Virus record (IMG/VR): IMGVR_UViG_3300030095_005132
Span: 1 to 64,000 of that record
Origin: a virus
Lineage: Duplodnaviria; Caudoviricetes
DNA length: 64,000 bases
Reading direction: 5' to 3' (one strand)
The position numbers and the translations under genes are program-made. The notes under the pieces are model-generated. The model worked only from the letters and a program-made list of their open reading frames with translations. It made no database searches and was not told where the DNA came from. Below, piece after piece: positions 1-64,000 of the stretch. Numbering within the stretch: the first letter of the stretch is position 1; every line of letters begins with the position of its first letter.

Positions 1-19
1 CAGTTTATGGGATTTTAAA

Positions 20-610
20 ATGAAATATTATGAGATATATAATAATGTAAGATTGTTTTTTTTAATGGGAATACTTTCTATATTTACACTAAGTTGTGAA
101 GATAATAGAGTAGAAGAGGTGGTATTAGAACCATCAATGGAAATGTGGGTAAATGGTGATCCAATAGATCCATTTACTTACTATGGTTCTATAACAACAT
201 TTGGACAGAAGAAACTTGGCGAGGATGGCAAGATTAAGAAGCTACTTGTATTTCACTTTCAAAGAGAAGTCGGTAGGGTATTACCTGAATTAGAACATTA
301 CGCTACTATATGGTATGACCAGGATGCCGAAGATAATGATAATTTAATAGATGAAGGTTTGTATTTAAATTATGGAGTTGAAGATACAGTTGATAGGGAT
401 AAAACTATAGATTTAGAAATTATAGGTAGTTTTGATTATACAGACTTTGGTCAAGCAGAGATAACAGAAGTTGAAGATAACAAAATATCTGGTATGGTAA
501 ATGGTCAGTTTTACAATCCATATAGAGATGAATTACAGATAGCATTATTAATTTTTGAGAACATAGAAATAGGAATGGATCCTGAGGGAACATTTTACAC
601 AGGCGAATAA
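20..610 (+). CDS. Putative lipoprotein
   Basis: Hydrophobic N-terminus ending in lipobox-like FTLSC; acidic beta-rich mature part. Confidence 0.6.
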   Translation: MKYYEIYNNVRLFFLMGILSIFTLSCEDNRVEEVVLEPSMEMWVNGDPIDPFTYYGSITTFGQKKLGEDGKIKKLLVFHFQREVGRVLPELEHYATIWYDQDAEDNDNLIDEGLYLNYGVEDTVDRDKTIDLEIIGSFDYTDFGQAEITEVEDNKISGMVNGQFYNPYRDELQIALLIFENIEIGMDPEGTFYTGE

Positions 611-613
611 TAT

Positions 614-1255
614 ATGAACGGTGATATTAAAATAGGCAAGTTGTTATGTGATGAGGATATCATTACAAAGAGACAATTAAATAAAGCTCTACAGGCTCAA
701 ATCAAAGGTGATAAAAGCACCATTGGTGAAATACTTGTAAAGATGAATTTCTGTTCCTTAGACGATATCACAGAGGTTATACTAAAGCAAGACGAGTTAA
801 AAGAACAACACAAAGAGCCAGAACCAGAACCAACACCCGAACCTGAGCCAGCTCCTAAAGTAGAACTCGTTGTTGAAGAACCGAAGAAAAAAGAACCCAT
901 AGAATTATCAGAGGACAAGGTTTTAGATACAAAATTTACATTATCTGTACAAACAATGATAGCAGCTGGAACAGGTCTGGCATCATTAATCGGTATGTGG
1001 TATACACTACAAGGAGAAATAGAAGAGGCAAAAGAATTACCAAGGATAGATATAGAATCAATTTTTGGAGATGAATATCCATCCAAACCCGATGGTCACA
1101 ACTGGCCACGGTCATATGAACAATACAAGAACCAAGTTGGTGGTCTACAAGAAGATATGGATGCTGTCTATGATATATTAGACGAGTATGAAGAAACTAT
1201 AAAAGAATTACAAAAGGACATCAAAGACCTTGAACGTAGAAAAAGGGACAAATAG
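614..1255 (+). CDS. MshEN-like (PilB/GspE N-terminal, c-di-GMP-binding type) domain membrane protein
   Basis: Two tandem 24-aa motifs KIGKLLCDEDIITKRQLNKALQAQ / TIGEILVKMNFCSLDDITEVILKQ, Pro-Glu linker, one TM helix, C-terminal coiled coil; no ATPase domain. Confidence 0.7.
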   Translation: MNGDIKIGKLLCDEDIITKRQLNKALQAQIKGDKSTIGEILVKMNFCSLDDITEVILKQDELKEQHKEPEPEPTPEPEPAPKVELVVEEPKKKEPIELSEDKVLDTKFTLSVQTMIAAGTGLASLIGMWYTLQGEIEEAKELPRIDIESIFGDEYPSKPDGHNWPRSYEQYKNQVGGLQEDMDAVYDILDEYEETIKELQKDIKDLERRKRDK

Positions 1256-1264
1256 GAGTTTATC

Positions 1265-1639
1265 ATGAGATTTATATTTACACTATTATTATTCCTGTCT
1301 GTTACATTTGGACAAGTAAATGACAAGAACTTTAAGGAAAAGATTAACGGTGGTGTGGTCGTAGCCGTCTTTACATCGGAGTGGCAAGAACAAGACTTAG
1401 ATGACAAGATACTAAAAGGAGTTGAGGGTTATCAGGATTGTGAAATAATATTTGTTGCTAGTGAGCAAGCAAAAAAGGTTGTTAAGAAATTAAGATTTAG
1501 AAACTTTCCATCGATAGCTTTATTCTTTGATGGAAGTAAAAAAGAAACTTGGAAAGCTGATATGGATGGTGAGGTTGATTGTTCTGCTAAAGACATTAAA
1601 GGCGCTATAGATGATATGTTAGCAGAGGATGTATTTTGA
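1265..1639 (+). CDS. Secreted thioredoxin-fold protein lacking CxxC
   Basis: Signal peptide; VVVAVFTSEW and RFRNFPSIALFFDG match Trx fold pattern but no Cys after W. Confidence 0.6.
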   Translation: MRFIFTLLLFLSVTFGQVNDKNFKEKINGGVVVAVFTSEWQEQDLDDKILKGVEGYQDCEIIFVASEQAKKVVKKLRFRNFPSIALFFDGSKKETWKADMDGEVDCSAKDIKGAIDDMLAEDVF

Positions 1640-1662
1640 TTGTATAAATATGATACAAGAAG

Positions 1663-1689
1663 TGTAACATTAATGTTCAGAATGTTACA
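1663..1689. promoter_or_regulatory. Perfect 9-bp inverted repeat, candidate enhancer/activator binding site
   Basis: TGTAACATT-N9-AATGTTACA, ~140-165 bp upstream of the sigma54-like promoter. Confidence 0.5.
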
Positions 1690-1723
1690 TATTTTTTTGA
1701 AAATAAATAAAATTATGTATAAG

Positions 1724-1757
1724 AAAAAGTCTTAAATATTATAAGACTTTTTTTTTA
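1724..1757 (+). terminator. Intrinsic terminator-like hairpin
   Basis: AAAAAGTCTTA-loop-TAAGACTTTTT followed by T run. Confidence 0.6.
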
Positions 1758-1825
1758 GCCCTCCTATCTTCAACAATATTAAAGTTTAAAAAATAATTTA
1801 AATTATTTTTTAAAAAACAGGTAGT

Positions 1826-1842
1826 TTGGTATAGTTTTTGTA
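1826..1842 (+). promoter_or_regulatory. Sigma54 (-24/-12)-like promoter of pilin cluster
   Basis: TTGGTATAGTTTTTGTA: GG-N10-GT, vs consensus TGGCAC-N5-TTGC. Confidence 0.55.
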
Positions 1843-1908
1843 CCTTATATAGTATAAGAACATACCATTCGGGTATGTGTTTTAATAAGTAATACAAGGA
1901 GAACTAAA

Positions 1909-2547
1909 ATGTTCAAATCCCTATTAAATAAAATAAAGAGTACTACTGGAAACTCTCTTGCAGAATTTGCAGTTACTACGGCTATGATGGCCACATTAGC
2001 AGCTACAGCCGCACCGCAATTCGGTAGTGTTGGTGAAGGAGCTAAAGAAAAGAAAACCATGAATAACATCGATAAGATTATTCAATCAGCTAACAACTTT
2101 TATAACGCTAAGTTAGATGAAGAAGGTCGTGGAAGATTTCCAGGTCAATCTAAGTATGATGCGAAAGTTGGTGGGTACGATTTACCAAGTGGTACTCAAA
2201 CTGATATTGCATTAGAAATCTTTACTGAAACAATCTTGAATAACTATGATGGGTATACAGATGATTTATCTTCTTTTGTATATGTGTTTGCACAAGCTGC
2301 AGATGACCAAGATGCAGTTCAAGGTGATTGGCATTCATTAGAATCATCAGTTGTTTATGATACTGATGGAGCAGCTGACTTCGTTAACCTATTTGCTAAT
2401 AATGGAATGTCCTCACCATATCAGGATGGAGCTTATATTTATTTAGTAATACCAGGAAGTGGTTCAGGTTCAAGTTCACAAGCACCTGCTATTATCGTAG
2501 CTGATGCTGAGAACCCAACAGAACTACATAAAACATTAGTACCTTAA
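1909..2547 (+). CDS. Type IV pilin/pseudopilin-like protein
   Basis: Basic leader, G|NSLAEFAVTTAMMATLAATAAP (E at +5, P22); SD AAGGAG. Confidence 0.8.
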   Translation: MFKSLLNKIKSTTGNSLAEFAVTTAMMATLAATAAPQFGSVGEGAKEKKTMNNIDKIIQSANNFYNAKLDEEGRGRFPGQSKYDAKVGGYDLPSGTQTDIALEIFTETILNNYDGYTDDLSSFVYVFAQAADDQDAVQGDWHSLESSVVYDTDGAADFVNLFANNGMSSPYQDGAYIYLVIPGSGSGSSSQAPAIIVADAENPTELHKTLVP

Positions 2548-2574
2548 TCAATAAAATCAAAAGGAGATATAGTC

Positions 2575-3003
2575 ATGTTTAAGAACAACAAAGGATTTAC
2601 ATTAATCGAATTAATTATGGTAACGATTATAATGGGTGTTCTAGCAGCAGTAGCTATCCCAAGATATATGAATACAGTAGTAAAGGCTGAAGAGGCCGCA
2701 GAAGATGCTGTAATCGGAGCTATCGAAGCTGGATTGAGTAACTATGCTGTAGAACAGATGATAGATAATGGTCGTAAAAGTTGGCCTACTCATCCATTTG
2801 AAGGATTGGAAGTAGTGCCTGTTGGTTACACTACAGATACAGATGATGCCGATACCGATGGTGAGTGGACATTTAACACCACGAACAATACCATTACTCA
2901 TCAAAGAAATGACAATTCACGAGTAAAGTGGGTATATGATAAGGGTGTTCAAACTGGTGATAACGCAGCAGTTGGTTCTATTAGCGCTAGGTCAAACTTA
3001 TAG
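2575..3003 (+). CDS. Type IV pilin (prepilin N-methylation motif)
   Basis: KG|FTLIELIMVTIIMGVLAAVAIPRY. Confidence 0.92.
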   Translation: MFKNNKGFTLIELIMVTIIMGVLAAVAIPRYMNTVVKAEEAAEDAVIGAIEAGLSNYAVEQMIDNGRKSWPTHPFEGLEVVPVGYTTDTDDADTDGEWTFNTTNNTITHQRNDNSRVKWVYDKGVQTGDNAAVGSISARSNL

Positions 3004-3014
3004 GGGAAGCTTCT

Positions 3015-3458
3015 ATGAAGAACTCAGCCGGGTTTACATTAGTTGAGGTAGTAGTGGCTATTGCATTGATGGGGATATTGATAGGAACCAGTGTCCCCAT
3101 TTACAATAATGTGATTACTAAAACTCAAATATCTGTTAACACATCTAATATGATAATTATAAAAGATACGTTTATGAGATATTTTAATGAAACTTACATG
3201 GACGGTAACCCGCAGCTACCAACATTACCACAAAACGCTTTATTAGATTCAACATATAATAATACAGAATTGTCAGATGGTAGAACACCAAATAATTTAT
3301 TTAATGGTGGATTACCTTTTAATTCTAATGGTAATCCTTATACTTATTATTGGGAAGCTGATACAAGCTCAAGTGGATTTATAACAAAAAAATTCTACAT
3401 AGAAGATTTAGATACGGACAGCCCTTCTTATGGAGAATTTGTAGTAGGAGAGATATGA
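3015..3458 (+). CDS. Type IV pilin-like protein
   Basis: AG|FTLVEVVVAIALMGILIGTSVPIY. Confidence 0.9.
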   Translation: MKNSAGFTLVEVVVAIALMGILIGTSVPIYNNVITKTQISVNTSNMIIIKDTFMRYFNETYMDGNPQLPTLPQNALLDSTYNNTELSDGRTPNNLFNGGLPFNSNGNPYTYYWEADTSSSGFITKKFYIEDLDTDSPSYGEFVVGEI

Positions 3459-3856
3459 TGCGAGGATACACATTAATAGAAATGCTAATAGTAATACTAT
3501 TGATAGGTATCCTCTCAACACAAGCAATACCAAGATATATGGAAAGAATAGCTTTAGAAGAATTAAAATCAGAAAAAAAATTTACATATCAGATATTTCA
3601 AGAATTGGAATTGTATGCAGAATATCAAAAGGAAAATACAGGAACAGAGAGTTGGCCAAGTAATCCATTATCTGTTTTAGGTCGTACAAGAGGTGTTATA
3701 GTTACAACTTCATTAGGAATACCTGATGAGGATAATGAGTGGCAATTTGATGGAACTAAACTATACCATAGGAGAATGAATAATGAAATTTGGTACTTTA
3801 TTTATAATGCTAGTACATTTTCATTTTCAGAAACTCCTGTTAAATTAACAAACTAA
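3455..3856 (+). CDS. Type IV pilin-like protein
   Basis: RG|YTLIEMLIVILLIGILSTQAIPRY; C-terminal WPSNP...DNEWQFD...HRRMNN resembles 2575..3003 (WPTHP...DGEWTFN...HQRNDN). Confidence 0.9.
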   Translation: MMRGYTLIEMLIVILLIGILSTQAIPRYMERIALEELKSEKKFTYQIFQELELYAEYQKENTGTESWPSNPLSVLGRTRGVIVTTSLGIPDEDNEWQFDGTKLYHRRMNNEIWYFIYNASTFSFSETPVKLTN

Positions 3857-3864
3857 GGTCGTAT

Positions 3865-4275
3865 ATGAAAAATATAGAAATTATAATATCAACATTAACT
3901 GTAATAATATTGGGATATATTTTGTATCCTAAAGAAGAGGTTAGGTTTATAGAGCCAGAGATACAAGATTACTTTGATGATTATCCAATAGAGTATTGGA
4001 AAGATACAGATAAGGGTGGTAATATAGTTTGGGTTAGATATAGAATACTACAAGACAATACTAAACTTTGGGTATTGGATAAGAATGGTGTTGTTATTCA
4101 TCAAGCACCATTTGAGTTGGATAGACACGATGATGGTAGAGATAGGATACACAAGTATAGGTGGAAATTGTATTTTACCGAATGGTCAGAAGATATAGAA
4201 CCGGGTGATTACCAAATAGTAGTTGGTAGTTTTTTAGTAAACACAACTAATTTGATAACTGAGATTACAATATGA
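3865..4275 (+). CDS. Membrane-anchored protein, possible Ig-like (FlgD-type) domain
   Basis: N-terminal TM; ...IEPGDYQIVV end motif. Confidence 0.5.
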   Translation: MKNIEIIISTLTVIILGYILYPKEEVRFIEPEIQDYFDDYPIEYWKDTDKGGNIVWVRYRILQDNTKLWVLDKNGVVIHQAPFELDRHDDGRDRIHKYRWKLYFTEWSEDIEPGDYQIVVGSFLVNTTNLITEITI

Positions 4276-4394
4276 GTTGGACTGCATTAGCTGTTATTTG
4301 TTTAGGAGCTTGTTTGGTATGGGAGCTAGATGAACAACAAATAATAAAAAAATATAAAAAGAAAAAGAGAATTGAACAACAGGAGAAAAAATGA
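4272..4394 (+). CDS. Small membrane protein (40 aa, not in ORF track)
   Basis: MSWTALAVICLGACLVWELDEQQIIKK...; ATGA overlaps with both neighbours. Confidence 0.6.
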   Translation: MSWTALAVICLGACLVWELDEQQIIKKYKKKKRIEQQEKK

Positions 4395-4750
4395 GATACT
4401 TACCTTTATTATTAATAAGTGTTATATTAGGACAAGATTCAACTGATGTTGAGTTGGATTTAGATGCTATGTGGGAAAATACCGTATGGGAAGAAATCCA
4501 AGATGTTACAGATGTTTATTATGAAGTGGAGTATGTTACAGCAGTTGCTGGTGTTCGTGGAGCAGAAGCTGAAGATGAGGCTCTAGCATTATTATATTAT
4601 AGAAAAAGCATGAAAGGATTATCCAGATTAGATTTACAAAAAGCTTTGGGTAAGCTTATTATCAAACGTGAGAAGATGTCTGATGATAGTGATACAAAAA
4701 AAATAGATGGTTATATTTTACAATTAAGAAGAAAATTAAAAAAAGTGTAA
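4391..4750 (+). CDS. Secreted hypothetical protein
   Basis: Signal peptide, SD AGGAG, TAVAGVRGAE motif. Confidence 0.6.
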   Translation: MRYLPLLLISVILGQDSTDVELDLDAMWENTVWEEIQDVTDVYYEVEYVTAVAGVRGAEAEDEALALLYYRKSMKGLSRLDLQKALGKLIIKREKMSDDSDTKKIDGYILQLRRKLKKV

Positions 4751-4756
4751 AAAAAA

Positions 4757-4790
4757 TTGTATTTGAGAATATATACATATATATATTAAT
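4757..4790 (+). promoter_or_regulatory. Class-3 promoter motif (TTGTAT...ATATATATTA)
   Basis: Same arrangement upstream of tRNA-Gly (20813-20846) and at 44371-44405; 3' part also before hsp20 (13580-13591). Confidence 0.45.
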
Positions 4791-4823
4791 GTATCAAATA
4801 CGATACAAATGTTTTTTGACAAT

Positions 4824-5240
4824 TTGAAAATTTGAAAAGTGCAGAGAGTAATTAACTCTGTATGGGATTGGTCGAATAATGAGTAGATGATGAAGCTCAT
4901 AAGACAATCTATCGAGAAGTTGTGGTGACTAACCTACCGCCTAATGTGGTGGTCATAAAAAACGGTTTCAAGACATATGACTCGAAATGTACTTTCAGAA
5001 ACTAAACGTTGATTCGTTGACCTTTTTATGGGTAAGGGTAAAACCGAAATCCCATCTTGTGGCTGAATAATTTAGTCTCAGAGAGATAAGGCAATATCAC
5101 AGACATTGTAGTCGCTCTAACGTAGAATTAACCATCTATTAGGAGAACCAGTATAACTTCTGGGTGATAGGTAAAAGGTAATAAAAATCTGAGCTGAAAG
5201 TTGTAGGTATTCAATAATCCTACATCCCCCTAATTTTCAA
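4824..5240 (+). ncRNA. Large structured ncRNA candidate (~417 nt), family unidentified
   Basis: No ORF; closing stem TTGAAAATT(4824)/AATTTTCAA(5232) and many nested helices; upstream promoter motif and downstream terminator. Confidence 0.7.
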
Positions 5241-5248
5241 TATTATAT

Positions 5249-5320
5249 AAAAAGGGTTCAACCGATTTTTAGTTTCCACTATACTTTAAACTTAAAAAAC
5301 TACAGAACCCTTTTTTTATT
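5249..5320 (+). terminator. Terminator-like long hairpin
   Basis: AAAAAGGGTTC ... GAACCCTTTTTTT. Confidence 0.55.
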
Positions 5321-5331
5321 TAAAAAAAACC

Positions 5332-5361
5332 TTGACTCGTATTGCAATTCTTTTGTATCTT
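5332..5361 (+). promoter_or_regulatory. Early sigma70-type promoter (copy 1 of 8)
   Basis: TTGACT-N18-TATCTT with conserved spacer yGTATTGCA. Confidence 0.7.
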
Positions 5362-5366
5362 CTTGT

Positions 5367-5504
5367 ATGATGAGAGAGACTTTAAGAATGATTTTGTTGA
5401 TGTTTGTTTTAATAACGGACAATGCTAGTTTCTTAAATCTTAAAAAAAATCAAAAAAAATTAAAAAAAGACTTGACTTGTATTACATTTAATGTGTATAT
5501 TTAG
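5367..5504 (+). CDS. Possible leaderless small ORF (45 aa)
   Basis: ATG 5 nt after -10 box; MMRETLRMILLMFVLITDNASF... Confidence 0.3.
   Translation: MMRETLRMILLMFVLITDNASFLNLKKNQKKLKKDLTCITFNVYI
5472..5501 (+). promoter_or_regulatory. Early sigma70-type promoter (copy 2)
   Basis: TTGACT-N18-TATATT. Confidence 0.75.
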
Positions 5505-5506
5505 GT

Positions 5507-7618
5507 ATGAAAAAAAGGGAAAATATGAAAGAAAAACTTAAAAACTTTAACCCGATGGCTCTCAGAGAGAAATACTCTGCTAGTAACATCACTAACAATT
5601 ATTCTTCCTTTTGGAGTGATAATGATGTTAGAAGAACTTCTATCTTTGATGAAGATGAGCCTGTTAAGAAGGGTGTTGATTTAGTTGCACTGGCTTCTTA
5701 TCGTAGAGCTATCAGTAACTTTGTTTCTATCGTAACTGGCAAATCTGATATAAAAGTTACCTTTAATGCGCACGGAGATAGTTATACCGATGGTAAATCA
5801 GTTGTTATATCTTCTAAATTAGATGATAAGTTATTTGATTCAACTGTTGGTTTGGCTCTTCATGAAGGTAGTCACATTAAACTTTCAGATTTTGATTTTC
5901 TAAAACAACTCAGAAATAATATTCCACAAGAATATGTTAGGAGAGCTGAAGTATTTGGTTGGAGCGAGTATGATGTAAAAGATAAAGTTAAAAACTTACT
6001 TAACTATGTTGAGGATAGACGAATTGATTATTTTGTCTTTTCAAATTCACCAGGCTACAAAGGTTATTATCATTCAATGTATGATAAGTACTTTCATTCT
6101 AAGATTATCGATAAGGCTTTAGTTACTGATGAATATACTGATAATGATTGGGATTCATACATTTTCAGAATCATTAACCTTACTAATAAAAATTCTAACT
6201 TAGACGCTCTACCAGGTCTCAGAGAAATTCACTCCCTTATTTTTAAGAATGTAAAAAATCTTAATTCTACAAAAGATGCTTTTGATGTCGCTCTTAAAAT
6301 ATTTCATATTATATTAGATAATGTAGATGTTAAACCTGCTGCTACTGATAATGAAAATAAAGATGGTCAGGAATCATCTGATGAGAAAGAATCTAATGAG
6401 AGTCAAAGTGCTAGTGATGGTGATGGTAATGGTGGTGAGGGTTCTGAGTCAATCTCTGATGAAGAATTGGATGATATGATTGAAAGTGGTCTTACAGAGG
6501 GTAATGGTAGTGGTGATAAAAAAGTTGAACTTACTCCTAATCAGAAAAAACAACTTGAAAACGCCATAAAGAAACAAAATAAGTTTATGGATGGTGATAT
6601 TCAGAAGAAGAAACTTTCTAAAAAAGATAAATCTTCAATAGATACCGTTGAAGCTGCGGGTATGAGTTATGTTGATGTTGCTGGTGCTACTGATACTTAT
6701 ACCGGTAAAAAAATTCCTACTAAAGTATTAATGGTTAAGAAATTCAACAAAGCTTTGGCTGAATCTGGCACTATCCGTATGATTCAAAATCCGGAATACA
6801 GATGGCACTCAGATGAATACAATGAAGCCATCAATAAAGGTTTAGTGATGGGAACTATCTTAGGTAAGAAACTTCAGGTGCGTGGTGAGACTCGTGAGAC
6901 TAAGTGGTCTCGTTTAGATAGTGGTCGTATTGATAAGAGATTAGTTGCTGAGCTTGGGTTTGGTAATGAGAGAGTTTTCAAAACCACTTTTGTAGAATCT
7001 TATTCAGATGCTTTTCTTCACATTTCTGTTGACGCCTCTGGTTCAATGGGTGGGGATAAGTGGACAAATACTCAGACTTCTGTTGCTGCGATAGCTAAGG
7101 CTTGTTCAATGATTCAAAATGTTGATTTGGTTATTTCTTACAGAAGTACACAGGACTCACAAAATGGTAGAGGTAAAGGAACTTACAGTCCACTAATGTT
7201 GATTGCTTATGATTCCAGAGTTGATAAGATTTCAAAGATTAAGAATCTGTTTCATCTACTTCAACCATCAGGTACCACACCAGAAGGTTTATGTTTTGAG
7301 GCTGTGATGAAGGAAATCGAAATGAGTTCTAATGATAAAGATTCTTACTTTCTAAATTTTTCTGATGGGATGCCAATGTTTCAAAATGATGATGTGAGTT
7401 ATTATCATGACACCGCTATTAATCACACCGCTAAAATGGTTAAAGACATTCGTAATCGTGGTGTTAAGGTTCTTAGTTACTTTATCGGTGGTAGATATGA
7501 TTATCGTGATGAAAAACAAACATTCACAAAAATGTATGGTAAGGGAGCTGCTTTCGTTGATGTAACTTCGGTACTGGCTGTTGCTAAAACAATGAACAAA
7601 CTATTCTTGGAGAAATAA
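5507..7618 (+). CDS. CobT-like protein: N-terminal HExxH metallopeptidase-like domain + C-terminal VWA domain
   Basis: ALHEGSH, NYVEDRRID, acidic linker, MIDAS VDASGSM, GTTP, FSDGMP; SD-led start at 5525. Confidence 0.85.
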   Translation: MKKRENMKEKLKNFNPMALREKYSASNITNNYSSFWSDNDVRRTSIFDEDEPVKKGVDLVALASYRRAISNFVSIVTGKSDIKVTFNAHGDSYTDGKSVVISSKLDDKLFDSTVGLALHEGSHIKLSDFDFLKQLRNNIPQEYVRRAEVFGWSEYDVKDKVKNLLNYVEDRRIDYFVFSNSPGYKGYYHSMYDKYFHSKIIDKALVTDEYTDNDWDSYIFRIINLTNKNSNLDALPGLREIHSLIFKNVKNLNSTKDAFDVALKIFHIILDNVDVKPAATDNENKDGQESSDEKESNESQSASDGDGNGGEGSESISDEELDDMIESGLTEGNGSGDKKVELTPNQKKQLENAIKKQNKFMDGDIQKKKLSKKDKSSIDTVEAAGMSYVDVAGATDTYTGKKIPTKVLMVKKFNKALAESGTIRMIQNPEYRWHSDEYNEAINKGLVMGTILGKKLQVRGETRETKWSRLDSGRIDKRLVAELGFGNERVFKTTFVESYSDAFLHISVDASGSMGGDKWTNTQTSVAAIAKACSMIQNVDLVISYRSTQDSQNGRGKGTYSPLMLIAYDSRVDKISKIKNLFHLLQPSGTTPEGLCFEAVMKEIEMSSNDKDSYFLNFSDGMPMFQNDDVSYYHDTAINHTAKMVKDIRNRGVKVLSYFIGGRYDYRDEKQTFTKMYGKGAAFVDVTSVLAVAKTMNKLFLEK

Positions 7619-7619
7619 A

Positions 7620-7772
7620 ATGAGTTTCAATGCTTACAGTAAAAAAACAAGAAATAAACTTGAGATAATTCTGGCAGAACACATTAAACAAATTAGAAGG
7701 TCAATGCCTTGGTCAGGTGAGAATACTCACATCGTTAAAAAAATAATGAAATTATTTAGAGAAACTACTTGA
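7620..7772 (+). CDS. Small hypothetical protein (50 aa)
   Basis: SD GGAG, MSFNAYSKKTRNKLEIILAEH... Confidence 0.5.
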   Translation: MSFNAYSKKTRNKLEIILAEHIKQIRRSMPWSGENTHIVKKIMKLFRETT

Positions 7773-7798
7773 CTTGTATTGCAATTATTTTGTATATT
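7769..7798 (+). promoter_or_regulatory. Early sigma70-type promoter (copy 3)
   Basis: TTGACT-N18-TATATT. Confidence 0.75.
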
Positions 7799-7803
7799 CA
7801 TAT

Positions 7804-7995
7804 ATGACAAACGGAGAAAAAATGAAGAAGTTAAAAAATACTAAAAAAACAAAAAAAACTGATATTGGTTATGGGGTTAAAAAAATAGCCCTTACTGATA
7901 TGAAAAAAGATAATGTGATGTTCGATGACTTGGATGGGTACTTCGGTAATCCTACTGATGAATTAGATAAATTAGTTGAAGATTTTTTAAAATAA
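7804..7995 (+). CDS. Hypothetical protein
   Basis: Start at 7804 or SD-led 7822; listed start 7774 lies inside the promoter. Confidence 0.6.
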   Translation: MTNGEKMKKLKNTKKTKKTDIGYGVKKIALTDMKKDNVMFDDLDGYFGNPTDELDKLVEDFLK

Positions 7996-7998
7996 GTC

Positions 7999-8028
7999 TT
8001 GACTCGTATTGCATTTTTTTTGTATATT
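7999..8028 (+). promoter_or_regulatory. Early sigma70-type promoter (copy 4)
   Basis: TTGACT-N18-TATATT. Confidence 0.75.
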
Positions 8029-8033
8029 AAGGT

Positions 8034-9242
8034 ATGAGAAATGAGAGATTCACTAACAATTCAAATCAAAAAAAAGGAAAAAAAGATATGAATAAAAAAG
8101 TAGTTCAAATAATAAAATCAGGCAATAGGTTTAATGCTTGGGATGCTGATGGTAATAAATATACATCACAAATTTCTAATGGTACTCGAAAGAGTGCTTT
8201 CAATACCAATATGGCTCTTGAACAAAGGGTTAATAAAAATGGTAAAACCTTTTGGTGGAAAGTTCCAATGTCAGAATTTGAGGCTAGTTCAGCTCCTGTC
8301 ATTGATGTTTCATCAGTTGATGTTCCTACAGAACATGCTGAGGTTCTAAATTTCATTCACTCTTCTTATAGTCTCAAACCACAAGGTTTGGTTATGAAAG
8401 AATTGAAGTGGAAGTATTTAGTTCGTTCAGCCGTTAGAGGTAAGAACATTTTGATGACAGGTCCTGCTGGATGTGGAAAAACTATGGCGGCTAAGTCATT
8501 GGTTAATTCGCTAGATAGGGCTGACTTCTACTTTAATTTGGGTGCGACACAAGACCCCAGAGCCACTTTGATTGGTAATACTCACTTCGATAAGAAGAAA
8601 GGTACTTACTTCTCTGAGGCTTTGTTTGTCAAAGCAATTCAGACTCCTAACGCTGTTATTCTGTTAGATGAGTTGAGTCGGGCTCATCCAGATGCTTGGA
8701 ATATTCTGATGACAGTATTAGATAGTGGTCAGAGATATCTTCGTTTGGATGAAGGTGAAGGTCAGGAAACCATCAATGTGGCTGATGGTGTTACTTTCGT
8801 TGCTACCGCTAATGTAGGTAATGAGTATACTTCTACCAGAGTTATGGATAAGGCTTTGATGGATAGATTCATTATTGTAGAAATGGATGTTTTGACTTCT
8901 GATGAAGAACATGGGTTGTTGAACTATATGTTTCCACATGTTGATTCAGAACTTCTAAAGTCTGTTGCTGAGATTTCTTCCGCAACTCGTAGTGAGTCAA
9001 AGTCTGAGGCTGGTAGATTGTCTGCTGGAATTTCAACCAGAACTTCTGTTGAGATTGCTGGACTTCTCTTTGATGGTTTCGGATTAGATGAAGCGGCTGA
9101 AGTAACTGTCTATCCTCAGTTTTCTGATGATGGTGGGCTTGAGTCTGAAAGAACCTATGTGAAGCAGCTTGTACAGAAGTATGTTTCTGATGGTTCTTCC
9201 GATGACTTGTTCAATGAAGATGAAGTTGAGAATGCTAACTAA
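8034..9242 (+). CDS. MoxR/CobS/CbbQ-type AAA+ ATPase
   Basis: Walker A GPAGCGKT, Walker B ILLDELSR, ATAN, ALMDRF; partner of upstream VWA protein; SD-led start 8088. Confidence 0.9.
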   Translation: MRNERFTNNSNQKKGKKDMNKKVVQIIKSGNRFNAWDADGNKYTSQISNGTRKSAFNTNMALEQRVNKNGKTFWWKVPMSEFEASSAPVIDVSSVDVPTEHAEVLNFIHSSYSLKPQGLVMKELKWKYLVRSAVRGKNILMTGPAGCGKTMAAKSLVNSLDRADFYFNLGATQDPRATLIGNTHFDKKKGTYFSEALFVKAIQTPNAVILLDELSRAHPDAWNILMTVLDSGQRYLRLDEGEGQETINVADGVTFVATANVGNEYTSTRVMDKALMDRFIIVEMDVLTSDEEHGLLNYMFPHVDSELLKSVAEISSATRSESKSEAGRLSAGISTRTSVEIAGLLFDGFGLDEAAEVTVYPQFSDDGGLESERTYVKQLVQKYVSDGSSDDLFNEDEVENAN

Positions 9243-9258
9243 GTTTTTCTCTCTGTGG

Positions 9259-9323
9259 GTGGTGGTTAAAAAAAGTTAACCACCGCTCGGGTGGTCGGTT
9301 TTAATTCCTTTCTCCGGCCACCC
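9259..9323 (+). other. Two tandem GC-rich hairpins after AAA gene
   Basis: GTGGTGGTTAA/TTAACCACCGC and GGGTGGTCGG/CCGGCCACCC. Confidence 0.6.
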
Positions 9324-9355
9324 AAAAAAATTTAACTAAAAATACGGAAATAAAT

Positions 9356-9499
9356 ATGAAAAATATAATAGAAAAAGTTTTAAAAAGATATAAGGATAGG
9401 CAATTGAATTTAAGTTCTAAAGGAATAAGAGAAAGTTTAGCCGCTGAAATAACAGCAGTTTTAATACAACACTATAACATAAAAGAAAAAGAAGGTTAA
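9356..9499 (+). CDS. Small hypothetical protein (47 aa)
   Basis: MKNIIEKVLKRYKDRQLNLSSKGIRESLAAEI... Confidence 0.5.
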   Translation: MKNIIEKVLKRYKDRQLNLSSKGIRESLAAEITAVLIQHYNIKEKEG

Positions 9500-9502
9500 A
9501 AA

Positions 9503-9790
9503 ATGAAAAGAAGTCAATACTCAGCTTATGAGAATTATATTTTAATGTGCGATAAAAGTAGAGGATTTAAAGCAACTTATCCTCACTTCCTAAACTTCTC
9601 AGAAGTTAAAAAGTTTGCAAAACAAATAGCAAGCGTGGGAGCAGACACATTTACTTACGAGGGTAATATTTATAGTAAGAGAATAACAACCTCTGATGCG
9701 CAACGTATGTTGGATAGCTTAGATACAAATAATAAATGTGACTATTGGATGTTCAGGTTACTTGCGACTCAACTGAATATTCAACTTTAA
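9503..9790 (+). CDS. Hypothetical protein
   Basis: ORF in operon context. Confidence 0.6.
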   Translation: MKRSQYSAYENYILMCDKSRGFKATYPHFLNFSEVKKFAKQIASVGADTFTYEGNIYSKRITTSDAQRMLDSLDTNNKCDYWMFRLLATQLNIQL

Positions 9791-9802
9791 TGGAGAAATA
9801 TA

Positions 9803-10288
9803 ATGGCTAAAAAACCAGCATCATTTGAGTACAATGGTACTCTAGATAGAGTTTTAGATGGAGATACAATCGATTGTTATATCGATTTAGGTTTCGATTT
9901 AAAAATCAAAAAACGAATTAGATATATGGGTATTGATACTTGGGAAAGTAGAACCAGAGATTTAGATGAAAAGAAAAAAGGACTAGCAGCTAAGGCTCGT
10001 AATAAAGAGTTATTAGAAGCTGGGATTTTTAAAATTGTTTCACACGGAACTGGTAAGTTCGGTAGAGTATTAGGAGAAGTTTTTGTATCACCAGATTCAG
10101 TAGGTCACGAAGTAGCAGAAAATGTTGATAAGTCAGCTGATGGGTTGGTTAGTATAAATGATATACTTATTAACGAAGGTCATGCTTATGAATATGATGG
10201 TGGTAAGAAGAAAGCATTTGTAGCTGAGATAGCTACAGAGAAAGCAGCTAAGAAAGAAGATTTAGTTGATAAACCAGCAGAGGAGTAA
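9803..10288 (+). CDS. Thermonuclease (SNase-like) family protein
   Basis: RVLDGDTID, IRYMGIDTWE, GKFGRVLG, INDILINEGHA. Confidence 0.9.
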   Translation: MAKKPASFEYNGTLDRVLDGDTIDCYIDLGFDLKIKKRIRYMGIDTWESRTRDLDEKKKGLAAKARNKELLEAGIFKIVSHGTGKFGRVLGEVFVSPDSVGHEVAENVDKSADGLVSINDILINEGHAYEYDGGKKKAFVAEIATEKAAKKEDLVDKPAEE

Positions 10289-10290
10289 TT

Positions 10291-10383
10291 ATGTTGTATT
10301 TAGGTCTTAGTATTACTGTAATTATATTATATATTACATGGGTGTTTTACAAAGATGACTATAAAGACTTTTTTAAATTTTAA
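10291..10383 (+). CDS. Small membrane peptide (30 aa)
   Basis: SD GAGGAG; MLYLGLSITVIILYITWVFYKDDYKDFFKF. Confidence 0.45.
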   Translation: MLYLGLSITVIILYITWVFYKDDYKDFFKF

Positions 10384-10418
10384 TTTAAATAATCGATAAC
10401 TATACAAGGAGGCTATGA

Positions 10419-10586
10419 ATGCCAAAGAGTAAAAGTAAAGGTCAATTCGACCATTATAAGAAATGGACAACCGATGAGGGCTATACCTTTTTAGCAGAAA
10501 CTAAAGCAGATGCTTTAGATTACCTATCAACTATGCCAAATCATATGGGTGAGGTTGAATCTTTAAGAGAGGTTAAGGATGTCTAA
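10419..10586 (+). CDS. Small hypothetical protein (55 aa)
   Basis: SD AGGAGG; MPKSKSKGQFDHYKKWTTDEG... Confidence 0.6.
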   Translation: MPKSKSKGQFDHYKKWTTDEGYTFLAETKADALDYLSTMPNHMGEVESLREVKDV

Positions 10587-10779
10587 TATAGCACAAGGTA
10601 GTGTGGGTAATGAATTAGACAAAATAGCTAATGAAGTTAAAGAGCTTAGACATTCTGTAGCTAAGATATTAGAACTTCTTAGACCACCTAAAAAGAAAAC
10701 TGAAAAGTGGATAGTAGATTATAATTTAGAAAGTACTACTGTTACTGATGTTTACAAAAATGATGAAGTCAAAACGTAA
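10579..10779 (+). CDS. Hypothetical protein
   Basis: ORF, overlapping operon arrangement. Confidence 0.55.
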   Translation: MSNIAQGSVGNELDKIANEVKELRHSVAKILELLRPPKKKTEKWIVDYNLESTTVTDVYKNDEVKT

Positions 10780-10933
10780 AAAGTATAAAGTTATAAATAC
10801 TGTAACTACTGTAAATGGAACTTTATATGTTGATGAAATAGTATTTTTTGAAAATATAGAAAAAAATGGCGATTACAGAGTTAAGGACACTATGGGCAGG
10901 ATTTGGTTTATAAATAAAAGTAACTTAAAGTGA
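10760..10933 (+). CDS. Small hypothetical protein (SH3-like beta pattern)
   Basis: YRVKDTMGRIWFI; start adjusted to MMKS. Confidence 0.5.
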   Translation: MMKSKRKKYKVINTVTTVNGTLYVDEIVFFENIEKNGDYRVKDTMGRIWFINKSNLK

Positions 10934-10950
10934 AAACTATGATAGGTTAA

Positions 10951-10959
10951 TATTTATTA
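10951..10959 (+). promoter_or_regulatory. Putative late promoter TATTTAT(A/T)
   Basis: Same motif at 14322, 19378, 27908, 29991, 41060, 49369, 60764 just upstream of gene starts. Confidence 0.55.
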
Positions 10960-10963
10960 AAAA

Positions 10964-11290
10964 ATGGAGACGATAATGTCCGAAGCTAAAGTAATTCAAA
11001 AAAAATGGGATGGTGTAGAAAGACGAAATAAAAAACCAAAACCAAAACCGATACCAACTGGTCCTGATTTATATATGGGTGGTGATGGATTGCCAGATTG
11101 GATGCAGTTTACAATTACAGGTGGTATGTTTGCAATACTATATTGGGTATTGTATTTATTATTTCATCCAACTTTAGAATTAGATGAGACACATAGAGAT
11201 TTACTGAATATTATCTTGGGTACATTTATTGCTACCTTTGGTAAGACAATTGACTTTTGGTTTAGACATTCTAAGAAAAAAGATAAGTAA
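10964..11290 (+). CDS. Two-TM membrane protein, holin candidate
   Basis: Two hydrophobic helices, basic C-terminus, upstream of endolysin. Confidence 0.5.
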   Translation: METIMSEAKVIQKKWDGVERRNKKPKPKPIPTGPDLYMGGDGLPDWMQFTITGGMFAILYWVLYLLFHPTLELDETHRDLLNIILGTFIATFGKTIDFWFRHSKKKDK

Positions 11291-11943
11291 TGAACATAGC
11301 CTTATTAGCCGGACATTTAGCATTTGGTTTAATTGCATTTTCTTTTTTAGTAAAAGATATTTTATGGTTAAGGTTAGTATCTATATTAGCTAGTTTATTT
11401 TCTGTATTTTATAACTTTTATATTCCAATTGAACCAATGTGGTTGGCTATAAATTGGAATATAGTTTTTATTATAGTAAACTTATATCACATAGCAGTAA
11501 TAATATATGAGAAAAGACCGGTTCATATGTCACCTAAACATAAAGAATTATATGAAACTATGTTTAAGGGTATGACACCAGTAGAATTTTTAAAGATTAC
11601 AAAAATAGCAGATTGGACTCACTTTAAAGAAGGTGAATTTATTACTCAACAGGGTCACAATGTTCCCACATTAAATTTAATCTATAATGGTACAGTTGAT
11701 GTTAGTGTTGGTAATAAAAAAGTAGCCGAATTAAAAGATGGTCAATTTGTAGGGGAAATGAGTTTTTTAACAGAGAAACCAGCAACTGCTACTTGTATGG
11801 CTAAACACGATACAGAATGCTTAACATGGGAACAACAAGGATTTAAAGAACTATTGAAAAGAAATCCATCGCTTTACTTTTCAATACAATCATTACTAAG
11901 TGCACAAGTATCAGAGGCATTGGTTAGTAGCAGTAAGAAATAG
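11290..11943 (+). CDS. Popeye-domain / cyclic nucleotide-binding membrane protein
   Basis: 3 TM helices (KDILWLRL, WNIVFIIVN), then cNMP-binding fold LIYNGTVDV...GQFVGEMSFLTEKPATAT. Confidence 0.85.
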   Translation: MNIALLAGHLAFGLIAFSFLVKDILWLRLVSILASLFSVFYNFYIPIEPMWLAINWNIVFIIVNLYHIAVIIYEKRPVHMSPKHKELYETMFKGMTPVEFLKITKIADWTHFKEGEFITQQGHNVPTLNLIYNGTVDVSVGNKKVAELKDGQFVGEMSFLTEKPATATCMAKHDTECLTWEQQGFKELLKRNPSLYFSIQSLLSAQVSEALVSSSKK

Positions 11944-11953
11944 GAGAAAAATA

Positions 11954-12430
11954 ATGTTAGTAGAATTTAATGATATAATCGAAGTAGTATTACACCATGA
12001 GGGTGGATATGTAAACGATCCTGATGATCCAGGTGGAGAGACTAATTTTGGCATAGCTAAACGTTCTCATCCTGATGTAGATATTGCTAACCTAACTAAA
12101 GATGGAGCAAAAGAAATTTACTATCAAGACTATTGGATGAAAAATAGAGTTCCACAATTACCTGATGATTTAAAACATATTTACTTTGATATGTGTGTAA
12201 ATCAAGGTAGAGGTAGAGCAGTAAAGATATTACAGAAAGCAGCTAATGCCAAAGGTGCTGACTTAGTTGTAGATGGTGGATTAGGACCTAAAACTATAGG
12301 AGCTCTTAAAGGCGTAGAGTTAGAAAGAGTTAGAGCTTACAGAATTAAATACTATGCAGACTTAGTTACCCGTAAGCCAGATTTAGAAAAGTTTTATTTT
12401 GGTTGGTTTAGAAGAGGACTAGAAGTGTAA
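11954..12430 (+). CDS. Endolysin, glycoside hydrolase family 108 with peptidoglycan-binding domain
   Basis: HEGGYVNDPDDPGGETNFGI, VDGGLGPKT, GWFRR; SD AGGAG before 11954. Confidence 0.92.
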   Translation: MLVEFNDIIEVVLHHEGGYVNDPDDPGGETNFGIAKRSHPDVDIANLTKDGAKEIYYQDYWMKNRVPQLPDDLKHIYFDMCVNQGRGRAVKILQKAANAKGADLVVDGGLGPKTIGALKGVELERVRAYRIKYYADLVTRKPDLEKFYFGWFRRGLEV

Positions 12431-12431
12431 A

Positions 12432-13520
12432 ATGAAGTTAATTAAAATAATTTTATCTATAGGATTATCATTTGCACAGAGCTATGTGGAAGGAGATATT
12501 GTAAGTGACTTTGGTGCTGACATATGTTACAATGGAGAAGGTTCTTGGTCTTGGGAAGAAGATGGAGTTAATAAAGTAACATTCATAGCATCTTTTGCAA
12601 CTTGGTGAGGACCATGCCAGTCGGAGGCTCCGGCAATACAAAATATACGAGAACAATATGCTGGTAACTACAATGTAGAAATAGTAACTGCTGGAATGGA
12701 TTGGGGACAACCATATAGTTGTAGTGAGTGGGCTGAAACGTTTGGATTATCAATTCCAATCTTAGATGATAATAGTGGTAATAATATTTACGGATTGTTT
12801 GGTATTGGATATGTTCCTCATAATGTAGTGATAGGTGGGAACGGATTAGTGATATTCTCAGACTCAGGATTTAATTCCAGCACTATTGTTACAATGATTG
12901 AAGAAGGATTATCTAACTTAGTATTGGATATAGACGAAGATGGTGTATTGGATGAAGCTGATAATTGTATAGATGAGTATAATCCGAACCAAGCAGATAC
13001 AGATTCAGATGGTTTAGGAGATGTTTGTGACCCTTGTAACAATCTAATATGGTCTGGTGGTGATGTCAATGGTGATTTGGAATTAAATATAGCAGATATA
13101 CTCTTGATAGTAGATATTGTATTAGGAACAAATAATAGCCAATGTGGATATGAAGCAGCTGATATCACATTGGATGGTACGTTAAATATCTTAGATGTAA
13201 TAGGATTGGTTCAGTTGGTATTGGGTGGTAATCAACAACAAGCTATGGCTTGGATAGAATTTAATTTTACAGAAGAGATGGTTAAAAATTTAACAAGAGG
13301 ATATTTTATATCCGAAAGGGTATTGGCGTGGCCTAATCCATCCAATGCTTATGTAAATCTTAATGGTGGTGGGAACGCGAGGATATATGACATTACCGGT
13401 AGGTTGGTTAAAGAGTTGGAGTTAAGTGGAACATACCGATGGGATACTAAAAAAATATCAAGTGGTATTTATAGTATTCATAACAATATGGAAATAACCA
13501 CTATAACTATTTTAAAATGA
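12432..13520 (+). CDS. Selenocysteine-containing secreted TlpA/redoxin-family protein with TSP3-like, dockerin-like and C-terminal sorting-type domains
   Basis: In frame with ORF 12696..13520 through one TGA at 12606-12608: signal peptide...SFATW-U-GPCQSEAP; DEDGVLDEADNC...DSDGLGDVCD; GDVNGDLELNIADILLIV x2; WPNPSN...IYDITGRLVK...SSGIY. Confidence 0.88.
12609..12635 (+). promoter_or_regulatory. Candidate bacterial SECIS hairpin
   Basis: Locally GC-rich TGCCAGTCGGAGGCTCCGGCA immediately 3' of the in-frame TGA; TGCC/GGCA closing stem. Confidence 0.55.
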
Positions 13521-13597
13521 AATCCGACACAATAAAAAATATTTAATGAAAAAATAATACGTTTTTATTAATTTACACGATATATATTATAGAAGTT

Positions 13598-13626
13598 ACT
13601 GATGTCGCTCAAAAGAGGACATTGGT
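13598..13626 (+). promoter_or_regulatory. 5' leader hairpin of hsp20
   Basis: ACTGATGTC-G-CTC-AAAA-GAG-GACATTGGT. Confidence 0.5.
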
Positions 13627-13663
13627 GTTTGACTAAATAGTAAACAACAATAGGAGAAATACA

Positions 13664-14128
13664 ATGACTAGAATAGTAGTTAACCCACAACATCTCAACC
13701 GAGATGAATTTATAACACCTTTCGATAAAATATTTGACCAACTAATGAATAAGCAATTTCCTGCTTTTCAAGAAGAGGTTGGTGTATCTTTCAACAAAGG
13801 AGCTTATCCTAAAGTAAACATCTATGAATATGATGACAAAATAGGTATCATAGCTGAGATTCCAGGACTGGATAAGAAGAATGTTTCAGTAGAAGTTGAA
13901 GAAAATATGTTAACCATATCCGGCGATAAGCACGGATTTGTAAATACTGGTGGTGCTAAAATTATAACCAGAGAACTAAAACAATCTTCATTCAAAAGGT
14001 CTTTTAACTTAGGAGACCATTTAGATGGGGATGATGTTAGTGCTAATTTTAAGGATGGTATGTTATCAATATCAATTCCTAAAAAAGAGCCGGAGATACC
14101 TAAAAAGAAAATGGTGAAAATATCATAA
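13664..14128 (+). CDS. hsp20: Small heat shock protein Hsp20/alpha-crystallin
   Basis: YPKVNIYE, AEIPGL, SFKRSF, ANFKDGMLSISIPK. Confidence 0.95.
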   Translation: MTRIVVNPQHLNRDEFITPFDKIFDQLMNKQFPAFQEEVGVSFNKGAYPKVNIYEYDDKIGIIAEIPGLDKKNVSVEVEENMLTISGDKHGFVNTGGAKIITRELKQSSFKRSFNLGDHLDGDDVSANFKDGMLSISIPKKEPEIPKKKMVKIS

Positions 14129-14157
14129 AAAAAAAGTTAATCAATGTAGATGATACA

Positions 14158-14313
14158 TTGTATATCATTCTTGGAACGGTGTCGGTTGGGTCTGGTTACA
14201 CTCCCGATCAATTAAAAAAAATGTGGACTTTAGCTGATGCTGTTCTTAGGAATGGGAATGATTTTTTTGTATGCATGAAGTGTCAAGAAGGTCAATTTGA
14301 GGACATAAAGTAG
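14158..14313 (+). CDS. Small hypothetical protein; start uncertain
   Basis: Open frame ...KKKLINVDDTLYIILGTVSV...QFEDIK; only TTG start at 14158. Confidence 0.4.
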   Translation: MYIILGTVSVGSGYTPDQLKKMWTLADAVLRNGNDFFVCMKCQEGQFEDIK

Positions 14314-14350
14314 GTTTTTAATATTTATTATAGATAAATAGGAGAAAATC

Positions 14351-15343
14351 GTGTTTGAACAATCTAAATCATTTCCAAGATTAGTAGGGTTATCTGCACT
14401 TCTTATAGCTGGTAGTGCAGCCTTCTTTTCAGTTTTTGGGTTATCAAAATTATTTGCAGGTGCTACATTTGCTGTAATCATAATGGCTAGTTCATTAGAG
14501 TTTGGTAAGTTGGTAGCTGCTTCATTCTTATATAGATATTGGGATAAGATAAACTTTCTACAAAAGTTTTATATGTCTTTAGCTACTGTAATTCTCATAT
14601 TAATAACATCGGCTGGTATCTTTGGTTTCCTATCAAATGCTTATCAAGGTGCCACAATACAATTTGAAAAAGAATCAACTGCTTTAATATTTAAAGAAGA
14701 TAGATTACAACAATTACAAGAAGATAAAAAATTCTTAAAAGAGGAATTAGAAGCCGCTATATCTGAACTACCAGATAATTATAGAACTGCTCGTAGAAAA
14801 CTTAGAGAGGAATATCAGCCTCAAATAACATTAATAAACAAACAGATGATTGAATTAAAAGGTGAAGTTGGTGAATTGAAAACTGCATTAGTTGAAACCG
14901 GTGTGGATGTAGGTCCGGTTATTTACATAGCTAGGACATTCGATACCGACATAGACACTGTAGTTAAGTTCTTTATCTTTGTGCTTATCTTTGTATTTGA
15001 TCCTATGGCTGTTATGTTTGTTATAAGTTACAACGTAGCTTTACAGCATACAAAAAAGGAAGGTGATATTGCTAGTTCCAATCCCAACATTACCACCAAT
15101 AAAAGGTGGTGGGAAGTATATGGAGAAAAAGCTGAAAGAAAAAGGAAAGAATGGAAAGACAACATAAAATCTACAGTTAGTAATGATGAAAGATTCAATG
15201 CAAAATCTAAAGACGAAAAAGTTGCCACAACTGAAGGTTCTGATGAAGATTTAGAATCTAACTTAGTTGAAGATGTAGGTGAGGATATTATGAGCTCTTT
15301 ACCTGTCAGATTAGAAAAGGGTGGATTTAGTAGAAGTAGATAA
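14351..15343 (+). CDS. Multi-TM coiled-coil membrane protein
   Basis: 3 N-terminal TM, coiled coil, FVLIFVFDPMAV TM; GTG start with SD AGGAG. Confidence 0.75.
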   Translation: MFEQSKSFPRLVGLSALLIAGSAAFFSVFGLSKLFAGATFAVIIMASSLEFGKLVAASFLYRYWDKINFLQKFYMSLATVILILITSAGIFGFLSNAYQGATIQFEKESTALIFKEDRLQQLQEDKKFLKEELEAAISELPDNYRTARRKLREEYQPQITLINKQMIELKGEVGELKTALVETGVDVGPVIYIARTFDTDIDTVVKFFIFVLIFVFDPMAVMFVISYNVALQHTKKEGDIASSNPNITTNKRWWEVYGEKAERKRKEWKDNIKSTVSNDERFNAKSKDEKVATTEGSDEDLESNLVEDVGEDIMSSLPVRLEKGGFSRSR

Positions 15344-15352
15344 AAAAAAACC

Positions 15353-15382
15353 TTGACTTGTATTGCATATCTTTTGTATATT
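15353..15382 (+). promoter_or_regulatory. Early sigma70-type promoter (copy 5)
   Basis: TTGACT-N18-TATATT. Confidence 0.75.
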
Positions 15383-15408
15383 TAGGTATAAGAAAAAGGA
15401 AATAAATT

Positions 15409-15765
15409 ATGAACTTAGAGAACCAATTAAATAAAAATTCAGCCATCGATTTTTCGGAGGGTATAAGTAACCTAATTACAGGTATTAAAAAAGACTATGC
15501 TAAATGGACAGATTGGTCAGAAGGTATTGAAAGATTTAATAAAGGTATTAATATTAAAACCGGCAAAAAATACACAAAGGTAATTTGTGGTTCATCTGTT
15601 TGGGGATTTATCGCTAATGGTGACGGTATACTAAAAGGTATTCCTTACTTCAAAGGTGATGTATTTAAAGCTGCTGGTTGGGCTGCTCCGGCAAAGCATG
15701 TTAGGGGTTCAATCTTTGATACCAATACTGATTGGTTTGGTTGGACAGGTCCTAATTACTTATAG
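15409..15765 (+). CDS. Conserved phage hypothetical protein
   Basis: GKKYTKV...GDVFKAAGWAAPAKHVRG motif typical of large-phage early proteins. Confidence 0.7.
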   Translation: MNLENQLNKNSAIDFSEGISNLITGIKKDYAKWTDWSEGIERFNKGINIKTGKKYTKVICGSSVWGFIANGDGILKGIPYFKGDVFKAAGWAAPAKHVRGSIFDTNTDWFGWTGPNYL

Positions 15766-15773
15766 GGTACAAT

Positions 15774-16217
15774 ATGAATAAATGGATTGAAAAAAACAAA
15801 AAACAATTTGGAAACAGAATTGTTGCTTTGGAAAATATAATCAAAACACAGTTAAAGGCTGCTGGTCAATCAGATTATTTTACTTCTGATATGCTAGTAG
15901 CAATAAAGTCTGGTAGAAAAATTACACCTAAGATGGAAAAGGCTATTGACAATATCATAAAACGTAATTCGCCTGATGAGATGAATAAAAGATCTGAGTG
16001 GCTTGGGAAGGTTCTTCCTAAACTAATGATGGTTAAAGAACAAATCAATAATACAGATTGGAGTAAAGGATATAAAGGTGGTTCAGTAAATTTTATAGAA
16101 AGTATTATTCGGCAAGCTACTAATCGTAAGACACTTTCTAAGAAACAGATGGAAGCTGTAAATAATATGTATCAGAGAATTAAAAAGAATATTGAAAAAA
16201 ATAAAAATAAGTCTTGA
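15774..16217 (+). CDS. Hypothetical protein with two internal repeats
   Basis: F..M/I..G/R..ITPKM / LSKKQM repeated helical units. Confidence 0.65.
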   Translation: MNKWIEKNKKQFGNRIVALENIIKTQLKAAGQSDYFTSDMLVAIKSGRKITPKMEKAIDNIIKRNSPDEMNKRSEWLGKVLPKLMMVKEQINNTDWSKGYKGGSVNFIESIIRQATNRKTLSKKQMEAVNNMYQRIKKNIEKNKNKS

Positions 16218-16243
16218 CTTGTATTGCAATTATTTTGTATATT
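16214..16243 (+). promoter_or_regulatory. Early sigma70-type promoter (copy 6)
   Basis: TTGACT-N18-TATATT. Confidence 0.75.
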
Positions 16244-16248
16244 AAACT

Positions 16249-16797
16249 ATGAATAAGGAGACAAATATGTTAACTTTAGAAAAAGCTATAGCTGCTGTGA
16301 TTGCGGTAACATTAGTAAATGGTTTTTTCTCAACTAATATGATGGATAAATATAAGAATATGTATTCATCAAAAGTTGAATATTTAGAATCAGAAAACGC
16401 TCGTTTAAAAAAAGAGCTATCACATTATGATGAATATGGTATATCAGTTGATGTAACTATGTATCAACCCAATACCATTCAATGTGATGATACACCAAAC
16501 ATAACTGCTGATGGAACGAAGATTCGTATTAGTAAGGCATCGGAATATAAATTTGTTGCTTTATCCCGTAACCTACTTAAAAGGTGGGGTGGTCCTTTTG
16601 ATTACGGCGATTTTATTCTACTAAGAGGGGCTGATAAGAAGGATGGTGTGTATCAGGTAAGAGATACTATGAACCCTAAATGGGTTAATGTAGTTGATAT
16701 TTTAGAATCAGAGCATGTAGAACCTTACAAGTATACAGATGCTCACATATTTAAATTAAACTGGTTAAACAAAGAAAAGGAAATAATAAATGGCTAA
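16249..16797 (+). CDS. 3D (MltA-like) domain protein, putative lytic transglycosylase
   Basis: TM, coiled coil, VTMY...QCDDTPNITADG, VALSRNL, YQVRDTM, VDIL. Confidence 0.8.
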   Translation: MNKETNMLTLEKAIAAVIAVTLVNGFFSTNMMDKYKNMYSSKVEYLESENARLKKELSHYDEYGISVDVTMYQPNTIQCDDTPNITADGTKIRISKASEYKFVALSRNLLKRWGGPFDYGDFILLRGADKKDGVYQVRDTMNPKWVNVVDILESEHVEPYKYTDAHIFKLNWLNKEKEIING

Positions 16798-17218
16798 AAG
16801 TACATTTGAAAAGAATGGTGGTTACTTCATTGATGGGGTAGCATATATGGATTGTAAGGTAACGGGTGAGCCTGTTGCTAATGTAAGTACGGAGGCAGCA
16901 TCCGTAATAGGTAGTAGGGCTGTGATGGGTATGGTAGGAATACCCGAAGAACCTAAAAAGAAAGAACCTACAGGTCGTCCTGCTGGGTGGCACTTTATGA
17001 ATGAGTTTGTGGACAAATGGGGTAATGTATTTCATAAGGGTGTAGAACAACCTAAGTTAAAAGGCACCAGACCTGTGACATTATCTAAAGAAAAGAAAAA
17101 GATTCTAAGGAGAACAAAAGAAGAGATACTTATTGCCAGAGAGGCTGAGAAGAAAGCGGCTTTGAAAAAAGCAGTTAAGAAGCAAAAGGATTTCATCAAC
17201 CATAAATTTGGAGAATAG
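16790..17218 (+). CDS. Conserved phage hypothetical protein
   Basis: GRPAGWHFMNEFVDKWGNVFHKG motif. Confidence 0.7.
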   Translation: MAKSTFEKNGGYFIDGVAYMDCKVTGEPVANVSTEAASVIGSRAVMGMVGIPEEPKKKEPTGRPAGWHFMNEFVDKWGNVFHKGVEQPKLKGTRPVTLSKEKKKILRRTKEEILIAREAEKKAALKKAVKKQKDFINHKFGE

Positions 17219-17521
17219 GTGGCTAAATACAATAAACCATTAAATAGGGATTATTTCAAAAAAAGGAATAATCCCAAATGGGATAAAAAAGGTCCTCAAG
17301 TAACTAAGTGTTGTAATCAAGATGTAGACCACGAAGTTTTAAATGTAAAAAATAAAAAAGACTGGGAACTTATTGAAGATTATATTGAAGAGAAGCTACG
17401 AGAATATTCAAGTACAATAAGTATTACACCTGTATCTTGTAAAACCTGTGGTAGACTCTTAGAGTATATTTCAGAAGTTGATGTAAATAAAACACAAGGA
17501 TATCGTGAAAAAAATAATTAA
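17219..17521 (+). CDS. Hypothetical protein, possible Zn ribbon
   Basis: TKCC and CKTCG. Confidence 0.55.
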   Translation: MAKYNKPLNRDYFKKRNNPKWDKKGPQVTKCCNQDVDHEVLNVKNKKDWELIEDYIEEKLREYSSTISITPVSCKTCGRLLEYISEVDVNKTQGYREKNN

Positions 17522-18134
17522 TTGTTTTAAGAAAAATAATCCGTTAATACAGAAAAAACTAAAAGAGGTTACACTTGAAGAAGGAAGAGCTATTGCCACA
17601 GAACTATTTCAGATACTTAACAAAAGAAAAGACGGTATTGGGTTGGCAGCTAATCAAGTGGGTATTGATGCCCAAGTGGCTGTTGTTAATGTACGAGAAC
17701 CTATCGCTCTCATCAATCCAAAAATTATTTCAAAGGATGATGAGATTCCTTATTATGAAGGATGTTTAAGTTTTCCAAGTAAGGGATGTCATACTAAAAG
17801 ATACGAAACTATCGAAGTTACATCATTAGGTGTAGAAGGTAGTTTATTATTTAGTGGTGTTGATATAGGAGAATCTGGAAAAGGTAGTTGGGAAGATGGT
17901 GAACTAGAAGAGGAAGATAGAACACTTAGAACTTTAGAAGCTGTATGTGTTCAACATGAAATAGACCACTTAAATGGAGTAAGGATTATGGATAGAGTAA
18001 GAGATACCACTATAGTATCTGAAAAAAAGATAGGTAGAAACCATCTTGTTACAATTAAAAGAAATGATGCAGTTAAAGTATTGAAGTATAAAAAAGCTCA
18101 AAAGTTTTTAAGCGAAGGTTGGGAAATAAAATGA
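17505..18134 (+). CDS. def: Peptide deformylase
   Basis: GIGLAANQVG, EGCLS, QHEIDHLNG. Confidence 0.95.
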   Translation: MKKIINCFKKNNPLIQKKLKEVTLEEGRAIATELFQILNKRKDGIGLAANQVGIDAQVAVVNVREPIALINPKIISKDDEIPYYEGCLSFPSKGCHTKRYETIEVTSLGVEGSLLFSGVDIGESGKGSWEDGELEEEDRTLRTLEAVCVQHEIDHLNGVRIMDRVRDTTIVSEKKIGRNHLVTIKRNDAVKVLKYKKAQKFLSEGWEIK

Positions 18135-18271
18135 ATAATTGGGATAAAGTAGAAAAGAAAAAAAGAATAACAACTCAACAAGATATAAATATGATATATT
18201 TTAAAACAGGGTTATTTGTATTGGTAGCAATAGCATACTTTTATTTTGTAATATTAGGAATGGATATATGA
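18131..18271 (+). CDS. Small membrane protein (46 aa)
   Basis: ATGA overlaps both sides; C-terminal TM. Confidence 0.55.
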   Translation: MNNWDKVEKKKRITTQQDINMIYFKTGLFVLVAIAYFYFVILGMDI

Positions 18272-18672
18272 AAATTAGGGATATCGTTAGACCTTTATTA
18301 CAAGAGATATATCAGCCGGATGGTTGGAAGATGTTAACCTGCTGTATGTTATTGAATCTAACCAACAGAAAACAGGTGGATACAATCAGAGATGAGTTGT
18401 TCAAACGATATCCGACACCAAAGAAAATGATGAAGGCTAATCAATCAGAACTAGCAGAGTTACTGAAACCATTGGGGCTATATAATAGACGAGCCAAATC
18501 ATTGAAGAAAATGAGTGAGGGTTATGTCAAGGGATTTAAATCTGTTGACGAGTTGTATGGGATAGGTCAGTATGCTAAAGATTCTTGGGAAATATTTCAG
18601 AACAATAATAGGAAAGTAAATCCAATGGATAAGGTTTTGCAGGAATATTTAAGGGTAGAATATGGAAAATGA
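18268..18672 (+). CDS. MBD4-like HhH-GPD DNA glycosylase
   Basis: WKMLTCCMLLNLT, LKPLGLYNRRA, LYGIGQYAKDSWEIF, PMDKVL. Confidence 0.85.
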   Translation: MKIRDIVRPLLQEIYQPDGWKMLTCCMLLNLTNRKQVDTIRDELFKRYPTPKKMMKANQSELAELLKPLGLYNRRAKSLKKMSEGYVKGFKSVDELYGIGQYAKDSWEIFQNNNRKVNPMDKVLQEYLRVEYGK

Positions 18673-18860
18673 TTTAACAGATCCAGCGTTTAGTAACACG
18701 CCACAGGCTCCAGAGAAATGGCAAGTCATAGTTTGGTGTTTGTGTATTTTTGTGGCTGTAACAACAGAGGTGGTAAGGCATAAAATAGAAAAAAATAAAA
18801 CGGAGATAATAAATGAAAAAGACAACGATTAGTATATAAGGTTTTGCAGGAATATTTAAG
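18629..18860 (+). repeat. 25-bp direct repeat flanking a small gene
   Basis: ATAAGGTTTTGCAGGAATATTTAAG at 18629-18653 and 18836-18860. Confidence 0.85.
18662..18832 (+). CDS. Small membrane protein (56 aa)
   Basis: MENDLTDPAFSNTPQAPEKWQVIVWCLCIFVAV... Confidence 0.5.
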   Translation: MENDLTDPAFSNTPQAPEKWQVIVWCLCIFVAVTTEVVRHKIEKNKTEIINEKDND

Positions 18861-18881
18861 AGTAACACAAGGAGATTAATA

Positions 18882-19055
18882 ATGGCATTTAAAGATATTT
18901 TAAAAGTAGAAAATGGCTGGGATTTATATAGATTAATAATATTTTTTATTATTTCACCAATCATTGGTATATTTATGACCATAGGATTAATAGGAACTTC
19001 AGTTGGGATGATATGTATGTATATAAATGAAAAAATAAAGGAAATGCTTTTATGA
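18882..19055 (+). CDS. Small membrane protein (57 aa)
   Basis: SD AAGGAG; hydrophobic; ATGA overlap with next gene. Confidence 0.55.
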   Translation: MAFKDILKVENGWDLYRLIIFFIISPIIGIFMTIGLIGTSVGMICMYINEKIKEMLL

Positions 19056-19375
19056 ATAAAATAAAAATATATTGGGATATAATATCTCCTGTAATTAAAA
19101 TACTATTAATTGGATTGGGTATGTTTTTTGTAATAGGATTGGTTCTTAGTATACCATTATGTTTACTTTGGAATTGGTTAATGCCGATTATATTTAATTT
19201 ACCAAACATAACTATACCACAGGCATTTGGTTTATCGATACTGATTACATTATTGTCTCCAAAAAATTTAGATTTTTCTAAAAAGAAAGCTGCTGTACAA
19301 CCTACAGCTGATGTTGAGTTGAATAAAAAATTAGCTAAAAGTTTGGATGATCTTACATCACAATTTAAGAATTAA
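19052..19375 (+). CDS. Membrane protein
   Basis: LLWNWLMPIIFNLPNITIPQAFGL motif; TM helices. Confidence 0.7.
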   Translation: MNKIKIYWDIISPVIKILLIGLGMFFVIGLVLSIPLCLLWNWLMPIIFNLPNITIPQAFGLSILITLLSPKNLDFSKKKAAVQPTADVELNKKLAKSLDDLTSQFKN

Positions 19376-19407
19376 CCTATTTATATCCGAACAATCGGAG
19401 ATTATAT

Positions 19408-19557
19408 ATGTTAGATTTAGACTGGGTGTTACAGAGCTTGAAAGAAGCTAGAGACAATGGAGACTGGGGTTTAGTAAAAGAAGTAATAGCTTACTTAGAA
19501 AGTAGAGATGATTTTGATGAAGATGAAGATTGGTCAGATCATTTAGGAAATTTATAA
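19408..19557 (+). CDS. Small acidic protein (49 aa)
   Basis: SD GGAG; MLDLDWVLQSLKEARDNGDWGLVKEV... Confidence 0.55.
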   Translation: MLDLDWVLQSLKEARDNGDWGLVKEVIAYLESRDDFDEDEDWSDHLGNL

Positions 19558-19563
19558 AAATAT

Positions 19564-19965
19564 GGGGCTGTCATGGTTTCGACAGGTGTTTTTTGAAAAT
19601 AAAGTGCAACGGAGATTGAGTAGGTCTCGCTAAAAAAGACTCAACAAACTCAAATGGCGATAATTCGCTAGACGGGTTGGTCATTGATTGGCACCTAGCT
19701 GAGTATGATTACTCACCTATGGTTGCTGTCACTAATGACGAACCAACTTACGCTTACGCTTAAGTTACTGAGTTGTCTAACACTCGGTCATAAAATAAGT
19801 TAGACACCAACTCCTCATGTTATGAGTATAAAAGAACATACGGATCTATCCAAGAAAATAGTTGGTGTGTTGCAGGTACTGTCTCAGAGGGTTGGAACCT
19901 GATAAGTTGTGAATGACTTTTTTGATAAGACAGACTGGACAGGGGTTCGATTCCCCTCAGCTCCA
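19564..19965 (+). ncRNA. ssrA: tmRNA
   Basis: 5' GGGGCTGTCATGGTTTCGAC; 3' T-arm AGGGGTTCGATTCCCCT and CAGCTCCA giving Ala acceptor with G3.U70; internal tag ORF ending YAYA-stop; CCA not encoded. Confidence 0.93.
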
Positions 19966-19983
19966 CAAAATTAAGGAAATAAA

Positions 19984-20394
19984 ATGGCAGGAATATTATT
20001 ACCACCAGCAATAGCAGCTAAAGGTTTTGTTGACTCAGCAATACCGCTACATATTACAGCAATAGCTGCGGCTACTGGTTATGGGGCTGCTGTAACACCA
20101 GCAGTTACTGCTTTGACATCAGCAGTAACATCGGTTACTGCTATACAAACTGCTCTTACTCCAAGTGGAGCAATTGCTCCACCATCAAGATTGGGAATAA
20201 ATATAACAGCTGCTATTTTGACTCAACTAGCAGCTGTACTAACTGCTATAACTACAGCAACACCTGCAGCTGCTTTGTTACCAGAACCAACTGCTTCTAC
20301 AACTTTTACAACTGCTACCGGTATTGTTGCTGTACAACTGCCAATTATATCAACTGCTATAACAACAGGATTAATATTACCACAATCAGTATAA
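19984..20394 (+). CDS. Ala/Thr/Ile/Pro-rich nearly uncharged protein
   Basis: SD AAGGA; 136 aa with very few charged residues. Confidence 0.65.
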   Translation: MAGILLPPAIAAKGFVDSAIPLHITAIAAATGYGAAVTPAVTALTSAVTSVTAIQTALTPSGAIAPPSRLGINITAAILTQLAAVLTAITTATPAAALLPEPTASTTFTTATGIVAVQLPIISTAITTGLILPQSV

Positions 20395-20402
20395 AAAAAA
20401 CC

Positions 20403-20432
20403 TTGACTCGTATGCGCTTTCTTTTGTATATT
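20403..20432 (+). promoter_or_regulatory. Early sigma70-type promoter (copy 7)
   Basis: TTGACT-N18-TATATT. Confidence 0.72.
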
Positions 20433-20437
20433 CTTAT

Positions 20438-20794
20438 ATGAGAAAAAAGGAAAAAATAATGAACTTAAACGAAACAATTTATAATAGAAATCATATGATT
20501 GGTGTTGAGGAACTAGACCCACCATTCAGAGAAGTCACATTTGATAACTTAATGTTAGAGTTCTGTAAAGATTACACTACAAGTGAGTGTGATGATTTTG
20601 CAGTAGTTTGGGAAATGGTTGATGAAGAACTTCACATTTGTCAAATCTATAATCATGATACTGGTGAAGTATATTGGGAAGATGATTTTCAGGAAGATAC
20701 AATGTCATTTAGTGGTAGAGATTGGTCTGAAAATGATGAGATACTTTATTGTAGTCTTTTGATGTGGGCTGAAGTAAACCAAACGATAGCTTAA
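20438..20794 (+). CDS. Acidic hypothetical early protein
   Basis: Follows early promoter; very D/E rich. Confidence 0.65.
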   Translation: MRKKEKIMNLNETIYNRNHMIGVEELDPPFREVTFDNLMLEFCKDYTTSECDDFAVVWEMVDEELHICQIYNHDTGEVYWEDDFQEDTMSFSGRDWSENDEILYCSLLMWAEVNQTIA

Positions 20795-20846
20795 AATAAA
20801 ATAAAAATAAAATTGTATTTCAGGTTATATATAGATATATATTATT

Positions 20847-20918
20847 GCGGAGGAAGTGTTATAGGAAACACACTTCCTTTCCAAGGAAGAGATGTTGGTT
20901 CGACTCCAATCCTCCGCT
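20847..20918 (+). tRNA. tRNA-Gly (anticodon TCC)
   Basis: Acceptor GCGGAGG/CCTCCGC, D stem GTGT/ACAC, anticodon arm CTTCC-TTTCCAA-GGAAG, T loop TTCGACT, U73; CCA not encoded. Confidence 0.92.
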
Positions 20919-20976
20919 CAAAATTTTGGCCAGCTAGGCTATTTACTAATTGATAATTAAATAAAGAGAGTACCAC

Positions 20977-22170
20977 ATGGGTTTTAATGATTTCTTCGAT
21001 GAAGAAAAATTTGACTTCGATGCTGAACGCAAGAAGTTTATCGATAACTTAGACTTTCTCAAGTCTATGTCTGTACAAGAACAAACATTATATAAAAAGT
21101 ATATGGAGTTTAATGCTGATGTCTATTCAATGACTCAGAAAGCATCTAAATTTTCTAAGATAGAAAGTGCTATTTGGACACCTAAAGATATTAATAATAA
21201 GGAACAGACTATCAAAGAGATAGAAGCCTTAGAACCTTATGTAGAACCAACGGAACAAGGTAATACCGAACAGAATGAGATGTGGACATTGGTTCGTAGA
21301 TTAATTCACACTATGGAGTTTACTGCTAATCCTGGCAGAAACCTAAAATTCTATGTTAAAGATAAACCAACAGGTAAGATATTGGGAATCATCTGTATGG
21401 GTTCTGATGTTACTTCATTGGGAGCTAGGGATAAGTTCATAGGGTGGACTAAGGATAATAAATTTAAAGATGGTAAACTTAAATATACCTCTATCGGTAC
21501 AACTATCTGTTGCGCTCAACCATTAGGTTTTAACTTCTTAGGTGGTAAGCTGGTAGCTGCTTTGGTTACATCATCAGTAGTTAGGGATGCTTGGAAGAAA
21601 ACATATGGACAAACTTTGGTTGGTGCTTCTACTACATCCCTTTATGGTATTCATTCAATGTATAACTCTATTCCACTTTGGAAAACATTAGGTTCATCAT
21701 CAGGTAAGATTGCTCTTAAACCAGATGACTCTACATATGAGGTGTGGCATGATTGGTTAAAAGAAAATCAAACTGATGAGTACAAGAGACAGACTACACA
21801 GAAAGAAGGTGTAGCAGGTCCTCCAACAGGTGTAAAACAGAAAGTTATCAATATGATATTCAGAGCAGTTGGGGTAAAAGCATCAACCTATATGCATGGA
21901 TTCAAACGTGGTATCTTTTTTGCTGACATCTACGAGAATGGTAAGGAGTTCTTACGTGGTGAGGTAGAAGAAAAAGATTTAAAGATGAGAAAGAAGTATA
22001 GTGATGATAGTGATTACGTTATGAATTGGTGGAAACCAAAGGCTATTAGAAGATATACTAAGTTATTCGATGAAGGTAAGCTTAAACCAGAGAAGTTATT
22101 CTACGGTGATATCGTAGGTAAGACTTGGGAAGAAACTAAAGAGATGTATTTAAGTGAGGTTGGAAGATAA
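20977..22170 (+). CDS. DUF4338 / Druantia DruA-like protein
   Basis: NPGRNLKFYV, LGARDKFIGW, QPLGFNFLGGKL, TTSLYG..SMYN. Confidence 0.7.
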   Translation: MGFNDFFDEEKFDFDAERKKFIDNLDFLKSMSVQEQTLYKKYMEFNADVYSMTQKASKFSKIESAIWTPKDINNKEQTIKEIEALEPYVEPTEQGNTEQNEMWTLVRRLIHTMEFTANPGRNLKFYVKDKPTGKILGIICMGSDVTSLGARDKFIGWTKDNKFKDGKLKYTSIGTTICCAQPLGFNFLGGKLVAALVTSSVVRDAWKKTYGQTLVGASTTSLYGIHSMYNSIPLWKTLGSSSGKIALKPDDSTYEVWHDWLKENQTDEYKRQTTQKEGVAGPPTGVKQKVINMIFRAVGVKASTYMHGFKRGIFFADIYENGKEFLRGEVEEKDLKMRKKYSDDSDYVMNWWKPKAIRRYTKLFDEGKLKPEKLFYGDIVGKTWEETKEMYLSEVGR

Positions 22171-23173
22171 GTTGAAATTTTATAATAGAAATAAAACAAA
22201 AAAAGAAGTTTGGGGGCAAGATAAATTACATCAACAAGGTTCAACAAGACTTAGAGGGTACGGTCATGCTGAAATGAAATCATTTAGTATAGATAAGAGT
22301 AAATGTTGGAATTGCAATAAATCAACTAGAGTTGAAGTTATGCATTTAAAAGCAGCTGGTGATTTTTTAGATGATAGCTTAGTTGGTGAAATAAATCATC
22401 CTAATAATTTATTTTGTGGATGTAAGTCTTGCCATTCATATTTTGATAAACCAAAATTTAAAGATGTTGAATGGTTATATCATAAAAATGAAATTTTTGT
22501 AAAGGCTTTAGAGTGGTCTAAAAGAAATAAACATTGGGTTGACAGTTTTAAAAATTTTAAATCACCAATTAACTTTTTAGAAGAAATAGATAAAATTTCA
22601 GCTGAAATAGCTAGAAGGGATAAATTTTTTGATGTGTATGGTGGTAGTAGTCATCTTGAAAAACCATTTTCAAAATACAAAAAAAGTAATGAATTACTTT
22701 TAAAGATTAGAAGAAGTACAAAAAAAGAAGCTTTGGTAGAACCAAGAGGTGGTTCTCAATATCAATCTATAAGAGAACACGCAAGAGCTGAGGCTTACAA
22801 ACACAAATTTACTAATAAATGTATGGTAAGTGGATGTACTAATAATCACTCTACACCTGAAATTTCACACTTATATGATATTCCAGAGTGGCCGGCTAAT
22901 ACACCATTAGGTATTATAAATCACCCAAAAAACTTGAGGGCATTGTGTAGATATCACAATGATATGTTTGACAATCAAAAAAATATAGATTCTAAAGATT
23001 ATGATAGCTTATTAAATAGATTAAATACTGGATGGAGGAGGTTTGTTCAAAAAAATAAATTTAAATATAAAATTATTAATAAAGTTAAATATGTTTATAA
23101 TGAAATGAATCCTCTTAGGTATCATATTGATAAACCAAAGGATTTAGGTAAAGGAAAGGGATTTTGGGAATAA
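22154..23173 (+). CDS. Protein with two HNH-like endonuclease modules
   Basis: CWNC..EVMH..INHPNNLFCGCKSCHSYFD and CMVSGC..EISH..INHPKNLRALCRYHNDMFD. Confidence 0.75.
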   Translation: MRLEDKLKFYNRNKTKKEVWGQDKLHQQGSTRLRGYGHAEMKSFSIDKSKCWNCNKSTRVEVMHLKAAGDFLDDSLVGEINHPNNLFCGCKSCHSYFDKPKFKDVEWLYHKNEIFVKALEWSKRNKHWVDSFKNFKSPINFLEEIDKISAEIARRDKFFDVYGGSSHLEKPFSKYKKSNELLLKIRRSTKKEALVEPRGGSQYQSIREHARAEAYKHKFTNKCMVSGCTNNHSTPEISHLYDIPEWPANTPLGIINHPKNLRALCRYHNDMFDNQKNIDSKDYDSLLNRLNTGWRRFVQKNKFKYKIINKVKYVYNEMNPLRYHIDKPKDLGKGKGFWE

Positions 23174-23179
23174 AAAGAC

Positions 23180-23209
23180 TTGACTTGTATGTCATTTTAT
23201 TTGTATATT
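23180..23209 (+). promoter_or_regulatory. Early sigma70-type promoter (copy 8)
   Basis: TTGACT-N18-TATATT. Confidence 0.72.
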
Positions 23210-23255
23210 TAGATATAATTAAACAGATAACAATTAATAATTAAGGAAATAAAAA

Positions 23256-24464
23256 ATGAATAAATTAAAAACTACAAATAGAGGTGGAAAACTTTTTGCT
23301 AATGCAAATGATATAGAATATAATCCAATGAACCCCAAATTGTATACTGACAAAAAAGTGGAAGAGGCTAAAGCAAAGGAAATAGCTAAGACTTATATAG
23401 ATAGAGTAGACAGAGGTTTGACTCCAAATGAACAACCGATTATGATTTACAAAAATGATATTATGGCTCAGGTTGGAAATACTAGAACGTGGGGTGGTCG
23501 AATCGCTAATGTTCCTGTTTGGGTTGTATTTAGTGAAGTAGAAAAACCAGATTTTAAAAGTAATCCTTATGACGCATTAATGGATTTAAAAACTTCAAAT
23601 ATATTTCGTGCTCCAACTTACCGAACTAAAGTTGATGCTGTAATTGAGCTCAATAAATCTTATATGAATCAGTTTGGTGTAGAGAGACCTGCGGATGTAA
23701 AAGAAGAACATCGTAAAGAAATGAAGATTGCGAAAAAAACATTAAAGCAGTTATTAGAAATCAATACGAAAAAACCAGAGCTGATAAAGGAAATAGATGA
23801 AGGTAATTATTCAGTTCAAAAGGCTTATGATGAAGCTACAGGTAAACTTACAGTAAAGGTTACAGGTTCTACTAATCCCAATCAAGATTGGAGTCCTATT
23901 TACACAAATGAATTTTTTACCAGATGTTTTAATCGTGTTGGTAATTTCATACAAAAGACTTTTGATTTAAATTGTACAATTGGTTCTGACGATTTTTACC
24001 CTTTTCCTAATTTTGCTACACCATCTATATCTAGTTTGATTTCATATTTATGTGAACAAGTAGGAAGTGCAATTTTATTGGATGATGGTTATGATGTAAA
24101 AGCTGCTACTGGAAATAGAAAAGATGCTGATATAACTCATAATGATGTTGGAGATAAAGTTGAAATTAAAGTAACAGGATTCAAAGGTACTGCTACTACT
24201 TGGAGTGGTGGTAGAGGTATAAGAGAAGGTCAGTATATTTTGGTAACATATGATGAATTAGCTCAAAATTGGTTAATTATATTTACTTCTTTAACAAAAG
24301 CTGACTGGATTATAGCTGGAATAGAAACTAGATTGCCTATTAAAAAAGTATATAATAATCACAAAGATGATAAAGATTTTAGAATAGTTTGTGGTGATAT
24401 TAAAATGATGAAAAATAATGTTTATCCTCAAATCGAACCTTTGACTTCAATAGCTGGAAAGTAA
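23256..24464 (+). CDS. ParB/Srx-like N-terminal domain fused to probable PD-(D/E)xK nuclease domain
   Basis: NPMNPKLY, QPIMI, VGNTR, SNIFR; C-terminal DADITH...VEIKVT. Confidence 0.55.
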   Translation: MNKLKTTNRGGKLFANANDIEYNPMNPKLYTDKKVEEAKAKEIAKTYIDRVDRGLTPNEQPIMIYKNDIMAQVGNTRTWGGRIANVPVWVVFSEVEKPDFKSNPYDALMDLKTSNIFRAPTYRTKVDAVIELNKSYMNQFGVERPADVKEEHRKEMKIAKKTLKQLLEINTKKPELIKEIDEGNYSVQKAYDEATGKLTVKVTGSTNPNQDWSPIYTNEFFTRCFNRVGNFIQKTFDLNCTIGSDDFYPFPNFATPSISSLISYLCEQVGSAILLDDGYDVKAATGNRKDADITHNDVGDKVEIKVTGFKGTATTWSGGRGIREGQYILVTYDELAQNWLIIFTSLTKADWIIAGIETRLPIKKVYNNHKDDKDFRIVCGDIKMMKNNVYPQIEPLTSIAGK

Positions 24465-25807
24465 TGAACATATTCAACTTCACAGATGTCGAGGATAACG
24501 ACAAAGAATACAAATACAAAATACTTGTATATCCAAATATAACCTTTCTAAAGGATTTGGAAAAGGATTCTTATGTTGTTGTTCTCGGCAACATCATTAG
24601 AGAACTAAATAAGATACGTGATGATTTATTCTTTACAATAATATCTCCATCTCATATCAATAGTTTAGAGTTTGAGAATACAGAACAGATTATAGCTCCT
24701 CAAATCAGTTATCCTAATTCTATGAGAATGGCTTTTCCATATAAGGAAGTATTTGCCGGTCTTAAATGGAAAGAGAATGATTATGATATTGTGTATTCTC
24801 ATTTGCCAGAACATACAGGTAATCTAAAGAATCTATTATATAACTCTACCAACATATCACCAGCCATCATAGGTTATACTCATTGGACAGAGTTTAAAGA
24901 GATTACCAATTATGAATATCAGGTTGGTTTAGCTTACAATATAGTTGGTCTTTTACAGATGAGTAAGTGTGGTATTAATACACAAGCTCAAAAAGATTTG
25001 GTATTGAAGAATGCTAAAGAGTATTTTAATGATGATGTAGTATCTAAGTTAGATAAGATATTAGAACCACAATACCTTGGATGGGAAACACCCAAGTACG
25101 AAAAACAAACCACAGATAAAAAGATTATTGTTTACAATCACAGGCCACACACCTACAAAAACTATCCGTGGTTTTTAGAACAGATGGATAAGTTATGGGA
25201 GAAGAGACAAGACTTTGAAGTGTGGGTGCCGCTTGCAGAAAGTAGAGAAAGAGAATACATCACCAATGAGAAGTTTGATAGGGTAGGTTACTTCTCTAAG
25301 CTATCTTCTTGTCGAGTCGGTGTATGTTGTAGGCAAAAGTATGAAGGGTGGGCTATATCCGCTACTGATGGTATGAGTGTAGGAGTTCCTTATTTATTTT
25401 CAGATGACGGGAGTTATCACGAATTAGCTGGTGATGATGGTGTGTATTATTATAATGTCGATGATGCACTAATAGATACCATAGAACCTTTTTTAGATGA
25501 TGATTTTCTAAGGGATAAATATTCTGAGAAAGCTTTGAATAGATTTGAAAAAGGTAAATGGAGTAATGCTATAAATCAATTTAATAATATGATTAATGAA
25601 ACAACCGATGGTTTACCGATGTTAAAAGAAGATACAGAATCATATAATAAAGTCGTAGACTTTATTCACAAAAAGAAGTCGGTAACCAGAAAACAAATAT
25701 TAGAACATCTTGGTTGGGGTGTGAGGATATCCTTTAGCGGCTATCGTAATAGGTTAAGAAATGAACCTACAATAAGATTTACAAAAAATAGATATGAGGT
25801 TAGATAA
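24464..25807 (+). CDS. GT-B fold glycosyltransferase (possible DNA-modifying)
   Basis: YDIVYSHLPEH, IVYNHR...KNY, YEGWAISATDGMSVGVPY; short C-terminal winged-helix-like tail. Confidence 0.8.
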   Translation: MNIFNFTDVEDNDKEYKYKILVYPNITFLKDLEKDSYVVVLGNIIRELNKIRDDLFFTIISPSHINSLEFENTEQIIAPQISYPNSMRMAFPYKEVFAGLKWKENDYDIVYSHLPEHTGNLKNLLYNSTNISPAIIGYTHWTEFKEITNYEYQVGLAYNIVGLLQMSKCGINTQAQKDLVLKNAKEYFNDDVVSKLDKILEPQYLGWETPKYEKQTTDKKIIVYNHRPHTYKNYPWFLEQMDKLWEKRQDFEVWVPLAESREREYITNEKFDRVGYFSKLSSCRVGVCCRQKYEGWAISATDGMSVGVPYLFSDDGSYHELAGDDGVYYYNVDDALIDTIEPFLDDDFLRDKYSEKALNRFEKGKWSNAINQFNNMINETTDGLPMLKEDTESYNKVVDFIHKKKSVTRKQILEHLGWGVRISFSGYRNRLRNEPTIRFTKNRYEVR

Positions 25808-26019
25808 TGATAATATACATAATATATAACGGAGATTTTGAATCAAATGCAAAATCACTAAGGGATGCTGTAAAGGCTAAATGGTCAGATGCAAGCATAA
25901 ATATGTTGGGTACATTAAAAACATTATACCAAATACAAATAGATAATGAGATAATATTTAGTGATGATTCGGTCACGGATAATAACACAATAATAAACTT
26001 AATAGAGGAGCGGTTATAG
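25807..26019 (+). CDS. Small protein, possible degenerate Rdx (SelW-like) fold
   Basis: IYIIY..., YQIQIDNEIIFS, IINLIEERL pattern; no Cys/Sec. Confidence 0.45.
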   Translation: MIIYIIYNGDFESNAKSLRDAVKAKWSDASINMLGTLKTLYQIQIDNEIIFSDDSVTDNNTIINLIEERL

Positions 26020-26021
26020 TA

Positions 26022-26789
26022 ATGAAACAACTATCAGAACAACAAATATTAGATAATTGGAATAAGTTAATGAAACTTATAGAAGATACATTTGAAGGAG
26101 AACGTAAGGATAAGCTCTTAGAGATGTATAAGTACTTTGAGGATAGGATGGTAACAGCGCCAGCTAGTGGTAAGGCGGCTTACCATAATGCTATGGTGGG
26201 TGGTTATGTTGAACACGTCCTACACGTGACAGATTGTGCACTTCAAATCAAAAAGCTGTGGGAGTCTAATGGCGCTATGATTAACTTTACCGATGAAGAG
26301 CTGGTATTCGCTGCTATGCATCACGACTTAGGTAAGGTAGGTGACTTAAATCAAGACTATTATATCCCACAAGACTCCGAATGGCATCGTAAGAATAGGG
26401 GTGAGATATTTAAACACAATCCTAATCTTCAATATATGACAGTTACCGATAGAGCGATTTTTATCCTTAATCATTTCGGTGTTCAAATGTCGGAATGGGA
26501 ATATATCGGATTACGTTTAACCGATGGTATGTATGAGGAAGCAAATAAGTCTTACTACATTTCCTATAATCCTGATTGGAGTTTAAAAAGTAATATAGCA
26601 TACATACTTCATCAAGCAGATATGATGGCGACACACATCGAATTTGATGAGTGGCAACGAGAAGATGAAGAAGTGAGTAATAAGTTTAAAACTGCAGTTC
26701 AAACTAAAACTGAAACTAAACCAAAACCATCGGAGAAACTAAGTGAAAAATCACAAGACTTATTTGATGAGCTTTTTGGAGATAAGTAA
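26022..26789 (+). CDS. HD-domain phosphohydrolase (YhaM-like)
   Basis: APAS...YHNA..GGYVEH, HHDLGKVG, LHQAD. Confidence 0.85.
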   Translation: MKQLSEQQILDNWNKLMKLIEDTFEGERKDKLLEMYKYFEDRMVTAPASGKAAYHNAMVGGYVEHVLHVTDCALQIKKLWESNGAMINFTDEELVFAAMHHDLGKVGDLNQDYYIPQDSEWHRKNRGEIFKHNPNLQYMTVTDRAIFILNHFGVQMSEWEYIGLRLTDGMYEEANKSYYISYNPDWSLKSNIAYILHQADMMATHIEFDEWQREDEEVSNKFKTAVQTKTETKPKPSEKLSEKSQDLFDELFGDK

Positions 26790-27050
26790 ATGTTTTTAGA
26801 AATAGTTCTTGCATGCCTGGTCATTTTATTCGTAACTTCTTGTTATATTATATGGAATTTAAACACGAAGTTAGAATCATTAGAAGATTGGATAATTGAT
26901 TTTATCAATACAATTGAAAAGGTACAATTAGATTTGAAAAAGGTGGATTACAAAGGTTATTTTGAAGCAGATGATGAGGTAGGTCAAATATTTAATCAAA
27001 TTAAAACAACAATAAATCAACTCAATAGGTTCAAAGGAGAAGAACAATAA
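26790..27050 (+). CDS. Single-TM protein
   Basis: N-terminal TM; FEADDEVG motif. Confidence 0.65.
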   Translation: MFLEIVLACLVILFVTSCYIIWNLNTKLESLEDWIIDFINTIEKVQLDLKKVDYKGYFEADDEVGQIFNQIKTTINQLNRFKGEEQ

Positions 27051-27838
27051 TGTCAACAGCAGTTACATCAAGTATAGAAGCTAAATCAGCAAAGCCAAAG
27101 CCCGTAGTTAAGAAAACTCGTAAAAGAAAAAAGAAGGGTAAGAACTATTACTTTAATGAAGGAACTGAGAAAGCTATTATTCGTTACAATAATACAACTG
27201 ACTCTCGTCTAAAAAATAAAATTTACAATGAACATATTAGAGCTGCTTTTGATAAGTTGGCTGAAAATATTATTCATACATTTAAATTTTATTATTTTGA
27301 TGTGGGTTCTATTGAAGTAAAACACGAGGTAGTTTCTTTCTTAATTATGAATATACATAAATTCAAAGAAGGTAAGGGAAAGGCTTTTTCTTATTTTAGT
27401 ATTGTGGCTAAGAACTATCTTATTCTTAATAACAATAAGAACTATAAGATGGGTAAGATACATTCTGAAATGAAGGTATTGGATTACAAAAGAAACCTTA
27501 TGAGTGAAAACACTACTAGTGAAACATCAGAGAAATCTGTTTTATTTGTAGATGAATTACATAGGTTTTGGGATACCAATCTAACTAACATCTTTCGTAG
27601 AGATAAAGATATTAGGGTGGCTGATTCCGTATTGCATATTTTTCGTATAAAAGAAAATATAGAGAACTTTAATAAGAAAGCTCTTTATATTCTTATTCGT
27701 GAAATGACAGGCTCCAATACTCAACACATTACTCGTATTATTAATGTGATGAAAAAGTATAATAAGAGGTTACAACACGAGTTTGATACTCAAGGGATGG
27801 TTGATGTGAGCTATACAGGCTCACTTGTAAGCGAATAA
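27050..27838 (+). CDS. Phage late sigma factor-like protein (T4 gp55-like)
   Basis: KNYYFN, LAENII, IHKFKEGKGKAFSYFSIVAKNYL resembling sigma region 2 of gp55; precedes structural block. Confidence 0.6.
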   Translation: MSTAVTSSIEAKSAKPKPVVKKTRKRKKKGKNYYFNEGTEKAIIRYNNTTDSRLKNKIYNEHIRAAFDKLAENIIHTFKFYYFDVGSIEVKHEVVSFLIMNIHKFKEGKGKAFSYFSIVAKNYLILNNNKNYKMGKIHSEMKVLDYKRNLMSENTTSETSEKSVLFVDELHRFWDTNLTNIFRRDKDIRVADSVLHIFRIKENIENFNKKALYILIREMTGSNTQHITRIINVMKKYNKRLQHEFDTQGMVDVSYTGSLVSE

Positions 27839-27841
27839 AAG

Positions 27842-27868
27842 AAAAGGGAGTTTTTACTCCCTTTTTTT
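27842..27868 (+). terminator. Intrinsic terminator
   Basis: AAAAGGGAG-TTTTTA-CTCCCTTTTTTT. Confidence 0.8.
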
Positions 27869-27953
27869 GTGCCCTGTAATATTTTTATCAAAAGTTACAA
27901 AATTGAATATTTATATATAACAACAATTCCAATAAATATCAATGAGGTAAAAT

Positions 27954-28343
27954 ATGGCAAATGATTATGAAATATTTGAGGGTAAATCATTATCTGGTTT
28001 ATTTAAGGATATATACGAAAATACCAAAACAAATAAGACTCAATTAGAAGTTCTTATGAAAGAAGTTGTTGGTTTTATAAAAGATGGTGATACTGCTGTT
28101 CAGATTATCCCTATGTTAAAAGAATATTTAGAGATTAATGTTAAAAACGATGACCAATTGGTTAAAGTGGCTGCTATAGTACAAAGAATAATAGCAGCTG
28201 AGAGTAAGGGTGGTTCAGAAGATGAGTTTGGTTTATCTGATGCTGAAAAGGAGCAATTGTTAGGAGCGATTGAGGATGCAGCTACGGACTTACAAAAACA
28301 TTCAGACGATATAACTGATGACATAAAAAGGGCTGAGGGTTAA
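27954..28343 (+). CDS. Conserved phage hypothetical protein (helical)
   Basis: Follows late motif at 27908; first gene of structural block. Confidence 0.7.
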   Translation: MANDYEIFEGKSLSGLFKDIYENTKTNKTQLEVLMKEVVGFIKDGDTAVQIIPMLKEYLEINVKNDDQLVKVAAIVQRIIAAESKGGSEDEFGLSDAEKEQLLGAIEDAATDLQKHSDDITDDIKRAEG

Positions 28344-29473
28344 TGTCTTATCGTAAAAGTTCTTTCGTTTATAATAGAGAAGTTACCAAAACTGGAGTAG
28401 CAAGTTATGAAGATGTCTACAGTATTATACGTGATAACGTAGATAATGAAGTTGAATTTTATGAGATTGAACCAGCTATAGTAACTAAAGTATATTTAGA
28501 ACCTAAAGATTTACCATATTCAAATGGTATTTCAGATTATAGTAAGTATGGTACGATAAAAGCTAGATTTTTATACAGTCAAAGCGGAGATGACGAGATT
28601 TCTGAATATATAAAACCACTATCTTCTCATATGGTGGTATATCCATTAGTTGGAGAAATTGTAAATATAGCTAGTCACGGTGGACAGATGTTTTATTATT
28701 CACCTTTGAATTTAAGAAATAACGTAAATATGAATAGGTCTAAGGGTGTATTGCCTGATGGTTCTGTAAAATTGAATATAACAAAATACAACAGAATGCT
28801 AGCTTCAAAAAAAGGTGATATAAATATAAATGGTAGATTTGGTCAGGGTATAAAATTTGGTAGTAATATAGATGGAAATGGAGATTACAGGTTTCCAACC
28901 GTAAAAATTACTAATGGACAAAACAACGATAGAAGAAAGATAAATAATGATTTTTTTCCACATATACAGAATATAAATTTGGATGGTTCTACAATATTAA
29001 TTTCTTCTGGTGCATTAACAAATGAAAATGATATTTTAATACCAGCAGCTGATTCTTCTTGGTGGCCTGTAAAATGGAAAACATCTATTACAGGTAATAT
29101 CATTATGTTAAATTCTGATAGTTTGGTTTTTAATGCTAAAGGTGAATCGGGAGATATTCATCTTTCTGCTAATAGAAATATTGCTTTATCTTCTAATTAC
29201 TCAATAACATTAGAAGCAGGAGAAACAGGTGTTATAAATTTAGGAGAAGCTGATGCTACGAATCCTATTTTAAAAGGAAAAGAAACTCAAGATTTACTTG
29301 AAAAGGTATTCGTTGCTTTATCTGAATTTTCAAATACACTTAAAAACGTAAAAGGAACTGCAGAAATAAACGATGCTGCAGAATTAATGTTTGATAAAAT
29401 TAAAAACATAGAAGAAACTGCTTTACCTAAAGTTTTTAGTAAAACAGTCTATGTAGTAGATGAAAAGGATTAG
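28343..29473 (+). CDS. Putative baseplate hub/spike (gp5-like) protein
   Basis: YPLVGEIV OB-fold-like motif, GDININGRFGQGIKFGS, beta-helix-like C-terminus. Confidence 0.55.
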   Translation: MSYRKSSFVYNREVTKTGVASYEDVYSIIRDNVDNEVEFYEIEPAIVTKVYLEPKDLPYSNGISDYSKYGTIKARFLYSQSGDDEISEYIKPLSSHMVVYPLVGEIVNIASHGGQMFYYSPLNLRNNVNMNRSKGVLPDGSVKLNITKYNRMLASKKGDININGRFGQGIKFGSNIDGNGDYRFPTVKITNGQNNDRRKINNDFFPHIQNINLDGSTILISSGALTNENDILIPAADSSWWPVKWKTSITGNIIMLNSDSLVFNAKGESGDIHLSANRNIALSSNYSITLEAGETGVINLGEADATNPILKGKETQDLLEKVFVALSEFSNTLKNVKGTAEINDAAELMFDKIKNIEETALPKVFSKTVYVVDEKD

Positions 29474-29484
29474 GGGAAAGTAAA

Positions 29485-29988
29485 ATGGCTATTGCGGCAA
29501 ATCTTTTAAAAAAAGAAATAAAAAAAGAATTTGGTGAGATTACAAAGAAGTTAGATCACGATGTTGATTGTATCGTAGAAGATTTAAGAAAAGGTAAGGG
29601 TGCTGGTTTAAACATTAAGAAAACTCAAGAATATATAGAAAAAGCTGAAAAGGCTATAGAGATAATTCTTTTTGTAAGGGATAATGCTGATAGAGTAAAA
29701 AAGGCTACTGAGGCTACCACAATAACATCAGAAGCTACTGAAAAGTCAAGTGTAATCGCATCTGCTTTAAATCCAGCCGCAGCTGCTATAGGATTTGCTA
29801 CTAGATTTATAGTTGAAAAATTAAAACAAGAAGTAAAAGATTTAGATAATGTTATTGAAGTAGTTCCAGCTCTTACAAAAAATTTTAGCGATTTTTTGCA
29901 AAGGTCTAGAAGAAAAATTACTGTGGCATTAGTAGAAAAAGCCTTAAAGGATAAGGTTGCTAAAGATAGAACAAATATGATAGGTTAG
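29485..29988 (+). CDS. Hypothetical virion-region protein
   Basis: ORF in baseplate cluster. Confidence 0.65.
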   Translation: MAIAANLLKKEIKKEFGEITKKLDHDVDCIVEDLRKGKGAGLNIKKTQEYIEKAEKAIEIILFVRDNADRVKKATEATTITSEATEKSSVIASALNPAAAAIGFATRFIVEKLKQEVKDLDNVIEVVPALTKNFSDFLQRSRRKITVALVEKALKDKVAKDRTNMIG

Positions 29989-30016
29989 TATATTTATATA
30001 AAATAGTAAGGAGTTA

Positions 30017-30502
30017 ATGATGGCTAAATCAGCAAAATTAGTTAGTTTAATTAGAGAAATAGTTAGACAAGAAGTTAAAAAAGAGATTAAAGAGATATTT
30101 ATTAAGGAAGGAATGAAGTCTATGACTCAGCAATCTAAAATAGTAGAGGATACAGTTGTAGAAGTTCTACCAAAAAGAAAGCCAAAACCAAAAAAAGAAG
30201 TAACTTACACAAAAAACCCAGTGTTAAATGATATATTAAATGAGACTGCTAGAGCTGGTGAAGAGGATGAATATCCAACAATGGGTGGTGAAACTTTTGA
30301 TAGTTCAAAAATGGCAAGTATGATGGGCTATGGTAATGTGATGAGAAGCTCTGAAGATAAACGAAAAGTGGGAGCTATACAGACAGCACAGGCAGTTGGC
30401 GCTGATACATCAAATCCAGCAGTTCAAGATGTAATGAGCAACCTTACTAAAGATTATAGTGGTGTAATGAAAGCTTTGAAGAAGAAGGATGGTAAAGTAT
30501 AA
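30017..30502 (+). CDS. Hypothetical virion-associated protein
   Basis: LIREIVRQEVKKE N-terminus, TKNPVLNDILNETA. Confidence 0.65.
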   Translation: MMAKSAKLVSLIREIVRQEVKKEIKEIFIKEGMKSMTQQSKIVEDTVVEVLPKRKPKPKKEVTYTKNPVLNDILNETARAGEEDEYPTMGGETFDSSKMASMMGYGNVMRSSEDKRKVGAIQTAQAVGADTSNPAVQDVMSNLTKDYSGVMKALKKKDGKV

Positions 30503-30912
30503 TGAGTGTAATAGGAAATGACTTAAATGAAGATGTGTATATTGGAGTGGGATTACCGTTGGGACACAACCTACAAGGATTTTTTGAAAGGACAAAGACA
30601 TCTTTAGAACAATCAAAACATAATATCAAAAATCTTTTATTGACAAGAAAAGGAGAAAGATTGGGGAATCCTACCTTTGGTTCTGATTTATTTGCTGTCT
30701 TATTTGAACAAGAAGGAGATGATATAGAAACTAAGGTAGAAGAGGCTGTTCGTTCTGCTATGAGTGAATTTTTACCATTTGTAAACATAATTAGTATACA
30801 GACTGTATTCTCACCGACAAATAGAAACGCTGTTAATGTTTCTATGCAATTTTCTTTAAACATAGATTCTTCTTCAACAGAAAATTTATCTATAGATTTA
30901 AATAATTATTAA
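30502..30912 (+). CDS. Baseplate wedge protein, gp25/GPW-like
   Basis: NIKNLLLTRKGERLGNPTFGSDLFAVLFE. Confidence 0.9.
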   Translation: MSVIGNDLNEDVYIGVGLPLGHNLQGFFERTKTSLEQSKHNIKNLLLTRKGERLGNPTFGSDLFAVLFEQEGDDIETKVEEAVRSAMSEFLPFVNIISIQTVFSPTNRNAVNVSMQFSLNIDSSSTENLSIDLNNY

Positions 30913-30923
30913 GGAGAGGGGTA

Positions 30924-32897
30924 ATGCCATATTCAAAACCTAAAAAATCAGTAAAGGAAGTTAGATATCTAAATAAAGATTTTACATCTTTTAAAGATAA
31001 CCTTATTGAGTTTACTAAAATCTACTTTCCTAATGAATATAATGATTTTAATGAATCCTCTCCTGGTATGATGTTTATTGAAATGGCATCTTATGTGGGT
31101 GATGTTTTATCCTACTATATAGACAACCAATTTAAAGAAAGTTTGTTAGCTTTTGCTGAAGAAAAAAAGACAATTTATAATATGGCGCAGTCTTTAGGAT
31201 ACAAACCGACATTAGCTACAGCGGCTTCTGTTGGGCTTGATATATTCCAAACTGTTCCAGCAACAACAAGCGGGGTAGGTGGTGATTTTACGACAAAGCC
31301 AGATTTGACATATGCTCTAAATATAAAATCTGGAATGGAAATTTTATCAGATTCTAACGTTACATTTGTAACTACAGAAGATTGTAATTTTAAATTTTCA
31401 AGCTCATATGATCCAATGCAAGTTTCCATTTATGAAAGTTCAGGAGATACTCCTGTAACTTATTTACTTCAGAAATCTGTAAAGGCTTCTAGTGGAAATA
31501 TTACCACAGAATACATTCAATTTAGCGATGCTGAAAAGTACAAAAGGATTGCTTTGGCAAATTCTAATATAACAGAAATAATTTCTTGTACGGATAGTGA
31601 TGGTAATAGTTGGTATGAAGTTCCATTTTTAGCTCAAGATACTGTATTTACAGATATGGAAAATTTAGAAACCAATGATGATGAATTATATACTTACTCT
31701 GACCAAGCTCCATATTTATTGAAGCTCTTAAAAACATCAAGAAGATTTACGACATTTATTAGAGAGGATGGTAGAACGGAAATGAGGTTTGGTGCTGGTA
31801 CATCAGATAGTCCTGATGAGGAGATTATTCCAAATCCTGATGAAGTTGGTTCATCTTTACCAGGCTCTCCTAGTTATTTAGATACCGCTTTTGATCCGTC
31901 AAACTTTTTAAAAACAAAAGCATATGGACAGGCTCCATCTAATACTCAATTAACTATTAGGTATAGATACGGTGGTGGTGTTAATCATAATGTAAGAGCT
32001 AACAGTATAAGACAGGTTCAATCTTCAAATACTAACCTAGATGATTCTGGTTTATCATCAGCATTAGTATCACAAACTAGAAATTCTGTTGGGATAAATA
32101 ATCCATTACCTGCTGCCGGTGGTAGGGGTGCCGAAAGTGTAATTGAAGTTAAGAACAATGCTTTAGCCTACTTTCAGGCTCAGGCAAGAGCTGTAACTAA
32201 ACAAGACTATATTACGAGAGTTTATGCCTTACCTGCAAAATATGGTAATATATCAAAGGCTTATATTGTACAAGACACTCAACTAGATAGCAGCTCAGGA
32301 GCAAACTCCGATAATAGGGTGATAAATCCATTGGCTCTTAATTTATATGTATTAGGATTTGATGCTGGTAAAAGATTAGCAGTAGTCAATAAAGCAGTTA
32401 AAGAAAATATACAAACATATTTAACACAATTCAGAATGGTTACTGATGCTGTAAATATAAAAGATGCTTTTATAATTAATATAGGCGTACAATTTAGCTT
32501 ACTAACTAAATCAGGTTATAACAAACAAGAAGTTGTTTTAAGAGCAATACAAAAAGTAAAAGACTTTTTTAATATAGATAAATGGCAAATTGGTCAGCCA
32601 ATTGTACTATCTGATTTAGCTTATCAGATATCGTTAACTGATGGAGTATCTGCTGTAGTTCCTCCTGAGGATAACAACCCAAATGGTTTACCTGTATTGA
32701 TAGGTAATAAGTTTCAAGAATCAGAAGGTTATTCGGGAAATGTTTATGACATTGTTTCGGCGACTAAGGATGGTATAGTTTACCCATCATTAGACCCAAG
32801 TTGTTTTGAATTAAAATTTCCAAATGCTGATATAGAAGGTCGTGTGGTTGGCGACTCAGCTGGAAGTCCAGGCAATTCTAACGGAGGATCTTACTAA
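30924..32897 (+). CDS. Baseplate wedge protein, T4 gp6/J-like
   Basis: DFTSFKDNL, NMAQSLGYKP, GGRGAES, RAVTKQDY. Confidence 0.88.
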   Translation: MPYSKPKKSVKEVRYLNKDFTSFKDNLIEFTKIYFPNEYNDFNESSPGMMFIEMASYVGDVLSYYIDNQFKESLLAFAEEKKTIYNMAQSLGYKPTLATAASVGLDIFQTVPATTSGVGGDFTTKPDLTYALNIKSGMEILSDSNVTFVTTEDCNFKFSSSYDPMQVSIYESSGDTPVTYLLQKSVKASSGNITTEYIQFSDAEKYKRIALANSNITEIISCTDSDGNSWYEVPFLAQDTVFTDMENLETNDDELYTYSDQAPYLLKLLKTSRRFTTFIREDGRTEMRFGAGTSDSPDEEIIPNPDEVGSSLPGSPSYLDTAFDPSNFLKTKAYGQAPSNTQLTIRYRYGGGVNHNVRANSIRQVQSSNTNLDDSGLSSALVSQTRNSVGINNPLPAAGGRGAESVIEVKNNALAYFQAQARAVTKQDYITRVYALPAKYGNISKAYIVQDTQLDSSSGANSDNRVINPLALNLYVLGFDAGKRLAVVNKAVKENIQTYLTQFRMVTDAVNIKDAFIINIGVQFSLLTKSGYNKQEVVLRAIQKVKDFFNIDKWQIGQPIVLSDLAYQISLTDGVSAVVPPEDNNPNGLPVLIGNKFQESEGYSGNVYDIVSATKDGIVYPSLDPSCFELKFPNADIEGRVVGDSAGSPGNSNGGSY

Positions 32898-34024
32898 TGA
32901 ATTATTTTATTTTTCCTGATATAGACACAACTATATATCAAGCAACTGGTAGTTCAAATACCGGTCTTGATGAGATATTAGAAGTAACAAAAACTATGAG
33001 TACTTCTGGTGGTAATGTAAAAGTATCTCGTATTTTAATTAAATTTGACTTAACTGAAATTTCAGGTTCTATTGTAGATGGAACTATTACAAGTCCAAAA
33101 TTTTATTTGAATATGTATGATGCTAATTCTCAAAATTTAACCACATCTCAAGAATTATACGCATATCCAATAAGTTCTAGCTGGGTTGAGGGTGAAGGAA
33201 CTTATTCAGATAGTCCTATAACCACAGAAGGTGCTAGTTGGAAATTTAGGGATGGGGCAACAAATGAAAGTTATTGGAGTGGTTCAGCTACTGAGCCAGA
33301 AGGTGGTGCTTGGTTTAGTGATGTCTATGCTAGTCAGTCATTTGAATATGAAACAAGTGATATGAGAATGGATGTTACTCCTATTGTAAATAAGTGGTTA
33401 GATGAAACATATGTAAATGATGGATTTATAATTAAGAGGAGTGGAAGCTTTAACAACGAAGATGTTAACACAGATGAGGGTAGTTCGGAGAGATTAGGTG
33501 AATTTAGATTTTTTTCAAGAAACACCCATACAGTTTATCCACCAAAGCTAGAAGTAGAGTGGTTTGATTCTAAATGGAGTCCTGGTTCTTTAGAAGAACT
33601 ATCCTCTACAGAATTAGAAGATTTATCTTTTTATATGAAAAGTCTAAGGCCTGAATACAAAGAGAAATCAAAAGTCAAATTTAGAATTGTTGGTAGAGCT
33701 AAATATCCTACAAAATCTTATTCAAATACTGCCTCTGAATACCTAACTGTAAAAACTTTACCAAGTGGTAGTGTAGAAAATATAGGTGGTGATGGAACTT
33801 ACTATTCGGTAAGGGATACTCAAACAGAGGATGTTATTATACCATATGGTACAGGTTCTTTAGTTAGTTGTGATTCAACAGGAAATTATTTTAACCTTTG
33901 GATGAACGGACTTCAATCGGAGAGATATTACAAATTTGAATTTAAGGTGATAAGTGGAAGTAATACAGTTGATGAAACTGTAGAATATTATGATGATGAT
34001 TTTGTATTTAAAGTTGTGAGATAA
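32897..34024 (+). CDS. Virion structural protein
   Basis: NTGLDEILE, SRILIKFD, FFSRNTHTVYPPKLEV; baseplate context. Confidence 0.7.
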   Translation: MNYFIFPDIDTTIYQATGSSNTGLDEILEVTKTMSTSGGNVKVSRILIKFDLTEISGSIVDGTITSPKFYLNMYDANSQNLTTSQELYAYPISSSWVEGEGTYSDSPITTEGASWKFRDGATNESYWSGSATEPEGGAWFSDVYASQSFEYETSDMRMDVTPIVNKWLDETYVNDGFIIKRSGSFNNEDVNTDEGSSERLGEFRFFSRNTHTVYPPKLEVEWFDSKWSPGSLEELSSTELEDLSFYMKSLRPEYKEKSKVKFRIVGRAKYPTKSYSNTASEYLTVKTLPSGSVENIGGDGTYYSVRDTQTEDVIIPYGTGSLVSCDSTGNYFNLWMNGLQSERYYKFEFKVISGSNTVDETVEYYDDDFVFKVVR

Positions 34025-34027
34025 AAA

Positions 34028-34342
34028 ATGCCATACACACAAGAGGAATTAAAAAACCTATCATTTTATCAAAATTTAATTGATGAGGATGAACAACAAT
34101 ACCTACAGAGAAGAGATTTGCTTAGGCTGCAATCCACTATTTCAGGATCAGCTGCTGCAGACAATCTCTTATCTAGAGATAAGGATGGAGCTGTTTTAAT
34201 TTTTGAAAATCCATATAGCGATAGCTTAGTTGAGGATGATTCTTCAAAACTTATTCATAATACTACAGTAAAATTATTGAAAACAACAGCGACTGATACT
34301 ATTATAGATGAGGTATTAGATAGGGATTTTGGGGAGTTATAG
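34028..34342 (+). CDS. Hypothetical protein
   Basis: ORF in structural operon. Confidence 0.6.
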   Translation: MPYTQEELKNLSFYQNLIDEDEQQYLQRRDLLRLQSTISGSAAADNLLSRDKDGAVLIFENPYSDSLVEDDSSKLIHNTTVKLLKTTATDTIIDEVLDRDFGEL

Positions 34343-37300
34343 TGGCTAGTAAATTAACAGAAAAACAAAAACAATTACTTGATGCTAACATTAGTACTAG
34401 AGTAGGTCAAAAGCCTTATGAGGATGGTTTGTGGGGTGAGCAAGGAAATAAAGACTTTGTTCATTTACAATTATTTGACGAAAGTAATAATCTTATAGAA
34501 TTTAAAAGTGTTCCATCTTCAGAATTTGTTATAAACACAGATAATAATAACATTGAATTTTATCCTGGTAGACATATTAGAGAATTGGGATATCAGAGTG
34601 GCGTCTTTAATATAAAATATAACTTTTTAAGAAAATTAGCAGGTGATGAGATGCCTGTGTTGTTACATACAATACAAAAAAATGATACAAAAGTTGGTGA
34701 TGTTTATACCAATATGAATGCAATATATGTAACAGAGGACTCTTTAGTTTATGCTGCTACAGAAGAAGATTATAAAAATAATCCCACCACTACTGAGCAA
34801 TTGTCTATAGAAGATTTAACATATCAAATTGATACTATATCACCAAGCAGAACTGAAGTAAGATTAAAATCTAAAAAAATAAATGGATCGTATCAAGATG
34901 ATTTTATCGATTTACAAACTGCTATAATACTAAAAGAAGTTCAGAATAAGATTAGTTTTATAGGTGGAACGCTGTATGATTCTACACAATTAATTTTAAC
35001 TTTAGAATCTTCTGGATTTTTATTTACGAAAAAAATGGTTGGTGGAACAATCACAATACCTAATGTTTTTCAAGTAAATCAAATTGATGTTCCTGTAAAG
35101 ACAAATATAAATATAGTTCAAAATCCTGCAGGAGATTTAATTGAAACCGATAATCTTGGTAATACATTAAATATTGCAACTCAAAATGAATGGGATGAAA
35201 GTTTACACGATAACGCTATTAGAGCAACACATTGGAGTGATGGGTTTGTTAATCACACAGGCACATTTGCTGGAACAGCACATATAGGTTATCACGCATA
35301 TTGGGTTGCAGAAGAAGGTAAAGGTGGGGGAAGCTGTATAAAATTTACAGATCAAAATGAACTTTTTATAGATTTACCTGAATGGCCTAATGAACAGAGA
35401 TACAGGCCTCTACTGATAACGCAGGAGATAACAAACTTGTTAGGCCAGGGTGTTACTCATAATGATATAGCTAATATAAATTTTGATATAAGAAGTACAG
35501 TTGCTAACAAGGGTGTTGAGATATCTTTAAGATATGCAGACGAAGTTTTGGTTGAAGAACAACCTCAGAATCCTCCCCCTGGATTTTTTGATCCCAGCAA
35601 CCCACAACCAACTGAAACACAACCAACCTCTCCACCAGCTGGTTATGAGCCTGCCGATTCTGCAGCAGCTAATGCTATAGAACAACAACCACCGATGAGC
35701 GAATTTGGTATAAGAGAGTTATATGGTGATTCTGTTCCCGTACCTCTTGATATTGCAGAGGGTGATGACACTACAGTTTGGGGTGGAGCAGGAGCTTGGG
35801 TTGTAACTATATTTCAACCAGAAAGACCAAGTCAAAAATATACTTGGGGTGTTAATACAGATGTTGTAGGTAATATGATGCATGGTGAATTGAGTAATGA
35901 AGAAGAATGGGTTTGGAATGCTTATTCTGAGGTGTGGACTGTTAATCCCAATCTTGCAAATTCTTTGATTGCTCCCGATGGTACAAGTGGTAAACCTAAT
36001 GCAGTTAATTATCATCCTGCTCAAATACAAGGTCAGGGTAGAGCTTATTATGAAAGAACTACCAATCGTGGTCAAAACTTAGGATGGCAAACGATGACAG
36101 TGATTGGTGATGCAAAAGTATTGTTATTCAAAGATGATTTAATTTGGGAACAAAGGCACGATCGAGGTGACTTAGATAAATTTTATTTTTACGAATTTGA
36201 CCAATATTTTCCGGCAGTGCGTAATACTGTTTTAAATGCTGGAACGGATGAAGAAAAAACCTTATATGATGATATCTTTCAGAATGGTTTTATTCAAACT
36301 GTTACAAGGGTTGGTAAGGGTAGAAATGATGGTACATATCATAATATGTTTTTAATATTTTATAATAACGGCGATACAAATGCTAGCGGCCAGATGGATG
36401 AATCGTCAAATAGATTTTTTTACATCACAACCTATGCTGGAACTTTGGATAATAGTGGAACAAATCAAGTACACAGCTATCCTAATCACGAGGGAGTAAG
36501 TACACCTTTACATTTTTTAAAAGATTTCGATGGTGGTGTGAATCAAAATGTTATTTCCAATGAAGGTAAGATGGAGTGGTGGTTTAAAGAAGATGATGGT
36601 TACACTAGGTATTACATAGCCACCGGTACAGAATATTACGCTACCAACGAAGGAGATGATGCTGGAACAGATGGTGGTCTTTATGATAATAGCATTGACA
36701 GTTACTATCCGGCACCATTAGGAGATGGTTTCGGTGATACATTGGCTAATGGTGTCGATTGTGCGGTTGGTCCGGTTGGGGGTTTTGGTAGATATAGATA
36801 TATCATTGGAGATCGTCAATATAGAGCAAAGGGTTCTGCAGCTGATGGTACGGATCGCGATAAATCTTTAAATGATGTTTTTTTCAGATGTGGTGAGGTA
36901 ATAAATCAAAATGGGGATTCTGTAACATTTGGTGTTAGGAATCCATCCGCAACGAACTACGGTGTATTTGGTGATTTTGCTGATGCCGGTGAGCTTACTG
37001 AAGCTGATGTAACACCGGTTTATGACAATGGTTTAGGTGAATATGATTTTCCTGATAATCCTCTTCAGATAGGAGTTCTTAGCGAAGGAGAAAATTGGGT
37101 ATGGGATGGAAGCCAATGGAATGACAATTCTCTTAACCCACCAAGATACAATTATAAATCTCCACCATCAACAAAACAGATACTTGCTCCAGAAATAGCT
37201 GGTGAGTGGATAAATGTGAGTGCTCAAATACCTATACCAAGTGATTGGTTGCTTGGACAAAAATGGTATTTACAAATTTATGGTAGTGGTAAGAGCCAAA

Positions 37301-40300
37301 GTGGGGCTATGGAACAAGGTATAGTATGGGTAGATAATGTATATGTAGATTTTACCCTTAGAGAACAATCACAGACTATACCTGTATATAAATCCTATTC
37401 TGCACAAATACAAAACGTGTCGTCTGATGGATCTATAATCACTGTAAATAAAACCATAAGGGACGTGGCTGTAGAAATAGGAGCAAACGATGATGATGAG
37501 GATGGTAATCCCGATATATATAATCAACCAGAGGTTGGTGATTTTGATGATTTTAGATTATCTTATACGAATTTAAATCCAAGAGATTTAAGAACTTATT
37601 TAAAATTTGAAAATAATTTGTTTTTAACTACAAATTTTAAATCAGATAGAGTTTCTGTAACATCTTTTCCTTATTCCATAGTCTATAAGTTATACGAACC
37701 TCTGCCAGATAATTATGAAAAATTTGATGAATGTATTGTAGTAAAAGAGATGGCAGACCCATTAGAAGAAAAAATTAAAATAATAGATTTTGTTAATGCG
37801 GAAGAACCTAAATTGGTTCTTAAAACTCCTGATTTAAATAATGTAGAAAGTCCGGTTCAAAGAAGGCAGACCAAGTTTCAAACTGAGTCTGAAATTTTAA
37901 CTTCTGATGCAGCTGTTTCTACCGCATTGAGAAGTGAATTTTTAAGTCAAAGTTTAGATAGTGTAAATATAAATACAGACTACTCTAGATTTGAAAATTT
38001 TGTAAACTTTGGTTCAGCTGAAGTTAGGATTAGAAATTTTAAAAGAAAATTAGAAGATATAGAACAATACAAAATCAATAGTGCTTCTTATGCTGGCGTA
38101 AGCGGTTCTTCGGGAGATATGAGCACTTATCATTATAAAATAATTGATACTGAGAATAAATTTGATAGATTTGAAAATTATATGTATTTTAAAAGCTCTT
38201 CTTATGTAAGCAGCTCGATTGGAATATTTCACGACAACGCATGGCCTAAAGCTAGTGGTGATGGAACATTAAACAGTCCTTATGTTTTAGCACATACAAC
38301 ATCATCACAAGCTGATACTTGGTTTGTAAATGCTGTAAATTCTGCATCTTTATATGATGATGACAACTCATCTAAGCTGAGTACTATACTTCCAGAACAT
38401 ATTAAGGTTGATACAAAAAATGATACATACCTAAAATTTATAGATATGATAGGTCAACATTTTGATGGTATATGGGAATATATAAATGCTGTAACCGATG
38501 TTTCAGATAGAAGGGAAAGTTTAGATGAGGGTATTTCAAAAGACTTATTATATTCTGTTGCTAAATCTTTAGGTTGGAATTTAAATGACGGAAAAGATTT
38601 AATTAGCTTATCTAAGTTTGCATTGGGTAAAGAAGTTACCGGCTCCTCTTTTTCTAACTACTCCACAACTTCAGAAAGAGATGTGTCGAGAGAAATTTGG
38701 AGTCGTATAATAAATAACATGCCATTTTTCTTAAAGAATAAGGGTACTGTTAGAGCTTTGAAAGGGTTAATAAATGTTTATGGAATACCATCTACAATTT
38801 TAAGAGTTAAGGAATATGGTGGACCTGATTTATCAGATGATGCTTCTCCTCAGTTTGAAATAACAAGAAAATTTACAAAAGCTTTAGATTTTAAAGGTGC
38901 TCAATATGTAAAGGTTGGGTGGACTGATGATTTAGAATCACAGAGAAAGCCTGATACTGTAGAATTTAGGTTTAGAGCTGCTACCGGTTCAAATCAAATC
39001 CTTGTAGAGAAGCAGGATATTAATAATCAAGATTGGTTCATAAGGTTAAAAGATAATGGTTCATCCGATAACTATGGTCAGGTTTCATTTATGTTATCAG
39101 GCTCTGCTGTTGGACAGGATATCGGTCAGTTTAAAGAAATAACATCAACATCTTTACCTATATATGATGGTGATTTTTATTCTGTTATGGTTGCTAGAAC
39201 ATCTGGAAGTAGCAATACTGCAGTATCACAATCGTACCAATTAAATGTTGGCAAGTATGATGCTAGTAGAAGTAAAATACACTTATATAGTACATCGACT
39301 ATGGATGTAACACAAGCAGCTTCTTCATCTTTTAGTAACGCGTGGACGGGTAGTGGTGATATTTACATCGGTGGTTCTGGTAGTATAGATGATGTTGGTG
39401 TACAATTTAGTGGTTCTATAATGGAATACAGGCATTGGACAGAAACATTAAATACATCATCATTTAAGAATCACATAGCTAATCCAAAAGCTTATGATGG
39501 AAATACTGTGTCATCATCTTATAGCAACTTAGTATTAAGATACTCCTTTAATGATGATAAGGATTTAACTTCTGATGTAGAGGGTATACGAGATGTTAGT
39601 TCAAACCAAACACAAACCGTATCAGGATCTCACAGTGGATTTACAGGAAACTTTTTTAGAAGCGTGGTTGATGAACAGAAAACCCACATACCAAGCATAG
39701 GTGCTTTAAGAAGAACTACGAATAAAATTAGATTAGAAGATAATAAAATAAAGCAAGGATTTAATTTAAATTCAGAACACAGAGCTACTGTAAGTGCTTA
39801 TGATACTGCACCAAGTGACTCTAATAAGGTTGGTATATGGTTTGCGCCAACGGATGTTATCAATACCGACATTATTAACTCAGTTGGTAATTTAAATTTT
39901 GATAATTATTTGGGTGATCCAAGAGATAAACAAGAGCTAAGTTATAGGGGTTTAGAGAATATAGCTGATAATTATTGGAAAAAGTATAACTCACCAAATA
40001 ATTTTTGGGATTACATTAGAATGATTAAATATTACGACCAATCATTGTATCCTCAAATAAGGAAATTAATACCAGCTAGATCAAAACCTGATATTGGGTT
40101 GTTAATTGAGCCAAATATATTTGAGAGACCAAAAGTTATTGTTGGAAAAGAACCAACCGCCGAAGATAGATTTTTTAGTTCTTCTATAAATATACCAAAT
40201 GAGGTTATTATTGTAACTGGTTCTTATAATGCTGGATTTAGTATTAGTGATTATGATTCTTATACTGGAAGAATTGATATATTTAGTTATGATTCTGGCT

Positions 40301-41025
40301 CATCAGTCATATCATCAAGTGGTGAGTATACTACCTATACAGGATCTAATTCTGAAATTAAGGATAGAAATACAGAACTTTCCATATGGCAAAGGTTAGG
40401 TGAGGGTAATTATAAAACCGCATCTATCACACAAGGGGATGTAAAGTATAATGAAGTTTTTCAACCAATAATAACAGGATCTAGAATATATGGTGTAAAT
40501 CAAAAACTTATCCCACTATACTCATCATCATTGAGCGCTTCATTACAAATTGCATATTCATCTTCTTTCTATAATGTGGATACGGATAATTATAATCATT
40601 TGACTCAAGGATTGATTAATTCCTTTTATGCTGGCGTTAAGAATACTAAAAAAACTACTCCGGATAGCCAGCCGCCGATAGAAGTAATCATATCCGCTCC
40701 AACTAAATTGGTAACTACAAAGGATGGGGAGTCTACATTAAAAACTGGAGATGGGGTAATATCAGAGTTCAAAGAGGCAGTTAGTAAAGAAGAAAAAGAA
40801 AATTTAAAAGTAGAAAAACAAACAGGTATAAAGAAGAAGAAAAGAAGAGGTTTGAGAAGTTTGAAGGTTAAACCGGAAACAGATCAAATGAGAAAGAAAA
40901 TGAGAAAAGAGGAACAATTTAAGAAGGAATCGGATTTGGGTGTTATGAAAGAAAGTAGGGCCGGAAAAGAATCGGATGATAAAGATAGTGACGATTCTAA
41001 ATCTAAAATAGATCCTGACAAATAA
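34342..41025 (+). CDS. Large baseplate/tail structural protein with carbohydrate-binding-like insertions and LamG-like region
   Basis: ISPSRTEVRL, FIDMIGQHFD, KNKGTVRALKGLINVYGIP (tail-I/wedge-like), FSGSIMEYRHW. Confidence 0.75.
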   Translation: MASKLTEKQKQLLDANISTRVGQKPYEDGLWGEQGNKDFVHLQLFDESNNLIEFKSVPSSEFVINTDNNNIEFYPGRHIRELGYQSGVFNIKYNFLRKLAGDEMPVLLHTIQKNDTKVGDVYTNMNAIYVTEDSLVYAATEEDYKNNPTTTEQLSIEDLTYQIDTISPSRTEVRLKSKKINGSYQDDFIDLQTAIILKEVQNKISFIGGTLYDSTQLILTLESSGFLFTKKMVGGTITIPNVFQVNQIDVPVKTNINIVQNPAGDLIETDNLGNTLNIATQNEWDESLHDNAIRATHWSDGFVNHTGTFAGTAHIGYHAYWVAEEGKGGGSCIKFTDQNELFIDLPEWPNEQRYRPLLITQEITNLLGQGVTHNDIANINFDIRSTVANKGVEISLRYADEVLVEEQPQNPPPGFFDPSNPQPTETQPTSPPAGYEPADSAAANAIEQQPPMSEFGIRELYGDSVPVPLDIAEGDDTTVWGGAGAWVVTIFQPERPSQKYTWGVNTDVVGNMMHGELSNEEEWVWNAYSEVWTVNPNLANSLIAPDGTSGKPNAVNYHPAQIQGQGRAYYERTTNRGQNLGWQTMTVIGDAKVLLFKDDLIWEQRHDRGDLDKFYFYEFDQYFPAVRNTVLNAGTDEEKTLYDDIFQNGFIQTVTRVGKGRNDGTYHNMFLIFYNNGDTNASGQMDESSNRFFYITTYAGTLDNSGTNQVHSYPNHEGVSTPLHFLKDFDGGVNQNVISNEGKMEWWFKEDDGYTRYYIATGTEYYATNEGDDAGTDGGLYDNSIDSYYPAPLGDGFGDTLANGVDCAVGPVGGFGRYRYIIGDRQYRAKGSAADGTDRDKSLNDVFFRCGEVINQNGDSVTFGVRNPSATNYGVFGDFADAGELTEADVTPVYDNGLGEYDFPDNPLQIGVLSEGENWVWDGSQWNDNSLNPPRYNYKSPPSTKQILAPEIAGEWINVSAQIPIPSDWLLGQKWYLQIYGSGKSQSGAMEQGIVWVDNVYVDFTLREQSQTIPVYKSYSAQIQNVSSDGSIITVNKTIRDVAVEIGANDDDEDGNPDIYNQPEVGDFDDFRLSYTNLNPRDLRTYLKFENNLFLTTNFKSDRVSVTSFPYSIVYKLYEPLPDNYEKFDECIVVKEMADPLEEKIKIIDFVNAEEPKLVLKTPDLNNVESPVQRRQTKFQTESEILTSDAAVSTALRSEFLSQSLDSVNINTDYSRFENFVNFGSAEVRIRNFKRKLEDIEQYKINSASYAGVSGSSGDMSTYHYKIIDTENKFDRFENYMYFKSSSYVSSSIGIFHDNAWPKASGDGTLNSPYVLAHTTSSQADTWFVNAVNSASLYDDDNSSKLSTILPEHIKVDTKNDTYLKFIDMIGQHFDGIWEYINAVTDVSDRRESLDEGISKDLLYSVAKSLGWNLNDGKDLISLSKFALGKEVTGSSFSNYSTTSERDVSREIWSRIINNMPFFLKNKGTVRALKGLINVYGIPSTILRVKEYGGPDLSDDASPQFEITRKFTKALDFKGAQYVKVGWTDDLESQRKPDTVEFRFRAATGSNQILVEKQDINNQDWFIRLKDNGSSDNYGQVSFMLSGSAVGQDIGQFKEITSTSLPIYDGDFYSVMVARTSGSSNTAVSQSYQLNVGKYDASRSKIHLYSTSTMDVTQAASSSFSNAWTGSGDIYIGGSGSIDDVGVQFSGSIMEYRHWTETLNTSSFKNHIANPKAYDGNTVSSSYSNLVLRYSFNDDKDLTSDVEGIRDVSSNQTQTVSGSHSGFTGNFFRSVVDEQKTHIPSIGALRRTTNKIRLEDNKIKQGFNLNSEHRATVSAYDTAPSDSNKVGIWFAPTDVINTDIINSVGNLNFDNYLGDPRDKQELSYRGLENIADNYWKKYNSPNNFWDYIRMIKYYDQSLYPQIRKLIPARSKPDIGLLIEPNIFERPKVIVGKEPTAEDRFFSSSINIPNEVIIVTGSYNAGFSISDYDSYTGRIDIFSYDSGSSVISSSGEYTTYTGSNSEIKDRNTELSIWQRLGEGNYKTASITQGDVKYNEVFQPIITGSRIYGVNQKLIPLYSSSLSASLQIAYSSSFYNVDTDNYNHLTQGLINSFYAGVKNTKKTTPDSQPPIEVIISAPTKLVTTKDGESTLKTGDGVISEFKEAVSKEEKENLKVEKQTGIKKKKRRGLRSLKVKPETDQMRKKMRKEEQFKKESDLGVMKESRAGKESDDKDSDDSKSKIDPDK

Positions 41026-41118
41026 GGTAAATAAAATTAACAAAAATTTGAAATAGTGATATTTATATATAACTCATATTATAAATCATATATCAAAAAA
41101 AATTATTAGGAGCTAATT

Positions 41119-41790
41119 ATGGGATTTCTAAACAACACTACTGTTACTGTAGATGCTATACTAACTAAAAAGGGTCGTGAATTGTTAGCACAAGGTACAG
41201 AAGCATTTAATATTACAAAATTTGCTTTATCGGATGATGAAGTTGATTACAATTTATGGGATGTAACACACCCAAATGGAAGTGATTACTATGGATCGGT
41301 AATTGAAAATATGCCACTTTTAGAGGCAATACCAGATGAAAATCACGTCATGAGATATAAGCTTGTTACCCTTCCAAAAAATAGTATTAGAATGCCTGTG
41401 GTTTCTGTAAGTCCAGGATCGGTTACTTTCGGTGTAAGTGGTGGTTTAAATCAAGTATCACCGACAATCGAACCTTTAACTGCTAATGTTGCTGACGCTT
41501 CTTATACATTTATATTACACGATCAGTCTGTTTGTAGTATGACGGTACAAAATGCAGGTGGTGGATCGGTTGGTGCTACTACTCCATTCTTCTTAGGAGA
41601 TGATGATGCACCAAATAGTAAAACTCTTGTTGCAGCTAGTGTAAAGGTTGGAGTTCTTCCACTACAGAATGCATCAGCTACTCAACTAACTGTCATAGGT
41701 AATGATACCGGCGCTACAAATTCCATAACCATAACAAATAATGTAACACTTGCATCAATTGCTACGGTTGGTGGTGCTGGCGCTTTTTAA
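41119..41790 (+). CDS. Virion structural protein (baseplate/tail-fibre attachment)
   Basis: VDAILTKKGRELLA...ITKFALSDDEVDY. Confidence 0.7.
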   Translation: MGFLNNTTVTVDAILTKKGRELLAQGTEAFNITKFALSDDEVDYNLWDVTHPNGSDYYGSVIENMPLLEAIPDENHVMRYKLVTLPKNSIRMPVVSVSPGSVTFGVSGGLNQVSPTIEPLTANVADASYTFILHDQSVCSMTVQNAGGGSVGATTPFFLGDDDAPNSKTLVAASVKVGVLPLQNASATQLTVIGNDTGATNSITITNNVTLASIATVGGAGAF

Positions 41791-41809
41791 TAAATTAAAG
41801 GAGTAAAAG

Positions 41810-42865
41810 ATGGCAATCTATAAAGATTTTAACATACAACCTGAAAACAGCTTGGTTTCAGGAGATGTAGTCACTAATGTAAAAGATACAGTTTCTTCAG
41901 GAATGTGGGCTGATGGGGATGGTAGTATGACTACTTTCTTTACTTCATCTACTCAAAGTTCAAGCAATCATCAATATTATTTAGATGTTTACGCATCTAA
42001 TCCACAAACTGATGCAACTGCTAAATCCCAATTTTCAGTCGCTTTTGGTCACTTTGAGGGAAGTGGTTCTGTTGGTACTAAAGGTGTTGATGGAAATAGA
42101 GCATCTGCTGCTATATATAGGCAATTATCCAATACTTTATTAGGACCAAATGAAGAGAAATTCTCATTTGCAGATTCTGGCGGAGATCACACAACTCCTT
42201 CTTATATCTATGCGATATCAATTGCTAGACAACAACTTCGTGAGAAGATGGATCCAGGTAATTGGGAATTGCATTTAAGTGGTAGTGGAACATCAACGTT
42301 AAAATTAATTGACGATAGTGGTGCTACAACAAATCCAACTGTAAATCAAGGTGGTAGGGTATTTAACATTGTTAGTGGTTCTATATCTGGTGGTACAGCA
42401 ACAACAAAAACACCAGCTACTTCACAAGATGGTGGGGGATTTGGATTGTTTTATCCTGATATGGGATTAATGGTATTTAATGGACCTGTTTTAGCTGCAC
42501 AAACATCTGCGTCATTATCAGCGTCTGTTGCTTCAAATACAGAGGGTGGAAACGTTGGTAAATTTTATGAAAAAATAGAAGGTGCTGGATATTTTGCTGC
42601 TAGAAGAGAAGAGGTGATAAGCTCTCAACATTATTTCTGTAGAGTACCTAATAAAGAGTTTAATTTTAGTTCCAATCCTACTTTTACATCAGGTTCAAAC
42701 GGAGACTTTACTGTTCCAACTTTCTTTAAAAATCCAAAGTCTTTTATAACACAAGTGGGATTGTATAATGATAACAATGAACTCTTGGCTGTTGCTAAAC
42801 TGAGTAAACCATTATTGAAAACTTATTCAAGGGAAGCTATAATCAAAGTTAAATTAGACTTTTAA
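41810..42865 (+). CDS. Virion structural protein
   Basis: C-terminal ITQVGLYNDNNELLAVAKLSKP...KVKLDF. Confidence 0.7.
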   Translation: MAIYKDFNIQPENSLVSGDVVTNVKDTVSSGMWADGDGSMTTFFTSSTQSSSNHQYYLDVYASNPQTDATAKSQFSVAFGHFEGSGSVGTKGVDGNRASAAIYRQLSNTLLGPNEEKFSFADSGGDHTTPSYIYAISIARQQLREKMDPGNWELHLSGSGTSTLKLIDDSGATTNPTVNQGGRVFNIVSGSISGGTATTKTPATSQDGGGFGLFYPDMGLMVFNGPVLAAQTSASLSASVASNTEGGNVGKFYEKIEGAGYFAARREEVISSQHYFCRVPNKEFNFSSNPTFTSGSNGDFTVPTFFKNPKSFITQVGLYNDNNELLAVAKLSKPLLKTYSREAIIKVKLDF

Positions 42866-42883
42866 GCTTGGGAGATATAGGTC

Positions 42884-43858
42884 ATGTTTAAAAGGCTAGA
42901 CCCAAGAGACATTAATGTAACGCCATTCAAGGCTTATAAACAGTTTAATGTTACTAATGTAGATAGTGGTAGTGGTGTATATGGTTTTAGAGCTGTAAGT
43001 GCGAGTATATACAATTTTGATACCGATAATGCTCAAAAAACAACCTTTGAATCTGCTAGTTTTTATTACATTCCAACCTGGTTTATGTTAAATCATATGT
43101 ACTATCGTGATACTGAAAATAATTTCAATAATTTCGGACAAAATAATGGTAAACAATATAGATTATTACAACCATCTGCTTCTGTAATATCAGTTCCTAA
43201 AGATTTATATGGAGAAAGAATAAAACCAAAGTCTATTGTACTGAAAGATGATAGCTCATCTTCAACAGTTACAATTGTAGATGATGGTAATGGTAACCTT
43301 TTTGATAATAGTTTATCATCTAGTTTTGCTGATTTTGCTGCTAGTGGATTTAATGATGAAAATATAATTCAGTCTACTGCTAGCTTTGCTGGTAATGTAT
43401 TTTACGAACAAGGAGTTTTAGTATTTACAAATACTGGATCTAAGTTTGTAGATGTTGGAACTGGACTGGGTACTGATGGGTATGATTTAGAATATAAAGC
43501 GCAAGTTACATTAAGAGAACATTCATATACTTGTATAGTAGGTGAAGGTGAGTTGAATAGTACTAATAATATATCAGTAACTACTGATAGGAGTGGTAGC
43601 ATAAGTGTCTCAGGCTCACATAGTTGGAAACTTTTTCCACCTGGCCATGCAGCTGCTAAGTCAGGCTCATATAAACATTATTACGGGCAATCTCCTACAT
43701 TTAATAATTTCGTGACACATTCTGAGTTTCAGCCATATATAACAAAAGTAGGATTGTATAATGACTTTAATGAATTAATAGCTATTGGTCAATTATCACA
43801 TCCTATAAAAAATGATGAGGAGTTAGCTTTGGGTATTCAAGTGAGGTTTGATGTATAA
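42884..43858 (+). CDS. Virion structural protein, paralog of upstream gene
   Basis: C-terminal ITKVGLYNDFNELIAIGQLSHP...QVRFDV. Confidence 0.7.
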   Translation: MFKRLDPRDINVTPFKAYKQFNVTNVDSGSGVYGFRAVSASIYNFDTDNAQKTTFESASFYYIPTWFMLNHMYYRDTENNFNNFGQNNGKQYRLLQPSASVISVPKDLYGERIKPKSIVLKDDSSSSTVTIVDDGNGNLFDNSLSSSFADFAASGFNDENIIQSTASFAGNVFYEQGVLVFTNTGSKFVDVGTGLGTDGYDLEYKAQVTLREHSYTCIVGEGELNSTNNISVTTDRSGSISVSGSHSWKLFPPGHAAAKSGSYKHYYGQSPTFNNFVTHSEFQPYITKVGLYNDFNELIAIGQLSHPIKNDEELALGIQVRFDV

Positions 43859-44385
43859 TGGGTAAGTTTAAAAAAATGATGGAAGTAACTTCTGTAAAAG
43901 AAAGTACAACTTCAACTAGTTCTCCAGGTCCAAAAGGATATGCCGCTTTTCTAAAAGACTCTGATGAATTTAAAAAGAAAAACAAGAGTATGGCTTCTTT
44001 TTATAAAAAAGCTATGGGTTATTTACTTGTAGAAAGAATAGACTATTTAGACACCGCAAAACAGATGGTTAAAAAATATGGTTTAAAATCTAAAGTAAAA
44101 ATAGGTTCTGGTAAAAACTTTGGTGAGTATGTGCCTGAAACTGATACTTTAACATTAAGACCATCTTACAAATCAACCAAAGACTTTCTGATGACAGTTC
44201 TGCACGAAATAGGACATGCACTTGATTCTAAAAGACTAGGTAAAATAAAGTTTATGAAAAAATACACACAGGCTGGCACAATGGCTGCTTATGATGGATT
44301 AGATCCTCACGATGATAATAAGTGGGAAGAGAAAGCTGAAAGATTTGCTAAAAAAGAAATAAAAAAATATTTGTATAATAAATAA
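43858..44385 (+). CDS. Zincin-like metallopeptidase
   Basis: TVLHEIGHALD...WEEKAERFA. Confidence 0.75.
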   Translation: MGKFKKMMEVTSVKESTTSTSSPGPKGYAAFLKDSDEFKKKNKSMASFYKKAMGYLLVERIDYLDTAKQMVKKYGLKSKVKIGSGKNFGEYVPETDTLTLRPSYKSTKDFLMTVLHEIGHALDSKRLGKIKFMKKYTQAGTMAAYDGLDPHDDNKWEEKAERFAKKEIKKYLYNK

Positions 44386-44496
44386 TTTCTGTATATATAT
44401 TATTATGTTAACATACAATTTGGTTATTGAAAAATTCTTGATAGGTTTTTTAATAAGAAATCTTTGCCCTGAAGTACCAAATATTAATTTAACTAA

Positions 44497-44543
44497 TAAC
44501 AAGTAACAAGTATAACAAGTACAAGTATAACAAGTACAAAGTA
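44497..44543 (+). repeat. Short tandem ACAAGT repeats
   Basis: TAACAAGTAACAAGTATAACAAGTACAAGTATAACAAGTACAAAGTA. Confidence 0.8.
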
Positions 44544-44550
44544 ATTAATT

Positions 44551-44907
44551 ATGAAATCAAGAAGTGCTAAAAATAAAGGTAAAAGACTTCAAAACAATAT
44601 AAGAGATCTTTTATTAGAAACATTTAATCAATTAGAGCCCGATGATGTTCGTTCAGCTATTATGGGTGAACAAGGAGAAGATATTAAATTATCTCCAGCA
44701 GCTCGTAGACTCATACCTTATTCATTTGAGTGTAAGAATCAAGAAGCATTGAATATATGGTCATCACTACAACAAGCAGAAGAAAATAGTGGTGATTACG
44801 ATCCTGTTTTGATATTTAAAAGAAACAGAAGTAAAACATATGCAGTTATTAACATAGAAAAATTTATAGAACTAATAAATGAATCAAATAGTAAATCTAC
44901 TAAATAG
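44551..44907 (+). CDS. Holliday junction resolvase-like PD-(D/E)xK nuclease
   Basis: SAKNKGKRLQ, GEDI, SFECKNQE. Confidence 0.75.
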   Translation: MKSRSAKNKGKRLQNNIRDLLLETFNQLEPDDVRSAIMGEQGEDIKLSPAARRLIPYSFECKNQEALNIWSSLQQAEENSGDYDPVLIFKRNRSKTYAVINIEKFIELINESNSKSTK

Positions 44908-45820
44908 AGTAATAGGAAATAGAGGGAGACAATTAAAGAAAGCCAATGAGTACATGTATTGGTCTCCGTTTACCTCACACCATAAACCTAAATTACAAAT
45001 AAATACACAAACTCAGAAATGGCATTGTTGGGTTTCAAATCAAGGTGGTCATAAACTTTATCAGCTATTTAAAAAATTAAAAGCTAGTAAAGAGCAATTT
45101 GATGAACTTACAGAGCTTGTGGGTGGATTCCAATCACTATCATCAAATCGTGAGAAAGTCAAGAGAAATATTGTAAGATTACCAAAAGAATTTAAGCCGC
45201 TTTGGAAAAATGGTTCTAGTATAATTGGTAGACACTCAAAAGCATATCTCAATAACAGAAATGTTTCTAGTGGGGATATTCTTCGATATGGGATAGGTTA
45301 TTGTGAAGATGGTATATATGCTAACCGTACCATTGTACCTTCCTATAACAGCGAAGGAGAGCTTAATTATTTTGTCGGTAGAGACATATACAATGGTGGT
45401 ATGAAATATAAAAATCCACCTGTATCTAAGGATGTTATTGGATTTGATTTATTTATCAATTGGGATGAGCCGATTGTATTATGTGAGGGTGTTTTTGATG
45501 CGATGGCTATAAAAAGAAATGCTGTTCCTTTATTTGGTAAAACTATACCGAAATCTCTTATGAAAAAAATATACGAAAAAAAGGTTAAGAAGATATATAT
45601 ATTATTAGATAGGGATGCTGTTAAAGATGCTATAAAAATAACAGATGATTTAACTAAAAATGGCATAGATGTTTATTTCGTAAGACTGTCGAAAGAAGAT
45701 CCTTCAGATATGGGATTTAAAAGAGTTATTAATCTCATAAAAGAAACTAAACAAACTTCTTTCTCTGATTTAATGAGGATGAAATTAAATGGTAAAAAAA
45801 GAAAATATTTGGAAATTTAA
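44879..45820 (+). CDS. DNA primase (TOPRIM)
   Basis: YLNNR, YKNP, VLCEGVFDAMAI, ILLDRDA, EDPSD. Confidence 0.88.
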   Translation: MNQIVNLLNRVIGNRGRQLKKANEYMYWSPFTSHHKPKLQINTQTQKWHCWVSNQGGHKLYQLFKKLKASKEQFDELTELVGGFQSLSSNREKVKRNIVRLPKEFKPLWKNGSSIIGRHSKAYLNNRNVSSGDILRYGIGYCEDGIYANRTIVPSYNSEGELNYFVGRDIYNGGMKYKNPPVSKDVIGFDLFINWDEPIVLCEGVFDAMAIKRNAVPLFGKTIPKSLMKKIYEKKVKKIYILLDRDAVKDAIKITDDLTKNGIDVYFVRLSKEDPSDMGFKRVINLIKETKQTSFSDLMRMKLNGKKRKYLEI

Positions 45821-46010
45821 TGATGAAGAATGGAAGGTTCATTTTGATGATTCTGAGCTGCTCAAACTAGCAAAGAAAAAATTTAATTTGGGAAATTCTA
45901 TGACTATTTATTATGAAAGTGGAAGTCTCTCCGAAGAAACTTCTTGGGATATTATAGTACCAAATAATAAAATCGATGAAGTTAAAAAATTCATAAAGGA
46001 TAATTCTTGA
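45789..46010 (+). CDS. Hypothetical protein
   Basis: ORF overlapping neighbours. Confidence 0.6.
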   Translation: MVKKENIWKFNDEEWKVHFDDSELLKLAKKKFNLGNSMTIYYESGSLSEETSWDIIVPNNKIDEVKKFIKDNS

Positions 46011-49000
46011 TTAAAGAAAATGTTGTTAAAGTACCTTTTCGTAAGTTAAAATATATTCACCACATATCTGATATACAAATCAGAAATTTAAAGCGACACA
46101 CAGAATACGAAGAAGTGTTCAATCGTACATACGAACAGGTAAAAAAACATAAAGATAATGCCGTAGTCTATATCGGTGGTGATATAGCACACTCTAAAAC
46201 CGAAATGTCACCTGAGTTAGTCGACCAGCTCTCACGATTATTTAAGAATCTGGCAGACATCTGCCCTACGATTCTAATCGCAGGCAATCACGATTGTAAT
46301 TTAAATAATCTTTCGAGAATGGATGTTCTTTCCCCAATTGTAAATAATCTACAACATAAAGATTTACATTACCTAAAACATAGTGGTGTGTATAAATGTG
46401 CTGATGTAAAGTTTGTTGTATGGGATGTATGGGAAAAGGAAGATGATTATATTGAAGCTAAGGATTTTGAGGGTGATACAAAGATAGTTCTCTTTCACGG
46501 AACAGTAGATAAGTCTGAAACAGATTTAGGATTCTTTCTTCCATCGGATGTTAAGATTGCTAAATTTGATGGTTATGATATGGGATTGCTTGGAGACATT
46601 CACAAAAGACAGCATCTCAATAAAAAAGAGACTATTTCTTACTGTGGTTCATTGGTACAACAGAACCACGGAGAAGGATTAAGTCATGGTTATCTACTAT
46701 GGGATGTTCCGAAGAGAAAGTCTGAGTATATAGAGATACCGAATGACTACGGCTATTATACAATTAATATAGATGATGGTAAGGTGCCTGACTGTCCAGA
46801 TATACCAAAAATGGCTAGGTTAAGAGTTAGGGTATCCAACACAACACCATCAAAATTAAAAAAAGCTATGAGCCTTATTCATAGTAAGTATGGTATAAAA
46901 GAAGTAACAGTTACAAAAACAGATTCTATAAACTCCATTGAAAAAGTTAGAGGGCAGCACATATCGGTTGGTAATGTAAGGGATGCTGACTATCAATATA
47001 ATCTAATAGAGGAATATCTAAAAACAAATCACTTTGTAGACAAGCAAACTTTAATTGATATAAAAAAAATAAATGAAGAATTAAATGGAAGTTTACCAGA
47101 AGATAATGTAAATAGAGGAGTAAACTGGCAAGTTAAAAAGTTAGAATTTGATAATATGTTCTCATATGGAGAAGATAATGTTGTGGACTTTACTAAATTA
47201 AGTGGGATAGTTGGTATGTTTGCACCGAATGCTAGTGGAAAATCTTCTTTATTAGACGCACTTTCATTTTGTTTATTTGACAGATCTTCAAGAGCCTATA
47301 AAGCAGTAAATGTTCTAAATAATAAAAAAGACTATTTTAGTTGTAAAGCTACCTTAGAGGTAGAGGGTATAGAGTATTTTATAGAAAGAAATGCTAAAAA
47401 ACAAAAGAATGGTCATGTTAAGGTAAATGTAGATTTTTATTCATTCTCTGATGATGGAGATAAAATATCTTTTAATGGTGACCAAAGAAGAACTACAGAT
47501 GTAAATATTCGTAAGTTGATTGGAACTTATGATGATTTTGTAATGACATCCCTTTCTTTACAGACTAACTCAACTGTATTTATTGATAAGACACAAAAAG
47601 AAAGAAAAGACTTGCTCGCACAATTTATGGGAATTGGTGTATTTGACCAACTTTATACATTGGCTAGTGATGAAATACACGATGTATCTTCTCTACTAAA
47701 ATCATTCAGTAATAATAACTACGATACGGAATTAGCTAAAATAAAAGATTCTTTGGTTGGTATGAAGAAAGATTCTAAAAAGCTAACTTCAAATAAAAAA
47801 GAATTGGTTATTGATAAAAAACGTGAAGATAGAAAAATTATCAGTTTAACTAAGCAGCTTAGAAAAGTAGATGAAACTGCTGAAAGTTTAGATGTATTAG
47901 AAGAGAAAAAATTATCTTTAAATAGTGAACTAAAATCAACAGATGAAAAATTTGGTAAATTAAAAACATTATCTGAGCAATATAAAGTTGAAGAAACAGA
48001 ATTAACAGAAAAAATTAAAATTTATAAAGAAAATGAGGTGGATAAAAAGTTTGCTCAATTTGAACAATATAGTTTAGAAAAATCAAATCATCAAATTGAA
48101 ATAGATAAATTAAAAATAGAAGTTCAGCACAAATTAGACAAGATTGAAAAGCTTGGTAATTTAGAACATGACCCTGATTGTGATTATTGTATGAGTAATC
48201 CATTCACATTGGATGCTATAGAAACTAGAGAAAAACTAAATGAGGATAAAAATTTAGCAGACACTTTTCTAAGGAAATCATCTGATTTAGATAGTATAAT
48301 AAATGGGTTATCTCACATTACCGCTCACAAAAAACAAATGGATTCTTGTATAAATGATTTTAATTTACTTACTTCTAATATCAGTAAGGTAGATAGTGAA
48401 AGAAAATTAACTACAGAAAAGAAAAAAAATCTAATAAGTCAATTAGCTATCATTGAGGATAAGATTAATATCTATCACGAACAAGAAAAGGATATTATTT
48501 ATAATAAAGGTTTAGTGAATGATATAGAAAATGCACAAAACAATTCTGATAATTTAGAAATCGAAATAGAAGAATTGGATAAAAAGCTTGGTTCTGTAAA
48601 TGGTGAAATAAAGGTATTAGAAACTAATAGAAAAAACATTTTAACAAATATTAAAAAGGTAGAAGAGTTAGAAGGAAAGTATGCTGCTTATCAGTATTAT
48701 ATGGATGCAATCAAACGTGATGGTATTCCTTATGAACTAATATCCAAAGCTCTTCCAACCATTGAGGGTGCTGTAAATGATATACTTTCTCAAATTGTAG
48801 ACTTCTCTATGATATTGGAAATGGATGGTAAGAATGTAAATTGTTATATCGTTTATGATAATGACAATGTTTGGCCTCTTGAATTAAGTAGTGGTATGGA
48901 AAGATTTATATCTTCATTAGCTATGAGGGTTGGATTGATAAATGTATCCAATCTACCAGCAGCTAATTTTCTTGCAATAGATGAGGGGTGGGGTACTATG

Positions 49001-49162
49001 GACTCCGACAATTTAAACTCCGTATACAACCTATTTCAGTACTTAAAAACGCAGTTTCAATTTACAATGATTGTTTCTCATATAGACTCTATGAGAGATG
49101 CTGTGGATACCTTATTAGAGATAAAAAAAGAAGATAATTTTAGTAACGTTTCTTTTGACTAA
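46007..49162 (+). CDS. Fused SbcD/Mre11 nuclease - SbcC/Rad50 ATPase (gp47-gp46-like)
   Basis: SDIQ, GGDIAH, AGNHD, LGDIH; Walker A APNASGKSS; coiled coil with CDYC hook; LSSGME, AIDEG, VSH. Confidence 0.92.
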   Translation: MIKENVVKVPFRKLKYIHHISDIQIRNLKRHTEYEEVFNRTYEQVKKHKDNAVVYIGGDIAHSKTEMSPELVDQLSRLFKNLADICPTILIAGNHDCNLNNLSRMDVLSPIVNNLQHKDLHYLKHSGVYKCADVKFVVWDVWEKEDDYIEAKDFEGDTKIVLFHGTVDKSETDLGFFLPSDVKIAKFDGYDMGLLGDIHKRQHLNKKETISYCGSLVQQNHGEGLSHGYLLWDVPKRKSEYIEIPNDYGYYTINIDDGKVPDCPDIPKMARLRVRVSNTTPSKLKKAMSLIHSKYGIKEVTVTKTDSINSIEKVRGQHISVGNVRDADYQYNLIEEYLKTNHFVDKQTLIDIKKINEELNGSLPEDNVNRGVNWQVKKLEFDNMFSYGEDNVVDFTKLSGIVGMFAPNASGKSSLLDALSFCLFDRSSRAYKAVNVLNNKKDYFSCKATLEVEGIEYFIERNAKKQKNGHVKVNVDFYSFSDDGDKISFNGDQRRTTDVNIRKLIGTYDDFVMTSLSLQTNSTVFIDKTQKERKDLLAQFMGIGVFDQLYTLASDEIHDVSSLLKSFSNNNYDTELAKIKDSLVGMKKDSKKLTSNKKELVIDKKREDRKIISLTKQLRKVDETAESLDVLEEKKLSLNSELKSTDEKFGKLKTLSEQYKVEETELTEKIKIYKENEVDKKFAQFEQYSLEKSNHQIEIDKLKIEVQHKLDKIEKLGNLEHDPDCDYCMSNPFTLDAIETREKLNEDKNLADTFLRKSSDLDSIINGLSHITAHKKQMDSCINDFNLLTSNISKVDSERKLTTEKKKNLISQLAIIEDKINIYHEQEKDIIYNKGLVNDIENAQNNSDNLEIEIEELDKKLGSVNGEIKVLETNRKNILTNIKKVEELEGKYAAYQYYMDAIKRDGIPYELISKALPTIEGAVNDILSQIVDFSMILEMDGKNVNCYIVYDNDNVWPLELSSGMERFISSLAMRVGLINVSNLPAANFLAIDEGWGTMDSDNLNSVYNLFQYLKTQFQFTMIVSHIDSMRDAVDTLLEIKKEDNFSNVSFD

Positions 49163-49313
49163 CAAGTAAATTCTTAGGTTTGCTCTCTCCCCTTTTAAGA
49201 CTTAGTATATGCTGATTAAGTACTGCGCTCATTGTGGTACTTTCTTCCCTAACATACACTCTAAACCAGTCTACTAATCCCTCTTCTATAGTAAATGAAT
49301 ATTTCTTTTTCAT
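49140..49313 (-). CDS. Small ribbon-helix-helix-type DNA-binding protein
   Basis: MKKKYSFTIEEGLVDWFRVYVREESTTMSAVLN; SD GGAG; late motif on minus strand at 49341-49350. Confidence 0.6.
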   Translation of the reverse strand: MKKKYSFTIEEGLVDWFRVYVREESTTMSAVLNQHILSLKRGESKPKNLLVSQKKRY

Positions 49314-49377
49314 ACCGATAATCTCCATATATTATACATATAATAAATATTAAAATTTTTAATAATGATATTTATTA

Positions 49378-52300
49378 ATGATATCAAACAATAGGAAATT
49401 CTTAATGGCAACCGTAAAAAGATTTAATAAATTACTTGGGCTTGAGAATATAGATGTATTAATTGATGAAAGAGACACTTCTAGACACATCATAATTACA
49501 GATATGCCTCAGAGTTTACCTCAAGGTAAAAGTTCATTTCTAATAGAAGTCTCGCCTTATATGAAAGAGGGTGTTGAACTTCAAGTAGATTTTATGGATT
49601 CAGAAGGTAATAGCATATACCTTGAACCAGTTCAAAATTATCTAGAGGGTTCTTCAAGAACTATGTCGGTTGAGATTTATGATACTACAGCTGCTGGTGT
49701 AGCCACTATGATATTGGTTGGTGAATTAGATAGGATACCAACAACTCCAGGAAATTTTAGTGAAACTGAAGAAGTTCCTGTAGATTTTCAAGGTGTGTAT
49801 AATGTAAGACTCACTCGTGAAGTTATTATAAATACAGCAGAATTAAATACTCAACCTATAAAATTTTATTCATCACCAAGACTTATAGCAAATGAGCAAA
49901 GATTTGGAACGATGGAGAGAGAGGTTGTAGAAGGTGAAGTAGCTTCAGCTGCTTTTACTGTCATTGGTAGACCAGTAACCCAACAATCTTATGAGGTATT
50001 TACTACAGAAGAAAATGAATCTAATGCACAAGGTTCTGGTGTTACTGAAACTAATGATAATAAATCTATAAAGCCACCTGATGGTGATGTAAAAGGCGAT
50101 AAAGCAGAAAAAGAAAAATTAAAACAACACACTAAAAAAAGAAGTGTCCGCACAGATAGTAGATTTAAAAGGTCTAGAAGAATTAGGAGAAGAAGGTCTC
50201 CTGTGGAATACCCCTATTCATTTTCTATATCTGATGAAGAGCATGAATTTACTACAAATGAAATTGGAGGAGAAATAAGATTTTCTGATATAGACACCAC
50301 TATATATAACAGCGAAGATTTAACAAACAATGGTTTAGAAACACCCACATTTAATGTGGTGAGTGACACACTTGATGAAAATTTCCCAACACATTATACA
50401 GCCTCTATTGCTGATTTAAATAACAGCCTTACTGCTTATACAAATACACCATTTACAAAACAAGACAGAGAGGGAAATTATAGAATATTAGAATTAAAAG
50501 CTACTGGTCAAACTTTTTATGAAAAACAACCATCTGCTTCCTTTAGTTTAACAAATATAGTTTCTTATGCTGATATAACTTTAAGTCATTTAAGAACATT
50601 TTCAGGAGAATTATTTAAAGCAAAAGTTTATGTTAGAAGTGAGGGTTCTTTTGATGATTATAAATTATTGGCTGAAGTTCCTATAGAATCCCCTGAACTT
50701 ATGATAAACTCAAATTCTGTTGGTATAGGTGAGCGAACAGGTTATTTTATTTCTGAAGAAGATAAAAATACATATTGGGATTTGTTTGGTAGTACTAACG
50801 GATTGACAGCAGCTTCATCAACATCAACAGCTTCTTTTGATAACAACACATTATTAGACTCAATTATGGTTTCAGGAAGTACATCTACATTTTCAGACCA
50901 AATAAGATTTCAATTAAAAGAAGATTATAAATTTGTATTAACAAAGGATATAGATTACACATTGTCTTTCAACACCGTTGGTCAAAAGGATACTGATGGT
51001 AGAGCTTTAATGTTAGTATACATTTCAGGTTCTTGTATGAATCAAGCTAATAGTTTGTACAATGACGAATTTACTGAAATTAATATTGAAGAATCTTCAG
51101 CTTATGGTAAAAGAATGGGTGTATTGGAAGTGGAAACCAGTGATGATGATAGAAAAGATTTTAATTTAGTTAGTCACAATTTTAATACAGATTCAACTGG
51201 TGAGGCAACAATTCAATTCAGAGTAATATCAGGACAATGGAACTTATCTGATATATCTGTAATTCCAGCAACAGACACCGGATTCTCTCCGTCCTTTGTT
51301 AAGTTTCAACAACAATTACCACCTGAATTAACACATAAGAGACCTGAAACATTAGAATTTCTAACAGAATTTTATGATATGAATAATAATTTGGCTGATG
51401 AAATAGCAGTAACAACTGGCTCTATATTCACAGGTGCTAATATGGTTATTACTGGCGATGATAATACAATGAGTGGTGACTTATTTATCGGTGGTGATAC
51501 TACCGGTAGTGGAATGCACTTTGGTGGTGTAGACTCTAACTTGCCAGAAACAGGTACTGATGGTGCTACCGGTTCTGGCTTTATGAGGTCGGTTGGTTAT
51601 TTAGGATTTGCTTCAGCTTCAGATGCATCATTGGATGGTAAACCTGGCTTTATGATTTATAGTGGTTCTGTTTTACCTGATAGTGGTGAAAATTATGCTG
51701 GTGTTGGCTTGGAATTGGTTGGTGCTAGTGGTTCTCTAAAATTTAGAACAAATCCAAGTTTATTTGATGTTCAAGCAGATGCATTTTTTGTAGGTAAAAC
51801 TACAACCCAATTCATAAGTGGTTCAGGAGAAAAGATAGAAATAAGTTCATCAAACTTTCATTTAGATGACGCAGGTAATGTGGATATGACGGGTACTATT
51901 ACTGCTAATGCTGGAGAAGTCGGAGGCTTTACAATAAAGGATAGTAGTCTTAGAGCTGGTACAGGAAACTCATCAGTTACAATGAGTGGCGCAGACCAAT
52001 TAATGAAATTTGGTAGTGGTTCTACATTTACTGCTAGTGAAATAGATGGAATACTTTTTGGTAAAGATACGGATGGTAAGTATAAATTTGGTGTTGGTAA
52101 GGGCGGCTCTTATGTATTTTTTGATGGTGATGCTGTACAAATAGCCTCAGAAGATATCAATGTAACTGCTTCAGTTTTCTCTATTGATGTGGATGAATTT
52201 AAGTTAAGTGCTACAAATTTATTTGTAAGTTCTAGTGAAGGTGGTTTTGTATCTCTTGGAAACCCAAGACCATCTGGTATAGGTGGTACTAATAATGGTA

Positions 52301-55300
52301 TATTTATGCAGGGTAGAAATCCAGACGATACCAAACCTAAGTTCTTAGCAGGTAATGCAGCTGGCGGTCATATATCATTCGATGGTGATAATGTTTTTAT
52401 GTCATCTTCTGCTTTCTTCTTAGGCTCACCATCTCAATTTGTAAGTGGTTCTTTGGGTAATGTAGAAATAAGCTCATCAAATTTTCATTTGGATAATGCT
52501 GGTAATGTAATAATGAGTGGTAAGATTACTGCTAATGAAGGTGCGATTGGTGGTTTTAATATAACAGATGATGCATTATCTTCTACAAACTTTTTTATAA
52601 GTGGTAGTCCAACTGCTGGTGGAGATGATACTCCCGAACATATGTTTATTAGTGCTTCTAATTTTAATGTTAAGGCTAGTGGTGATGTTACTGCATCTGC
52701 TCTTTCATTAACTGGAGGTGATGTAGGTGGTTTATCTGTAGAAAGTGGAGTTATATCAGTAGGCTCTATTCTAAAATTAAAAGATAGTGGTCAAATAACT
52801 GGTTCAAAAGTATTATTTAGTGGTGGTACAATTGGCGGCTTTACTGTAAATGGTGGAGCAGGTCAGAGTAGTTTAATTGGTAAAACGAGTGATCCAGCTG
52901 AAAGATTTAGACTGGATTTGCTGAGTGGAGAATTGCAAGTAGAAGGAAATGATGGTTTTGGAATAACTTTAGGCGGCGATGCTTCTAGTGGTTATGAAGC
53001 AACAACTGACACTAGTATACCAATAGTTTTAGCTACTACAGAAGATGCTAGTAGGACTGTTGTTAGATTTGGTGATTCGGGTCAGTTCTTTAAATTTGAT
53101 TCTGGCGCAACGCCAAAATTAACTATTAGCTCAAGTGATTACTTTCTTGGCACATCTACTACTTTTATAAGTGGTTCTAACGGAAATATTAAAGTTAGTG
53201 GAAGTAATTTAGAATTAGAAACACCAAAGTTTTTCTTAGGTAGAAAGGGTAATCAATTTGTAAGTGGTTCTAATGGTAATGTAGAGATAAGTTCATCGGA
53301 TTTTCATTTAACTGCGCAAGGAGATGTAACTGCTTCTGCTATATTGTTAGGCGACAAGGATGGTAGTAATTTTTTACAATTTGCTGGTGATACTTTAACT
53401 GTAAGAGGAGATTTAGCAGTTGATTCATTATTCTTACCATCAACTATAGATGGTGCAACATCAACAGCCGTAAACGCTTCTTCATCTTTAGATTCAAATG
53501 GTTTTGCTAAATTCGTATCAGCCTCCATCGGTGGATTTATAGTAAATTCATCACAAATAAATTCCGTAAATAATAATATAGTCTTACAATCCAATGGTGC
53601 GGCTACGATAAGTGGTAGCTCTGTAAATTTACAAGCTCCTATATTTTATTTAGGAAACCAAACAAATTTCATAAGCGGCAGTAATGGAAATATAGAAATA
53701 TTCAATAGTGGTGCAACCACAATAAGTGGTAGTTCTGTAAATGTTCAAACTCCAAAGTTTTATTTAGGGGAAACTGATAATTTTATAAGTGGTAGTAATG
53801 GGAATATAGAAATATTTAATACAGGAACTACAACTATTAGTGGAAGTGCGGTAAATATTCAAACACCTAAATTTTATTTAGGAGAAACTGGTCAATTTAT
53901 AAGTGGTAGTAATGGAAATATTGAGATAAGTTCTTCTAATTTTCATTTAGATAGTGCTGGTAACGTTGTTATGTCAGGTAAAGTAACCGCTGATACAGGA
54001 GAAATAGGTGGATTTACAATAGGAGATGATTTAGATTCTACAGCCGGTACATTAAAATTAAAAGGAGCTAGTGGACAAATAACAGCATCAGCTGCTCAGA
54101 TAACCGGTAAGATAACCGCTCAAACAGGAACTATTGGTGGGTTCAACATCGGAACAGATTTAGATTCATCTGCTGGTACATTAAAATTAAAAGGAGCAAC
54201 AGGACAGATTACTGCTTCAGCTGCTCAAATTACAGGTAAGATTACAGCTACAAGTGGGCAAATTGCTGACTTTACAATTGACGGAACAAAACTAAAACAA
54301 GGAACAGCATTTCATTTAGATGGGGCTTCCAGTGCTGAATACTTTATATCATCTTCCGACTTTCAAGTTACCCCAGCTGGACAACTTACAGGTTCAAGCG
54401 CTTTATTTGACGGAACAATAGATGTAACCGGTACAGGAACAATAGCTGGTTGGACTATAGCTTCGGGAAGATTTAATGATTCCGGAGATAATCTTAGACT
54501 CGATGGTGATGAAAGTCAGATATCAGTAAAAAATCATACTTTTGGTCAAGCTGGTATTCAGTTACAATATAATAGTGGAACTACAAGAATGTATGTTGGT
54601 GATGGTGCCAATAAACATTTAAAATTTGATGGTTCTGATGTTGATATAAAATCTGCTAAATTTGAATTGGATGCTACTAATTTAGAATTATCATCAACAC
54701 ACGCTTCAATGAGTTTGGGTGAAGGTAAGATTAGATTAGTTGGTGCTTCCACATCAACAATCACAGTTGGTGCTGCTAACGCAATAAAACTATCGGATGA
54801 TGGTAGTGACAGATTTTTAGTTGTAGGAAGTAAAACTTCGTTTACACATTTTGACCAATCTACTGCTGGTTTAATATTAGGAACTGATAATGGAACTACA
54901 AAGTTTGAGTTAGCAGCCGATGCAAATAATTACATATCGTTTGATGGTTCTGCTTTTGATATTAAAACTGAAGTTTTTACTTTAGATACCACAAATTTAG
55001 ATATAAATTCATCCACAAAAAGAATTGAGGTTTCAGATGGTAGTAATGTAAGGGTTAGAATAGGTGAGGTTGATTCTACTTCAGCTAATCATTTTGGTAT
55101 AACAATATATGATGGAACCGGTACAGCAGCTTCAGATGAGATAGTTCATCTTAGTGATGCTAAAAATCAAATAGCTAGTTGGTCTTTAAGTCCTAATCAG
55201 ATTTCAAGTAATAATTTAATATTAGATTCAGATGGAACTATACAAACAGCAGATTTTGCTAGTAATGTAAAGGGTTGGAGAATAACATCAGCAAATAATG

Positions 55301-58300
55301 GTGAGGCAGAATTTGAAAATGTAAGAATTAGAGGAACTTTATCCACTGCTGTATTTGAAAAAGAAACAGTAAATGCTGTAGGTGGACAATTGTATGTTGC
55401 TAATTCTACTGCAATAACAGGCTCTGATACTTTAGCTGCTACTGCAACTACGATGAGTGTGGTTAATGTAACCGGATTTGCAGAAAACGAAGTTTTATCT
55501 GCAAAGAAGGTAACTTCCACCGGATTTGGTACGGAATATATGTTAGTTCAGAGTTCTTCAAGGGATAACCCATCAAGCGAATCAGACTTTGCTGGAAAGC
55601 TTTTTTTAATTAGAGGATACAGAAGTGGTAGTAATGGAATATCTGGATCTTTAGGTGATATAGCAAATGCTTCACAATCATATGAGCCAGGTCAAGTTAT
55701 AGTATCAACCGGAAAAGTAGGAACCGGTTACATAAGATTAAATGCAAATCCAAATGATTCGACAACTCCGTATATGGATATTGTTGAAAGAACTGGTAGT
55801 GGAGTCTATGATGTAGATTTGAAGGCTCGTTTGGGTGATTTGAGTGGATTAAGTAGTGGGTTACTTTATGGGGAATCAAATCCTGGCTTTGGATTATTTA
55901 CAGAAAATGTATTTTTAAGCGGAGCTATAACTGCTACTACGGGTTCTATAACCGGAATACTTCATGTTAGAACAGATTTATTAAATCAAGTAACAATAGG
56001 AACAAATGTTAAAAATTCTCTTGATGGTATTCACATAAATGATAATAACTTTTGGTATACCAATGGTCATTTTAGAACAGGATTCGATAGTGATAATTTT
56101 ATACACCAATCGGGTTCTGCTCTTACCTTAAAATCAGAAACGTTTACGTTAAAAGGTGGAACTACTTTAATATTAGATAGTACTACACCTAAATTAGTAA
56201 TGGGAAGCAGTGCTGCTTCAATAACAGATACGGATAATACCGGTATCTATATGGATGGTAGTGGTAAGTTTAGGGTTGGTGAAGATCAGGGAAGTGGTGA
56301 TAACTTTATTTACTTCAATGGAACTACCATACAGATGAAATCAACTGTATTTGATTTGGTTGCCGGTTCTACCCTCGTTATTAATAGTTCTACACCTAAG
56401 ATTGCATTGGGTGCTAGTGCTACTGGACAAAGTTTGACTAGTGGAACTGGTATCTTTATGAATGGAAGTGGACATTTTAAGGCTGGTAAAGCAGGTCACG
56501 GTAGAATTGAATGGGATGGGACTGATGTATATGTAAGTTCATCTGCATTCTTCTTAGGAAGTGATTCACAATTTTTAAGTGGTTCAAATGGTAACTTAGA
56601 AATAAGTTCTTCTAAATTTCATTTACAGCCAGATGGTGACACCATTATGCAGGGTAAAATTACTGCTACAAGCGGTGAAATAGCTGGTTTGAGCATAGAA
56701 TCAGACAAAATTTATGTTGGTACTGGTAATCATAACAACAGTGATACATCATTCTATGTAGAGAATGACGGAAAATTTAGTTTAAAAGATAAGTTATCTT
56801 GGGATGGGAGTGATTTATCAATTGAGGGTTCGATAACAATTACAGGAGGAAGTGGTTTTGCTTCACCAGCTGCTGTTAGTGGTAGTGTAAGCGATTTAAG
56901 TGGTTCGGTAGCTACTGATGTTGGTGGATTAGCGGTAGCTTCTTCATCAATGGCATCAACTGCAAGATTGACAAGCACTGGTATGGAAATACTGAATAGT
57001 GATGATAATGTAATAGCAGCGTATAGTGCTGACGCGGTTATTGGTAGAACTGATGCAGGACAAAGTAATGTATTAATTGATTCGGACGGGAGTATTGATA
57101 TTAGAAGGGGAACTGAAGTATCTGCATCCTTTGGTACAACAACTACAATAGGTCCAACTTCCGGTAATCATGTTGAAATTACTTCAACTTCTTTGGCAAT
57201 AAAAACATCCTCAAATGTAACTGCTCTATCAGCATCAGCGGCTGGTTTGGATATGGCTGGAACTATAAAGGCGAGTGGTGGAACAATTGGTGGGTTTGAT
57301 ATAGGAACTGATTTAGAATCACAATCCGGAACTTTAAATTTAAAAGGTAGTACCGGACAGATTACAGGTTCAGCTGTATTATTTGATGGTGGTAAAATAG
57401 GTGGATTTACAATTGATGCTGATGAGATTAAAAGTGGAACTAATATAGGTTTAGATTCTACTAATAAAAAATTAACAATAAACGATACCACATTTGGAAA
57501 TGAAGGAATACAATTAGAATATAATGGTGGTACGCCAAGACTTTATGTTGGTGATGGTTCAAATGAATTTTTTAAATACGATGGAACTAATATAGACATT
57601 AGAACACAAAAGTTAAATGCTAGTGGTAGTAGTATAATACTAAAATCATCTGATTTTTATCTTGGTGATAGCTCAAACTTTGTAAGTGGGAGCGGTGGTA
57701 ATCTCAGTATATTTAGTACCGGAGATACCACATTGAGTGGTAGTTCTATTACTTTGTCTACTCCGAAATTTTTTATGGGAGAAGTATCTCAATTTATAAG
57801 TGGTAGTAATGGAAACATTGAAATAAGCTCTTCCAACTTTCATTTACAACCTGATGGTAATGTAATAATGAGTGGTACGGTTACTGCTGGTGCTGGTGAG
57901 ATAGGTGGATTCACACTATCCGATACAGAAATAAGTGCTAGTGGATTAGTATTAAAGGCTAGTGGACAAATGACTGCTTCTGCAGTATCGATGTCTGGAA
58001 TGATAAATGCTAGTTCAGGACAGATTGGTAACTTTGCTATAGACAGTAATAATTTAGTGGGTGGAGGGACCTTTCAATTAAATCCAACTAACAATAGTGG
58101 TGAGGTTAGAATGGGTAGTAGTTTTGGACCAAACTCAGCTGATAGTACGACTACCGGTATTTACCTAAGTGGTACTGGTGAGTTTGGTTTCATTCAAGAC
58201 ACAAATAATAGGGTTTTTTCGGATGGAAATGGTCTTGATATACGTTCAACCGAATTTGTTTTGAATGCAGGAACATTAGAATTAGAAAATAAAACAACAA

Positions 58301-59559
58301 CAACAGGAAAACTTCGTTTGGGTGGAACATTACCAACAGCATACGATAGTGGGGTTGGTTTTTATGCTGATGGTACTGGTAAATTTCTTGTTGGTAACTC
58401 AACTGGTTCAAGGATTCAATATGATGGTAATAATACACTTATATTGAGTTCATCTAAATTTGTTATTGGTGATATAGGTAGTAACTTTGTTAGTGGTAGT
58501 GATGGTAATTTAGAGATAAGTTCATCTAAATTTCATTTAGACAGTAAGAATGAAATTTTTAGCGTAGGACAACCATCTGGTAGTAGAATACAATTTGATG
58601 GAACTGAGTTAATTATGAGTTCATCTAAATTTTTATTGGGTGGTGGGGAACAATTTGTAAGTGGTTCAAATGGTAACATAGAAATCAGCTCATCAAATTT
58701 TCACTTACAGCCAGACGGTGATGTTGTTATGTCAGGTACTGTTACTGCAAATGCTGGTGCTATAGGTGGGTTTACAATAAATTCTGGCGCTATAGAATCA
58801 TCTAACATCAAAATTTCTTCTACGCACGCTTCAATGTCACTAGGAGGAAACGTAAAGATAGTTGGAGGAACAGACAGTTTTATTGCTGGTGGATCTTCAC
58901 ATTTAGATGATCCTTTTGGTGCTGCTTTTGACAATGATAATACTGGCTTTGTTCTTGGTATAGATGATGATGTTGTAAAATTTGAAATATCTGATGATTC
59001 TGGTGATAATAAAATAGTTTTTGATTCATCGGCTAGTGATGTATTAGTATTAAAGGCTGAAAGTTTTTCATTTGGTTCAACAAACTTTAAGCTTACAGAC
59101 TCGTCACTTAAATTAGGTACAATAGATAATGTGACAGATACAGCATCTACTGAAACAGGATTCTTTGTAGACAGCAGTGGTAATGTATTAATAAAAACAG
59201 GCACTAGTTCCGAGACGGGCTATATGCAATTTAACAGTAATAATTTAAAAATAAAGACAAGTAATTTTGAAGTAGATGGTGGAGATGTAACAATAACAGG
59301 TGCTGTTACAGCAACCAGTGGTAATATTGCAACGTTTTCTATAACATCGGGTAGTATTGATTCAAATTCTAATAATGCAAAGCGTGGAATAAAAGTAGAG
59401 CCAGGCGCATCAATTAGAGGTTACGGAAATGAGGTACATAAAACAACTACAGTGGCAGGAAAATTTAGTTTTTCTGTGGGCTCAGTATCGCCATCAGCAA
59501 CAGCTAACGTTCCGTTTAATAGCAACTACTCAGCACCGCCTGGTTTGAGTGGTGATTAA
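49378..59559 (+). CDS. Giant repeat-rich tail fibre/structural protein (3393 aa; likely start 49405)
   Basis: Many F(I/V)SGSNGN(I/L/V)EISSSxFHL and GxIGGFTI repeats; Gly/Ser-rich beta pattern. Confidence 0.8.
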   Translation: MISNNRKFLMATVKRFNKLLGLENIDVLIDERDTSRHIIITDMPQSLPQGKSSFLIEVSPYMKEGVELQVDFMDSEGNSIYLEPVQNYLEGSSRTMSVEIYDTTAAGVATMILVGELDRIPTTPGNFSETEEVPVDFQGVYNVRLTREVIINTAELNTQPIKFYSSPRLIANEQRFGTMEREVVEGEVASAAFTVIGRPVTQQSYEVFTTEENESNAQGSGVTETNDNKSIKPPDGDVKGDKAEKEKLKQHTKKRSVRTDSRFKRSRRIRRRRSPVEYPYSFSISDEEHEFTTNEIGGEIRFSDIDTTIYNSEDLTNNGLETPTFNVVSDTLDENFPTHYTASIADLNNSLTAYTNTPFTKQDREGNYRILELKATGQTFYEKQPSASFSLTNIVSYADITLSHLRTFSGELFKAKVYVRSEGSFDDYKLLAEVPIESPELMINSNSVGIGERTGYFISEEDKNTYWDLFGSTNGLTAASSTSTASFDNNTLLDSIMVSGSTSTFSDQIRFQLKEDYKFVLTKDIDYTLSFNTVGQKDTDGRALMLVYISGSCMNQANSLYNDEFTEINIEESSAYGKRMGVLEVETSDDDRKDFNLVSHNFNTDSTGEATIQFRVISGQWNLSDISVIPATDTGFSPSFVKFQQQLPPELTHKRPETLEFLTEFYDMNNNLADEIAVTTGSIFTGANMVITGDDNTMSGDLFIGGDTTGSGMHFGGVDSNLPETGTDGATGSGFMRSVGYLGFASASDASLDGKPGFMIYSGSVLPDSGENYAGVGLELVGASGSLKFRTNPSLFDVQADAFFVGKTTTQFISGSGEKIEISSSNFHLDDAGNVDMTGTITANAGEVGGFTIKDSSLRAGTGNSSVTMSGADQLMKFGSGSTFTASEIDGILFGKDTDGKYKFGVGKGGSYVFFDGDAVQIASEDINVTASVFSIDVDEFKLSATNLFVSSSEGGFVSLGNPRPSGIGGTNNGIFMQGRNPDDTKPKFLAGNAAGGHISFDGDNVFMSSSAFFLGSPSQFVSGSLGNVEISSSNFHLDNAGNVIMSGKITANEGAIGGFNITDDALSSTNFFISGSPTAGGDDTPEHMFISASNFNVKASGDVTASALSLTGGDVGGLSVESGVISVGSILKLKDSGQITGSKVLFSGGTIGGFTVNGGAGQSSLIGKTSDPAERFRLDLLSGELQVEGNDGFGITLGGDASSGYEATTDTSIPIVLATTEDASRTVVRFGDSGQFFKFDSGATPKLTISSSDYFLGTSTTFISGSNGNIKVSGSNLELETPKFFLGRKGNQFVSGSNGNVEISSSDFHLTAQGDVTASAILLGDKDGSNFLQFAGDTLTVRGDLAVDSLFLPSTIDGATSTAVNASSSLDSNGFAKFVSASIGGFIVNSSQINSVNNNIVLQSNGAATISGSSVNLQAPIFYLGNQTNFISGSNGNIEIFNSGATTISGSSVNVQTPKFYLGETDNFISGSNGNIEIFNTGTTTISGSAVNIQTPKFYLGETGQFISGSNGNIEISSSNFHLDSAGNVVMSGKVTADTGEIGGFTIGDDLDSTAGTLKLKGASGQITASAAQITGKITAQTGTIGGFNIGTDLDSSAGTLKLKGATGQITASAAQITGKITATSGQIADFTIDGTKLKQGTAFHLDGASSAEYFISSSDFQVTPAGQLTGSSALFDGTIDVTGTGTIAGWTIASGRFNDSGDNLRLDGDESQISVKNHTFGQAGIQLQYNSGTTRMYVGDGANKHLKFDGSDVDIKSAKFELDATNLELSSTHASMSLGEGKIRLVGASTSTITVGAANAIKLSDDGSDRFLVVGSKTSFTHFDQSTAGLILGTDNGTTKFELAADANNYISFDGSAFDIKTEVFTLDTTNLDINSSTKRIEVSDGSNVRVRIGEVDSTSANHFGITIYDGTGTAASDEIVHLSDAKNQIASWSLSPNQISSNNLILDSDGTIQTADFASNVKGWRITSANNGEAEFENVRIRGTLSTAVFEKETVNAVGGQLYVANSTAITGSDTLAATATTMSVVNVTGFAENEVLSAKKVTSTGFGTEYMLVQSSSRDNPSSESDFAGKLFLIRGYRSGSNGISGSLGDIANASQSYEPGQVIVSTGKVGTGYIRLNANPNDSTTPYMDIVERTGSGVYDVDLKARLGDLSGLSSGLLYGESNPGFGLFTENVFLSGAITATTGSITGILHVRTDLLNQVTIGTNVKNSLDGIHINDNNFWYTNGHFRTGFDSDNFIHQSGSALTLKSETFTLKGGTTLILDSTTPKLVMGSSAASITDTDNTGIYMDGSGKFRVGEDQGSGDNFIYFNGTTIQMKSTVFDLVAGSTLVINSSTPKIALGASATGQSLTSGTGIFMNGSGHFKAGKAGHGRIEWDGTDVYVSSSAFFLGSDSQFLSGSNGNLEISSSKFHLQPDGDTIMQGKITATSGEIAGLSIESDKIYVGTGNHNNSDTSFYVENDGKFSLKDKLSWDGSDLSIEGSITITGGSGFASPAAVSGSVSDLSGSVATDVGGLAVASSSMASTARLTSTGMEILNSDDNVIAAYSADAVIGRTDAGQSNVLIDSDGSIDIRRGTEVSASFGTTTTIGPTSGNHVEITSTSLAIKTSSNVTALSASAAGLDMAGTIKASGGTIGGFDIGTDLESQSGTLNLKGSTGQITGSAVLFDGGKIGGFTIDADEIKSGTNIGLDSTNKKLTINDTTFGNEGIQLEYNGGTPRLYVGDGSNEFFKYDGTNIDIRTQKLNASGSSIILKSSDFYLGDSSNFVSGSGGNLSIFSTGDTTLSGSSITLSTPKFFMGEVSQFISGSNGNIEISSSNFHLQPDGNVIMSGTVTAGAGEIGGFTLSDTEISASGLVLKASGQMTASAVSMSGMINASSGQIGNFAIDSNNLVGGGTFQLNPTNNSGEVRMGSSFGPNSADSTTTGIYLSGTGEFGFIQDTNNRVFSDGNGLDIRSTEFVLNAGTLELENKTTTTGKLRLGGTLPTAYDSGVGFYADGTGKFLVGNSTGSRIQYDGNNTLILSSSKFVIGDIGSNFVSGSDGNLEISSSKFHLDSKNEIFSVGQPSGSRIQFDGTELIMSSSKFLLGGGEQFVSGSNGNIEISSSNFHLQPDGDVVMSGTVTANAGAIGGFTINSGAIESSNIKISSTHASMSLGGNVKIVGGTDSFIAGGSSHLDDPFGAAFDNDNTGFVLGIDDDVVKFEISDDSGDNKIVFDSSASDVLVLKAESFSFGSTNFKLTDSSLKLGTIDNVTDTASTETGFFVDSSGNVLIKTGTSSETGYMQFNSNNLKIKTSNFEVDGGDVTITGAVTATSGNIATFSITSGSIDSNSNNAKRGIKVEPGASIRGYGNEVHKTTTVAGKFSFSVGSVSPSATANVPFNSNYSAPPGLSGD

Positions 59560-59575
59560 TAATAAGGAGTAAATA

Positions 59576-60742
59576 ATGGCAGATTATCCATTTAGAGTAA
59601 ATATGATGCCCAAAAATGGAGAAGGCACAGTAGCTTTTTTCACATCATCTTTAGCAGATGATAACGAGGGTGATCAAGTACTAACTGCGGCTGATATGGT
59701 AGAAAAAATTAATTTAATGCCCAGCGCGTCATATGAGGATGGGACACTAACTCCATCATCCGTAGAAGCGGCACATAATTTTGGGGGTGCTAGAAATATA
59801 CACTTATCGTGTTCGGTTTCATCTCCACTAACAGGTAGTATAATATTTCAAGATAAAGAGACTGCTACAAATGGTGGATTAGATTTTTACACATTTTGGG
59901 GAACAAAGGTTTGTTCTGTTTTAGGTTTACCTGAGGGAATACCAATATACACAGAAAACTTTAAACTATCAGATGACTCTAATAATCCTGACAATTATCT
60001 GTCGGGTGATGTTATTGCGAATGGTGTATCGATAAAAGATACCTTTAAATTATCTCCACAAGCTAGATTGAAAAGTAATTTAATATGGGATAAAGAAAAT
60101 GGAGAAGGTTTAGCACAATGGGTTAGTGGTAGTATAACCCAAGCAAGTATTGGCTATGATGACCAAAACGATAGGTATAAGCTAAATATAGCTACAGCAT
60201 CAATCTCTAGATTAGAGGTCGATTCGGGTGTAAATGGTACATCAGATGTTTTTTTTCGTGGAATAACAGGTACCGCCAATAAGGAATATTGGATTCCACA
60301 GATGTTTATGTCTGGTTTTAATTATGGTTCAGGTGGAGGAACTCAGGTGGTGGTGCCGTTCACATCGGTTCAAGAACAAACCTCTACAACAAATACTATG
60401 GAATATAGTAACATTATAATGCCCTTTGATGCTATGGTGAAGAGTGTATCTGTACGCGCTTCGAGTGCAGGTAGCGCCGCCTTTATTAATATGTTTAAAT
60501 TAACAGATGGTACGGAAGGGGTAACTCTTGGAGGCGGTGGTCCTACTGAAGGTGATGCTATGGCTTCTGTTAACATAACTGCTGATGATACTGTATATTC
60601 TGCAGGTTTTTCTTCAGTTACAACTGATGGTCTATATGTTTCTAAGGGAGAAGCAGTATTGTTTACTTTTGATCCAGCTTCCGACACAAACGATACTAGA
60701 ATAACAGTTTTATTTATGGTAAACCCATCCTCACTTGGATAG
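59576..60742 (+). CDS. Tail fibre-associated structural protein
   Basis: Follows giant fibre; beta-rich C-terminal domain. Confidence 0.6.
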   Translation: MADYPFRVNMMPKNGEGTVAFFTSSLADDNEGDQVLTAADMVEKINLMPSASYEDGTLTPSSVEAAHNFGGARNIHLSCSVSSPLTGSIIFQDKETATNGGLDFYTFWGTKVCSVLGLPEGIPIYTENFKLSDDSNNPDNYLSGDVIANGVSIKDTFKLSPQARLKSNLIWDKENGEGLAQWVSGSITQASIGYDDQNDRYKLNIATASISRLEVDSGVNGTSDVFFRGITGTANKEYWIPQMFMSGFNYGSGGGTQVVVPFTSVQEQTSTTNTMEYSNIIMPFDAMVKSVSVRASSAGSAAFINMFKLTDGTEGVTLGGGGPTEGDAMASVNITADDTVYSAGFSSVTTDGLYVSKGEAVLFTFDPASDTNDTRITVLFMVNPSSLG

Positions 60743-60794
60743 ACTGATAATTAACAAATCTTATATTTATATATGAATAATAACATAGGAAATT

Positions 60795-63700
60795 ATGGAT
60801 AAACTAACAGAATTTTTAACAAAACCCTTTCTAAATGAGGGAGCTAGAGATCCAGGTATATTTAAAGCTATCTTTTTAGCTGGTGGGCCAGGAAGTGGTA
60901 AATCCTTTGTTGCACAAAAGCTATTTGGCATACCAGAAAAGATAAATGTATCCAAGACCGGTTTAAAGATGGTAAATTCCGACAATGAATTAGAGGTATT
61001 ACTCAAAAAGTATTTCGGTACAACCGACATTGATTTAATGCCTGATGAGCTATTTGCTGATTTAACAGGTGTGGATAAGTCAGGTAAGCCTGTAGATTAT
61101 GATACAAGTGGCTTAAGAGATTTTGCTAAATCACTAACCAAACAAAGGTTAAAACTTTATACGGATGGTAAGTTGGGTGTTATCATAGATGGTACTGGTC
61201 ACAAATATGCTAAGATAAAAGATAAAAGAAAAAAATTAATGGATATGGGTTACGATACCTATATGGTATTTGTAAATACAAGCTTAGATGTTGCTTTAGA
61301 TAGAAATGAAAAAAGAGCTAGGGTGGTGCCAGAAAAGATTGTTCGTAAGAGTTGGCAGGATGTTCAAAATAATATGGGTGCCTTTCAAGGTTTATTCGGT
61401 GGTTCAAATTTTCAGATTATATCAAATAACGAACACCTATCCGAAAAACAAATACACAAAAGATTTAAGATGTTGGTTAGCAAAGGAATAGATAAATTTT
61501 TAAAAAAACCAATTAAAAATAAAATTGCTAAGGCTTGGTTGAGAAGAGAAAAGAAACATCAAAAGGTATTTAAAGATCCAGGCCAATCTCGTTTCTTTGA
61601 GAGTATAAATGTTCCTGTTGATATAGGTGATACAGTTCTTATGGGTAGATTTAAAAACAAAAAGGTAGTTGTTAAGTCTATTGATTATAATGAAAAGGGT
61701 GACTTACTTATCAATGGTAGGACTGCTCTTAAATTTAGGGTTATGAAAAAAGATGAAGCAGCTAGAGTTCCTCGTAAGAAAGGACAACATCGTGGTTCAA
61801 AGTCTCATTCAGATTTATACACAGATGAGAATCCAAAAGGAACAATAAAAGGGTTAAAGTTTGCTACAGTAAAGGATGCTAAGGCATCGGTGAGTAAGAT
61901 AAAAGGAAGTGGTAAAAAACACGCACATAAGATACAAGCCGCTGTAGCTATGGAACAGAGAGCTAGGGAAATGGGTAAAAGTTCAGAGGCTGCTGTCTAT
62001 AGAGCTTACATCAATAAGATGAAAAAGAAAACCAAAGCTAAGAACGAAGAGTTTGGTGCGCCAGCAGGAACATTACCATCACCAAGTCGTAAGATGGTAA
62101 AGAAGATGAAGAAGAAAGGCAATACCTCAGTTCCTTATGGTAGTGGTTATAAGAAAGTAAATGAACAAAAAGAAATCAAAAAAACAATTGGTGTATTCGG
62201 TGGTAGATTTCAACCATTTCATAGTGGACATCTAGCAACATATAAATGGTTAACTTCTCAAGTTGATGAGGCCTATATAACTACATCTAATATTAAACAA
62301 CCACCACGACACCCTATGAACTTTAAAGAAAAAGTTAGACATATGGTTAAGATGGGTATTCCGGCAAATCGTATTATTATGGAAAAATCTCCTTATGTAG
62401 CAAAAAATTTATTAAAGAAGTTTAACAAAGATACAACGGCTGTTGTTTATGCTTTCGGTCAAAAAGATGCTGGTAGATTAAAAGCTGGTAAGGGTAAATA
62501 TTTCCAAGACTATAAAAAAAGTAAAGGTGATATCAAAGGATATGAGGAGAACGGATATTTTATAACAGCGCCCCAATTTGGTTCGGTTAGTGGTACACAG
62601 ATGAGAAAACTTTTAGGTGACCCGAAACTTGATGATAGTGAAAGAGTAAAAGCATTTAAAAAAGTCTTTGGATATTACGATAAAGGTGTGTATAGTATGA
62701 TGACAAATAAATTTAAAAAATTATTTGAAACATATACTCTATCTAAAGAGTTAATAGAAAATTTTCTGTTAGAATCATCAGCCACTCCAGCTGGTAATTT
62801 GGATGACGGTCCTTCTACATACTATTCGGATTATAAAGTATATAAAAAAACTTCAAAAGAATGGTTAGATTCTATTTATAAAAATGCTGGTTGGGAAATT
62901 GTAAATTATATTTTAGATGACAGAGCACAGAATGGAATAGAAAAAAATTATCATTCAGTTCCACTAACTTATTTAGACCACGGTCAAGCAAATGGTTCTA
63001 CCAGGGCAGTTTCCAAATACAAAACTTGGATAGAAAATGTTGTAAAACCACTTGGTTGGAAAGTTGTAAATTGGATGGGTACTGATGCTGCTATTGATAA
63101 TATTATAGGTTCATTATTTGCGGCTGGTGCAGATGGGGATTCATATGATGTTACATCCTTATATGAAAAAATAAATTTAGATAGGGAAGTTGATTTATTA
63201 TTAGAAGGTGGCGCTTATGGTCATTTAAACCACCCATTTGATAATAAAAATCTTACATTTTCAGATTTTAAAACACTAATTATTAATACATTACAAGGTA
63301 AACTTGATAATGAAGGAACGGTTACAGAAAAAACAGATGGACAGAATATAATGGTAAGTTGGAAGAATGGTAAACTTTTAGCTGCTCGTAACAAAGGACA
63401 TATTAAAAATCACGGTGCTAATGCTTTGAATATAGATGGTGTAAAAAGTATGTTTGCCGGTAGAGGTGATATAGAAAAAGCTTTTGTTTATGCTATGAGA
63501 GATTTACAGAATGCTGTTGGTAAACTTAGTGATGCACAAAAAACAAAAATATTTGATGAAGGAAAGAAATTTATGTCTTTAGAGGTTATTTATCCTAAGA
63601 CAGCCAATGTAATACCTTATGATAAAGCACTATTACAATTTCACGGAACAATAGAGTATGATTCTGCTGGCTCTCCAATAGGAGAGGATAGGGGAAGTGC

Positions 63701-64000
63701 TAGAATGTTAGCTGGTATGATAAAACAGATAAATCAAGATGTTCAAAAAGCATTTAAAATTGAAAAACCATTTGTAACTAAATTACCAAAGGTAAAAGAT
63801 TTTAGTAAAAAGCAAAGTTACTTTTTAGGAAAACTAAAAAAATTACAGAGTGAATATAATTTAAAAGGAAATAATACACTATCTGAATATCATCAAGCTT
63901 ATTGGATGGAGTATATTTATAATGGCGCAAAACAAACAGATTATAAACATCCTGATAATAGGGTGTTAATGAAGCTAACAAAAAGATGGGCTTTCTTTGA
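60795..64000 (+). CDS. Multidomain protein, 3'-truncated (not in ORF track): P-loop kinase + small domains + HxGH nucleotidyltransferase + ligase-like domain
   Basis: Open frame to window end; AGGPGSGKS (60882), IIDGTG; FGGRFQPFHSGH (62220); TEKTDGQN (63330). Confidence 0.85.
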   Translation, partial: MDKLTEFLTKPFLNEGARDPGIFKAIFLAGGPGSGKSFVAQKLFGIPEKINVSKTGLKMVNSDNELEVLLKKYFGTTDIDLMPDELFADLTGVDKSGKPVDYDTSGLRDFAKSLTKQRLKLYTDGKLGVIIDGTGHKYAKIKDKRKKLMDMGYDTYMVFVNTSLDVALDRNEKRARVVPEKIVRKSWQDVQNNMGAFQGLFGGSNFQIISNNEHLSEKQIHKRFKMLVSKGIDKFLKKPIKNKIAKAWLRREKKHQKVFKDPGQSRFFESINVPVDIGDTVLMGRFKNKKVVVKSIDYNEKGDLLINGRTALKFRVMKKDEAARVPRKKGQHRGSKSHSDLYTDENPKGTIKGLKFATVKDAKASVSKIKGSGKKHAHKIQAAVAMEQRAREMGKSSEAAVYRAYINKMKKKTKAKNEEFGAPAGTLPSPSRKMVKKMKKKGNTSVPYGSGYKKVNEQKEIKKTIGVFGGRFQPFHSGHLATYKWLTSQVDEAYITTSNIKQPPRHPMNFKEKVRHMVKMGIPANRIIMEKSPYVAKNLLKKFNKDTTAVVYAFGQKDAGRLKAGKGKYFQDYKKSKGDIKGYEENGYFITAPQFGSVSGTQMRKLLGDPKLDDSERVKAFKKVFGYYDKGVYSMMTNKFKKLFETYTLSKELIENFLLESSATPAGNLDDGPSTYYSDYKVYKKTSKEWLDSIYKNAGWEIVNYILDDRAQNGIEKNYHSVPLTYLDHGQANGSTRAVSKYKTWIENVVKPLGWKVVNWMGTDAAIDNIIGSLFAAGADGDSYDVTSLYEKINLDREVDLLLEGGAYGHLNHPFDNKNLTFSDFKTLIINTLQGKLDNEGTVTEKTDGQNIMVSWKNGKLLAARNKGHIKNHGANALNIDGVKSMFAGRGDIEKAFVYAMRDLQNAVGKLSDAQKTKIFDEGKKFMSLEVIYPKTANVIPYDKALLQFHGTIEYDSAGSPIGEDRGSARMLAGMIKQINQDVQKAFKIEKPFVTKLPKVKDFSKKQSYFLGKLKKLQSEYNLKGNNTLSEYHQAYWMEYIYNGAKQTDYKHPDNRVLMKLTKRWAFF

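Follow-up and report, generated by a model that had tools for sequence, protein, structure and literature searches.

A four-gene type IV pilin cassette with a conserved -24/-12-type promoter element in an uncultured marine myovirus

F10-like Pseudomonas aeruginosa phages encode P-FimU, a prophage protein that becomes part of the host pilus and blocks tip-binding phages, and PilA-like genes are also described in virulent, non-temperate phages (Sztanko et al., Cell Rep 2026, PMC12952977). Here, we present an analysis of a pilin locus in a stretch of 64,000 nucleotides (the window), which covers the opening 64 kb of a 94-kb IMG/VR fragment of a myovirus; CheckV implies a genome of ~185 kb. The myovirus context, proposed in an earlier note made from the letters alone, is backed by the presence of genes for a baseplate wedge, an SbcC-like protein, and CobS/CobT-like proteins. 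As in the case of P-FimU, type IV pilus subunits are encoded by a phage without the machinery, and the proteins are highly diverse. However, the P-FimU and PilA-like genes are described as single genes resembling a host subunit, while four pilins form one unit here, and, unlike P-FimU, this unit has a dedicated -24/-12-type promoter and an upstream repeat cluster (PMC12952977). Compared with the single phage pilins of that report, a four-gene cassette with an enhancer-type promoter is new; an overlap with the PilA-like groups of the same report is possible.

The cassette encodes four consecutive prepilins (the slash marks the cleavage point).

1909..2547, + strand: pilin 1 (o1909), 212 aa, leader of 14 aa, G/NSLAEF; atypical, major-pilin-like
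2575..3003, + strand: pilin 2 (o2575), 142 aa, leader of 7 aa, G/FTLIE
3015..3458, + strand: pilin 3 (o3015), 147 aa, leader of 6 aa, G/FTLVE
3455..3856, + strand: pilin 4 (o3455), 133 aa, leader of 4 aa, G/YTLIE

By direct reading, G at -1 and E at +5 are present in 4/4, as the earlier note had claimed. Consistently, pilins 2, 3, and 4 scored above the cut-offs of Pfam N_methyl (32.2, 34.1, and 24.3 bits, respectively; cut-off, 21.2 bits) and TIGR02532 (30.7, 24.2, and 27.8 bits, respectively), the HMM check suggested in that note. The reading frames of pilins 3 and 4 overlap by 4 nt (stop of the former, start of the latter), and pilin 4 is a paralog of pilin 2, with SWP..NP...GR.R...PDEDNEW motifs shared between the alignments. 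Pilin 1 matched no curated model in Pfam or NCBIfam, and neither did any of its family members (0/24). Despite its atypical site, o1909 is tied in as a pilin by profile searches, in which its family profile matched the solved pilins Geobacter PilA (4.5e-4) and MshA (9e-3) and hhalign aligned the pilin 1 family with the pilin 2 family over 124 columns (94.7%, E 6e-8). The start of pilin 1 is preceded by a strong AAGGAG ribosome-binding site, the mature protein has 198 residues, P22 is retained in it, and E5 is retained in all four pilins. Pilin 1 matched 3755 protein clusters at E<=0.001. In the alignment of its relatives, both ends are conserved and the centre is hypervariable; relative to the window, median identity was 52% for pilin 1 vs 67% for o614, the product of an upstream gene, and 87% for CobS. 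We found no close cellular counterpart of the cassette pilins, and a tblastn search of isolated phages with pilin 2 matched Pseudomonas phages bearing PilA-like genes over the N-terminus only. Metatranscriptome libraries from two studies contain near-identical contigs that map to pilin 3 and the beginning of pilin 4 (3111-3261, 3200-3450, and 3319-3469) and, in one of these two studies, one that maps to the downstream gene o3865 (3979-4138), with 0-1 differences each. Because such libraries can hold DNA, these contigs are no proof of transcription and give a weak hint of expression.

The pilA promoters of Pseudomonas and Myxococcus are sigma-54/PilR-dependent, and the sigma-54 consensus is TGGCAC-N5-TTGCA. 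The region upstream of pilin 1 resembles these promoters in that a major(-like) pilin comes first, the GG-N10-G(C) geometry has an invariant spacing, and repeats lie ~110-170 nt upstream with A+T-rich DNA in between.

1663..1697, + strand: two inverted TGTAACA sites and a T-run, within the conserved repeat cluster; also a terminator-like hairpin
1721..1755, no strand assigned: second hairpin with A-run/T-run flanks, a bidirectional terminator-like inverted repeat
1785..1814, no strand assigned: 30-nt perfect A+T palindrome (100% complementary), which separates the repeat cluster from the promoter element
1827..1842, + strand: -24/-12-type promoter element, TGGTAT-N5-TTGTA, with GG at 1828-1829 and GT at 1840-1841
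1846..1857, + strand: TATATAG-type box, conserved, 0-3 nt downstream of the -12 element; could be the expected start region or a -10-like box
1860..1878, + strand: small hairpin within the presumed pilin 1 5' leader (-9.4 kcal/mol, z -2.05; weak)

The GG-N10-GT element is located where it had been reported (1828-1841) and is unique in 64 kb, in which the exact motif TGGTAY-N5-TTGTA has a single occurrence. Across the 870,582 bases of the window and its relatives, 24 of the 26 exact matches lie 33-86 nt before the pilin 1 ATG. Overall, an element of this type precedes pilin 1 in 63/65 distinct upstream regions of relatives (52 with GG..GT, 3 with canonical GG..GC, 3 with GG..TC, 1 with TGGCAC..TTGTA, and 4 with AG..GT, in which the essential GG is replaced). 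The GG-to-G spacing is invariant across relatives, and the distance to the TATATAG box, which is not a general motif of the window's intergenic regions, varies by 0-3 nt.

The repeats further upstream are similarly conserved. What had been described as a perfect palindrome at 1663-1689 is not a 27-nt palindrome; rather, it consists of two perfectly complementary 9-nt arms with a 9-nt spacer, has a folding energy of -11 kcal/mol, and precedes a T-run. It is better read as two copies of the conserved heptamer TGTAACA that double as a terminator-like hairpin. Distinct upstream regions of relatives contain the hexamer GTAACA in 23/23 cases vs 16% of random 260-nt windows, and TGTAACA-type sites form no other intergenic cluster within the window; the repeat matched no known activator. 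The hairpin at 1721..1755 folds at -12.8 kcal/mol (z -4.68), and 0/200 shuffles fold as well. In relative G005, the cassette is located ~22 kb from the three genes that lie upstream of it in the window, and the same motif precedes the ATG by 77 nt, again with upstream TGTAACA sites. By this layout, the predicted regulatory unit travels with the cassette.

Thus, of the earlier proposal that the cassette has its own sigma-54-like promoter and enhancer, the conserved -24/-12-type element, the upstream repeats, and a canonical form in some relatives (TGGCAT-N5-TTGC in 3/65) stand. The copy in the window, however, is non-canonical, with T at the near-invariant sigma-54 -12 C and T also after the GG, and the same bases are readable as a poor sigma-70 promoter (TTGGTA, 16 nt, TATAGT; 9 of 12). 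Other intergenic promoters of the window look sigma-70-like (TTGACT-N17/18-TATATT). We infer that the pilin cassette is transcribed from its own sigma-54-style promoter, of which sigma-54 itself is a putative user. We found no phage enhancer-binding protein in searches with Sigma54_activat, for which the control was positive in 14/14 control genomes; a match of this model to the CobS-like AAA+ protein was rejected as an enhancer-binding protein because the GAFTGA loop is missing.

Upstream of the repeats lies a conserved trio of genes.

20..610, + strand: lipoprotein-like gene, 196 aa, signal sequence ending ...LSC; opens the trio
614..1255, + strand: o614, membrane-anchored MshEN-like protein, 213 aa; tandem MshE-type motif at residues 6-59
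1265..1639, + strand: secreted thioredoxin-like protein, 124 aa, without active-site cysteines; third gene of the trio

The MshEN domain of MshE/PilB/PilF-type ATPases consists of two tandem 24-residue motifs with a 5-residue spacer (Wang et al. 2016, PMC5013675). As in these ATPases, the tandem motifs of o614 are at the extreme N-terminus; however, the ATPase is replaced by a Pro/Glu-rich linker, a single hydrophobic membrane helix (~108-132), and a conserved C-terminal region of ~80 residues with a coiled-coil-like tail (PMC5013675). The earlier reading of o614 as a membrane protein with tandem MshEN-like motifs and no ATPase agrees with both NCBIfam NF053729 and PDB profiles. NF053729, a model for an MshE-related c-di-GMP motif, matched over 53/53 positions at 39.5 bits vs a cut-off of 38 (1.5 bits over), and the profile of the o614 N-terminal family matched PilF (2.2e-11), PilB (9.8e-10), and MshE (8e-5) in the PDB. 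The HMM check gave a divided answer in that Pfam PF05157 was silent on o614 even at E<=10. In a length-blind search of 1.8 billion representatives, all full-length relatives of o614 were ~200-220 aa. Because the motif deviates from the canonical form (D for the motif 1 turn glycine, a 6- rather than 5-residue spacer, and a displaced motif 2 Arg), we regard c-di-GMP binding by o614 as putative. As in the NfrB glycosyltransferase of E. coli, an MshEN-type motif is present on a membrane protein rather than on a pilus ATPase; unlike NfrB, o614 has no enzymatic or recognisable output domain, and the likeness to the described protein is limited to the motif (PMC8669469), with the NfrB model matching residues 6-64 weakly and below threshold (E 0.098). 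A cyanobacterial c-di-GMP receptor (PMC10068817) surfaced beside NfrB among the MshEN literature.

The product of 20..610 had no Pfam, PHROG, or NCBIfam match, and its homolog, with 42 full-length matches, sits beside that of o614 in most related loci. The product of 1265..1639 matched Thioredoxin weakly and below the cut-off (E 0.0038), and its homolog follows o614 in 48 loci. Two terminator-like hairpins stand between o614 and the pilins, and o614 and the cassette are ~22 kb apart in two relatives. We consider o614 a lineage-conserved companion of the pilins that may be functionally linked to them.

As claimed previously, PilB, PilC, PilD, and a secretin are missing from the window; they are also missing from the whole 94-kb record and from six large contigs. 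T2SSE, T2SSF, peptidase A24, and secretin scored above the cut-off in 0/6 large records of the lineage, two of which (125.6 and 130.4 kb) jointly extend from ~128 kb upstream of the o614 gene to ~73 kb downstream of it. Because the lineage has no peptidase, ATPase, platform, or secretin, the pilins would be matured and polymerised only by a host type IV filament machine. The sole cellular genome with an o614 relative is a MAG labelled Candidatus Pelagibacter. Among 41 sampled genomes of that MAG's order, none has a sigma-54 DNA-binding domain above the cut-off (0/41) and one has a GGDEF domain (1/41), which leaves two options, a misleading bin or errors in the sigma-54 and c-di-GMP readings.

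With moderate confidence, we suggest that the cassette is a phage-borne pilin module, that the host machine assembles the phage pilins, and that the infected cell shows a phage-specified hypervariable pilus. The module would pair a large, hypervariable subunit resembling a major pilin with three canonical pilins of small size. A host peptidase would cleave the four prepilins at G/X during infection, the three small pilins may prime assembly, and the large pilin may form or decorate the fibre, with a type IV pilus or a related system as the host machine.

Alternatively, the cassette could provide the infected cell with a gain of function, i.e., DNA uptake for nucleotides, particle attachment, buoyancy, or grazer escape. 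A working fibre is supported by the completeness of the set (one major-like pilin and three small ones, with E5 in each); the enhancer-style promoter would place the module under conditional control; and a cyclic-nucleotide-binding membrane protein that lies beside the cassette in relatives, together with the conserved MshEN protein, suggests signal-dependent surface behaviour. However, no particular pilus function is indicated, and a surface arms race is a better match to both the hypervariable centre in pilin 1 and the breaks in assemblies at the cassette (contig ends within 3 kb of o614 are downstream in 25/54 related contigs vs upstream in 5), and we regard this explanation as unlikely.

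Somewhat less likely still is that dominant-negative pilins and a membrane-anchored MshEN decoy poison the host pilus or type II secretion and, in this way, remove the receptor. A membrane-tethered MshEN without an ATPase could act as a competitor of the host ATPase's N-terminal domain, and truncated PilA-like proteins of Pseudomonas phages have been proposed as assembly inhibitors (PMC12952977). However, poisoning would call for neither a set of four distinct pilins nor an exposed region that is hypervariable, the assembly-critical E5 is kept in all four pilins and P22 in pilin 1, and the MshEN gene is a separate transcription unit that is sometimes 22 kb away.

Two genes follow the pilins.

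3865..4275, + strand: small membrane protein (o3865), 136 aa; follows the last pilin in many relatives
4391..4750, + strand: secreted protein, 119 aa, signal-peptide-like N-terminus; usually closes the cassette

Homologs of o3865 are located behind the pilins in loci L021, L049, L051, L036, and L072 and many further loci; o3865 is not demonstrably a pilin, as hhalign to the pilin 4 family gave only 6%. The product of 4391..4750 had no family match in Pfam, PHROG, or NCBIfam, and its homolog is found after the pilins in most loci. The secreted-protein and lipoprotein neighbours, the lack of cysteines in all pilins, and an Asp-rich loop in pilin 2 would fit subunits that feed a host type II secretion-type pseudopilus or a non-pilus type IV filament, for example one that exports phage envelope proteins. 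GspG was the best partial equivalog for the small pilins, the automatic ESM Atlas cluster name for which is 'GspG C-terminal domain-containing'; however, the scores (42.1, 26.7, and 26.9 bits) were below the cut-off of 88.85, and no GspG-type model matched at its cut-off. The AF2 model of pilin 2 (pLDDT 83) has a long N-terminal helix and a four-strand sheet, and type IV pilins and pseudopilins come out as its best matches by structure. These matches include GspH and GspK but also, at the top, MshA, PilA4, and PilE (Z 4.4-5.7), and hence do not discriminate. Moreover, a mature hypervariable pilin 1 of 198 residues is unlike a periplasmic pseudopilin, making this explanation improbable in our view.

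The cassette is present on >100 related viral contigs. The search with o614 yielded 54 viral loci and that with pilin 2 a further 80 kept of 140, of which 74/80 also have a pilin 1 homolog; half or more of the sampled words were present in 18 DNA runs, which come from 8 studies. The carrier is an uncultured, widespread marine myovirus. Although the cassette lies within 4 kb of the contig 5' end and many related contigs break there, we dismiss the idea of a mis-assembled host fragment or silent cargo, and a chimera is excluded, because the same order between phage genes recurs across dozens of independent contigs, GC is even across the region (0.30-0.36), identical contig pieces from DNA runs of two studies bridge the junctions (1608-2148 and 2304-3742), and conservation extends to reading frames, ribosome-binding sites, and regulatory motifs.

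Returning to a phage-specified pilus assembled by the host machine, its surface would replace, or mix with, that of the infected cell's own pili. The benefit would be altered pilus binding, above all of competing pilus-dependent phages. By analogy with prophage FimU, we speculate that superinfection exclusion by subunit replacement is the most likely purpose of the cassette.

We found that positions 20-4750 carry an unbroken series of plus-strand envelope-type genes, among them four consecutive genes for prepilins. The features of this series, and of a gene pair farther downstream, are as follows.

20-610 (+), lipoprotein-like protein
614-1255 (+), MshEN-like membrane protein, o614
1265-1639 (+), secreted thioredoxin-like protein without active-site cysteines
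Intergenic region of 269 nt, between the 1265-1639 gene and pilin 1
1909-2547, 2575-3003, 3015-3458 and 3455-3856 (all +), prepilins (pilins 1 to 4)
3865-4275 (+), small membrane protein, o3865, followed by a tiny membrane ORF
4391-4750 (+), secreted protein
5507-7618, CobT-like VWA protein of 703 aa, paired with the CobS-like AAA+ protein
8034-9242, CobS/MoxR-like AAA+ protein of 402 aa, paired with the CobT-like VWA protein

Read directly, all four pilin ORFs have the prepilin signature, i.e., a short basic leader, Gly at −1, Glu at +5, and ~20 hydrophobic residues. Pilins 2, 3, and 4 score 32.2, 34.1, and 24.3 bits with the Pfam N_methyl model (PF07963; cut-off 21.2) and also exceed the cut-off of TIGR02532, and pilin 1 has no match to any curated model, these two included. 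Pilin 1 has a leader of 14 residues and retains G(−1), E5, and P22; at +1 the window has N, where relatives have Q or A. Searched against the PDB, the profile of the pilin 1 family matches Geobacter PilA (4.5e-4) and MshA (9e-3), and hhalign aligns the pilin 1 and pilin 2 families with 94.7% probability over 124 columns. The four consecutive prepilins claimed in the earlier note are thus borne out, pilins 2 to 4 by the N_methyl models and pilin 1 by profile. The AF2 model of pilin 2 (pLDDT 83) has a 56-residue N-terminal helix (10-65) and a four-strand sheet. In a wide structural search with pilin 2, the top 10 matches were all pilins or pseudopilins at modest Z scores (3.9-5.7), with MshA, PilA4, GspH, GspK, and PilE among the best neighbors, and the top four Foldseek matches were Neisseria pilins at weak E values (0.055-0.33). 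The model of pilin 1 was poor (pLDDT 60), and Foldseek with that poor model gave no match. None of the pilin-class equivalog models (GspG, ComGC, PilA of Myxococcus, GspH, and others) was over its cut-off; the best was GspG, with 42.1 bits against a cut-off of 88.85 and over the N-terminal region only. No cysteine is present in any of the four pilins. Pilins 2 and 4 are paralogous, and the start of pilin 4 overlaps the stop of pilin 3. We also considered o3865 as a fifth pilin and rejected it, hhalign giving only 6%. Complex prediction for pilins 2-4 lacking their hydrophobic N-termini scored 0.01 against a mark of 0.32, a result that counts neither way.

The pilins appear to come without a pilus machine. 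Models for T2SSE, T2SSF, peptidase A24, and secretin were over cut-off in none of the six large records of the lineage, in agreement with the claim, made from the sequence alone, that PilB, PilC, PilD, and secretin are missing from the window. Two of these related records, G002 and G001, extend ~128 kb upstream and ~73 kb downstream of o614, respectively, and jointly exceed the expected genome. Because the records are different strains and fragments, a phage lineage without pilus machinery is strongly suggested by these searches, short of proof.

The cassette lies in a linear IMG/VR virus record of 94,232 bases, which CheckV estimates to be ~51% complete, giving a genome of ~185 kb. Because the window comprises bases 1-64,000 of this record, the cassette starts ~600 bases from the 5′ end of the contig. 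GC content is 0.30-0.36 throughout and 0.332 in the first 4 kb, and the plus strand carries all large ORFs. By gene content, the record belongs among the myoviruses with a T4-like baseplate, the PHROG and tblastn matches pointing to the same myovirus context that had been claimed before; by tblastn, the baseplate wedge protein shares 50% identity with its counterpart in Microcystis phage Mel-JY01, 42% with that of an uncultured 484-kb phage, and 40% with that of Flavobacterium phage immuto. The record also encodes an SbcC-like nuclease (PHROG/tblastn). Isolated phages have no DNA similarity to positions 1-8000 and no tblastn match to pilin 1 or o614. Several other features of the window were observed. 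A tmRNA gene at 19564-19968 (+) matches the full Rfam model RF00023 with 93.6 bits, in agreement with ARAGORN; it is of the standard one-piece type, neither alpha nor cyanobacterial permuted, has an unusual tag that ends in AYA (ARAGORN), and adjoins a tRNA-Gly (TCC) at 20847-20919 (+). A manA RNA motif (RF01745; 65.9 bits, gathering score 55.2) lies at 5027-5228 (+), upstream of the CobT-like gene. In the sequencing run X20, contig depth peaks on this stretch (172); the run X19 reaches ~120 here and a higher depth, 412, at 2601-2800. Some strains carry other sequence in place of 4790-5251. The structural region contains two giant ORFs, 34342-41025 (2227 aa) and 49378-59559 (3393 aa).

The pilin genes have their own control region. 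Downstream of the trio formed by the lipoprotein-like, o614, and thioredoxin-like genes are two hairpins with T-runs, at 1663-1689 (−11 kcal/mol) and 1721-1755 (−12.8 kcal/mol), arguing that the pilins are a transcription unit separate from the trio. The first of them had been described as a palindrome; the inverted arrangement stands, but it really consists of two TGTAACA sites in opposite orientation. Farther downstream, TGGTAT-N5-TTGTA at 1827-1842 is the sole exact match to TGGTAY-N5-TTGTA in the window. The sigma-54-like promoter proposed in the earlier note is correct as to GG-N10-GT, but the canonical −12 C is absent from the window copy. In 870,582 bases (the window and a first set of relatives), the element has 26 exact matches, of which 24 sit 33-86 nt ahead of a pilin 1 start; the other two are the reverse reading of a palindromic copy and a copy before a cobT homolog. 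The latter was observed on the related contig L029 (L029:18699), ~100 nt upstream of the cobT homolog; sigma-70-like promoters and the manA RNA occupy the corresponding place in the window. The element accompanies the cassette where this is relocated, in the related record G005. To survey its variation, we pooled both sets of relatives (88 loci; 65 distinct upstream sequences).

Table. Forms of the element among the 65 distinct sequences upstream of pilin 1
TGGTAY..TTGTA: 52/65
TAGTAC..TTGTA (AG..GT): 4/65
Canonical sigma-54 form, TGGCAT-N5-TTGC(A/T): 3/65
TGGCAT..TTTTC (GG..TC): 3/65
TGGCAC..TTGTA: 1/65 (GG..GT in total, 53/65)
Unrelated upstream region, no element: 2/65

The spacing from GG to the −12 G is invariant, and the position of the TATATAG-type box that follows varies by 0-3 nt. 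The related contigs L127, L137, and L091 have a different upstream region, in which ATGCA/TGCAT palindromes replace the −24/−12 element. Two other readings were rejected: the element is not a symmetric operator, because the left GG is near-invariant and the positions that mirror it after TTGTA can be C, T, or G, and the TATATAG box is not a generic late promoter, because it is not enriched ahead of other genes. The heptamer TGTAACA (variant TGATACA) occurs in two to three direct or inverted copies 110-170 nt upstream; the hexamer GTAACA within it occurs in all 23 distinct upstream sequences from the first set versus 16% of random windows, and GTAACA/TGTAACA repeats are also found in relatives with the canonical promoter. 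The other intergenic regions of the window have sigma-70-like promoters (TTGACT-N17/18-TATATT). Judged by its sequence, the layout of repeats, A+T-rich spacer, −24/−12 element, and a pilin as the first gene resembles that of an enhancer-dependent promoter. We regard the promoter series, which grades into the canonical consensus, as the best evidence that sigma-54 use may be intended; against this stand the T at −12 in the window, the AG at −24 in four relatives, and a search for an enhancer-binding protein of the phage that gave only one candidate, which we rejected: the sole Sigma54_activat match (27.3 bits) is the CobS-like AAA+ protein, which lacks the GAFTGA loop, and such a match is generic, the control being positive in 14 of 14 control genomes.

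The upstream membrane protein o614 had been described as carrying MshEN-like motifs without the ATPase. Pfam MshEN (PF05157) matches neither o614 nor any other part of the record, but the assignment holds with other models: residues 6-59 of o614 match positions 1-53 of 53 of NF053729, the NCBIfam model for an MshE-related c-di-GMP motif, with 39.5 bits (cut-off 38), and a profile built on the first 64 residues of 18 family members matches the solved structures of Thermus PilF (2.2e-11), Geobacter PilB (9.8e-10 and 2.7e-8), and Vibrio MshE (8e-5). DUF4388 matches were found in all 18 family members and were all sub-threshold. The published MshEN pattern is 24+5+24 residues (PMC5013675). Compared with this pattern, motif 1 of o614 has a K-I-G start, D at the turn-Gly position, and a closing Q; the spacer has 6 residues rather than 5; and motif 2 of most relatives begins R-T-L-G, one residue more than the RLG start of MshEN (PMC5013675). 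The turn position of motif 2 is G in most relatives and N in the window, and its closing residue is Q, N, or S. Binding of c-di-GMP by o614 is thus putative, the motif deviating from the published pattern. Beyond the motif, o614 has a linker rich in Pro and Glu, a single hydrophobic helix (~108-132), and a C-terminal part of ~80 residues that is strongly conserved and has a coiled-coil-like end. A phmmer search blind to length, run against 1.8 billion representatives, gave 302 matches (E≤0.001); all full-length relatives have ~200-220 residues, and the longer matches are multi-repeat DUF4388 proteins that match over the N-terminal motif only. Because all full-length relatives are of this size, o614 is indeed a stand-alone protein without ATPase.

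With o614 as the query, 54 loci (52-92% identity) were found in IMG/VR, and nearly all of them keep the trio. A scan with the pilin 2 family gave 140 relatives, of which 80 were kept; 74 of these have a pilin 1 homolog and 20 have o614 within 6 kb. In the related records G005 and G069, the cassette is ~22 kb away from the trio. o614 is conserved in the lineage but belongs to a separate unit, so any role alongside the pilins is putative. The cassette itself often has four pilins, two in the sub-lineage of the contigs L021, L049, and L051, and three or five elsewhere. The cassette is present on >100 IMG/VR contigs, and pilin 1 has 3755 protein clusters (90% identity; E≤0.001), mostly on very short contigs. 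The contig ends within 3 kb downstream of o614 in 25 of the 54 loci and within 3 kb upstream in 5. The pilin region is an assembly break point and has the pattern of a hypervariable island. Within pilin 1, the family alignment has conserved ends and hypervariable residues at ~85-150.

We also observed further genes in this neighborhood. In some relatives, a 216-aa cyclic-nucleotide-binding (POPDC-like) membrane protein (L021:10992-11642, also on L008, L051, and L029; cNMP_binding, 56 bits) sits between the thioredoxin-like gene and the cassette; it is absent from the window and would add a second domain of second-messenger type to the neighborhood. Ahead of the trio, many relatives encode a ~430-aa signal-peptide protein (L013:8645-9940) and a 96-aa membrane protein (L013:8333-8623), neither of which matches a known family. 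This pair, which would lie beyond the 5′ end of the window, forms with the trio and the cassette a long envelope-directed gene block.

Eighteen DNA runs, drawn from eight studies of marine, riverine, and aquatic metagenomes, each contain half or more of the words sampled from 600-4300; one run may be the source sample. In two of the eight studies, contigs have 0 differences across 1608-2148 and 1-3 across 2304-3796. Near-identical contigs in pilin 3 and the beginning of pilin 4 (3111-3261, 3200-3450, and 3319-3469) came from two metatranscriptome libraries of two studies. One of the two libraries also has a contig in o3865 (3979-4138) and, at a depth of 60, a diverged form of the N-terminus of pilin 1. 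Contig cover was lacking at 601-800 in one RNA run and at 1001-1800 in both, which is uninformative because only contigs were compared. As these matches are to contigs and DNA can occur in RNA libraries, they are only a hint that the cassette is expressed.

As to the host, only one species-representative genome contains a relative of o614, a MAG labelled Candidatus Pelagibacter; the 71.9-kb contig concerned looks like a co-binned phage fragment. Among 41 sampled genomes of that MAG's order, none has a sigma-54 DNA-binding domain over cut-off, one has GGDEF, and 18 have MshEN in PilB-sized ORFs. We rejected SAR11 both as the source of the pilins and as the host: the match of pilin 2 to Pelagibacterales pilins is confined to the N-terminus (22 of 61 genomes), no similar promoter motif lies near six matching Pelagibacterales pilin genes, the o614 N-terminus has no similarity to five Pelagibacterales PilB-like N-termini (BLAST E > 0.3), and the sigma-54 domain is over cut-off in none of the 41 genomes. 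If the promoter is of the sigma-54 type, this result rules out the order as host; the host is then probably not cyanobacterial either, because the Synechococcus control was negative for the domain. Fidelibacterota (FCB group) is the commonest phylum in an ESM Atlas cluster of pilin 2 relatives, of whose 258 members only 4 have a known phylum; it agrees with the Flavobacterium phage relative but is no more than a lead. In G018, a genome of the order of G006, eight or more pilin-like genes of ~160-180 aa stand in tandem (G018:C1:163689-167256).

Four pilins, no machinery, a dedicated and conserved control region, and a hypervariable exposed part together fit a phage pilus assembled by the host. 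We suggest that the host machinery would mature and assemble the phage pilins, making the pilus of the infected cell phage specified; pilin 1, the first and best-translated subunit, carries the hypervariable exposed part. Pili are common phage receptors and also serve in adhesion, motility, and DNA uptake. Published work on P-FimU shows that subunit replacement occurs and serves phage-versus-phage exclusion (PMC12952977). Because of this analogy and the diversity pattern, we lean, with some reserve, toward a phage-specified host pilus with phage-versus-phage exclusion as its first-choice purpose. A gain of pilus function for the virocell is conceivable as the purpose and, in our estimate, unlikely. 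We give little credence to a more ambitious proposal, that the phage brings a complete re-programming kit for the host type IV filament machine, composed of pilin set, sigma-54 switch, and MshEN protein. If so, the four pilins would be a priming set and a hypervariable fiber subunit; the phage would have copied a host switch of sigma-54 and enhancer-binding protein and still be tuning it (TGGCAT..TTGCA to TGGTAC..TTGTA); the membrane-tethered, ATPase-less MshEN protein would seize the point at which the assembly ATPase of the host docks or is controlled by c-di-GMP; the virus-specified pilus would be shown only under a particular host signal; and the host would be an abundant rpoN-bearing marine bacterium, possibly of the FCB group. 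Jamming of the host pilus is less probable still, and we consider it very improbable that the phage subunits feed a secretion-type pseudopilus.

Phage-encoded pilus subunits as such are already known. To our knowledge, those published are single genes, mostly carried by temperate phages that infect cultured pathogens. The new elements here are the four-gene set, the sigma-54-style promoter with its repeat cluster, the association with a membrane-tethered MshEN protein, and the abundant marine lineage; leaving aside the supplementary tables of the P-FimU paper (PMC12952977), we found no description of a marine phage pilin cassette in the literature. A very abundant and highly microdiverse lineage of marine myoviruses has fixed a whole pilin set together with an enhancer-type control region. 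The promoter series offers a natural mutational ladder for −12 recognition, and the cassette a marker for finding the host, which must encode prepilin peptidase and a filament machine, and probably also rpoN. The cassette would also be a rare gene set of a lytic-type phage that depends on host sigma-54. If the host assembles these pilins, viruses would be rewriting a major cell-surface organelle in the ocean, with effects on phage-phage competition, particle attachment, and gene transfer.

Follow-up and report, generated by a model that had tools for sequence, protein, structure and literature searches.

The window, the 64,000-nt stretch of viral DNA that was analysed, contains a gap in its coding sequence, and the question raised by this locus is what the gap encodes. 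According to the ORF listing of the window, no long ORF is present at 4751–5506: a stop lies at 4750, the next ATG is at 5507, and the interval holds only short ORFs of 37–54 aa, which are on the minus strand, plus one 45-aa ORF at 5367–5504; to that extent the "ORF-free gap" of the preliminary description is confirmed. The interval 4757–5317 is interpreted here, with a probability of roughly 0.7, as a phage gene in its own right, encoding a structured non-coding RNA that belongs to the manA family (RF01745) in an enlarged and doubled form. Its core is approximately 390–417 nt long, compared with 186–204 nt in 19 canonical viral manA RNAs. The features of the gene are as follows:

4757–4788, plus strand: promoter motif TTGTAT-N17-TATATA(TATTA), a 32-nt pattern; start predicted at about 4791–4793 from the spacing and the first base of the tRNA
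4791–4806, plus strand: leader hairpin GUAUC-AAAUAC-GAUAC, read from the sequence, at the predicted 5′ end
4811–4822, plus strand: leader motif GUUUUUUGA(C/A)AA, directly 5′ of the closing helix, with 7 invariant and several near-invariant columns in 35 copies
4824–4832, plus strand: closing helix H1, 5′ strand, pairing with 5232–5240
4841–4861, plus strand: hairpin A′, GCAGAG...CUCUGU (helix 2), with 3 of 8 pairs covarying; aligns to manA positions 1–16
4841–5230, strand not given by the contigs: RNA-library contig cover from four runs (X15, X16, X17 and X19)
4864–4868, plus strand: GGGAU, candidate 5′ side of the manA pseudoknot, aligning to GGGaG of the model; would pair with UCCC at 5225–5228
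4865–4910, plus strand: hairpin C′ with the GAAUAA/UAAG internal loop (helices 3 and 4), with covariation at 2 pairs and an invariant apical 6 bp
4912–4985, plus strand: domain D′, a multi-stem junction closed by UCGAG/CUCGA (helix 5), with 5 of 5 pairs covarying
4991–4998, plus strand: helix H5, 5′ strand ACUUUCAG (helix 6), pairing with 5194–5201, with covariation at 5 of 8 pairs and pairing in 99.3% of cells
5005–5018, plus strand: hairpin Y, AACG-UUGAUU-CGUU; its loop 5009–5012 (UUGA) pairs with 5211–5214
5020–5026, plus strand: helix H6, 5′ strand ACCUUUU (helix 7), pairing with 5173–5179 and enclosing the inner core, with covariation at 3 of 6 pairs and pairing in 99.0% of cells
5027–5228, plus strand: Rfam manA match, comprising inner hairpin A, GAAUAA hairpin C, three-hairpin junction D (to about 5170), the 3′ strands of H6 and H5, hairpin F and the 3′ side of the pseudoknot
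5077–5082, plus strand: pseudoknot pk2, 5′ strand CUCAGA, part of the hairpin C loop, pairing with UCUGAG at 5188–5193 (helix 11)
5202–5224, plus strand: hairpin F, UGUAGG...CCUACA with loop UAUUCAAUAAU (helix 16), with 2 of 6 pairs covarying; aligns to the last hairpin of the model, GGUA...AAUCC
5232–5240, plus strand: closing helix H1, 3′ strand AAUUUUCAA, pairing with 4824–4832
5254–5317, plus strand: terminator, a GGGUUC...GAACCC hairpin at 5254–5310 with a T-run at 5311–5317; its apical part UUUUUAGUUUCCAC...AAACUUAAAAA is conserved

The fold was examined by comparing relatives. Marine virus contigs carried the element at 58 places, from which 35 distinct full-length copies were retained, with five partial copies and 18 duplicates left out. 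RNAalifold returned 89 pairs in these 35 copies, 44 of them with compensatory change. In a 91-pair structure, 98.6% of the cells were paired (85.8% in column shuffles and 32–45% with slid partners), 46 pairs changed on both sides (29.9 in shuffles), and the covariation score was 0.423 (0.169 in shuffles); neither the number of compensatory pairs nor the score was reached by any of 500 shuffles. The folding energy of the single sequence was mildly unusual (z of -1.88; 4 of 100 shuffles were equally good). The structure is thus held to exceed chance by virtue of the covariation, which is decisive, the folding energy being only mildly unusual. The core (4824–5240) is a closed fold in which at least 16 helices covary, a pseudoknot among them. 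The preliminary description had proposed an ornate structured RNA of large size, closed by a helix and crossed by a pseudoknot, and had named covariation among homologs as one way to check it; the 35 marine-virome copies, with compensatory change at 46 of 91 pairs, bear the proposal out.

Eleven of the 13 complementary segments listed earlier belong to the conserved structure. The closing helix (TTGAAAATT/AATTTTCAA) forms a duplex of differing sequence in all 31 copies analysed (four of the 35 were left out where the anchor pattern had no match), with duplex energies of -6.0 to -13.6 kcal/mol compared with shuffled means of -2.0 to -4.8 kcal/mol. Covariation is found at all five pairs of TCGAG/CTCGA and at five of the eight pairs of ACTTTCAG/CTGAAAGT. 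Also conserved in the 35 copies are GCAGAG/CTCTGT, GATTG-TC/GA-CAATC around ATGAG/CTCAT, ACCTTTT/AAAAGGT, ATGGG/CCCAT, TATCAC/GTGATA, CCAG/CTGG and TGTAGG/CCTACA. The crossing pair CTCAGA (5077)/TCTGAG (5188) is 100% paired, with both-side change at two pairs (10 sequences each), and natural states of this pseudoknot include CUUAG/CUAAG, CUUGG/CCAAG and CUCUG/CAGAG. The other two segments were not conserved. By eye in the alignment, relatives carry a short GACA-loop hairpin in place of GTCATA/TATGAC, while GGCTGAA/TTTAGTC is without a complement in relatives, this stretch being the GAAUAA internal loop. A helix GAUU (5011)/AAUC (5186) given by RNAalifold was dropped; it shows no variation, is incompatible with the covarying pseudoknot, and shares its G and A with the covarying loop pair. 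Not all parts are equally constant: domain D′ consists of a GUGGU(G)-loop hairpin (4918–4930), a variable middle part and a GACA-loop hairpin, and the middle part differs even among copies that are 92–94% identical overall. The stem of hairpin Y occurs as AACG/CGUU, AAGAA/UUCUU or CAGAA/UUCUG, and the position of the leader hairpin holds GUC-UUUCGG-GAC or GUCC-AUUA-GGAC in several relatives and no hairpin in others (both by eye).

The family to which this RNA belongs was sought in Rfam. The manA model matched 5027–5228 over model positions 1–192 with 65.9 bits, compared with a gathering score of 55.2, and E = 1.5e-14 in the 64-kb scan. Two relatives also reached the gathering score (L002 with 64.7 bits and G001 with 67.7 bits), so the architecture recurs. 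A scan of the 1001 nt at 4600–5600 with E up to 10 yielded no family besides manA above 18.4 bits, and in the scan of the 64-kb window manA was the only family at or above its gathering score in the element region. This agrees with the earlier remark that the element lacks any signature of RNase P, SRP or tmRNA, and GOLLD, ROOL, OLE and HEARO likewise had no match there, provided that the library includes them. An Rfam scan had been proposed at the outset with the remark that a strong hit would cost the element its novelty and confirm the RNA; in a mild form, this is what happened. The claim of a new class fails, with manA above its gathering score in the 3′ half and the 5′ half weakly manA-like, while the claim of a GOLLD/ROOL kind survives in spirit only.

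Several parts of manA can be recognized in the core. The hairpin with the GAAUAA/UAAG internal loop that follows the first hairpin is present twice (4865–4910 and 5061–5093), with covarying stems (helices 3, 9 and 10). The three-hairpin junction closed by a 6-bp helix is also found in an inner form (5094–5170, with UAACCA), which covaries (helices 12–15), and in an outer form (4912–4985, with GUGGU(G)), so that the GUGGUG and ACCA loop types are divided between the outer and inner copies. Within the Rfam match, helices 8–10 and 12–15 covary. The last hairpin (5202–5224) has a GGUA...AAUCC-type loop that is complementary to the loop of the E-type hairpin, Y. According to the Rfam model RF01745, the E hairpin of manA stands ahead of the last hairpin and consists of a 7-bp stem and a 4-bp apical hairpin separated by an internal loop. 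No simple form of it is present here; the corresponding places are taken by a covarying stem of 8 bp (4991/5194) and, at 5005–5018, an apical hairpin, with a domain of approximately 160 nt inserted between them, and these are read as the E element of manA with an insertion. Hairpin A′ would be the outer-copy counterpart of manA P1, H5 the counterpart of the 7-bp E stem, and hairpin Y that of the apical E hairpin. In the main Rfam alignment (5027–5228), 5194–5201 is aligned to the 3′ strand of the E stem, and the 5′ strands of the E stem and of the pseudoknot are deleted. The partners of both are found upstream, at 4991 (ACUUUCAG) and 4864 (GGGAU). Since both missing strands are supplied by the 5′ part, the 3′ half alone is an incomplete manA. 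GGGAU (4864) is complementary to UCCC (5225), and both stand where the family has them; they are invariant in the 35 copies and hence carry no covariation signal, and pairing between them would compete with helix C′ at its base. Canonical copies carry GGGAG...CUCCC, a pairing labelled "pseudoknot?" in the discovery paper (Weinberg et al. 2010, PMC2864571). On the sequence evidence, the element is best read as a doubled variant within manA (RF01745) and not as a new class.

A different reading is that the element belongs to a new RNA class with a chance likeness to manA, or that it is no RNA at all and acts as protein-coding sequence or at the DNA level. It could draw on the Rfam score, which is only about 11 bits over the cut-off, compared with 122–197 bits in the 19 canonical viral copies, and on the minus-strand ORFs of 37–54 aa. 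However, the match to the full-length model with E = 1.5e-14 is repeated in two relatives, compensatory change at 46 of 91 pairs is predicted by no coding or DNA-site model, and the element is covered by contigs from RNA libraries, which makes such a reading most improbable.

The 5′ domain resembles manA less closely than the 3′ half does. When this domain alone was compared with Rfam, manA was the top family in three of three copies, all far below the gathering score of 55.2: the window scored 15.4 bits (E 0.043), L044 22.2 bits (E 3.8e-4) and L023 16.0 bits (E 0.027). Each of the three alignments follows the order of the model, i.e., hairpin, GGGA, GAAUAA...UAAG and GUGGUG loop; hairpin C′ aligns to CUGAAUAA...UAAgG of the model and the GUGGUG loop of D′ to the GUGGUG loop of the model. 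In our reading of the sequence, an outer skeleton of manA type would carry, within its E stem, a further and incomplete manA core. The outer skeleton would run from A′ through the GGGA strand, the GAAUAA hairpin C′, junction D′ with its GUGGUG loop, H5 with hairpin Y, and F to the UCCC strand, and the inner partial core (A, C and D, enclosed by H6) would be inserted in the 3′ side of the internal loop of the E stem. It may be objected that the element is a fusion without nested duplication, in which the 3′ half is one manA RNA and the 5′ module of approximately 200 nt is unrelated and shares with manA only GAAUAA/UAAG and GUGGUG. The objection is served by the 15–22 bits of the 5′ domain, which are under the cut-off, by the 1001-nt scan (4600–5600), in which manA did not hit the 5′ domain even at E up to 10, and by the reciprocal test. 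In this test R1, a covariance model derived from the 5′ domains of the 35 copies, detected not one of the 19 canonical manA RNAs when hits of E up to 10 were allowed; with filters off it gave no in-register alignment on one canonical copy (L089). A fusion does not, however, account for manA being the top family in all three copies with a constant order of parts, nor for an inner match that misses precisely the pseudoknot 5′ side and the E-stem 5′ strand, both of which the 5′ part supplies, and the covarying helices H5 and H6 join both halves. Fusion is judged distinctly unlikely, and the nested arrangement is retained.

The RNA has its own signals at both ends. The 32-nt promoter pattern has only two matches in the window, at 4757–4788 and at 20813–20844, where 0 are expected, and the latter lies directly before tRNA-Gly (20847), in line with the earlier remark that the upstream motif is shared with that gene. 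The sequence TTGACA at 4816–4821 was considered as a -35 box and rejected, since it has no usable -10 box at 16–18 nt and a start there would lose the 5′ strand of the closing helix. At the 3′ end, the terminator claimed earlier is present at 5254–5317, and its long loop explains why a simple terminator scan missed it. Among 34 distinct copies, 26 have a hairpin and a T-run within approximately 80–150 nt of the RNA; the outer stems differ (GGGUUC, GGCCA, GAGAACCC, GGUGGUGAGG and CCCCGG), while the apical part is conserved in sequence.

The leader between the promoter and the closing helix contains TGTTTTTTGACAA, which is strongly conserved in the 35 copies and is a candidate boxA-like motif, as the preliminary description had it. 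The leader 12-mer, with A for C, also occurs inside the phage tmRNA at 19588. The arrangement resembles the leader of rRNA operons, with its boxA and its RNase III processing stem: a promoter, a hairpin and a conserved U-rich motif (here GUUUUUUGA(C/A)AA, a putative counterpart of boxA) are followed by a stem joining both flanks of a long untranslated structured RNA. In the phage RNA, this stem covaries and the RNA contigs end just inside it, but it differs in being only 9 bp long and A/U-rich. The covarying closing helix and the leader may serve folding or the trimming of ends, given that in two of the studies the RNA contigs end at 4841/4842 and at 5230.

Evidence of expression comes from RNA libraries, as contigs and not as reads. 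The region 4841–5230 is covered by contigs of four RNA runs from three studies: X15 contributed contigs at 4874–5055 and 5026–5212 with zero differences, X16 contigs at 4842–5000 and 5060–5230, X19 a single 391-nt contig over 4841–5230 (a variant), and X17 a contig that spans 4972–5358 and beyond, i.e., past the terminator. These contigs carry no information on strand, level or true ends. No contig of the RNA runs lay on 4400–4543, 4604–4840 or 5522–5900, and absent contig cover is no evidence of silence. Short pieces from the RNA runs at 4544–4585 have loose ends and come from other sequences. The RNA would be made during infection as a stable product, like phage tRNA and tmRNA, and would not be a messenger leader.

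The genomic context bears on this last point. The carriers form a clade of marine myoviruses whose nearest cultured relative is Microcystis phage Mel-JY01, with 50% identity in one baseplate protein; a manA scan of the Mel-JY01 genome allowing E up to 1 returned nothing, and cultured phages gave no nucleotide match to the element (distant mode) or to the first 20 kb (near mode). A hairpin-pattern search of cellular genomes returned 13 stretches with R1 scores of at most 22.2 bits, compared with 121.2 bits for the window. R1 had a hit at E up to 1 in 12 of these, 11 of which were aligned over hairpin positions only. Given the low scores and the hairpin-only alignments, they are read as chance hairpins and were set aside as a clue to the host. 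The gene is located near the tRNA and tmRNA genes of the same phage genome. The gene downstream of the doubled RNA varies by clade: in 44 of the 53 loci with downstream DNA, one of the two ORFs nearest to the RNA on its 3′ side is a gp32-like gene (phrog_1192), UvsX and the gp32-like gene lie downstream in most relatives, and a CobT-like gene does so in the present window. Upstream genes fall into more than ten clusters. A tie between the RNA and the CobT-like gene was ruled out, the RNA being at the gathering score in one of 14 loci found via that gene.

It could be argued from this context that the RNA is a cis-acting leader, i.e., a riboswitch or attenuator in which the manA-type domain senses a ligand or a protein and controls read-through of 5254–5317 into the gp32-like gene and UvsX in most relatives and into the CobT-like gene here. 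In the available text of the discovery paper, manA was proposed as a riboswitch candidate in 5′ UTRs (PMC2864571). The constancy of the gp32-like gene (44 of 53 loci) next to variable upstream genes would fit this role, as would the apical terminator sequence, which is kept under varied outer stems beyond the needs of a plain terminator, and the X17 contig reading on to 5358. However, the order of RNA, gp32-like gene and UvsX may be the inherited gene order of related phages, the genes after the RNA differ by clade, and the placement relative to the CobT-like gene also differs, the RNA being upstream of it here and 4 kb downstream of it in G001. The promoter is of the tRNA-gene type, the next gene has promoter-like sites of its own (5332 and 5472), and the core is closed by its own helix, with no alternative core–terminator pairing found. 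Some canonical manA RNAs are also directly before tRNA genes, which are not messengers; a tRNA gene lies 7–49 nt 3′ of three of the 19 canonical viral copies. The leader role is thus considered unlikely, and the RNA of this stand-alone gene is probably stable, possibly self-assembling and not a riboswitch.

A possible self-assembly is considered by analogy with canonical manA RNAs. In 34 of 35 copies, the Y loop (5009–5012) is complementary to the F loop (5211–5214), and four covarying states occur, ACGA/UCGU (19), GCGA/UCGC (10), AUGA/UCAU (3) and UUGA/UCAA (2), and the 4-bp pair is 99.3% paired, compared with 13–51% when slid. Canonical manA copies have a corresponding complementarity between the E-hairpin loop ACUGUA and the F-hairpin loop CACAGG (ACUGU/ACAG). 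The covariation of Y and F fits a contact within one molecule and a contact between molecules alike. The GUGGUG and ACCA loops change together in five sequences (AUAGUG, AACAC), possibly of one lineage, and have 4-bp complementarity only with a register shift. A preprint of July 2026 reports manA RNAs, with constructs of less than 200 nt, that self-assemble in vitro into RNA-only pentamer-based decamers and a 60-mer cage via L5–L7′ and L8–L9′ kissing loops (10.64898/2026.07.01.735769). By our mapping, with the loop numbering deduced from the Rfam consensus (GAAA loop as L6), the Y–F pair would stand at the place of the L8–L9 kissing loops of the family, and the GUGGUG and ACCA loops, divided between the two copies, would stand at the L5 and L7 places. 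Compared with the particles in the available text of the preprint, the phage RNA shares complementary, covarying loops at the L8 and L9 places of this deduced numbering and loops of the GUGGUG and ACCA types. As known here from sequence alone, it differs in having the L5-type loop in the outer copy and the ACCA loop in the inner copy, and its inner first junction hairpin has RUUGUA instead of GUGGUG.

Loops of the kissing type would join the two halves of the RNA, or molecules to each other, and the RNA probably acts as a compact particle, by analogy with canonical manA RNAs. A further proposal, which is possible but rather unlikely as a whole, holds that two subunits are united in one chain, with the kissing loops divided between outer and inner copies and the L8–L9-type pair kept. 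Such an RNA would form an RNA-only shell or oligomer with a geometry unlike the 60-mer and the decamers, would be produced in quantity from the tRNA-type promoter during infection, and would be protected and trimmed to 4841–5230 with the help of an rRNA-like leader made up of hairpin, boxA-like motif and processing stem.

Compared with the manA described by Rfam (RF01745) and in the available text of the discovery paper (PMC2864571), the doubled form has in common the P1-type hairpin, the GAAUAA/UAAG hairpin, the three-hairpin junction with a 6-bp closing helix, the GGUA...AAUCC-type last hairpin followed by UCCC, complementary E and F loops, and an occurrence in marine phage DNA. It differs in having two C and two D modules, with what is read as a nested core in the E stem and an extra enclosing helix, and in the addition of the pseudoknot 5077/5188, the outer closing helix and the conserved leader. 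It also has its own tRNA-type promoter and terminator, which would set it apart from a 5′-UTR position. No doubled or nested manA was found in the titles or abstract openings of manA papers. In a comparison with GOLLD, ROOL and OLE that concerns size and Rfam matches, the phage RNA of about 400 nt is smaller than GOLLD and ROOL and has no Rfam match except manA. GOLLD and ROOL are large, multi-domain, non-coding RNAs that are phage-encoded near tRNA or tmRNA genes and form RNA-only assemblies; the phage RNA shares these traits, with assembly as a possibility.

For fifteen years, manA has been an orphan riboswitch candidate, and the cages of short manA RNAs formed in vitro are presented in the available text of the preprint without a biological setting (10.64898/2026.07.01.735769). 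The present locus supplies such a setting, a clade of marine myoviruses, and a doubled manA that is an independent gene with a tRNA-type promoter, a terminator and metatranscriptome contigs speaks against the leader model for this clade. The family now offers a series from short single cores to a nested double core for the study of how RNA quaternary interfaces change, in which the Y–F loop pair (5009–5012/5211–5214) is a handle for telling a contact within one molecule from a contact between molecules. If the two-subunit particle is real, it would be the first evidence of manA assemblies as products that a phage makes in infection, and not as leaders of messengers.

The structured RNA (core 4824-5240) belongs to a known family, manA, and represents a new, probably doubled variant of it. 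At gathering thresholds, Rfam gave three matches in the whole window, a tmRNA (19564-19968), a tRNA-Gly (20847-20918) and manA RNA (RF01745) at 5027-5228, the last scoring 65.9 bits (cut-off, 55.2); ARAGORN concurs on the tmRNA and the tRNA-Gly. Besides manA, no Rfam family exceeded 18.4 bits in 4600-5600 at E up to 10. The preliminary description had rightly taken the element for a structured phage RNA, but its placement outside known families is wrong for the 3′ half because of this match.

The source record is 94 kb long and judged about half complete; the window is its first 64 kb, with all long ORFs on the + strand. The phage is a myovirus. It encodes a CobS-like ATPase, an SbcC/gp46-like nuclease and a baseplate wedge protein, by which its closest cultured relative is Microcystis phage Mel-JY01 (50% identity), ahead of Flavobacterium phages (40%); nucleotide searches gave no match to cultured phages. 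Two very long + strand ORFs (2227 and 3393 aa) are located at 34342-41025 and 49378-59559. Three adjoining ORFs of 142, 147 and 133 aa (2575-3856), whose PHROG matches, including 'pilin' phrog_3433, are confined to the first 30-60 residues, may have N termini resembling those of type IV pilins.

The RNA lies in an interval with no ORF >54 aa, bounded upstream by a 119-aa ORF that stops at 4750 and downstream by a CobT-like gene starting at 5507 (+ strand, 703 aa, phrog_5298). Two IMG/VR pattern scans with motifs of the 5′ half returned 27 and 57 stretches. The 58 places, the window among them, comprised 18 duplicates, 5 copies truncated at a contig end and 35 distinct full-length copies, which were kept and have 63-92% identity to the window, where measured. 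RNAalifold predicted 89 pairs from these copies, 44 with compensatory change. The tested structure of 91 pairs in 16 helices omits one invariant helix and adds the crossing pair 5077/5188, proposed earlier as a pseudoknot, which covaries among the 35 copies. In this structure, 98.6% of cells are paired, compared with 85.8% in column shuffles and 32-45% for slid partners; both sides change in 46 of the 91 pairs (29.9 in shuffles) and the covariation score is 0.423 (0.169 in shuffles), values attained by none of 500 shuffles. A structured RNA in an ORF-free gap, as first observed, is thus confirmed. The long-range helices 4991/5194 and 5020/5173 both covary and join the two halves of the RNA. 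Because MAFFT misaligns the outer closing helix, it was checked sequence by sequence and found, with differing sequences, in 31/31 copies, the other four of the 35 having been dropped when the anchor failed. The folding energy of the single sequence is unremarkable (z -1.88).

The manA alignment at 5027-5228 lacks the 5′ strands of the model's pseudoknot (GGGaG) and of its 7-bp E stem, while the 3′ partner of each is aligned. In a part-by-part mapping against canonical copies (short single manA RNAs), each manA part would have a counterpart in the RNA, in the same order.

Proposed counterparts of manA parts in the RNA (primed letters, outer parts) and the proposed second core
4841-4861, A′
4864, GGGA
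4865-4910, C′
4912-4985, D′
4991/5194, E stem
5005-5018, apical hairpin Y of the E stem
5202-5224, last hairpin, F
5225, UCCC
5027-5170, second core made up of hairpin A, hairpin C (GAAUAA) and D, a junction of three hairpins; enclosed by helix 5020/5173

The second manA-like core would thus sit as an insertion within the E stem, and the two strands would be missing because the Rfam model matched the inner copy for A-D and the outer copy for E-G. For the 5′ domain alone, manA was the best Rfam family in all three copies tested, with scores well under the cut-off of 55.2 (window, 15.4 bits, E 0.043; contig L044, 22.2 bits, E 3.8e-4; contig L023, 16.0 bits, E 0.027). In all three, the parts follow the order of the model: first hairpin, AUGGGA (pseudoknot strand), GAAUAA...UAAG hairpin, the helix that closes the junction, A, and lastly a hairpin whose loop is GUGGUG. 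A nested duplication of manA is likely, and is graded no higher because of these sub-threshold scores and because R1, a covariance model built from the 5′ domains of the 35 copies, found 0/19 canonical manA RNAs.

These 19 were identified among 20 Rfam-scanned stretches, out of at least 120 virus stretches found with a canonical-feature pattern. Every one is single and compact (122-197 bits, 186-204 nt), whereas the present RNA has twice that length and a far lower score. In three of the 19, a tRNA gene of the same orientation comes within 7-49 nt downstream, an arrangement more in keeping with a stable-RNA cluster than with a messenger leader.

Canonical manA RNA followed by a tRNA gene, same strand
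L106, 2878-3155
L078, 344-627
L089, 3525-3834

By eye, a tRNA-like sequence also follows the terminal hairpin of the RNA in the relative L065 (~3590-3670).

A 32-nt motif (TTGTAT, 17 nt, TATATA...) has just two occurrences, one at 4757-4788 and one, nearly identical, directly before tRNA-Gly (UCC) (20813-20919), where the tRNA begins a few bases downstream; none is expected by chance. It appears to represent a type of promoter used for stable RNA genes in this phage, and its position puts the predicted transcription start at about 4791, where a small hairpin lies. Next come the leader motif GUUUUUUGA(C/A)AA, which is nearly invariant, and the closing helix. The full-length phage tmRNA, which scores 93.6 bits and whose tag peptide ends in ...PTYAYA, contains at 19588 the 12-mer GUUUUUUGAAAA, a motif of the RNA's leader, followed by AAAGUGCA as at 4836-4843 of the RNA.

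Downstream, a long hairpin with a T-run (5254-5317) is the predicted terminator; a script found similar hairpins with differing outer stems after 26/34 distinct copies, and visual inspection added a few. In the window and its relatives, the apical part of the hairpin at 5254-5310 is conserved (UUUUUAGUUUCCAC...AAACUUAAAAA) and the outer stems are unrelated in sequence; a second group of relatives has another conserved hairpin (GGUGGUGAGG...), and each of the two could have a role beyond termination. In L023 (~4530-4680), L036 and L037, RNA and terminator are separated by an additional conserved segment of ~70 nt (…GAUGAGAAGGGUGUUAUUGUAUUCCCUAAC…), and L061 has a different insertion there. A promoter-like repeat (A-run, TTGACT, 18 nt, TATCTT or TATATT) flanks a 45-aa ORF (5367-5504) at 5332 and 5472; it recurs at 20400 and, at several sites per locus, before other genes of relatives.

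The main rival explanation is that the RNA regulates the downstream gene in cis. Across 53 loci the downstream genes vary, with a gp32-like gene and then UvsX in 44, the CobT-like gene in five (the window's clade) and others in four. Among 14 loci found through the CobT-like protein, only one has the RNA at gathering score, and in another record the CobT-like gene precedes the element by 4 kb.

Six RNA runs contained 14-20% of the sampled words of a 1.5-kb stretch, and contigs from four of these (three studies), which show neither strand nor level, cover 4841-5230. Coverage is piecewise with 0-1 differences in two runs of one study; another study (one run) yielded a single 391-nt contig corresponding exactly to 4841-5230 of a variant, and in the third one contig extends beyond the terminator. 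The contig ends at 4841/4842 and 5230 repeat in two studies, without loose ends, which weakly hints at a mature RNA lacking the leader and closing helix.

The loops of hairpins Y (NNGA) and F (UCNN) are complementary in 34/35 copies, where four states occur; pairing is seen in 99.3% of cells (13-51% when slid) and both sides change in 17 cells (4.1 in shuffles). Canonical copies have complementary loops at the same two places. According to a July 2026 preprint, manA RNAs <200 nt build decamers and a 60-mer icosahedral cage out of pentamers; L5-L7′ and L8-L9′ kissing loops hold the pentamers together, with an L6 GNRA contact added in one variant (10.64898/2026.07.01.735769). Taking the GAAA loop of the Rfam consensus as L6 and counting the others from it, L5 would be GUGGUG, L7 ACCA and L8/L9 the E/F loops. 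Compared on this mapping with self-assembling manA, the RNA would retain a covarying L8-L9 pair, its L5-type loop lying in the outer copy and an ACCA loop in the inner one. By analogy, the preferred reading is a stable phage RNA, which would fold into a compact, possibly self-assembling particle.

What the first reader, a model, noticed from the sequence alone, without database searches (positions are those of the whole stretch)
12432..13520. Phage-encoded selenoprotein: UxxC redoxin read through an in-frame UGA
ATG 12432 is in frame with ORF 12696..13520; the only interruption is TGA 12606-12608 (codon 59), exactly at the first Cys position of the TlpA/thioredoxin motif FATW-[C]-GPC, followed by a GC-rich hairpin as expected for a bacterial SECIS. 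TGA is a normal stop elsewhere, so this is site-specific. Full product 362 aa: signal peptide, redoxin, TSP3-like Ca-binding repeats, dockerin-like pair, C-terminal sorting-type domain. Selenoproteins in bacteriophages are rarely reported; it requires host SelA/B/C/D and constrains the host range.
Basis: partly seen in the sequence, partly recalled or inferred. Interest (0 to 1): 0.85.

Follow-up and report, generated by a model that had tools for sequence, protein, structure and literature searches.

The report
Phage gene encoding a selenocysteine redoxin
A marine tailed phage carries a secreted thioredoxin-like gene whose catalytic cysteine codon is replaced by a conserved UGA followed by a covarying RNA hairpin, so it is most likely a phage-encoded selenoprotein that depends on its host's selenocysteine machinery.

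Summary
ATG 12432 and ORF 12696-13520 share one frame, broken only by TGA 12606-12608 in the motif FATW-[TGA]-GPC.

This is not an error or a pseudogene:
- The same in-frame TGA stands in all 44 loci with the motif, and in 61 distinct Sec-form sequences overall.
- The 42 codons upstream are under purifying selection, dN/dS 0.13-0.25.
- The codon aligns with the first Cys of CxxC in ResA and thioredoxins.

Eleven bases after the UGA lies a 6-bp hairpin with a GGC loop. It is fixed at synonymous sites and covaries. 55 of 61 Sec forms keep it in register; 0 of 16 Cys forms do.

The contig is a tailed phage that otherwise uses TGA as a stop. It has no selB or tRNA-Sec. The nearest cellular homologues are UGA-bearing genes of Fidelibacterota/Marinimicrobia. 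The three MAGs that hold full-length homologues all have selD and selB, and two have tRNA-Sec.

Six literature searches found no phage selenoprotein. Selenium incorporation, expression and the host are untested.

The parts
12432..13520 (+). Whole gene: 362-aa precursor read through UGA 59, with the terminal TGA stop at 13518-13520. It starts one base after the TAA stop of the upstream GH108 endolysin gene.
   Evidence: Homologues of the same length have conserved sequence on both sides of the TGA.
12432..12479 (+). N-terminal signal-peptide-like segment, MKLIKIILSIGLSFAQ.
   Evidence: Read from the sequence; no signal-peptide predictor was run. Helix 3-11 with low pLDDT in the model. A hydrophobic N-terminus is present in all full-length homologues aligned.
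12606..12608 (+). In-frame TGA (codon 59), proposed selenocysteine codon, at the first Cys position of the W-C-G-P-C thioredoxin motif.
   Evidence: TGA in 44 of 44 motif-bearing loci and in 61 distinct Sec-form sequences. It aligns with the first Cys of CxxC in solved ResA and thioredoxin-family chains. Family members with TGT/TGC at this codon exist. No variant is listed here in contigs of three other studies that cover the site.
12620..12634 (+). Proposed bacterial-type SECIS hairpin: 6-bp stem (12620-12625 with 12629-12634) and GGC loop (12626-12628), 11 nt after the UGA. It is encoded within codons Q-S-E-A-P-A.
   Evidence: Fold. GAG GCT CC is invariant at synonymous sites in 36 of 37 distinct sequences. 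Covariation: pair 26-36 is CG 25, UA 8, UG 2, AU 1; pair 25-37 is GC 15, UA 8, GU 4, UG 2, CG 1, unpaired 7; 0 of 500 shuffles reach the score; 83% of cells paired against 27-44% in slid controls. RNAalifold finds the same stem on its own. Present in register in 55 of 61 Sec forms and 0 of 16 Cys forms.
12531..12872 (+). Thioredoxin-fold redoxin domain (TlpA/ResA/DsbE-like), residues 34-147.
   Evidence: Pfam AhpC-TSA 32.7 bits (cut-off 26), Thioredoxin 26 (23.5), Redoxin 25.6 (26.6). PDB sequence matches to ResA 4nmu at 4.6e-09. Foldseek best hits are ResA and DsbE chains, TM normalised to target up to 0.86.
12927..13040 (+). Thrombospondin type-3-like Asp-rich calcium-binding repeat region, residues 166-203.
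   Evidence: Pfam TSP_3 20.5 bits, below the cut-off of 25. PDB thrombospondin-2 and COMP repeats at 4e-14 to 6e-12. Low pLDDT in the model.
13059..13199 (+). Dockerin-like helical pair, residues 210-256.
   Evidence: Pfam Dockerin_1 22.7 bits against a cut-off of 22.9. With the TSP3 part it matches the C-terminal module of NF045500, Omp28-related selenoprotein (positions 258-376, E 1.7e-28).
13329..13496 (+). C-terminal type IX secretion (T9SS type A) sorting domain, residues 300-355.
   Evidence: Pfam PF18962 32.1 bits (cut-off 27) and TIGR04183 28 bits (cut-off 23). Beta-sandwich with pLDDT 86-92.

Best explanation
The gene at 12432-13520 of this marine tailed phage encodes one 362-aa secreted protein. 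It has a signal peptide, a TlpA/ResA-like thioredoxin-fold domain with active site W-U-G-P-C, a Ca-binding TSP3 plus dockerin-like module, and a T9SS sorting domain.

Shown here:
- UGA 59 is a conserved, selected sense position.
- A conserved hairpin lies 11 nt downstream, and its presence tracks UGA versus UGY.
- The gene sits in phage genomes.
- Homologues with the same UGA and hairpin are common in Fidelibacterota/Marinimicrobia genomes. The three MAGs holding full-length homologues all have selD (itself with an in-frame TGA) and selB, and two have tRNA-Sec.

Inferred:
- During infection the host's SelB.GTP.Sec-tRNASec binds the hairpin as a bacterial SECIS and inserts selenocysteine at UGA 59. 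The phage contig has no Sec machinery of its own.
- The product is exported by Sec and T9SS to the surface of the infected cell.
- There it acts as a selenolate-based thiol-disulfide oxidoreductase or peroxide scavenger, taking the place of the host's own surface selenoproteins.
- The phage and host lineages have exchanged the gene together with its SECIS.
For: **Reading frame.** There is one frame with one internal TGA. The 42 codons upstream have dN/dS 0.13-0.25 in the 5 of 7 pairs that could be computed, like the downstream part at 0.16-0.27. The Met at 12696 is not conserved in homologues, which read GFDW, GSDW or GSEW there.

**Conservation of the TGA.**
- TGA in 16 of 16 IMG/VR loci that cover the site.
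- TGA in 44 of 44 motif-bearing loci.
- TGA in L158 and L159 at 33-34% identity.
- 13 of 13 aligned database proteins show 'W' at residue 59, and five of them run on into a W after the family's ...LLK/...IVK end (two or three for some residues more). This fits gene calls made with TGA read as Trp, which I infer and did not check at DNA level for these proteins.

**Catalytic position.** The codon aligns with the first Cys of CxxC. The fold is ResA/DsbE-like.

**Sec/Cys pair.** Family members with TGT or TGC exist: L220 and L224-L232.

**SECIS.**
- Invariance at synonymous sites and covariation.
- 55 of 61 Sec forms have 4 or more in-register pairs; the maximum among 16 Cys forms is 3 (Mann-Whitney p 3e-8).
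- Mean MFE is -9.2 for Sec forms against -4.6 kcal/mol for Cys forms (p 2e-6).
- The Cys form L220 keeps E-A-P but spells it GAA GCC CCA.
- selD of three of these MAGs has its UGA followed by a 10-nt spacer and a 6-7-bp stem closed by a 3-5-nt loop, close to the same geometry.

**Site-specific recoding.** TGA ends 9 of 78 ORFs.

**Phage identity.** TerL, portal, major head protein, adaptor, tail fibre, baseplate wedge, primase and GH108 endolysin. L002 is syntenic over 8-17 kb and other viral loci share neighbours.

**Host machinery.** selD over cut-off with 1 TGA in 3 of 4 MAGs. selB over cut-off in 3 of 3. tRNA-Sec over cut-off in 2 of 3.

**Independent assemblies.** Contigs from three studies keep the TGA and the hairpin. 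One metatranscriptome holds two 151-nt contigs covering 12417-12706.
Against: - There is no protein-level or selenium evidence.
- The window's hairpin alone is not better than shuffles (z -0.59 and -0.06).
- It is short (6 bp, 3-nt loop). No Rfam family matched it at gathering threshold.
- 6 of 61 Sec forms lack the in-register stem: L002, L158 (two sites), L159, L234 and L239. L002 and L239 clearly have a different hairpin nearby; for the others only a local folding energy of -7.6 to -13.5 kcal/mol was obtained.
- The host is not identified directly. The link to Fidelibacterota rests on gene sharing only. The phage tmRNA tag (EYDYSPMVAVTNDEPTYAYA) is unlike the tags of four of those genomes (ADYGYMAAA, ADNGYMAAA).
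- The contig is only about 51% complete by CheckV, so absence of Sec genes in the whole phage is not shown.
- The RNA evidence is two read-length contigs at depth 2 in a library that may hold DNA.
- An extracellular redoxin has no obvious electron donor, so the proposed function is the weakest step.
Confidence: 0.86

Rival explanations
1. The UGA is decoded by programmed read-through as a standard amino acid (Trp, Cys, Gly or Arg by a near-cognate tRNA). The hairpin acts as a read-through stimulator and no selenium is involved.
For: The hairpin is small, and some stop read-through signals are downstream structures (general knowledge). The phage encodes no Sec machinery. tRNA-Cys(GCA) genes lie within a few kb of the gene in two related phage loci, L001 and L009.
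Against: The codon is the nucleophilic Cys of CxxC. Trp, Gly or Arg there would kill catalysis, yet the domain is under purifying selection. The same UGA plus hairpin occurs in bacteria that keep selB, selD (itself with UGA) and tRNA-Sec. selD in these MAGs has a hairpin of close geometry. A GCA anticodon does not read UGA by standard wobble rules (general knowledge).
Confidence: 0.06
2. Translation stops at 12606. The locus yields a 58-aa peptide and, separately, the 274-aa product from ATG 12696, as gene callers annotate it. Alternatively the gene is a decaying pseudogene.
For: Automatic gene calls in the databases mostly give the 274-298-aa form. ORF listing under table 11 gives 58 aa plus 274 aa.
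Against: The 274-aa form would lack the signal peptide and the active site. The Met at 12696 is not conserved. Upstream codons are under purifying selection in frame. The TGA is fixed in 61 distinct sequences down to 33% identity, with no second disruption. A pseudogene would accumulate other lesions.
Confidence: 0.03
3. The gene is bacterial rather than phage-borne: a chimeric assembly, or a bacterial fragment mis-filed as viral.
For: Viral and bacterial rows interleave in the tree. Some 'viral' rows (L010, L012) sit next to bacterial clades, so some labels may be wrong.
Against: The window's gene lies between a GH108 endolysin and Hsp20/PDF genes, on one co-oriented contig with terminase, portal, capsid, baseplate and tail fibre genes. 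L002 repeats the same gene order over 9 kb, and several other viral loci share neighbours. Contigs from other studies span the endolysin-redoxin junction, 12328-12719. Bacterial loci share none of these neighbours.
Confidence: 0.03

Closest known systems
UGA-containing ResA/TlpA-like redoxins of Fidelibacterota (Candidatus Marinimicrobia) genomes, e.g. loci L212-L219 and L044-L046
   Same: The same W-U-(GP/PS)-C site and the same GGAGGCUCC-type hairpin. They share the redoxin, TSP3 and dockerin-like modules, and in several the T9SS sorting domain. Identity is 40-50%. In the tree they interleave with phage sequences.
   Different: They are chromosomal, and in L045/L046 they sit beside Omp28-related selenoprotein genes (NF045500, 508 bits). 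Many are longer (492-657 aa) with extra domains. The window's clade (FATW-U-GPC with a short linker to the sorting domain) holds only viral and metagenome rows. No NCBIfam model covers this redoxin family above its cut-off.
Bacterial SECIS as defined for E. coli fdhF: a stem-loop just after the UGA, with a minimal upper stem-loop of about 17 nt placed about 11 nt downstream and bound by SelB (recalled, not checked in a paper here)
   Same: A hairpin inside the coding sequence, 11 nt after the UGA. It is 15-17 nt long with G at the first loop positions. It is present only where UGA is present.
   Different: The loop has 3 nt (GGC, GGU, GAU, GUC) and there is no bulged U. The sequence is unrelated. 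No Rfam model matched. SelB binding was not tested.
Poxvirus selenoproteins: glutathione peroxidase homologues of molluscum contagiosum virus and fowlpox virus (passages of PMC8310308)
   Same: A virus carries a host-derived redox selenoprotein gene and relies on the host's Sec machinery. In fowlpox the SECIS lies in the coding region.
   Different: Those are eukaryotic viruses with eukaryotic SECIS/SBP2 decoding and the GPx family. This is a bacteriophage with a bacterial SelB-type signal, a thioredoxin-fold CxxC protein and T9SS export.
Surface-exposed thioredoxin-family proteins such as pneumococcal Etrx1/Etrx2, and extracytoplasmic ResA, CcmG and DsbE
   Same: The same fold (Foldseek ranks 1-50, TM normalised to target 0.7-0.86). 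They are extracytoplasmic and have a CxxC active site.
   Different: Those use Cys, are membrane- or lipid-anchored, and have known electron donors and substrates. NCBIfam ResA scores 41.8 bits against a cut-off of 170, so this is not a ResA orthologue.

Membership tests
Bacterial selenoprotein gene (SelB/SECIS-decoded UGA) | In-frame UGA aligned with a Cys in homologues (Sec/Cys pair) | tested here: met
   The codon aligns with the first Cys of CxxC in PDB chains. Family members L220 and L224-L232 carry TGT or TGC at this codon.
Bacterial selenoprotein gene (SelB/SECIS-decoded UGA) | Protein-level conservation on both sides of the UGA | tested here: met
   Invariant residues upstream: Q16, Y18, G21, D22, F27, C32, N34, W39, F55, W58. 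dN/dS upstream is 0.13-0.25.
Bacterial selenoprotein gene (SelB/SECIS-decoded UGA) | Stem-loop shortly downstream of the UGA, conserved as a structure | tested here: met
   Covariation. In register in 55 of 61 Sec forms against 0 of 16 Cys forms. Weak by single-sequence folding. No Rfam match.
Bacterial selenoprotein gene (SelB/SECIS-decoded UGA) | selA, selB, selC and selD available in the cell that translates it | tested here: inconclusive
   Absent from the 94-kb contig. selD, selB and tRNA-Sec were found in Fidelibacterota MAGs that hold homologues. selA was not searched. The actual host is not identified.
Bacterial selenoprotein gene (SelB/SECIS-decoded UGA) | Selenium in the polypeptide | not testable with these tools
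   Needs 75Se labelling or mass spectrometry.
Thioredoxin-fold TlpA/ResA/DsbE-like oxidoreductases | Thioredoxin fold with CxxC at the start of helix 1 | tested here: met
   Pfam AhpC-TSA and Thioredoxin are above their cut-offs. Foldseek finds ResA and DsbE with TM normalised to target up to 0.86. The motif is W-U-G-P-C, with helix 60-75 in the model.
ResA (NCBIfam PRK03147) orthologue | Score over the family cut-off | tested here: not met
   41.8 bits against a cut-off of 170.
NF041054 ResA-like WAxxUGC motif-containing selenoprotein | Score over the cut-off and the WAxxUGC motif | tested here: not met
   34.5 bits against a cut-off of 300. The motif here is W-U-G-P-C.
NF045500 Omp28-related selenoprotein | Full-length match over the cut-off | tested here: not met
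   Only the C-terminal TSP3/dockerin module matches (profile positions 258-376, 100 bits against a cut-off of 200). The true member next to the bacterial homologue scores 508 bits.
T9SS type A cargo | C-terminal sorting domain over the cut-off, at the very C-terminus | tested here: met
   TIGR04183 28 bits (cut-off 23) and PF18962 32.1 bits (cut-off 27), residues 300-355 of 362. Actual secretion was not tested.

The most novel reading that the evidence does not exclude
A widespread lineage of marine tailed phages, probably infecting Fidelibacterota/Marinimicrobia (SAR406), encodes true selenoproteins. These phages carry, and have repeatedly exchanged with their hosts, a UxxC redoxin gene together with its SECIS. 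They use the host's SelB/tRNA-Sec and T9SS to display a selenocysteine enzyme on the infected cell. Phage fitness and host range would then be tied to the selenium supply of the ocean. These would be the first bacteriophage selenoproteins described.
Probability: 0.55. Interest if true: 0.8.

Novelty: new variant of a known kind. Interest (0 to 1): 0.72.

Why it matters
Selenocysteine decoding needs a dedicated tRNA, an elongation factor and a cis RNA signal. A virus that keeps a UGA/SECIS gene must infect Sec-competent cells and draws on a scarce trace element during infection.

According to the review passages I read (PMC8310308) and six searches of the held library, viral selenoproteins are known only from two poxviruses. 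A survey of marine metagenomes stated that the selenoprotein families it examined lack, or have very few, viral sequences (PMC9402790, passages).

This gene family would do four things:
- Add bacteriophages to the carriers of selenoprotein genes.
- Give a sequence-based host marker for an uncultured phage group and an uncultured, abundant ocean phylum.
- Supply a compact natural SECIS (15-17 nt) with built-in Sec/Cys controls for studying SelB recognition outside Proteobacteria and Firmicutes.
- Flag a systematic annotation error. Most database entries are truncated 274-298-aa calls, or calls showing a W at this codon, as expected if TGA was read as Trp.

Tried and rejected
**Steps that gave little or nothing**
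- Single-sequence folding of 12600-12670 and 12606-12645 gave no significant z-score. The hairpin had to be judged by comparison.
- The Rfam scan of the window at gathering threshold gave tmRNA, manA RNA and tRNA only, and no SECIS family.
- blastn of the gene against 50,697 GenBank phage records found no match.
- A first script meant to find the selD UGA by a motif printed nothing. I replaced it with a scan for internal TGAs.
- Host link by tmRNA: the tags of four Fidelibacterota genomes (ADYGYMAAA, ADNGYMAAA) differ from the phage tag, so this says nothing either way.
- tRNA scan of 15 related viral loci and the rest of the contig found no tRNA-Sec, only tRNA-Ala and tRNA-Cys. Only about 6 kb of flank per locus was held.
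- In the dN/dS test, 2 of 7 upstream pairs and 1 of 7 downstream pairs had saturated dS. The downstream value for L003 (1.15) is an artefact of an indel in my ungapped comparison.
- The tree was rooted at its midpoint only, so I claim no direction of transfer. Rows were left out if the held stretch gave fewer than 25 aa before or 80 aa after the site, or lacked the G[YF][IVL]P motif. That removed L158, L159, L220, L224, L226, L229, L230, L232 and L233-L243.
- L233 showed no W-[C/stop]-xx-C motif and was dropped from the Sec/Cys count.
- RNA run X20 holds only two 151-nt contigs at depth 2. DNA carry-over is not excluded, so I do not count it as proof of expression.
- Parts of the stretch without RNA cover are not interpreted.
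- Run X24 and three other runs held next to none of the words.
- selA was not searched.
- Supplementary files of papers were closed. Lists of marine selenoprotein families (for example those behind PMC9402790 and earlier GOS work) may already contain bacterial members of this family, or even phage ones.

**Readings considered and rejected**
- Sequencing error: ruled out by 61 distinct sequences and independent assemblies.
- Genome-wide TGA reassignment: TGA ends 9 of 78 ORFs, including this gene.
Full report
**1. What is in the sequence**

The window is the first 64 kb of a single 94,232-bp contig with 33.6% G+C, filed as a virus record. ATG 12432 follows the TAA of the preceding gene by one base. 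The frame runs to TGA 13518-13520 and has one internal stop, TGA 12606-12608.

Read through, the product has 362 residues with F-A-T-W-[UGA]-G-P-C at 55-62. Its family matches are these:

| Region | Residues | Match |
|---|---|---|
| Redoxin domain | 34-147 | Pfam AhpC-TSA 32.7 bits (cut-off 26), Thioredoxin 26 (23.5), Redoxin 25.6 (26.6) |
| Ca-binding repeat | 166-187 | Pfam TSP_3 |
| Dockerin-like pair | 210-256 | Pfam Dockerin_1 |
| Sorting domain | 300-355 | Por_Secre_tail / TIGR04183, above both cut-offs |
| TSP3 plus dockerin part | 150-264 | C-terminal module of NF045500 'Omp28-related selenoprotein', E 1.7e-28, below that family's cut-off |

**2. The contig is a phage that uses TGA as a stop**

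- All long ORFs lie on one strand.
- PHROGs finds a baseplate wedge protein, an SbcC-like nuclease, CobT/CobS-like proteins and a primase in the window.
- Beyond the window it finds the large terminase, portal, major head protein, head-tail adaptor and tail fibre.
- The gene upstream of the redoxin is a GH108 lysozyme with a peptidoglycan-binding domain. Hsp20, peptide deformylase, a nuclease and a cNMP-binding protein are nearby.
- Of 78 non-nested ORFs of 80 aa or more, 55 end in TAA, 14 in TAG and 9 in TGA. Reading TGA as sense adds only a few codons anywhere except at 12606. The recoding is site-specific.
- ARAGORN and the Rfam tRNA-Sec model find no tRNA-Sec in the contig, and the selB model finds nothing. 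CheckV puts the contig at about 51% complete.

**3. The TGA is conserved**

A search of the 5.8-billion-protein collection gave 371 relatives among 4669 candidates, of which 120 were listed. They fall into two length classes:
- 274-298 aa, starting after the TGA;
- 354-396 aa, full length.

I aligned 13 of the listed ones: 12 with 96-100% coverage plus P0064. P0008-P0013 and P0015 were not aligned. All 13 show W at residue 59. Five run on into a W after the family's ...LLK/...IVK end, and two or three of them continue for some residues more. This fits gene calls made with TGA read as Trp. That reading is my inference and I did not check the DNA behind these proteins.

At DNA level:
- All 16 IMG/VR loci that cover the site have TGA there.
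- With genome and metagenome loci added, all 44 loci where the motif was found have TGA. The search pattern allowed any residue at that place.
- Two more distant loci, at 33-34% identity, have it too.

The 42 codons before the TGA have dN/dS 0.13-0.25 against relatives of the window's clade (5 of 7 pairs; 2 were saturated). That matches the downstream codons. The Met that gene callers use at 12696 is not conserved.

Contigs from three other studies cover 12328-12719 with 4-6 differences, and none is listed at the TGA or in the hairpin. Error, pseudogene and split-gene readings are thereby very unlikely.

**4. It is the catalytic position, and Cys forms exist**

phmmer against PDB sequences aligns the codon with the first Cys of CxxC in ResA (4nmu, tw-C-kp-C), 3kcm and TXNDC5.

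An AlphaFold model had mean pLDDT 75.9, with the redoxin domain and sorting domain at 70-92 and the TSP3 part low. It matches ResA, DsbE, CcmG and pneumococcal Etrx chains, with TM normalised to target up to 0.86.

I scanned 201 genomes of the phylum of one bacterial hit, using the redoxin domain as query. 73 had a match at E of 1e-10 or better. The 13 best matches each contain one TGA, and weaker ones include frames with no stop. I fetched ten of those, and nine show W-C-xx-C with TGT or TGC. With L220 that makes ten Cys-form family members.

**5. The hairpin behaves as a SECIS**

In the window the stem is 12620-12625 / 12629-12634 with loop GGC, starting 11 nt after the UGA.

Conservation at synonymous sites:
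- Among 37 distinct 60-mers, GAG GCT CC is invariant in 36, although it spans synonymous sites.
- The next Glu codon is mostly GAA, as expected for an A+T-rich genome.

Covariation of the two outer informative pairs:
- Columns 26-36: CG 25, UA 8, UG 2, AU 1, unpaired 1.
- Columns 25-37: GC 15, UA 8, GU 4, UG 2, CG 1, unpaired 7.
- Overall 83% of cells are paired, against 27-44% with the partner slid by 1-3 columns.
- 0 of 500 shuffles reach the covariation score. That control does not correct for relatedness.
- RNAalifold predicts the same 5-bp core unaided.

The natural control is the strongest point:

| Set | n | In-register consecutive pairs | Mean local MFE |
|---|---|---|---|
| Sec-form 48-mers | 61 | 4 or more in 55 (7 in 22) | -9.2 kcal/mol |
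| Cys-form 48-mers | 16 | 3 at most | -4.6 kcal/mol |

- The Cys set holds 10 family members and 6 other WCxxC genes lying in the same loci.
- Mann-Whitney gives p 3e-8 for the pair counts and p 2e-6 for the MFE.
- The Cys form L220 keeps the residues E-A-P but spells them GAA GCC CCA.
- The six Sec-form exceptions are L002, two sites in L158, L159, L234 and L239. L002 and L239 have different hairpins nearby, and L239 has a 7-bp stem with a GUC loop. For the others I only have a local folding energy.
- Loops seen are GGC, GGU, GAU and GUC.

The selD genes of three Fidelibacterota MAGs have their own in-frame UGA. It is followed by a 10-nt spacer and a 6-7-bp stem closed by a 3-5-nt loop, so the geometry is close to that of the redoxin hairpin. 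That this resembles the minimal E. coli SECIS is recalled, not checked.

**6. Host lineage**

The best cellular matches carry these record titles: Fidelibacterota, Candidatus Marinimicrobia, TMED46 and Candidatus Neomarinimicrobiota. That these names denote the SAR406 group is recalled.

- Their genes have the same UGA and hairpin.
- In two loci the redoxin gene follows one or two genes of the curated Omp28-related selenoprotein family (508 bits, cut-off 200), which share the TSP3/dockerin tail.
- Several bacterial homologues also end in a T9SS sorting domain.
- selD is over cut-off in three of four such MAGs, each with one TGA. selB is over cut-off in three of three. tRNA-Sec is over cut-off in two of three.
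- A maximum-likelihood tree of 53 rows interleaves viral and bacterial sequences; at least 7 label changes are forced by well-supported branches. The window's clade holds only viral and metagenome rows. The root is arbitrary, so I infer exchange but not direction.
- L002 repeats the window's gene order over about 9 kb, and other viral loci share the CobS-like, Hsp20 or deformylase neighbours. Bacterial loci share none of them.
- The phage's tmRNA tag does not resemble those of four of these genomes, so host assignment remains an inference from gene sharing, the T9SS signal and the need for Sec machinery.

**7. Mechanism proposed**

Shown: a selected sense UGA at the nucleophilic position of a thioredoxin-fold protein, coupled to a conserved hairpin, in a phage gene. 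The same arrangement occurs in bacteria that hold selD, selB and, in two of three MAGs, tRNA-Sec.

Inferred:
- Host SelB with Sec-tRNA binds the hairpin and inserts selenocysteine.
- The precursor crosses the inner membrane by its signal peptide and the outer membrane by T9SS.
- The Ca-binding and dockerin-like module tethers it at the surface.
- The U-G-P-C centre acts as a highly nucleophilic reductase or peroxide scavenger during infection.

The function is the least supported step, because no electron donor is evident.

**8. Literature**

Six searches of the held library listed no paper on a bacteriophage selenoprotein.
- Passages of PMC8310308 name only the two poxvirus glutathione peroxidases.
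- Passages of PMC5029168 and of a 2026 preprint on Actinomarina did not concern phage selenoproteins.
- Supplements were closed, and subscription journals are not in the library, so prior description cannot be excluded.

**9. Verdict**

It is a known mechanism and a known protein fold in a new carrier. I rate it a new variant of a known kind, with interest 0.72 and confidence 0.86 that the UGA is a selenocysteine codon served by the downstream hairpin.

Noticed in passing
window 19564-19968: The phage encodes a tmRNA (Rfam 93.6 bits) with an unusual 20-residue tag, EYDYSPMVAVTNDEPTYAYA. The tags of four Fidelibacterota genomes are ADYGYMAAA or ADNGYMAAA. It is unknown whether the phage tmRNA has any link to ribosomes pausing at the UGA.
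   Followed up: partly
window 5027-5228: A manA RNA motif (RF01745, 65.9 bits, full length) lies upstream of a CobT-like gene (5507-7618) and a CobS-like AAA ATPase gene (8034-9242).
   Followed up: no
window 11290-11943: A phage protein with a cyclic-nucleotide-binding domain and a POPDC-like match (Pfam 1e-15 and 6e-15) lies two genes upstream of the redoxin.
   Followed up: no
window 34342-41025 and 49378-59559; L245 3118-10599: Three very large ORFs of 2227, 3393 and 2493 aa. The 2227-aa one had no PHROG match and the other two were not searched.
   Followed up: no
L045 4179-5351; L046 2758-3939 and 4044-5345: In bacterial MAG loci the redoxin selenoprotein gene follows one or two Omp28-related selenoprotein genes (motif FTGL[LN]-U-PYC; the L045 one scores 508 bits on NF045500). 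These share the TSP3/dockerin tail, which suggests a surface selenoprotein gene cluster.
   Followed up: partly
L158 2710 and 3916: One metagenome contig carries two W-[TGA]-xx-C redoxin sites about 1.2 kb apart, suggesting tandem paralogous selenoprotein genes. Neither has the in-register hairpin.
   Followed up: no
L153 3001-3582: A relative has a signal peptide, TSP3, the dockerin-like module and the T9SS domain but no redoxin domain. The C-terminal module therefore also occurs on its own.
   Followed up: no
L001 4150-4221; L009 9033-9104: tRNA-Cys(GCA) genes lie within a few kb of the redoxin gene in two related phage loci. tRNA-Ala(TGC) occurs in L001 and L013.
   Followed up: no
L124-L126: selD of three Fidelibacterota MAGs is itself a selenoprotein (SHGSG-U-ACK). 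A GC-rich 6-7-bp stem closed by a 3-5-nt loop lies 10 nt after the UGA.
   Followed up: partly
proteins P0003-P0122: Public gene calls for this family are mostly truncated at the N-terminus (274-298 aa). The rest show a W at the TGA codon and sometimes continue past the true stop, which fits a call with TGA read as Trp. Either way it is a systematic mis-annotation of a selenoprotein family.
   Followed up: partly
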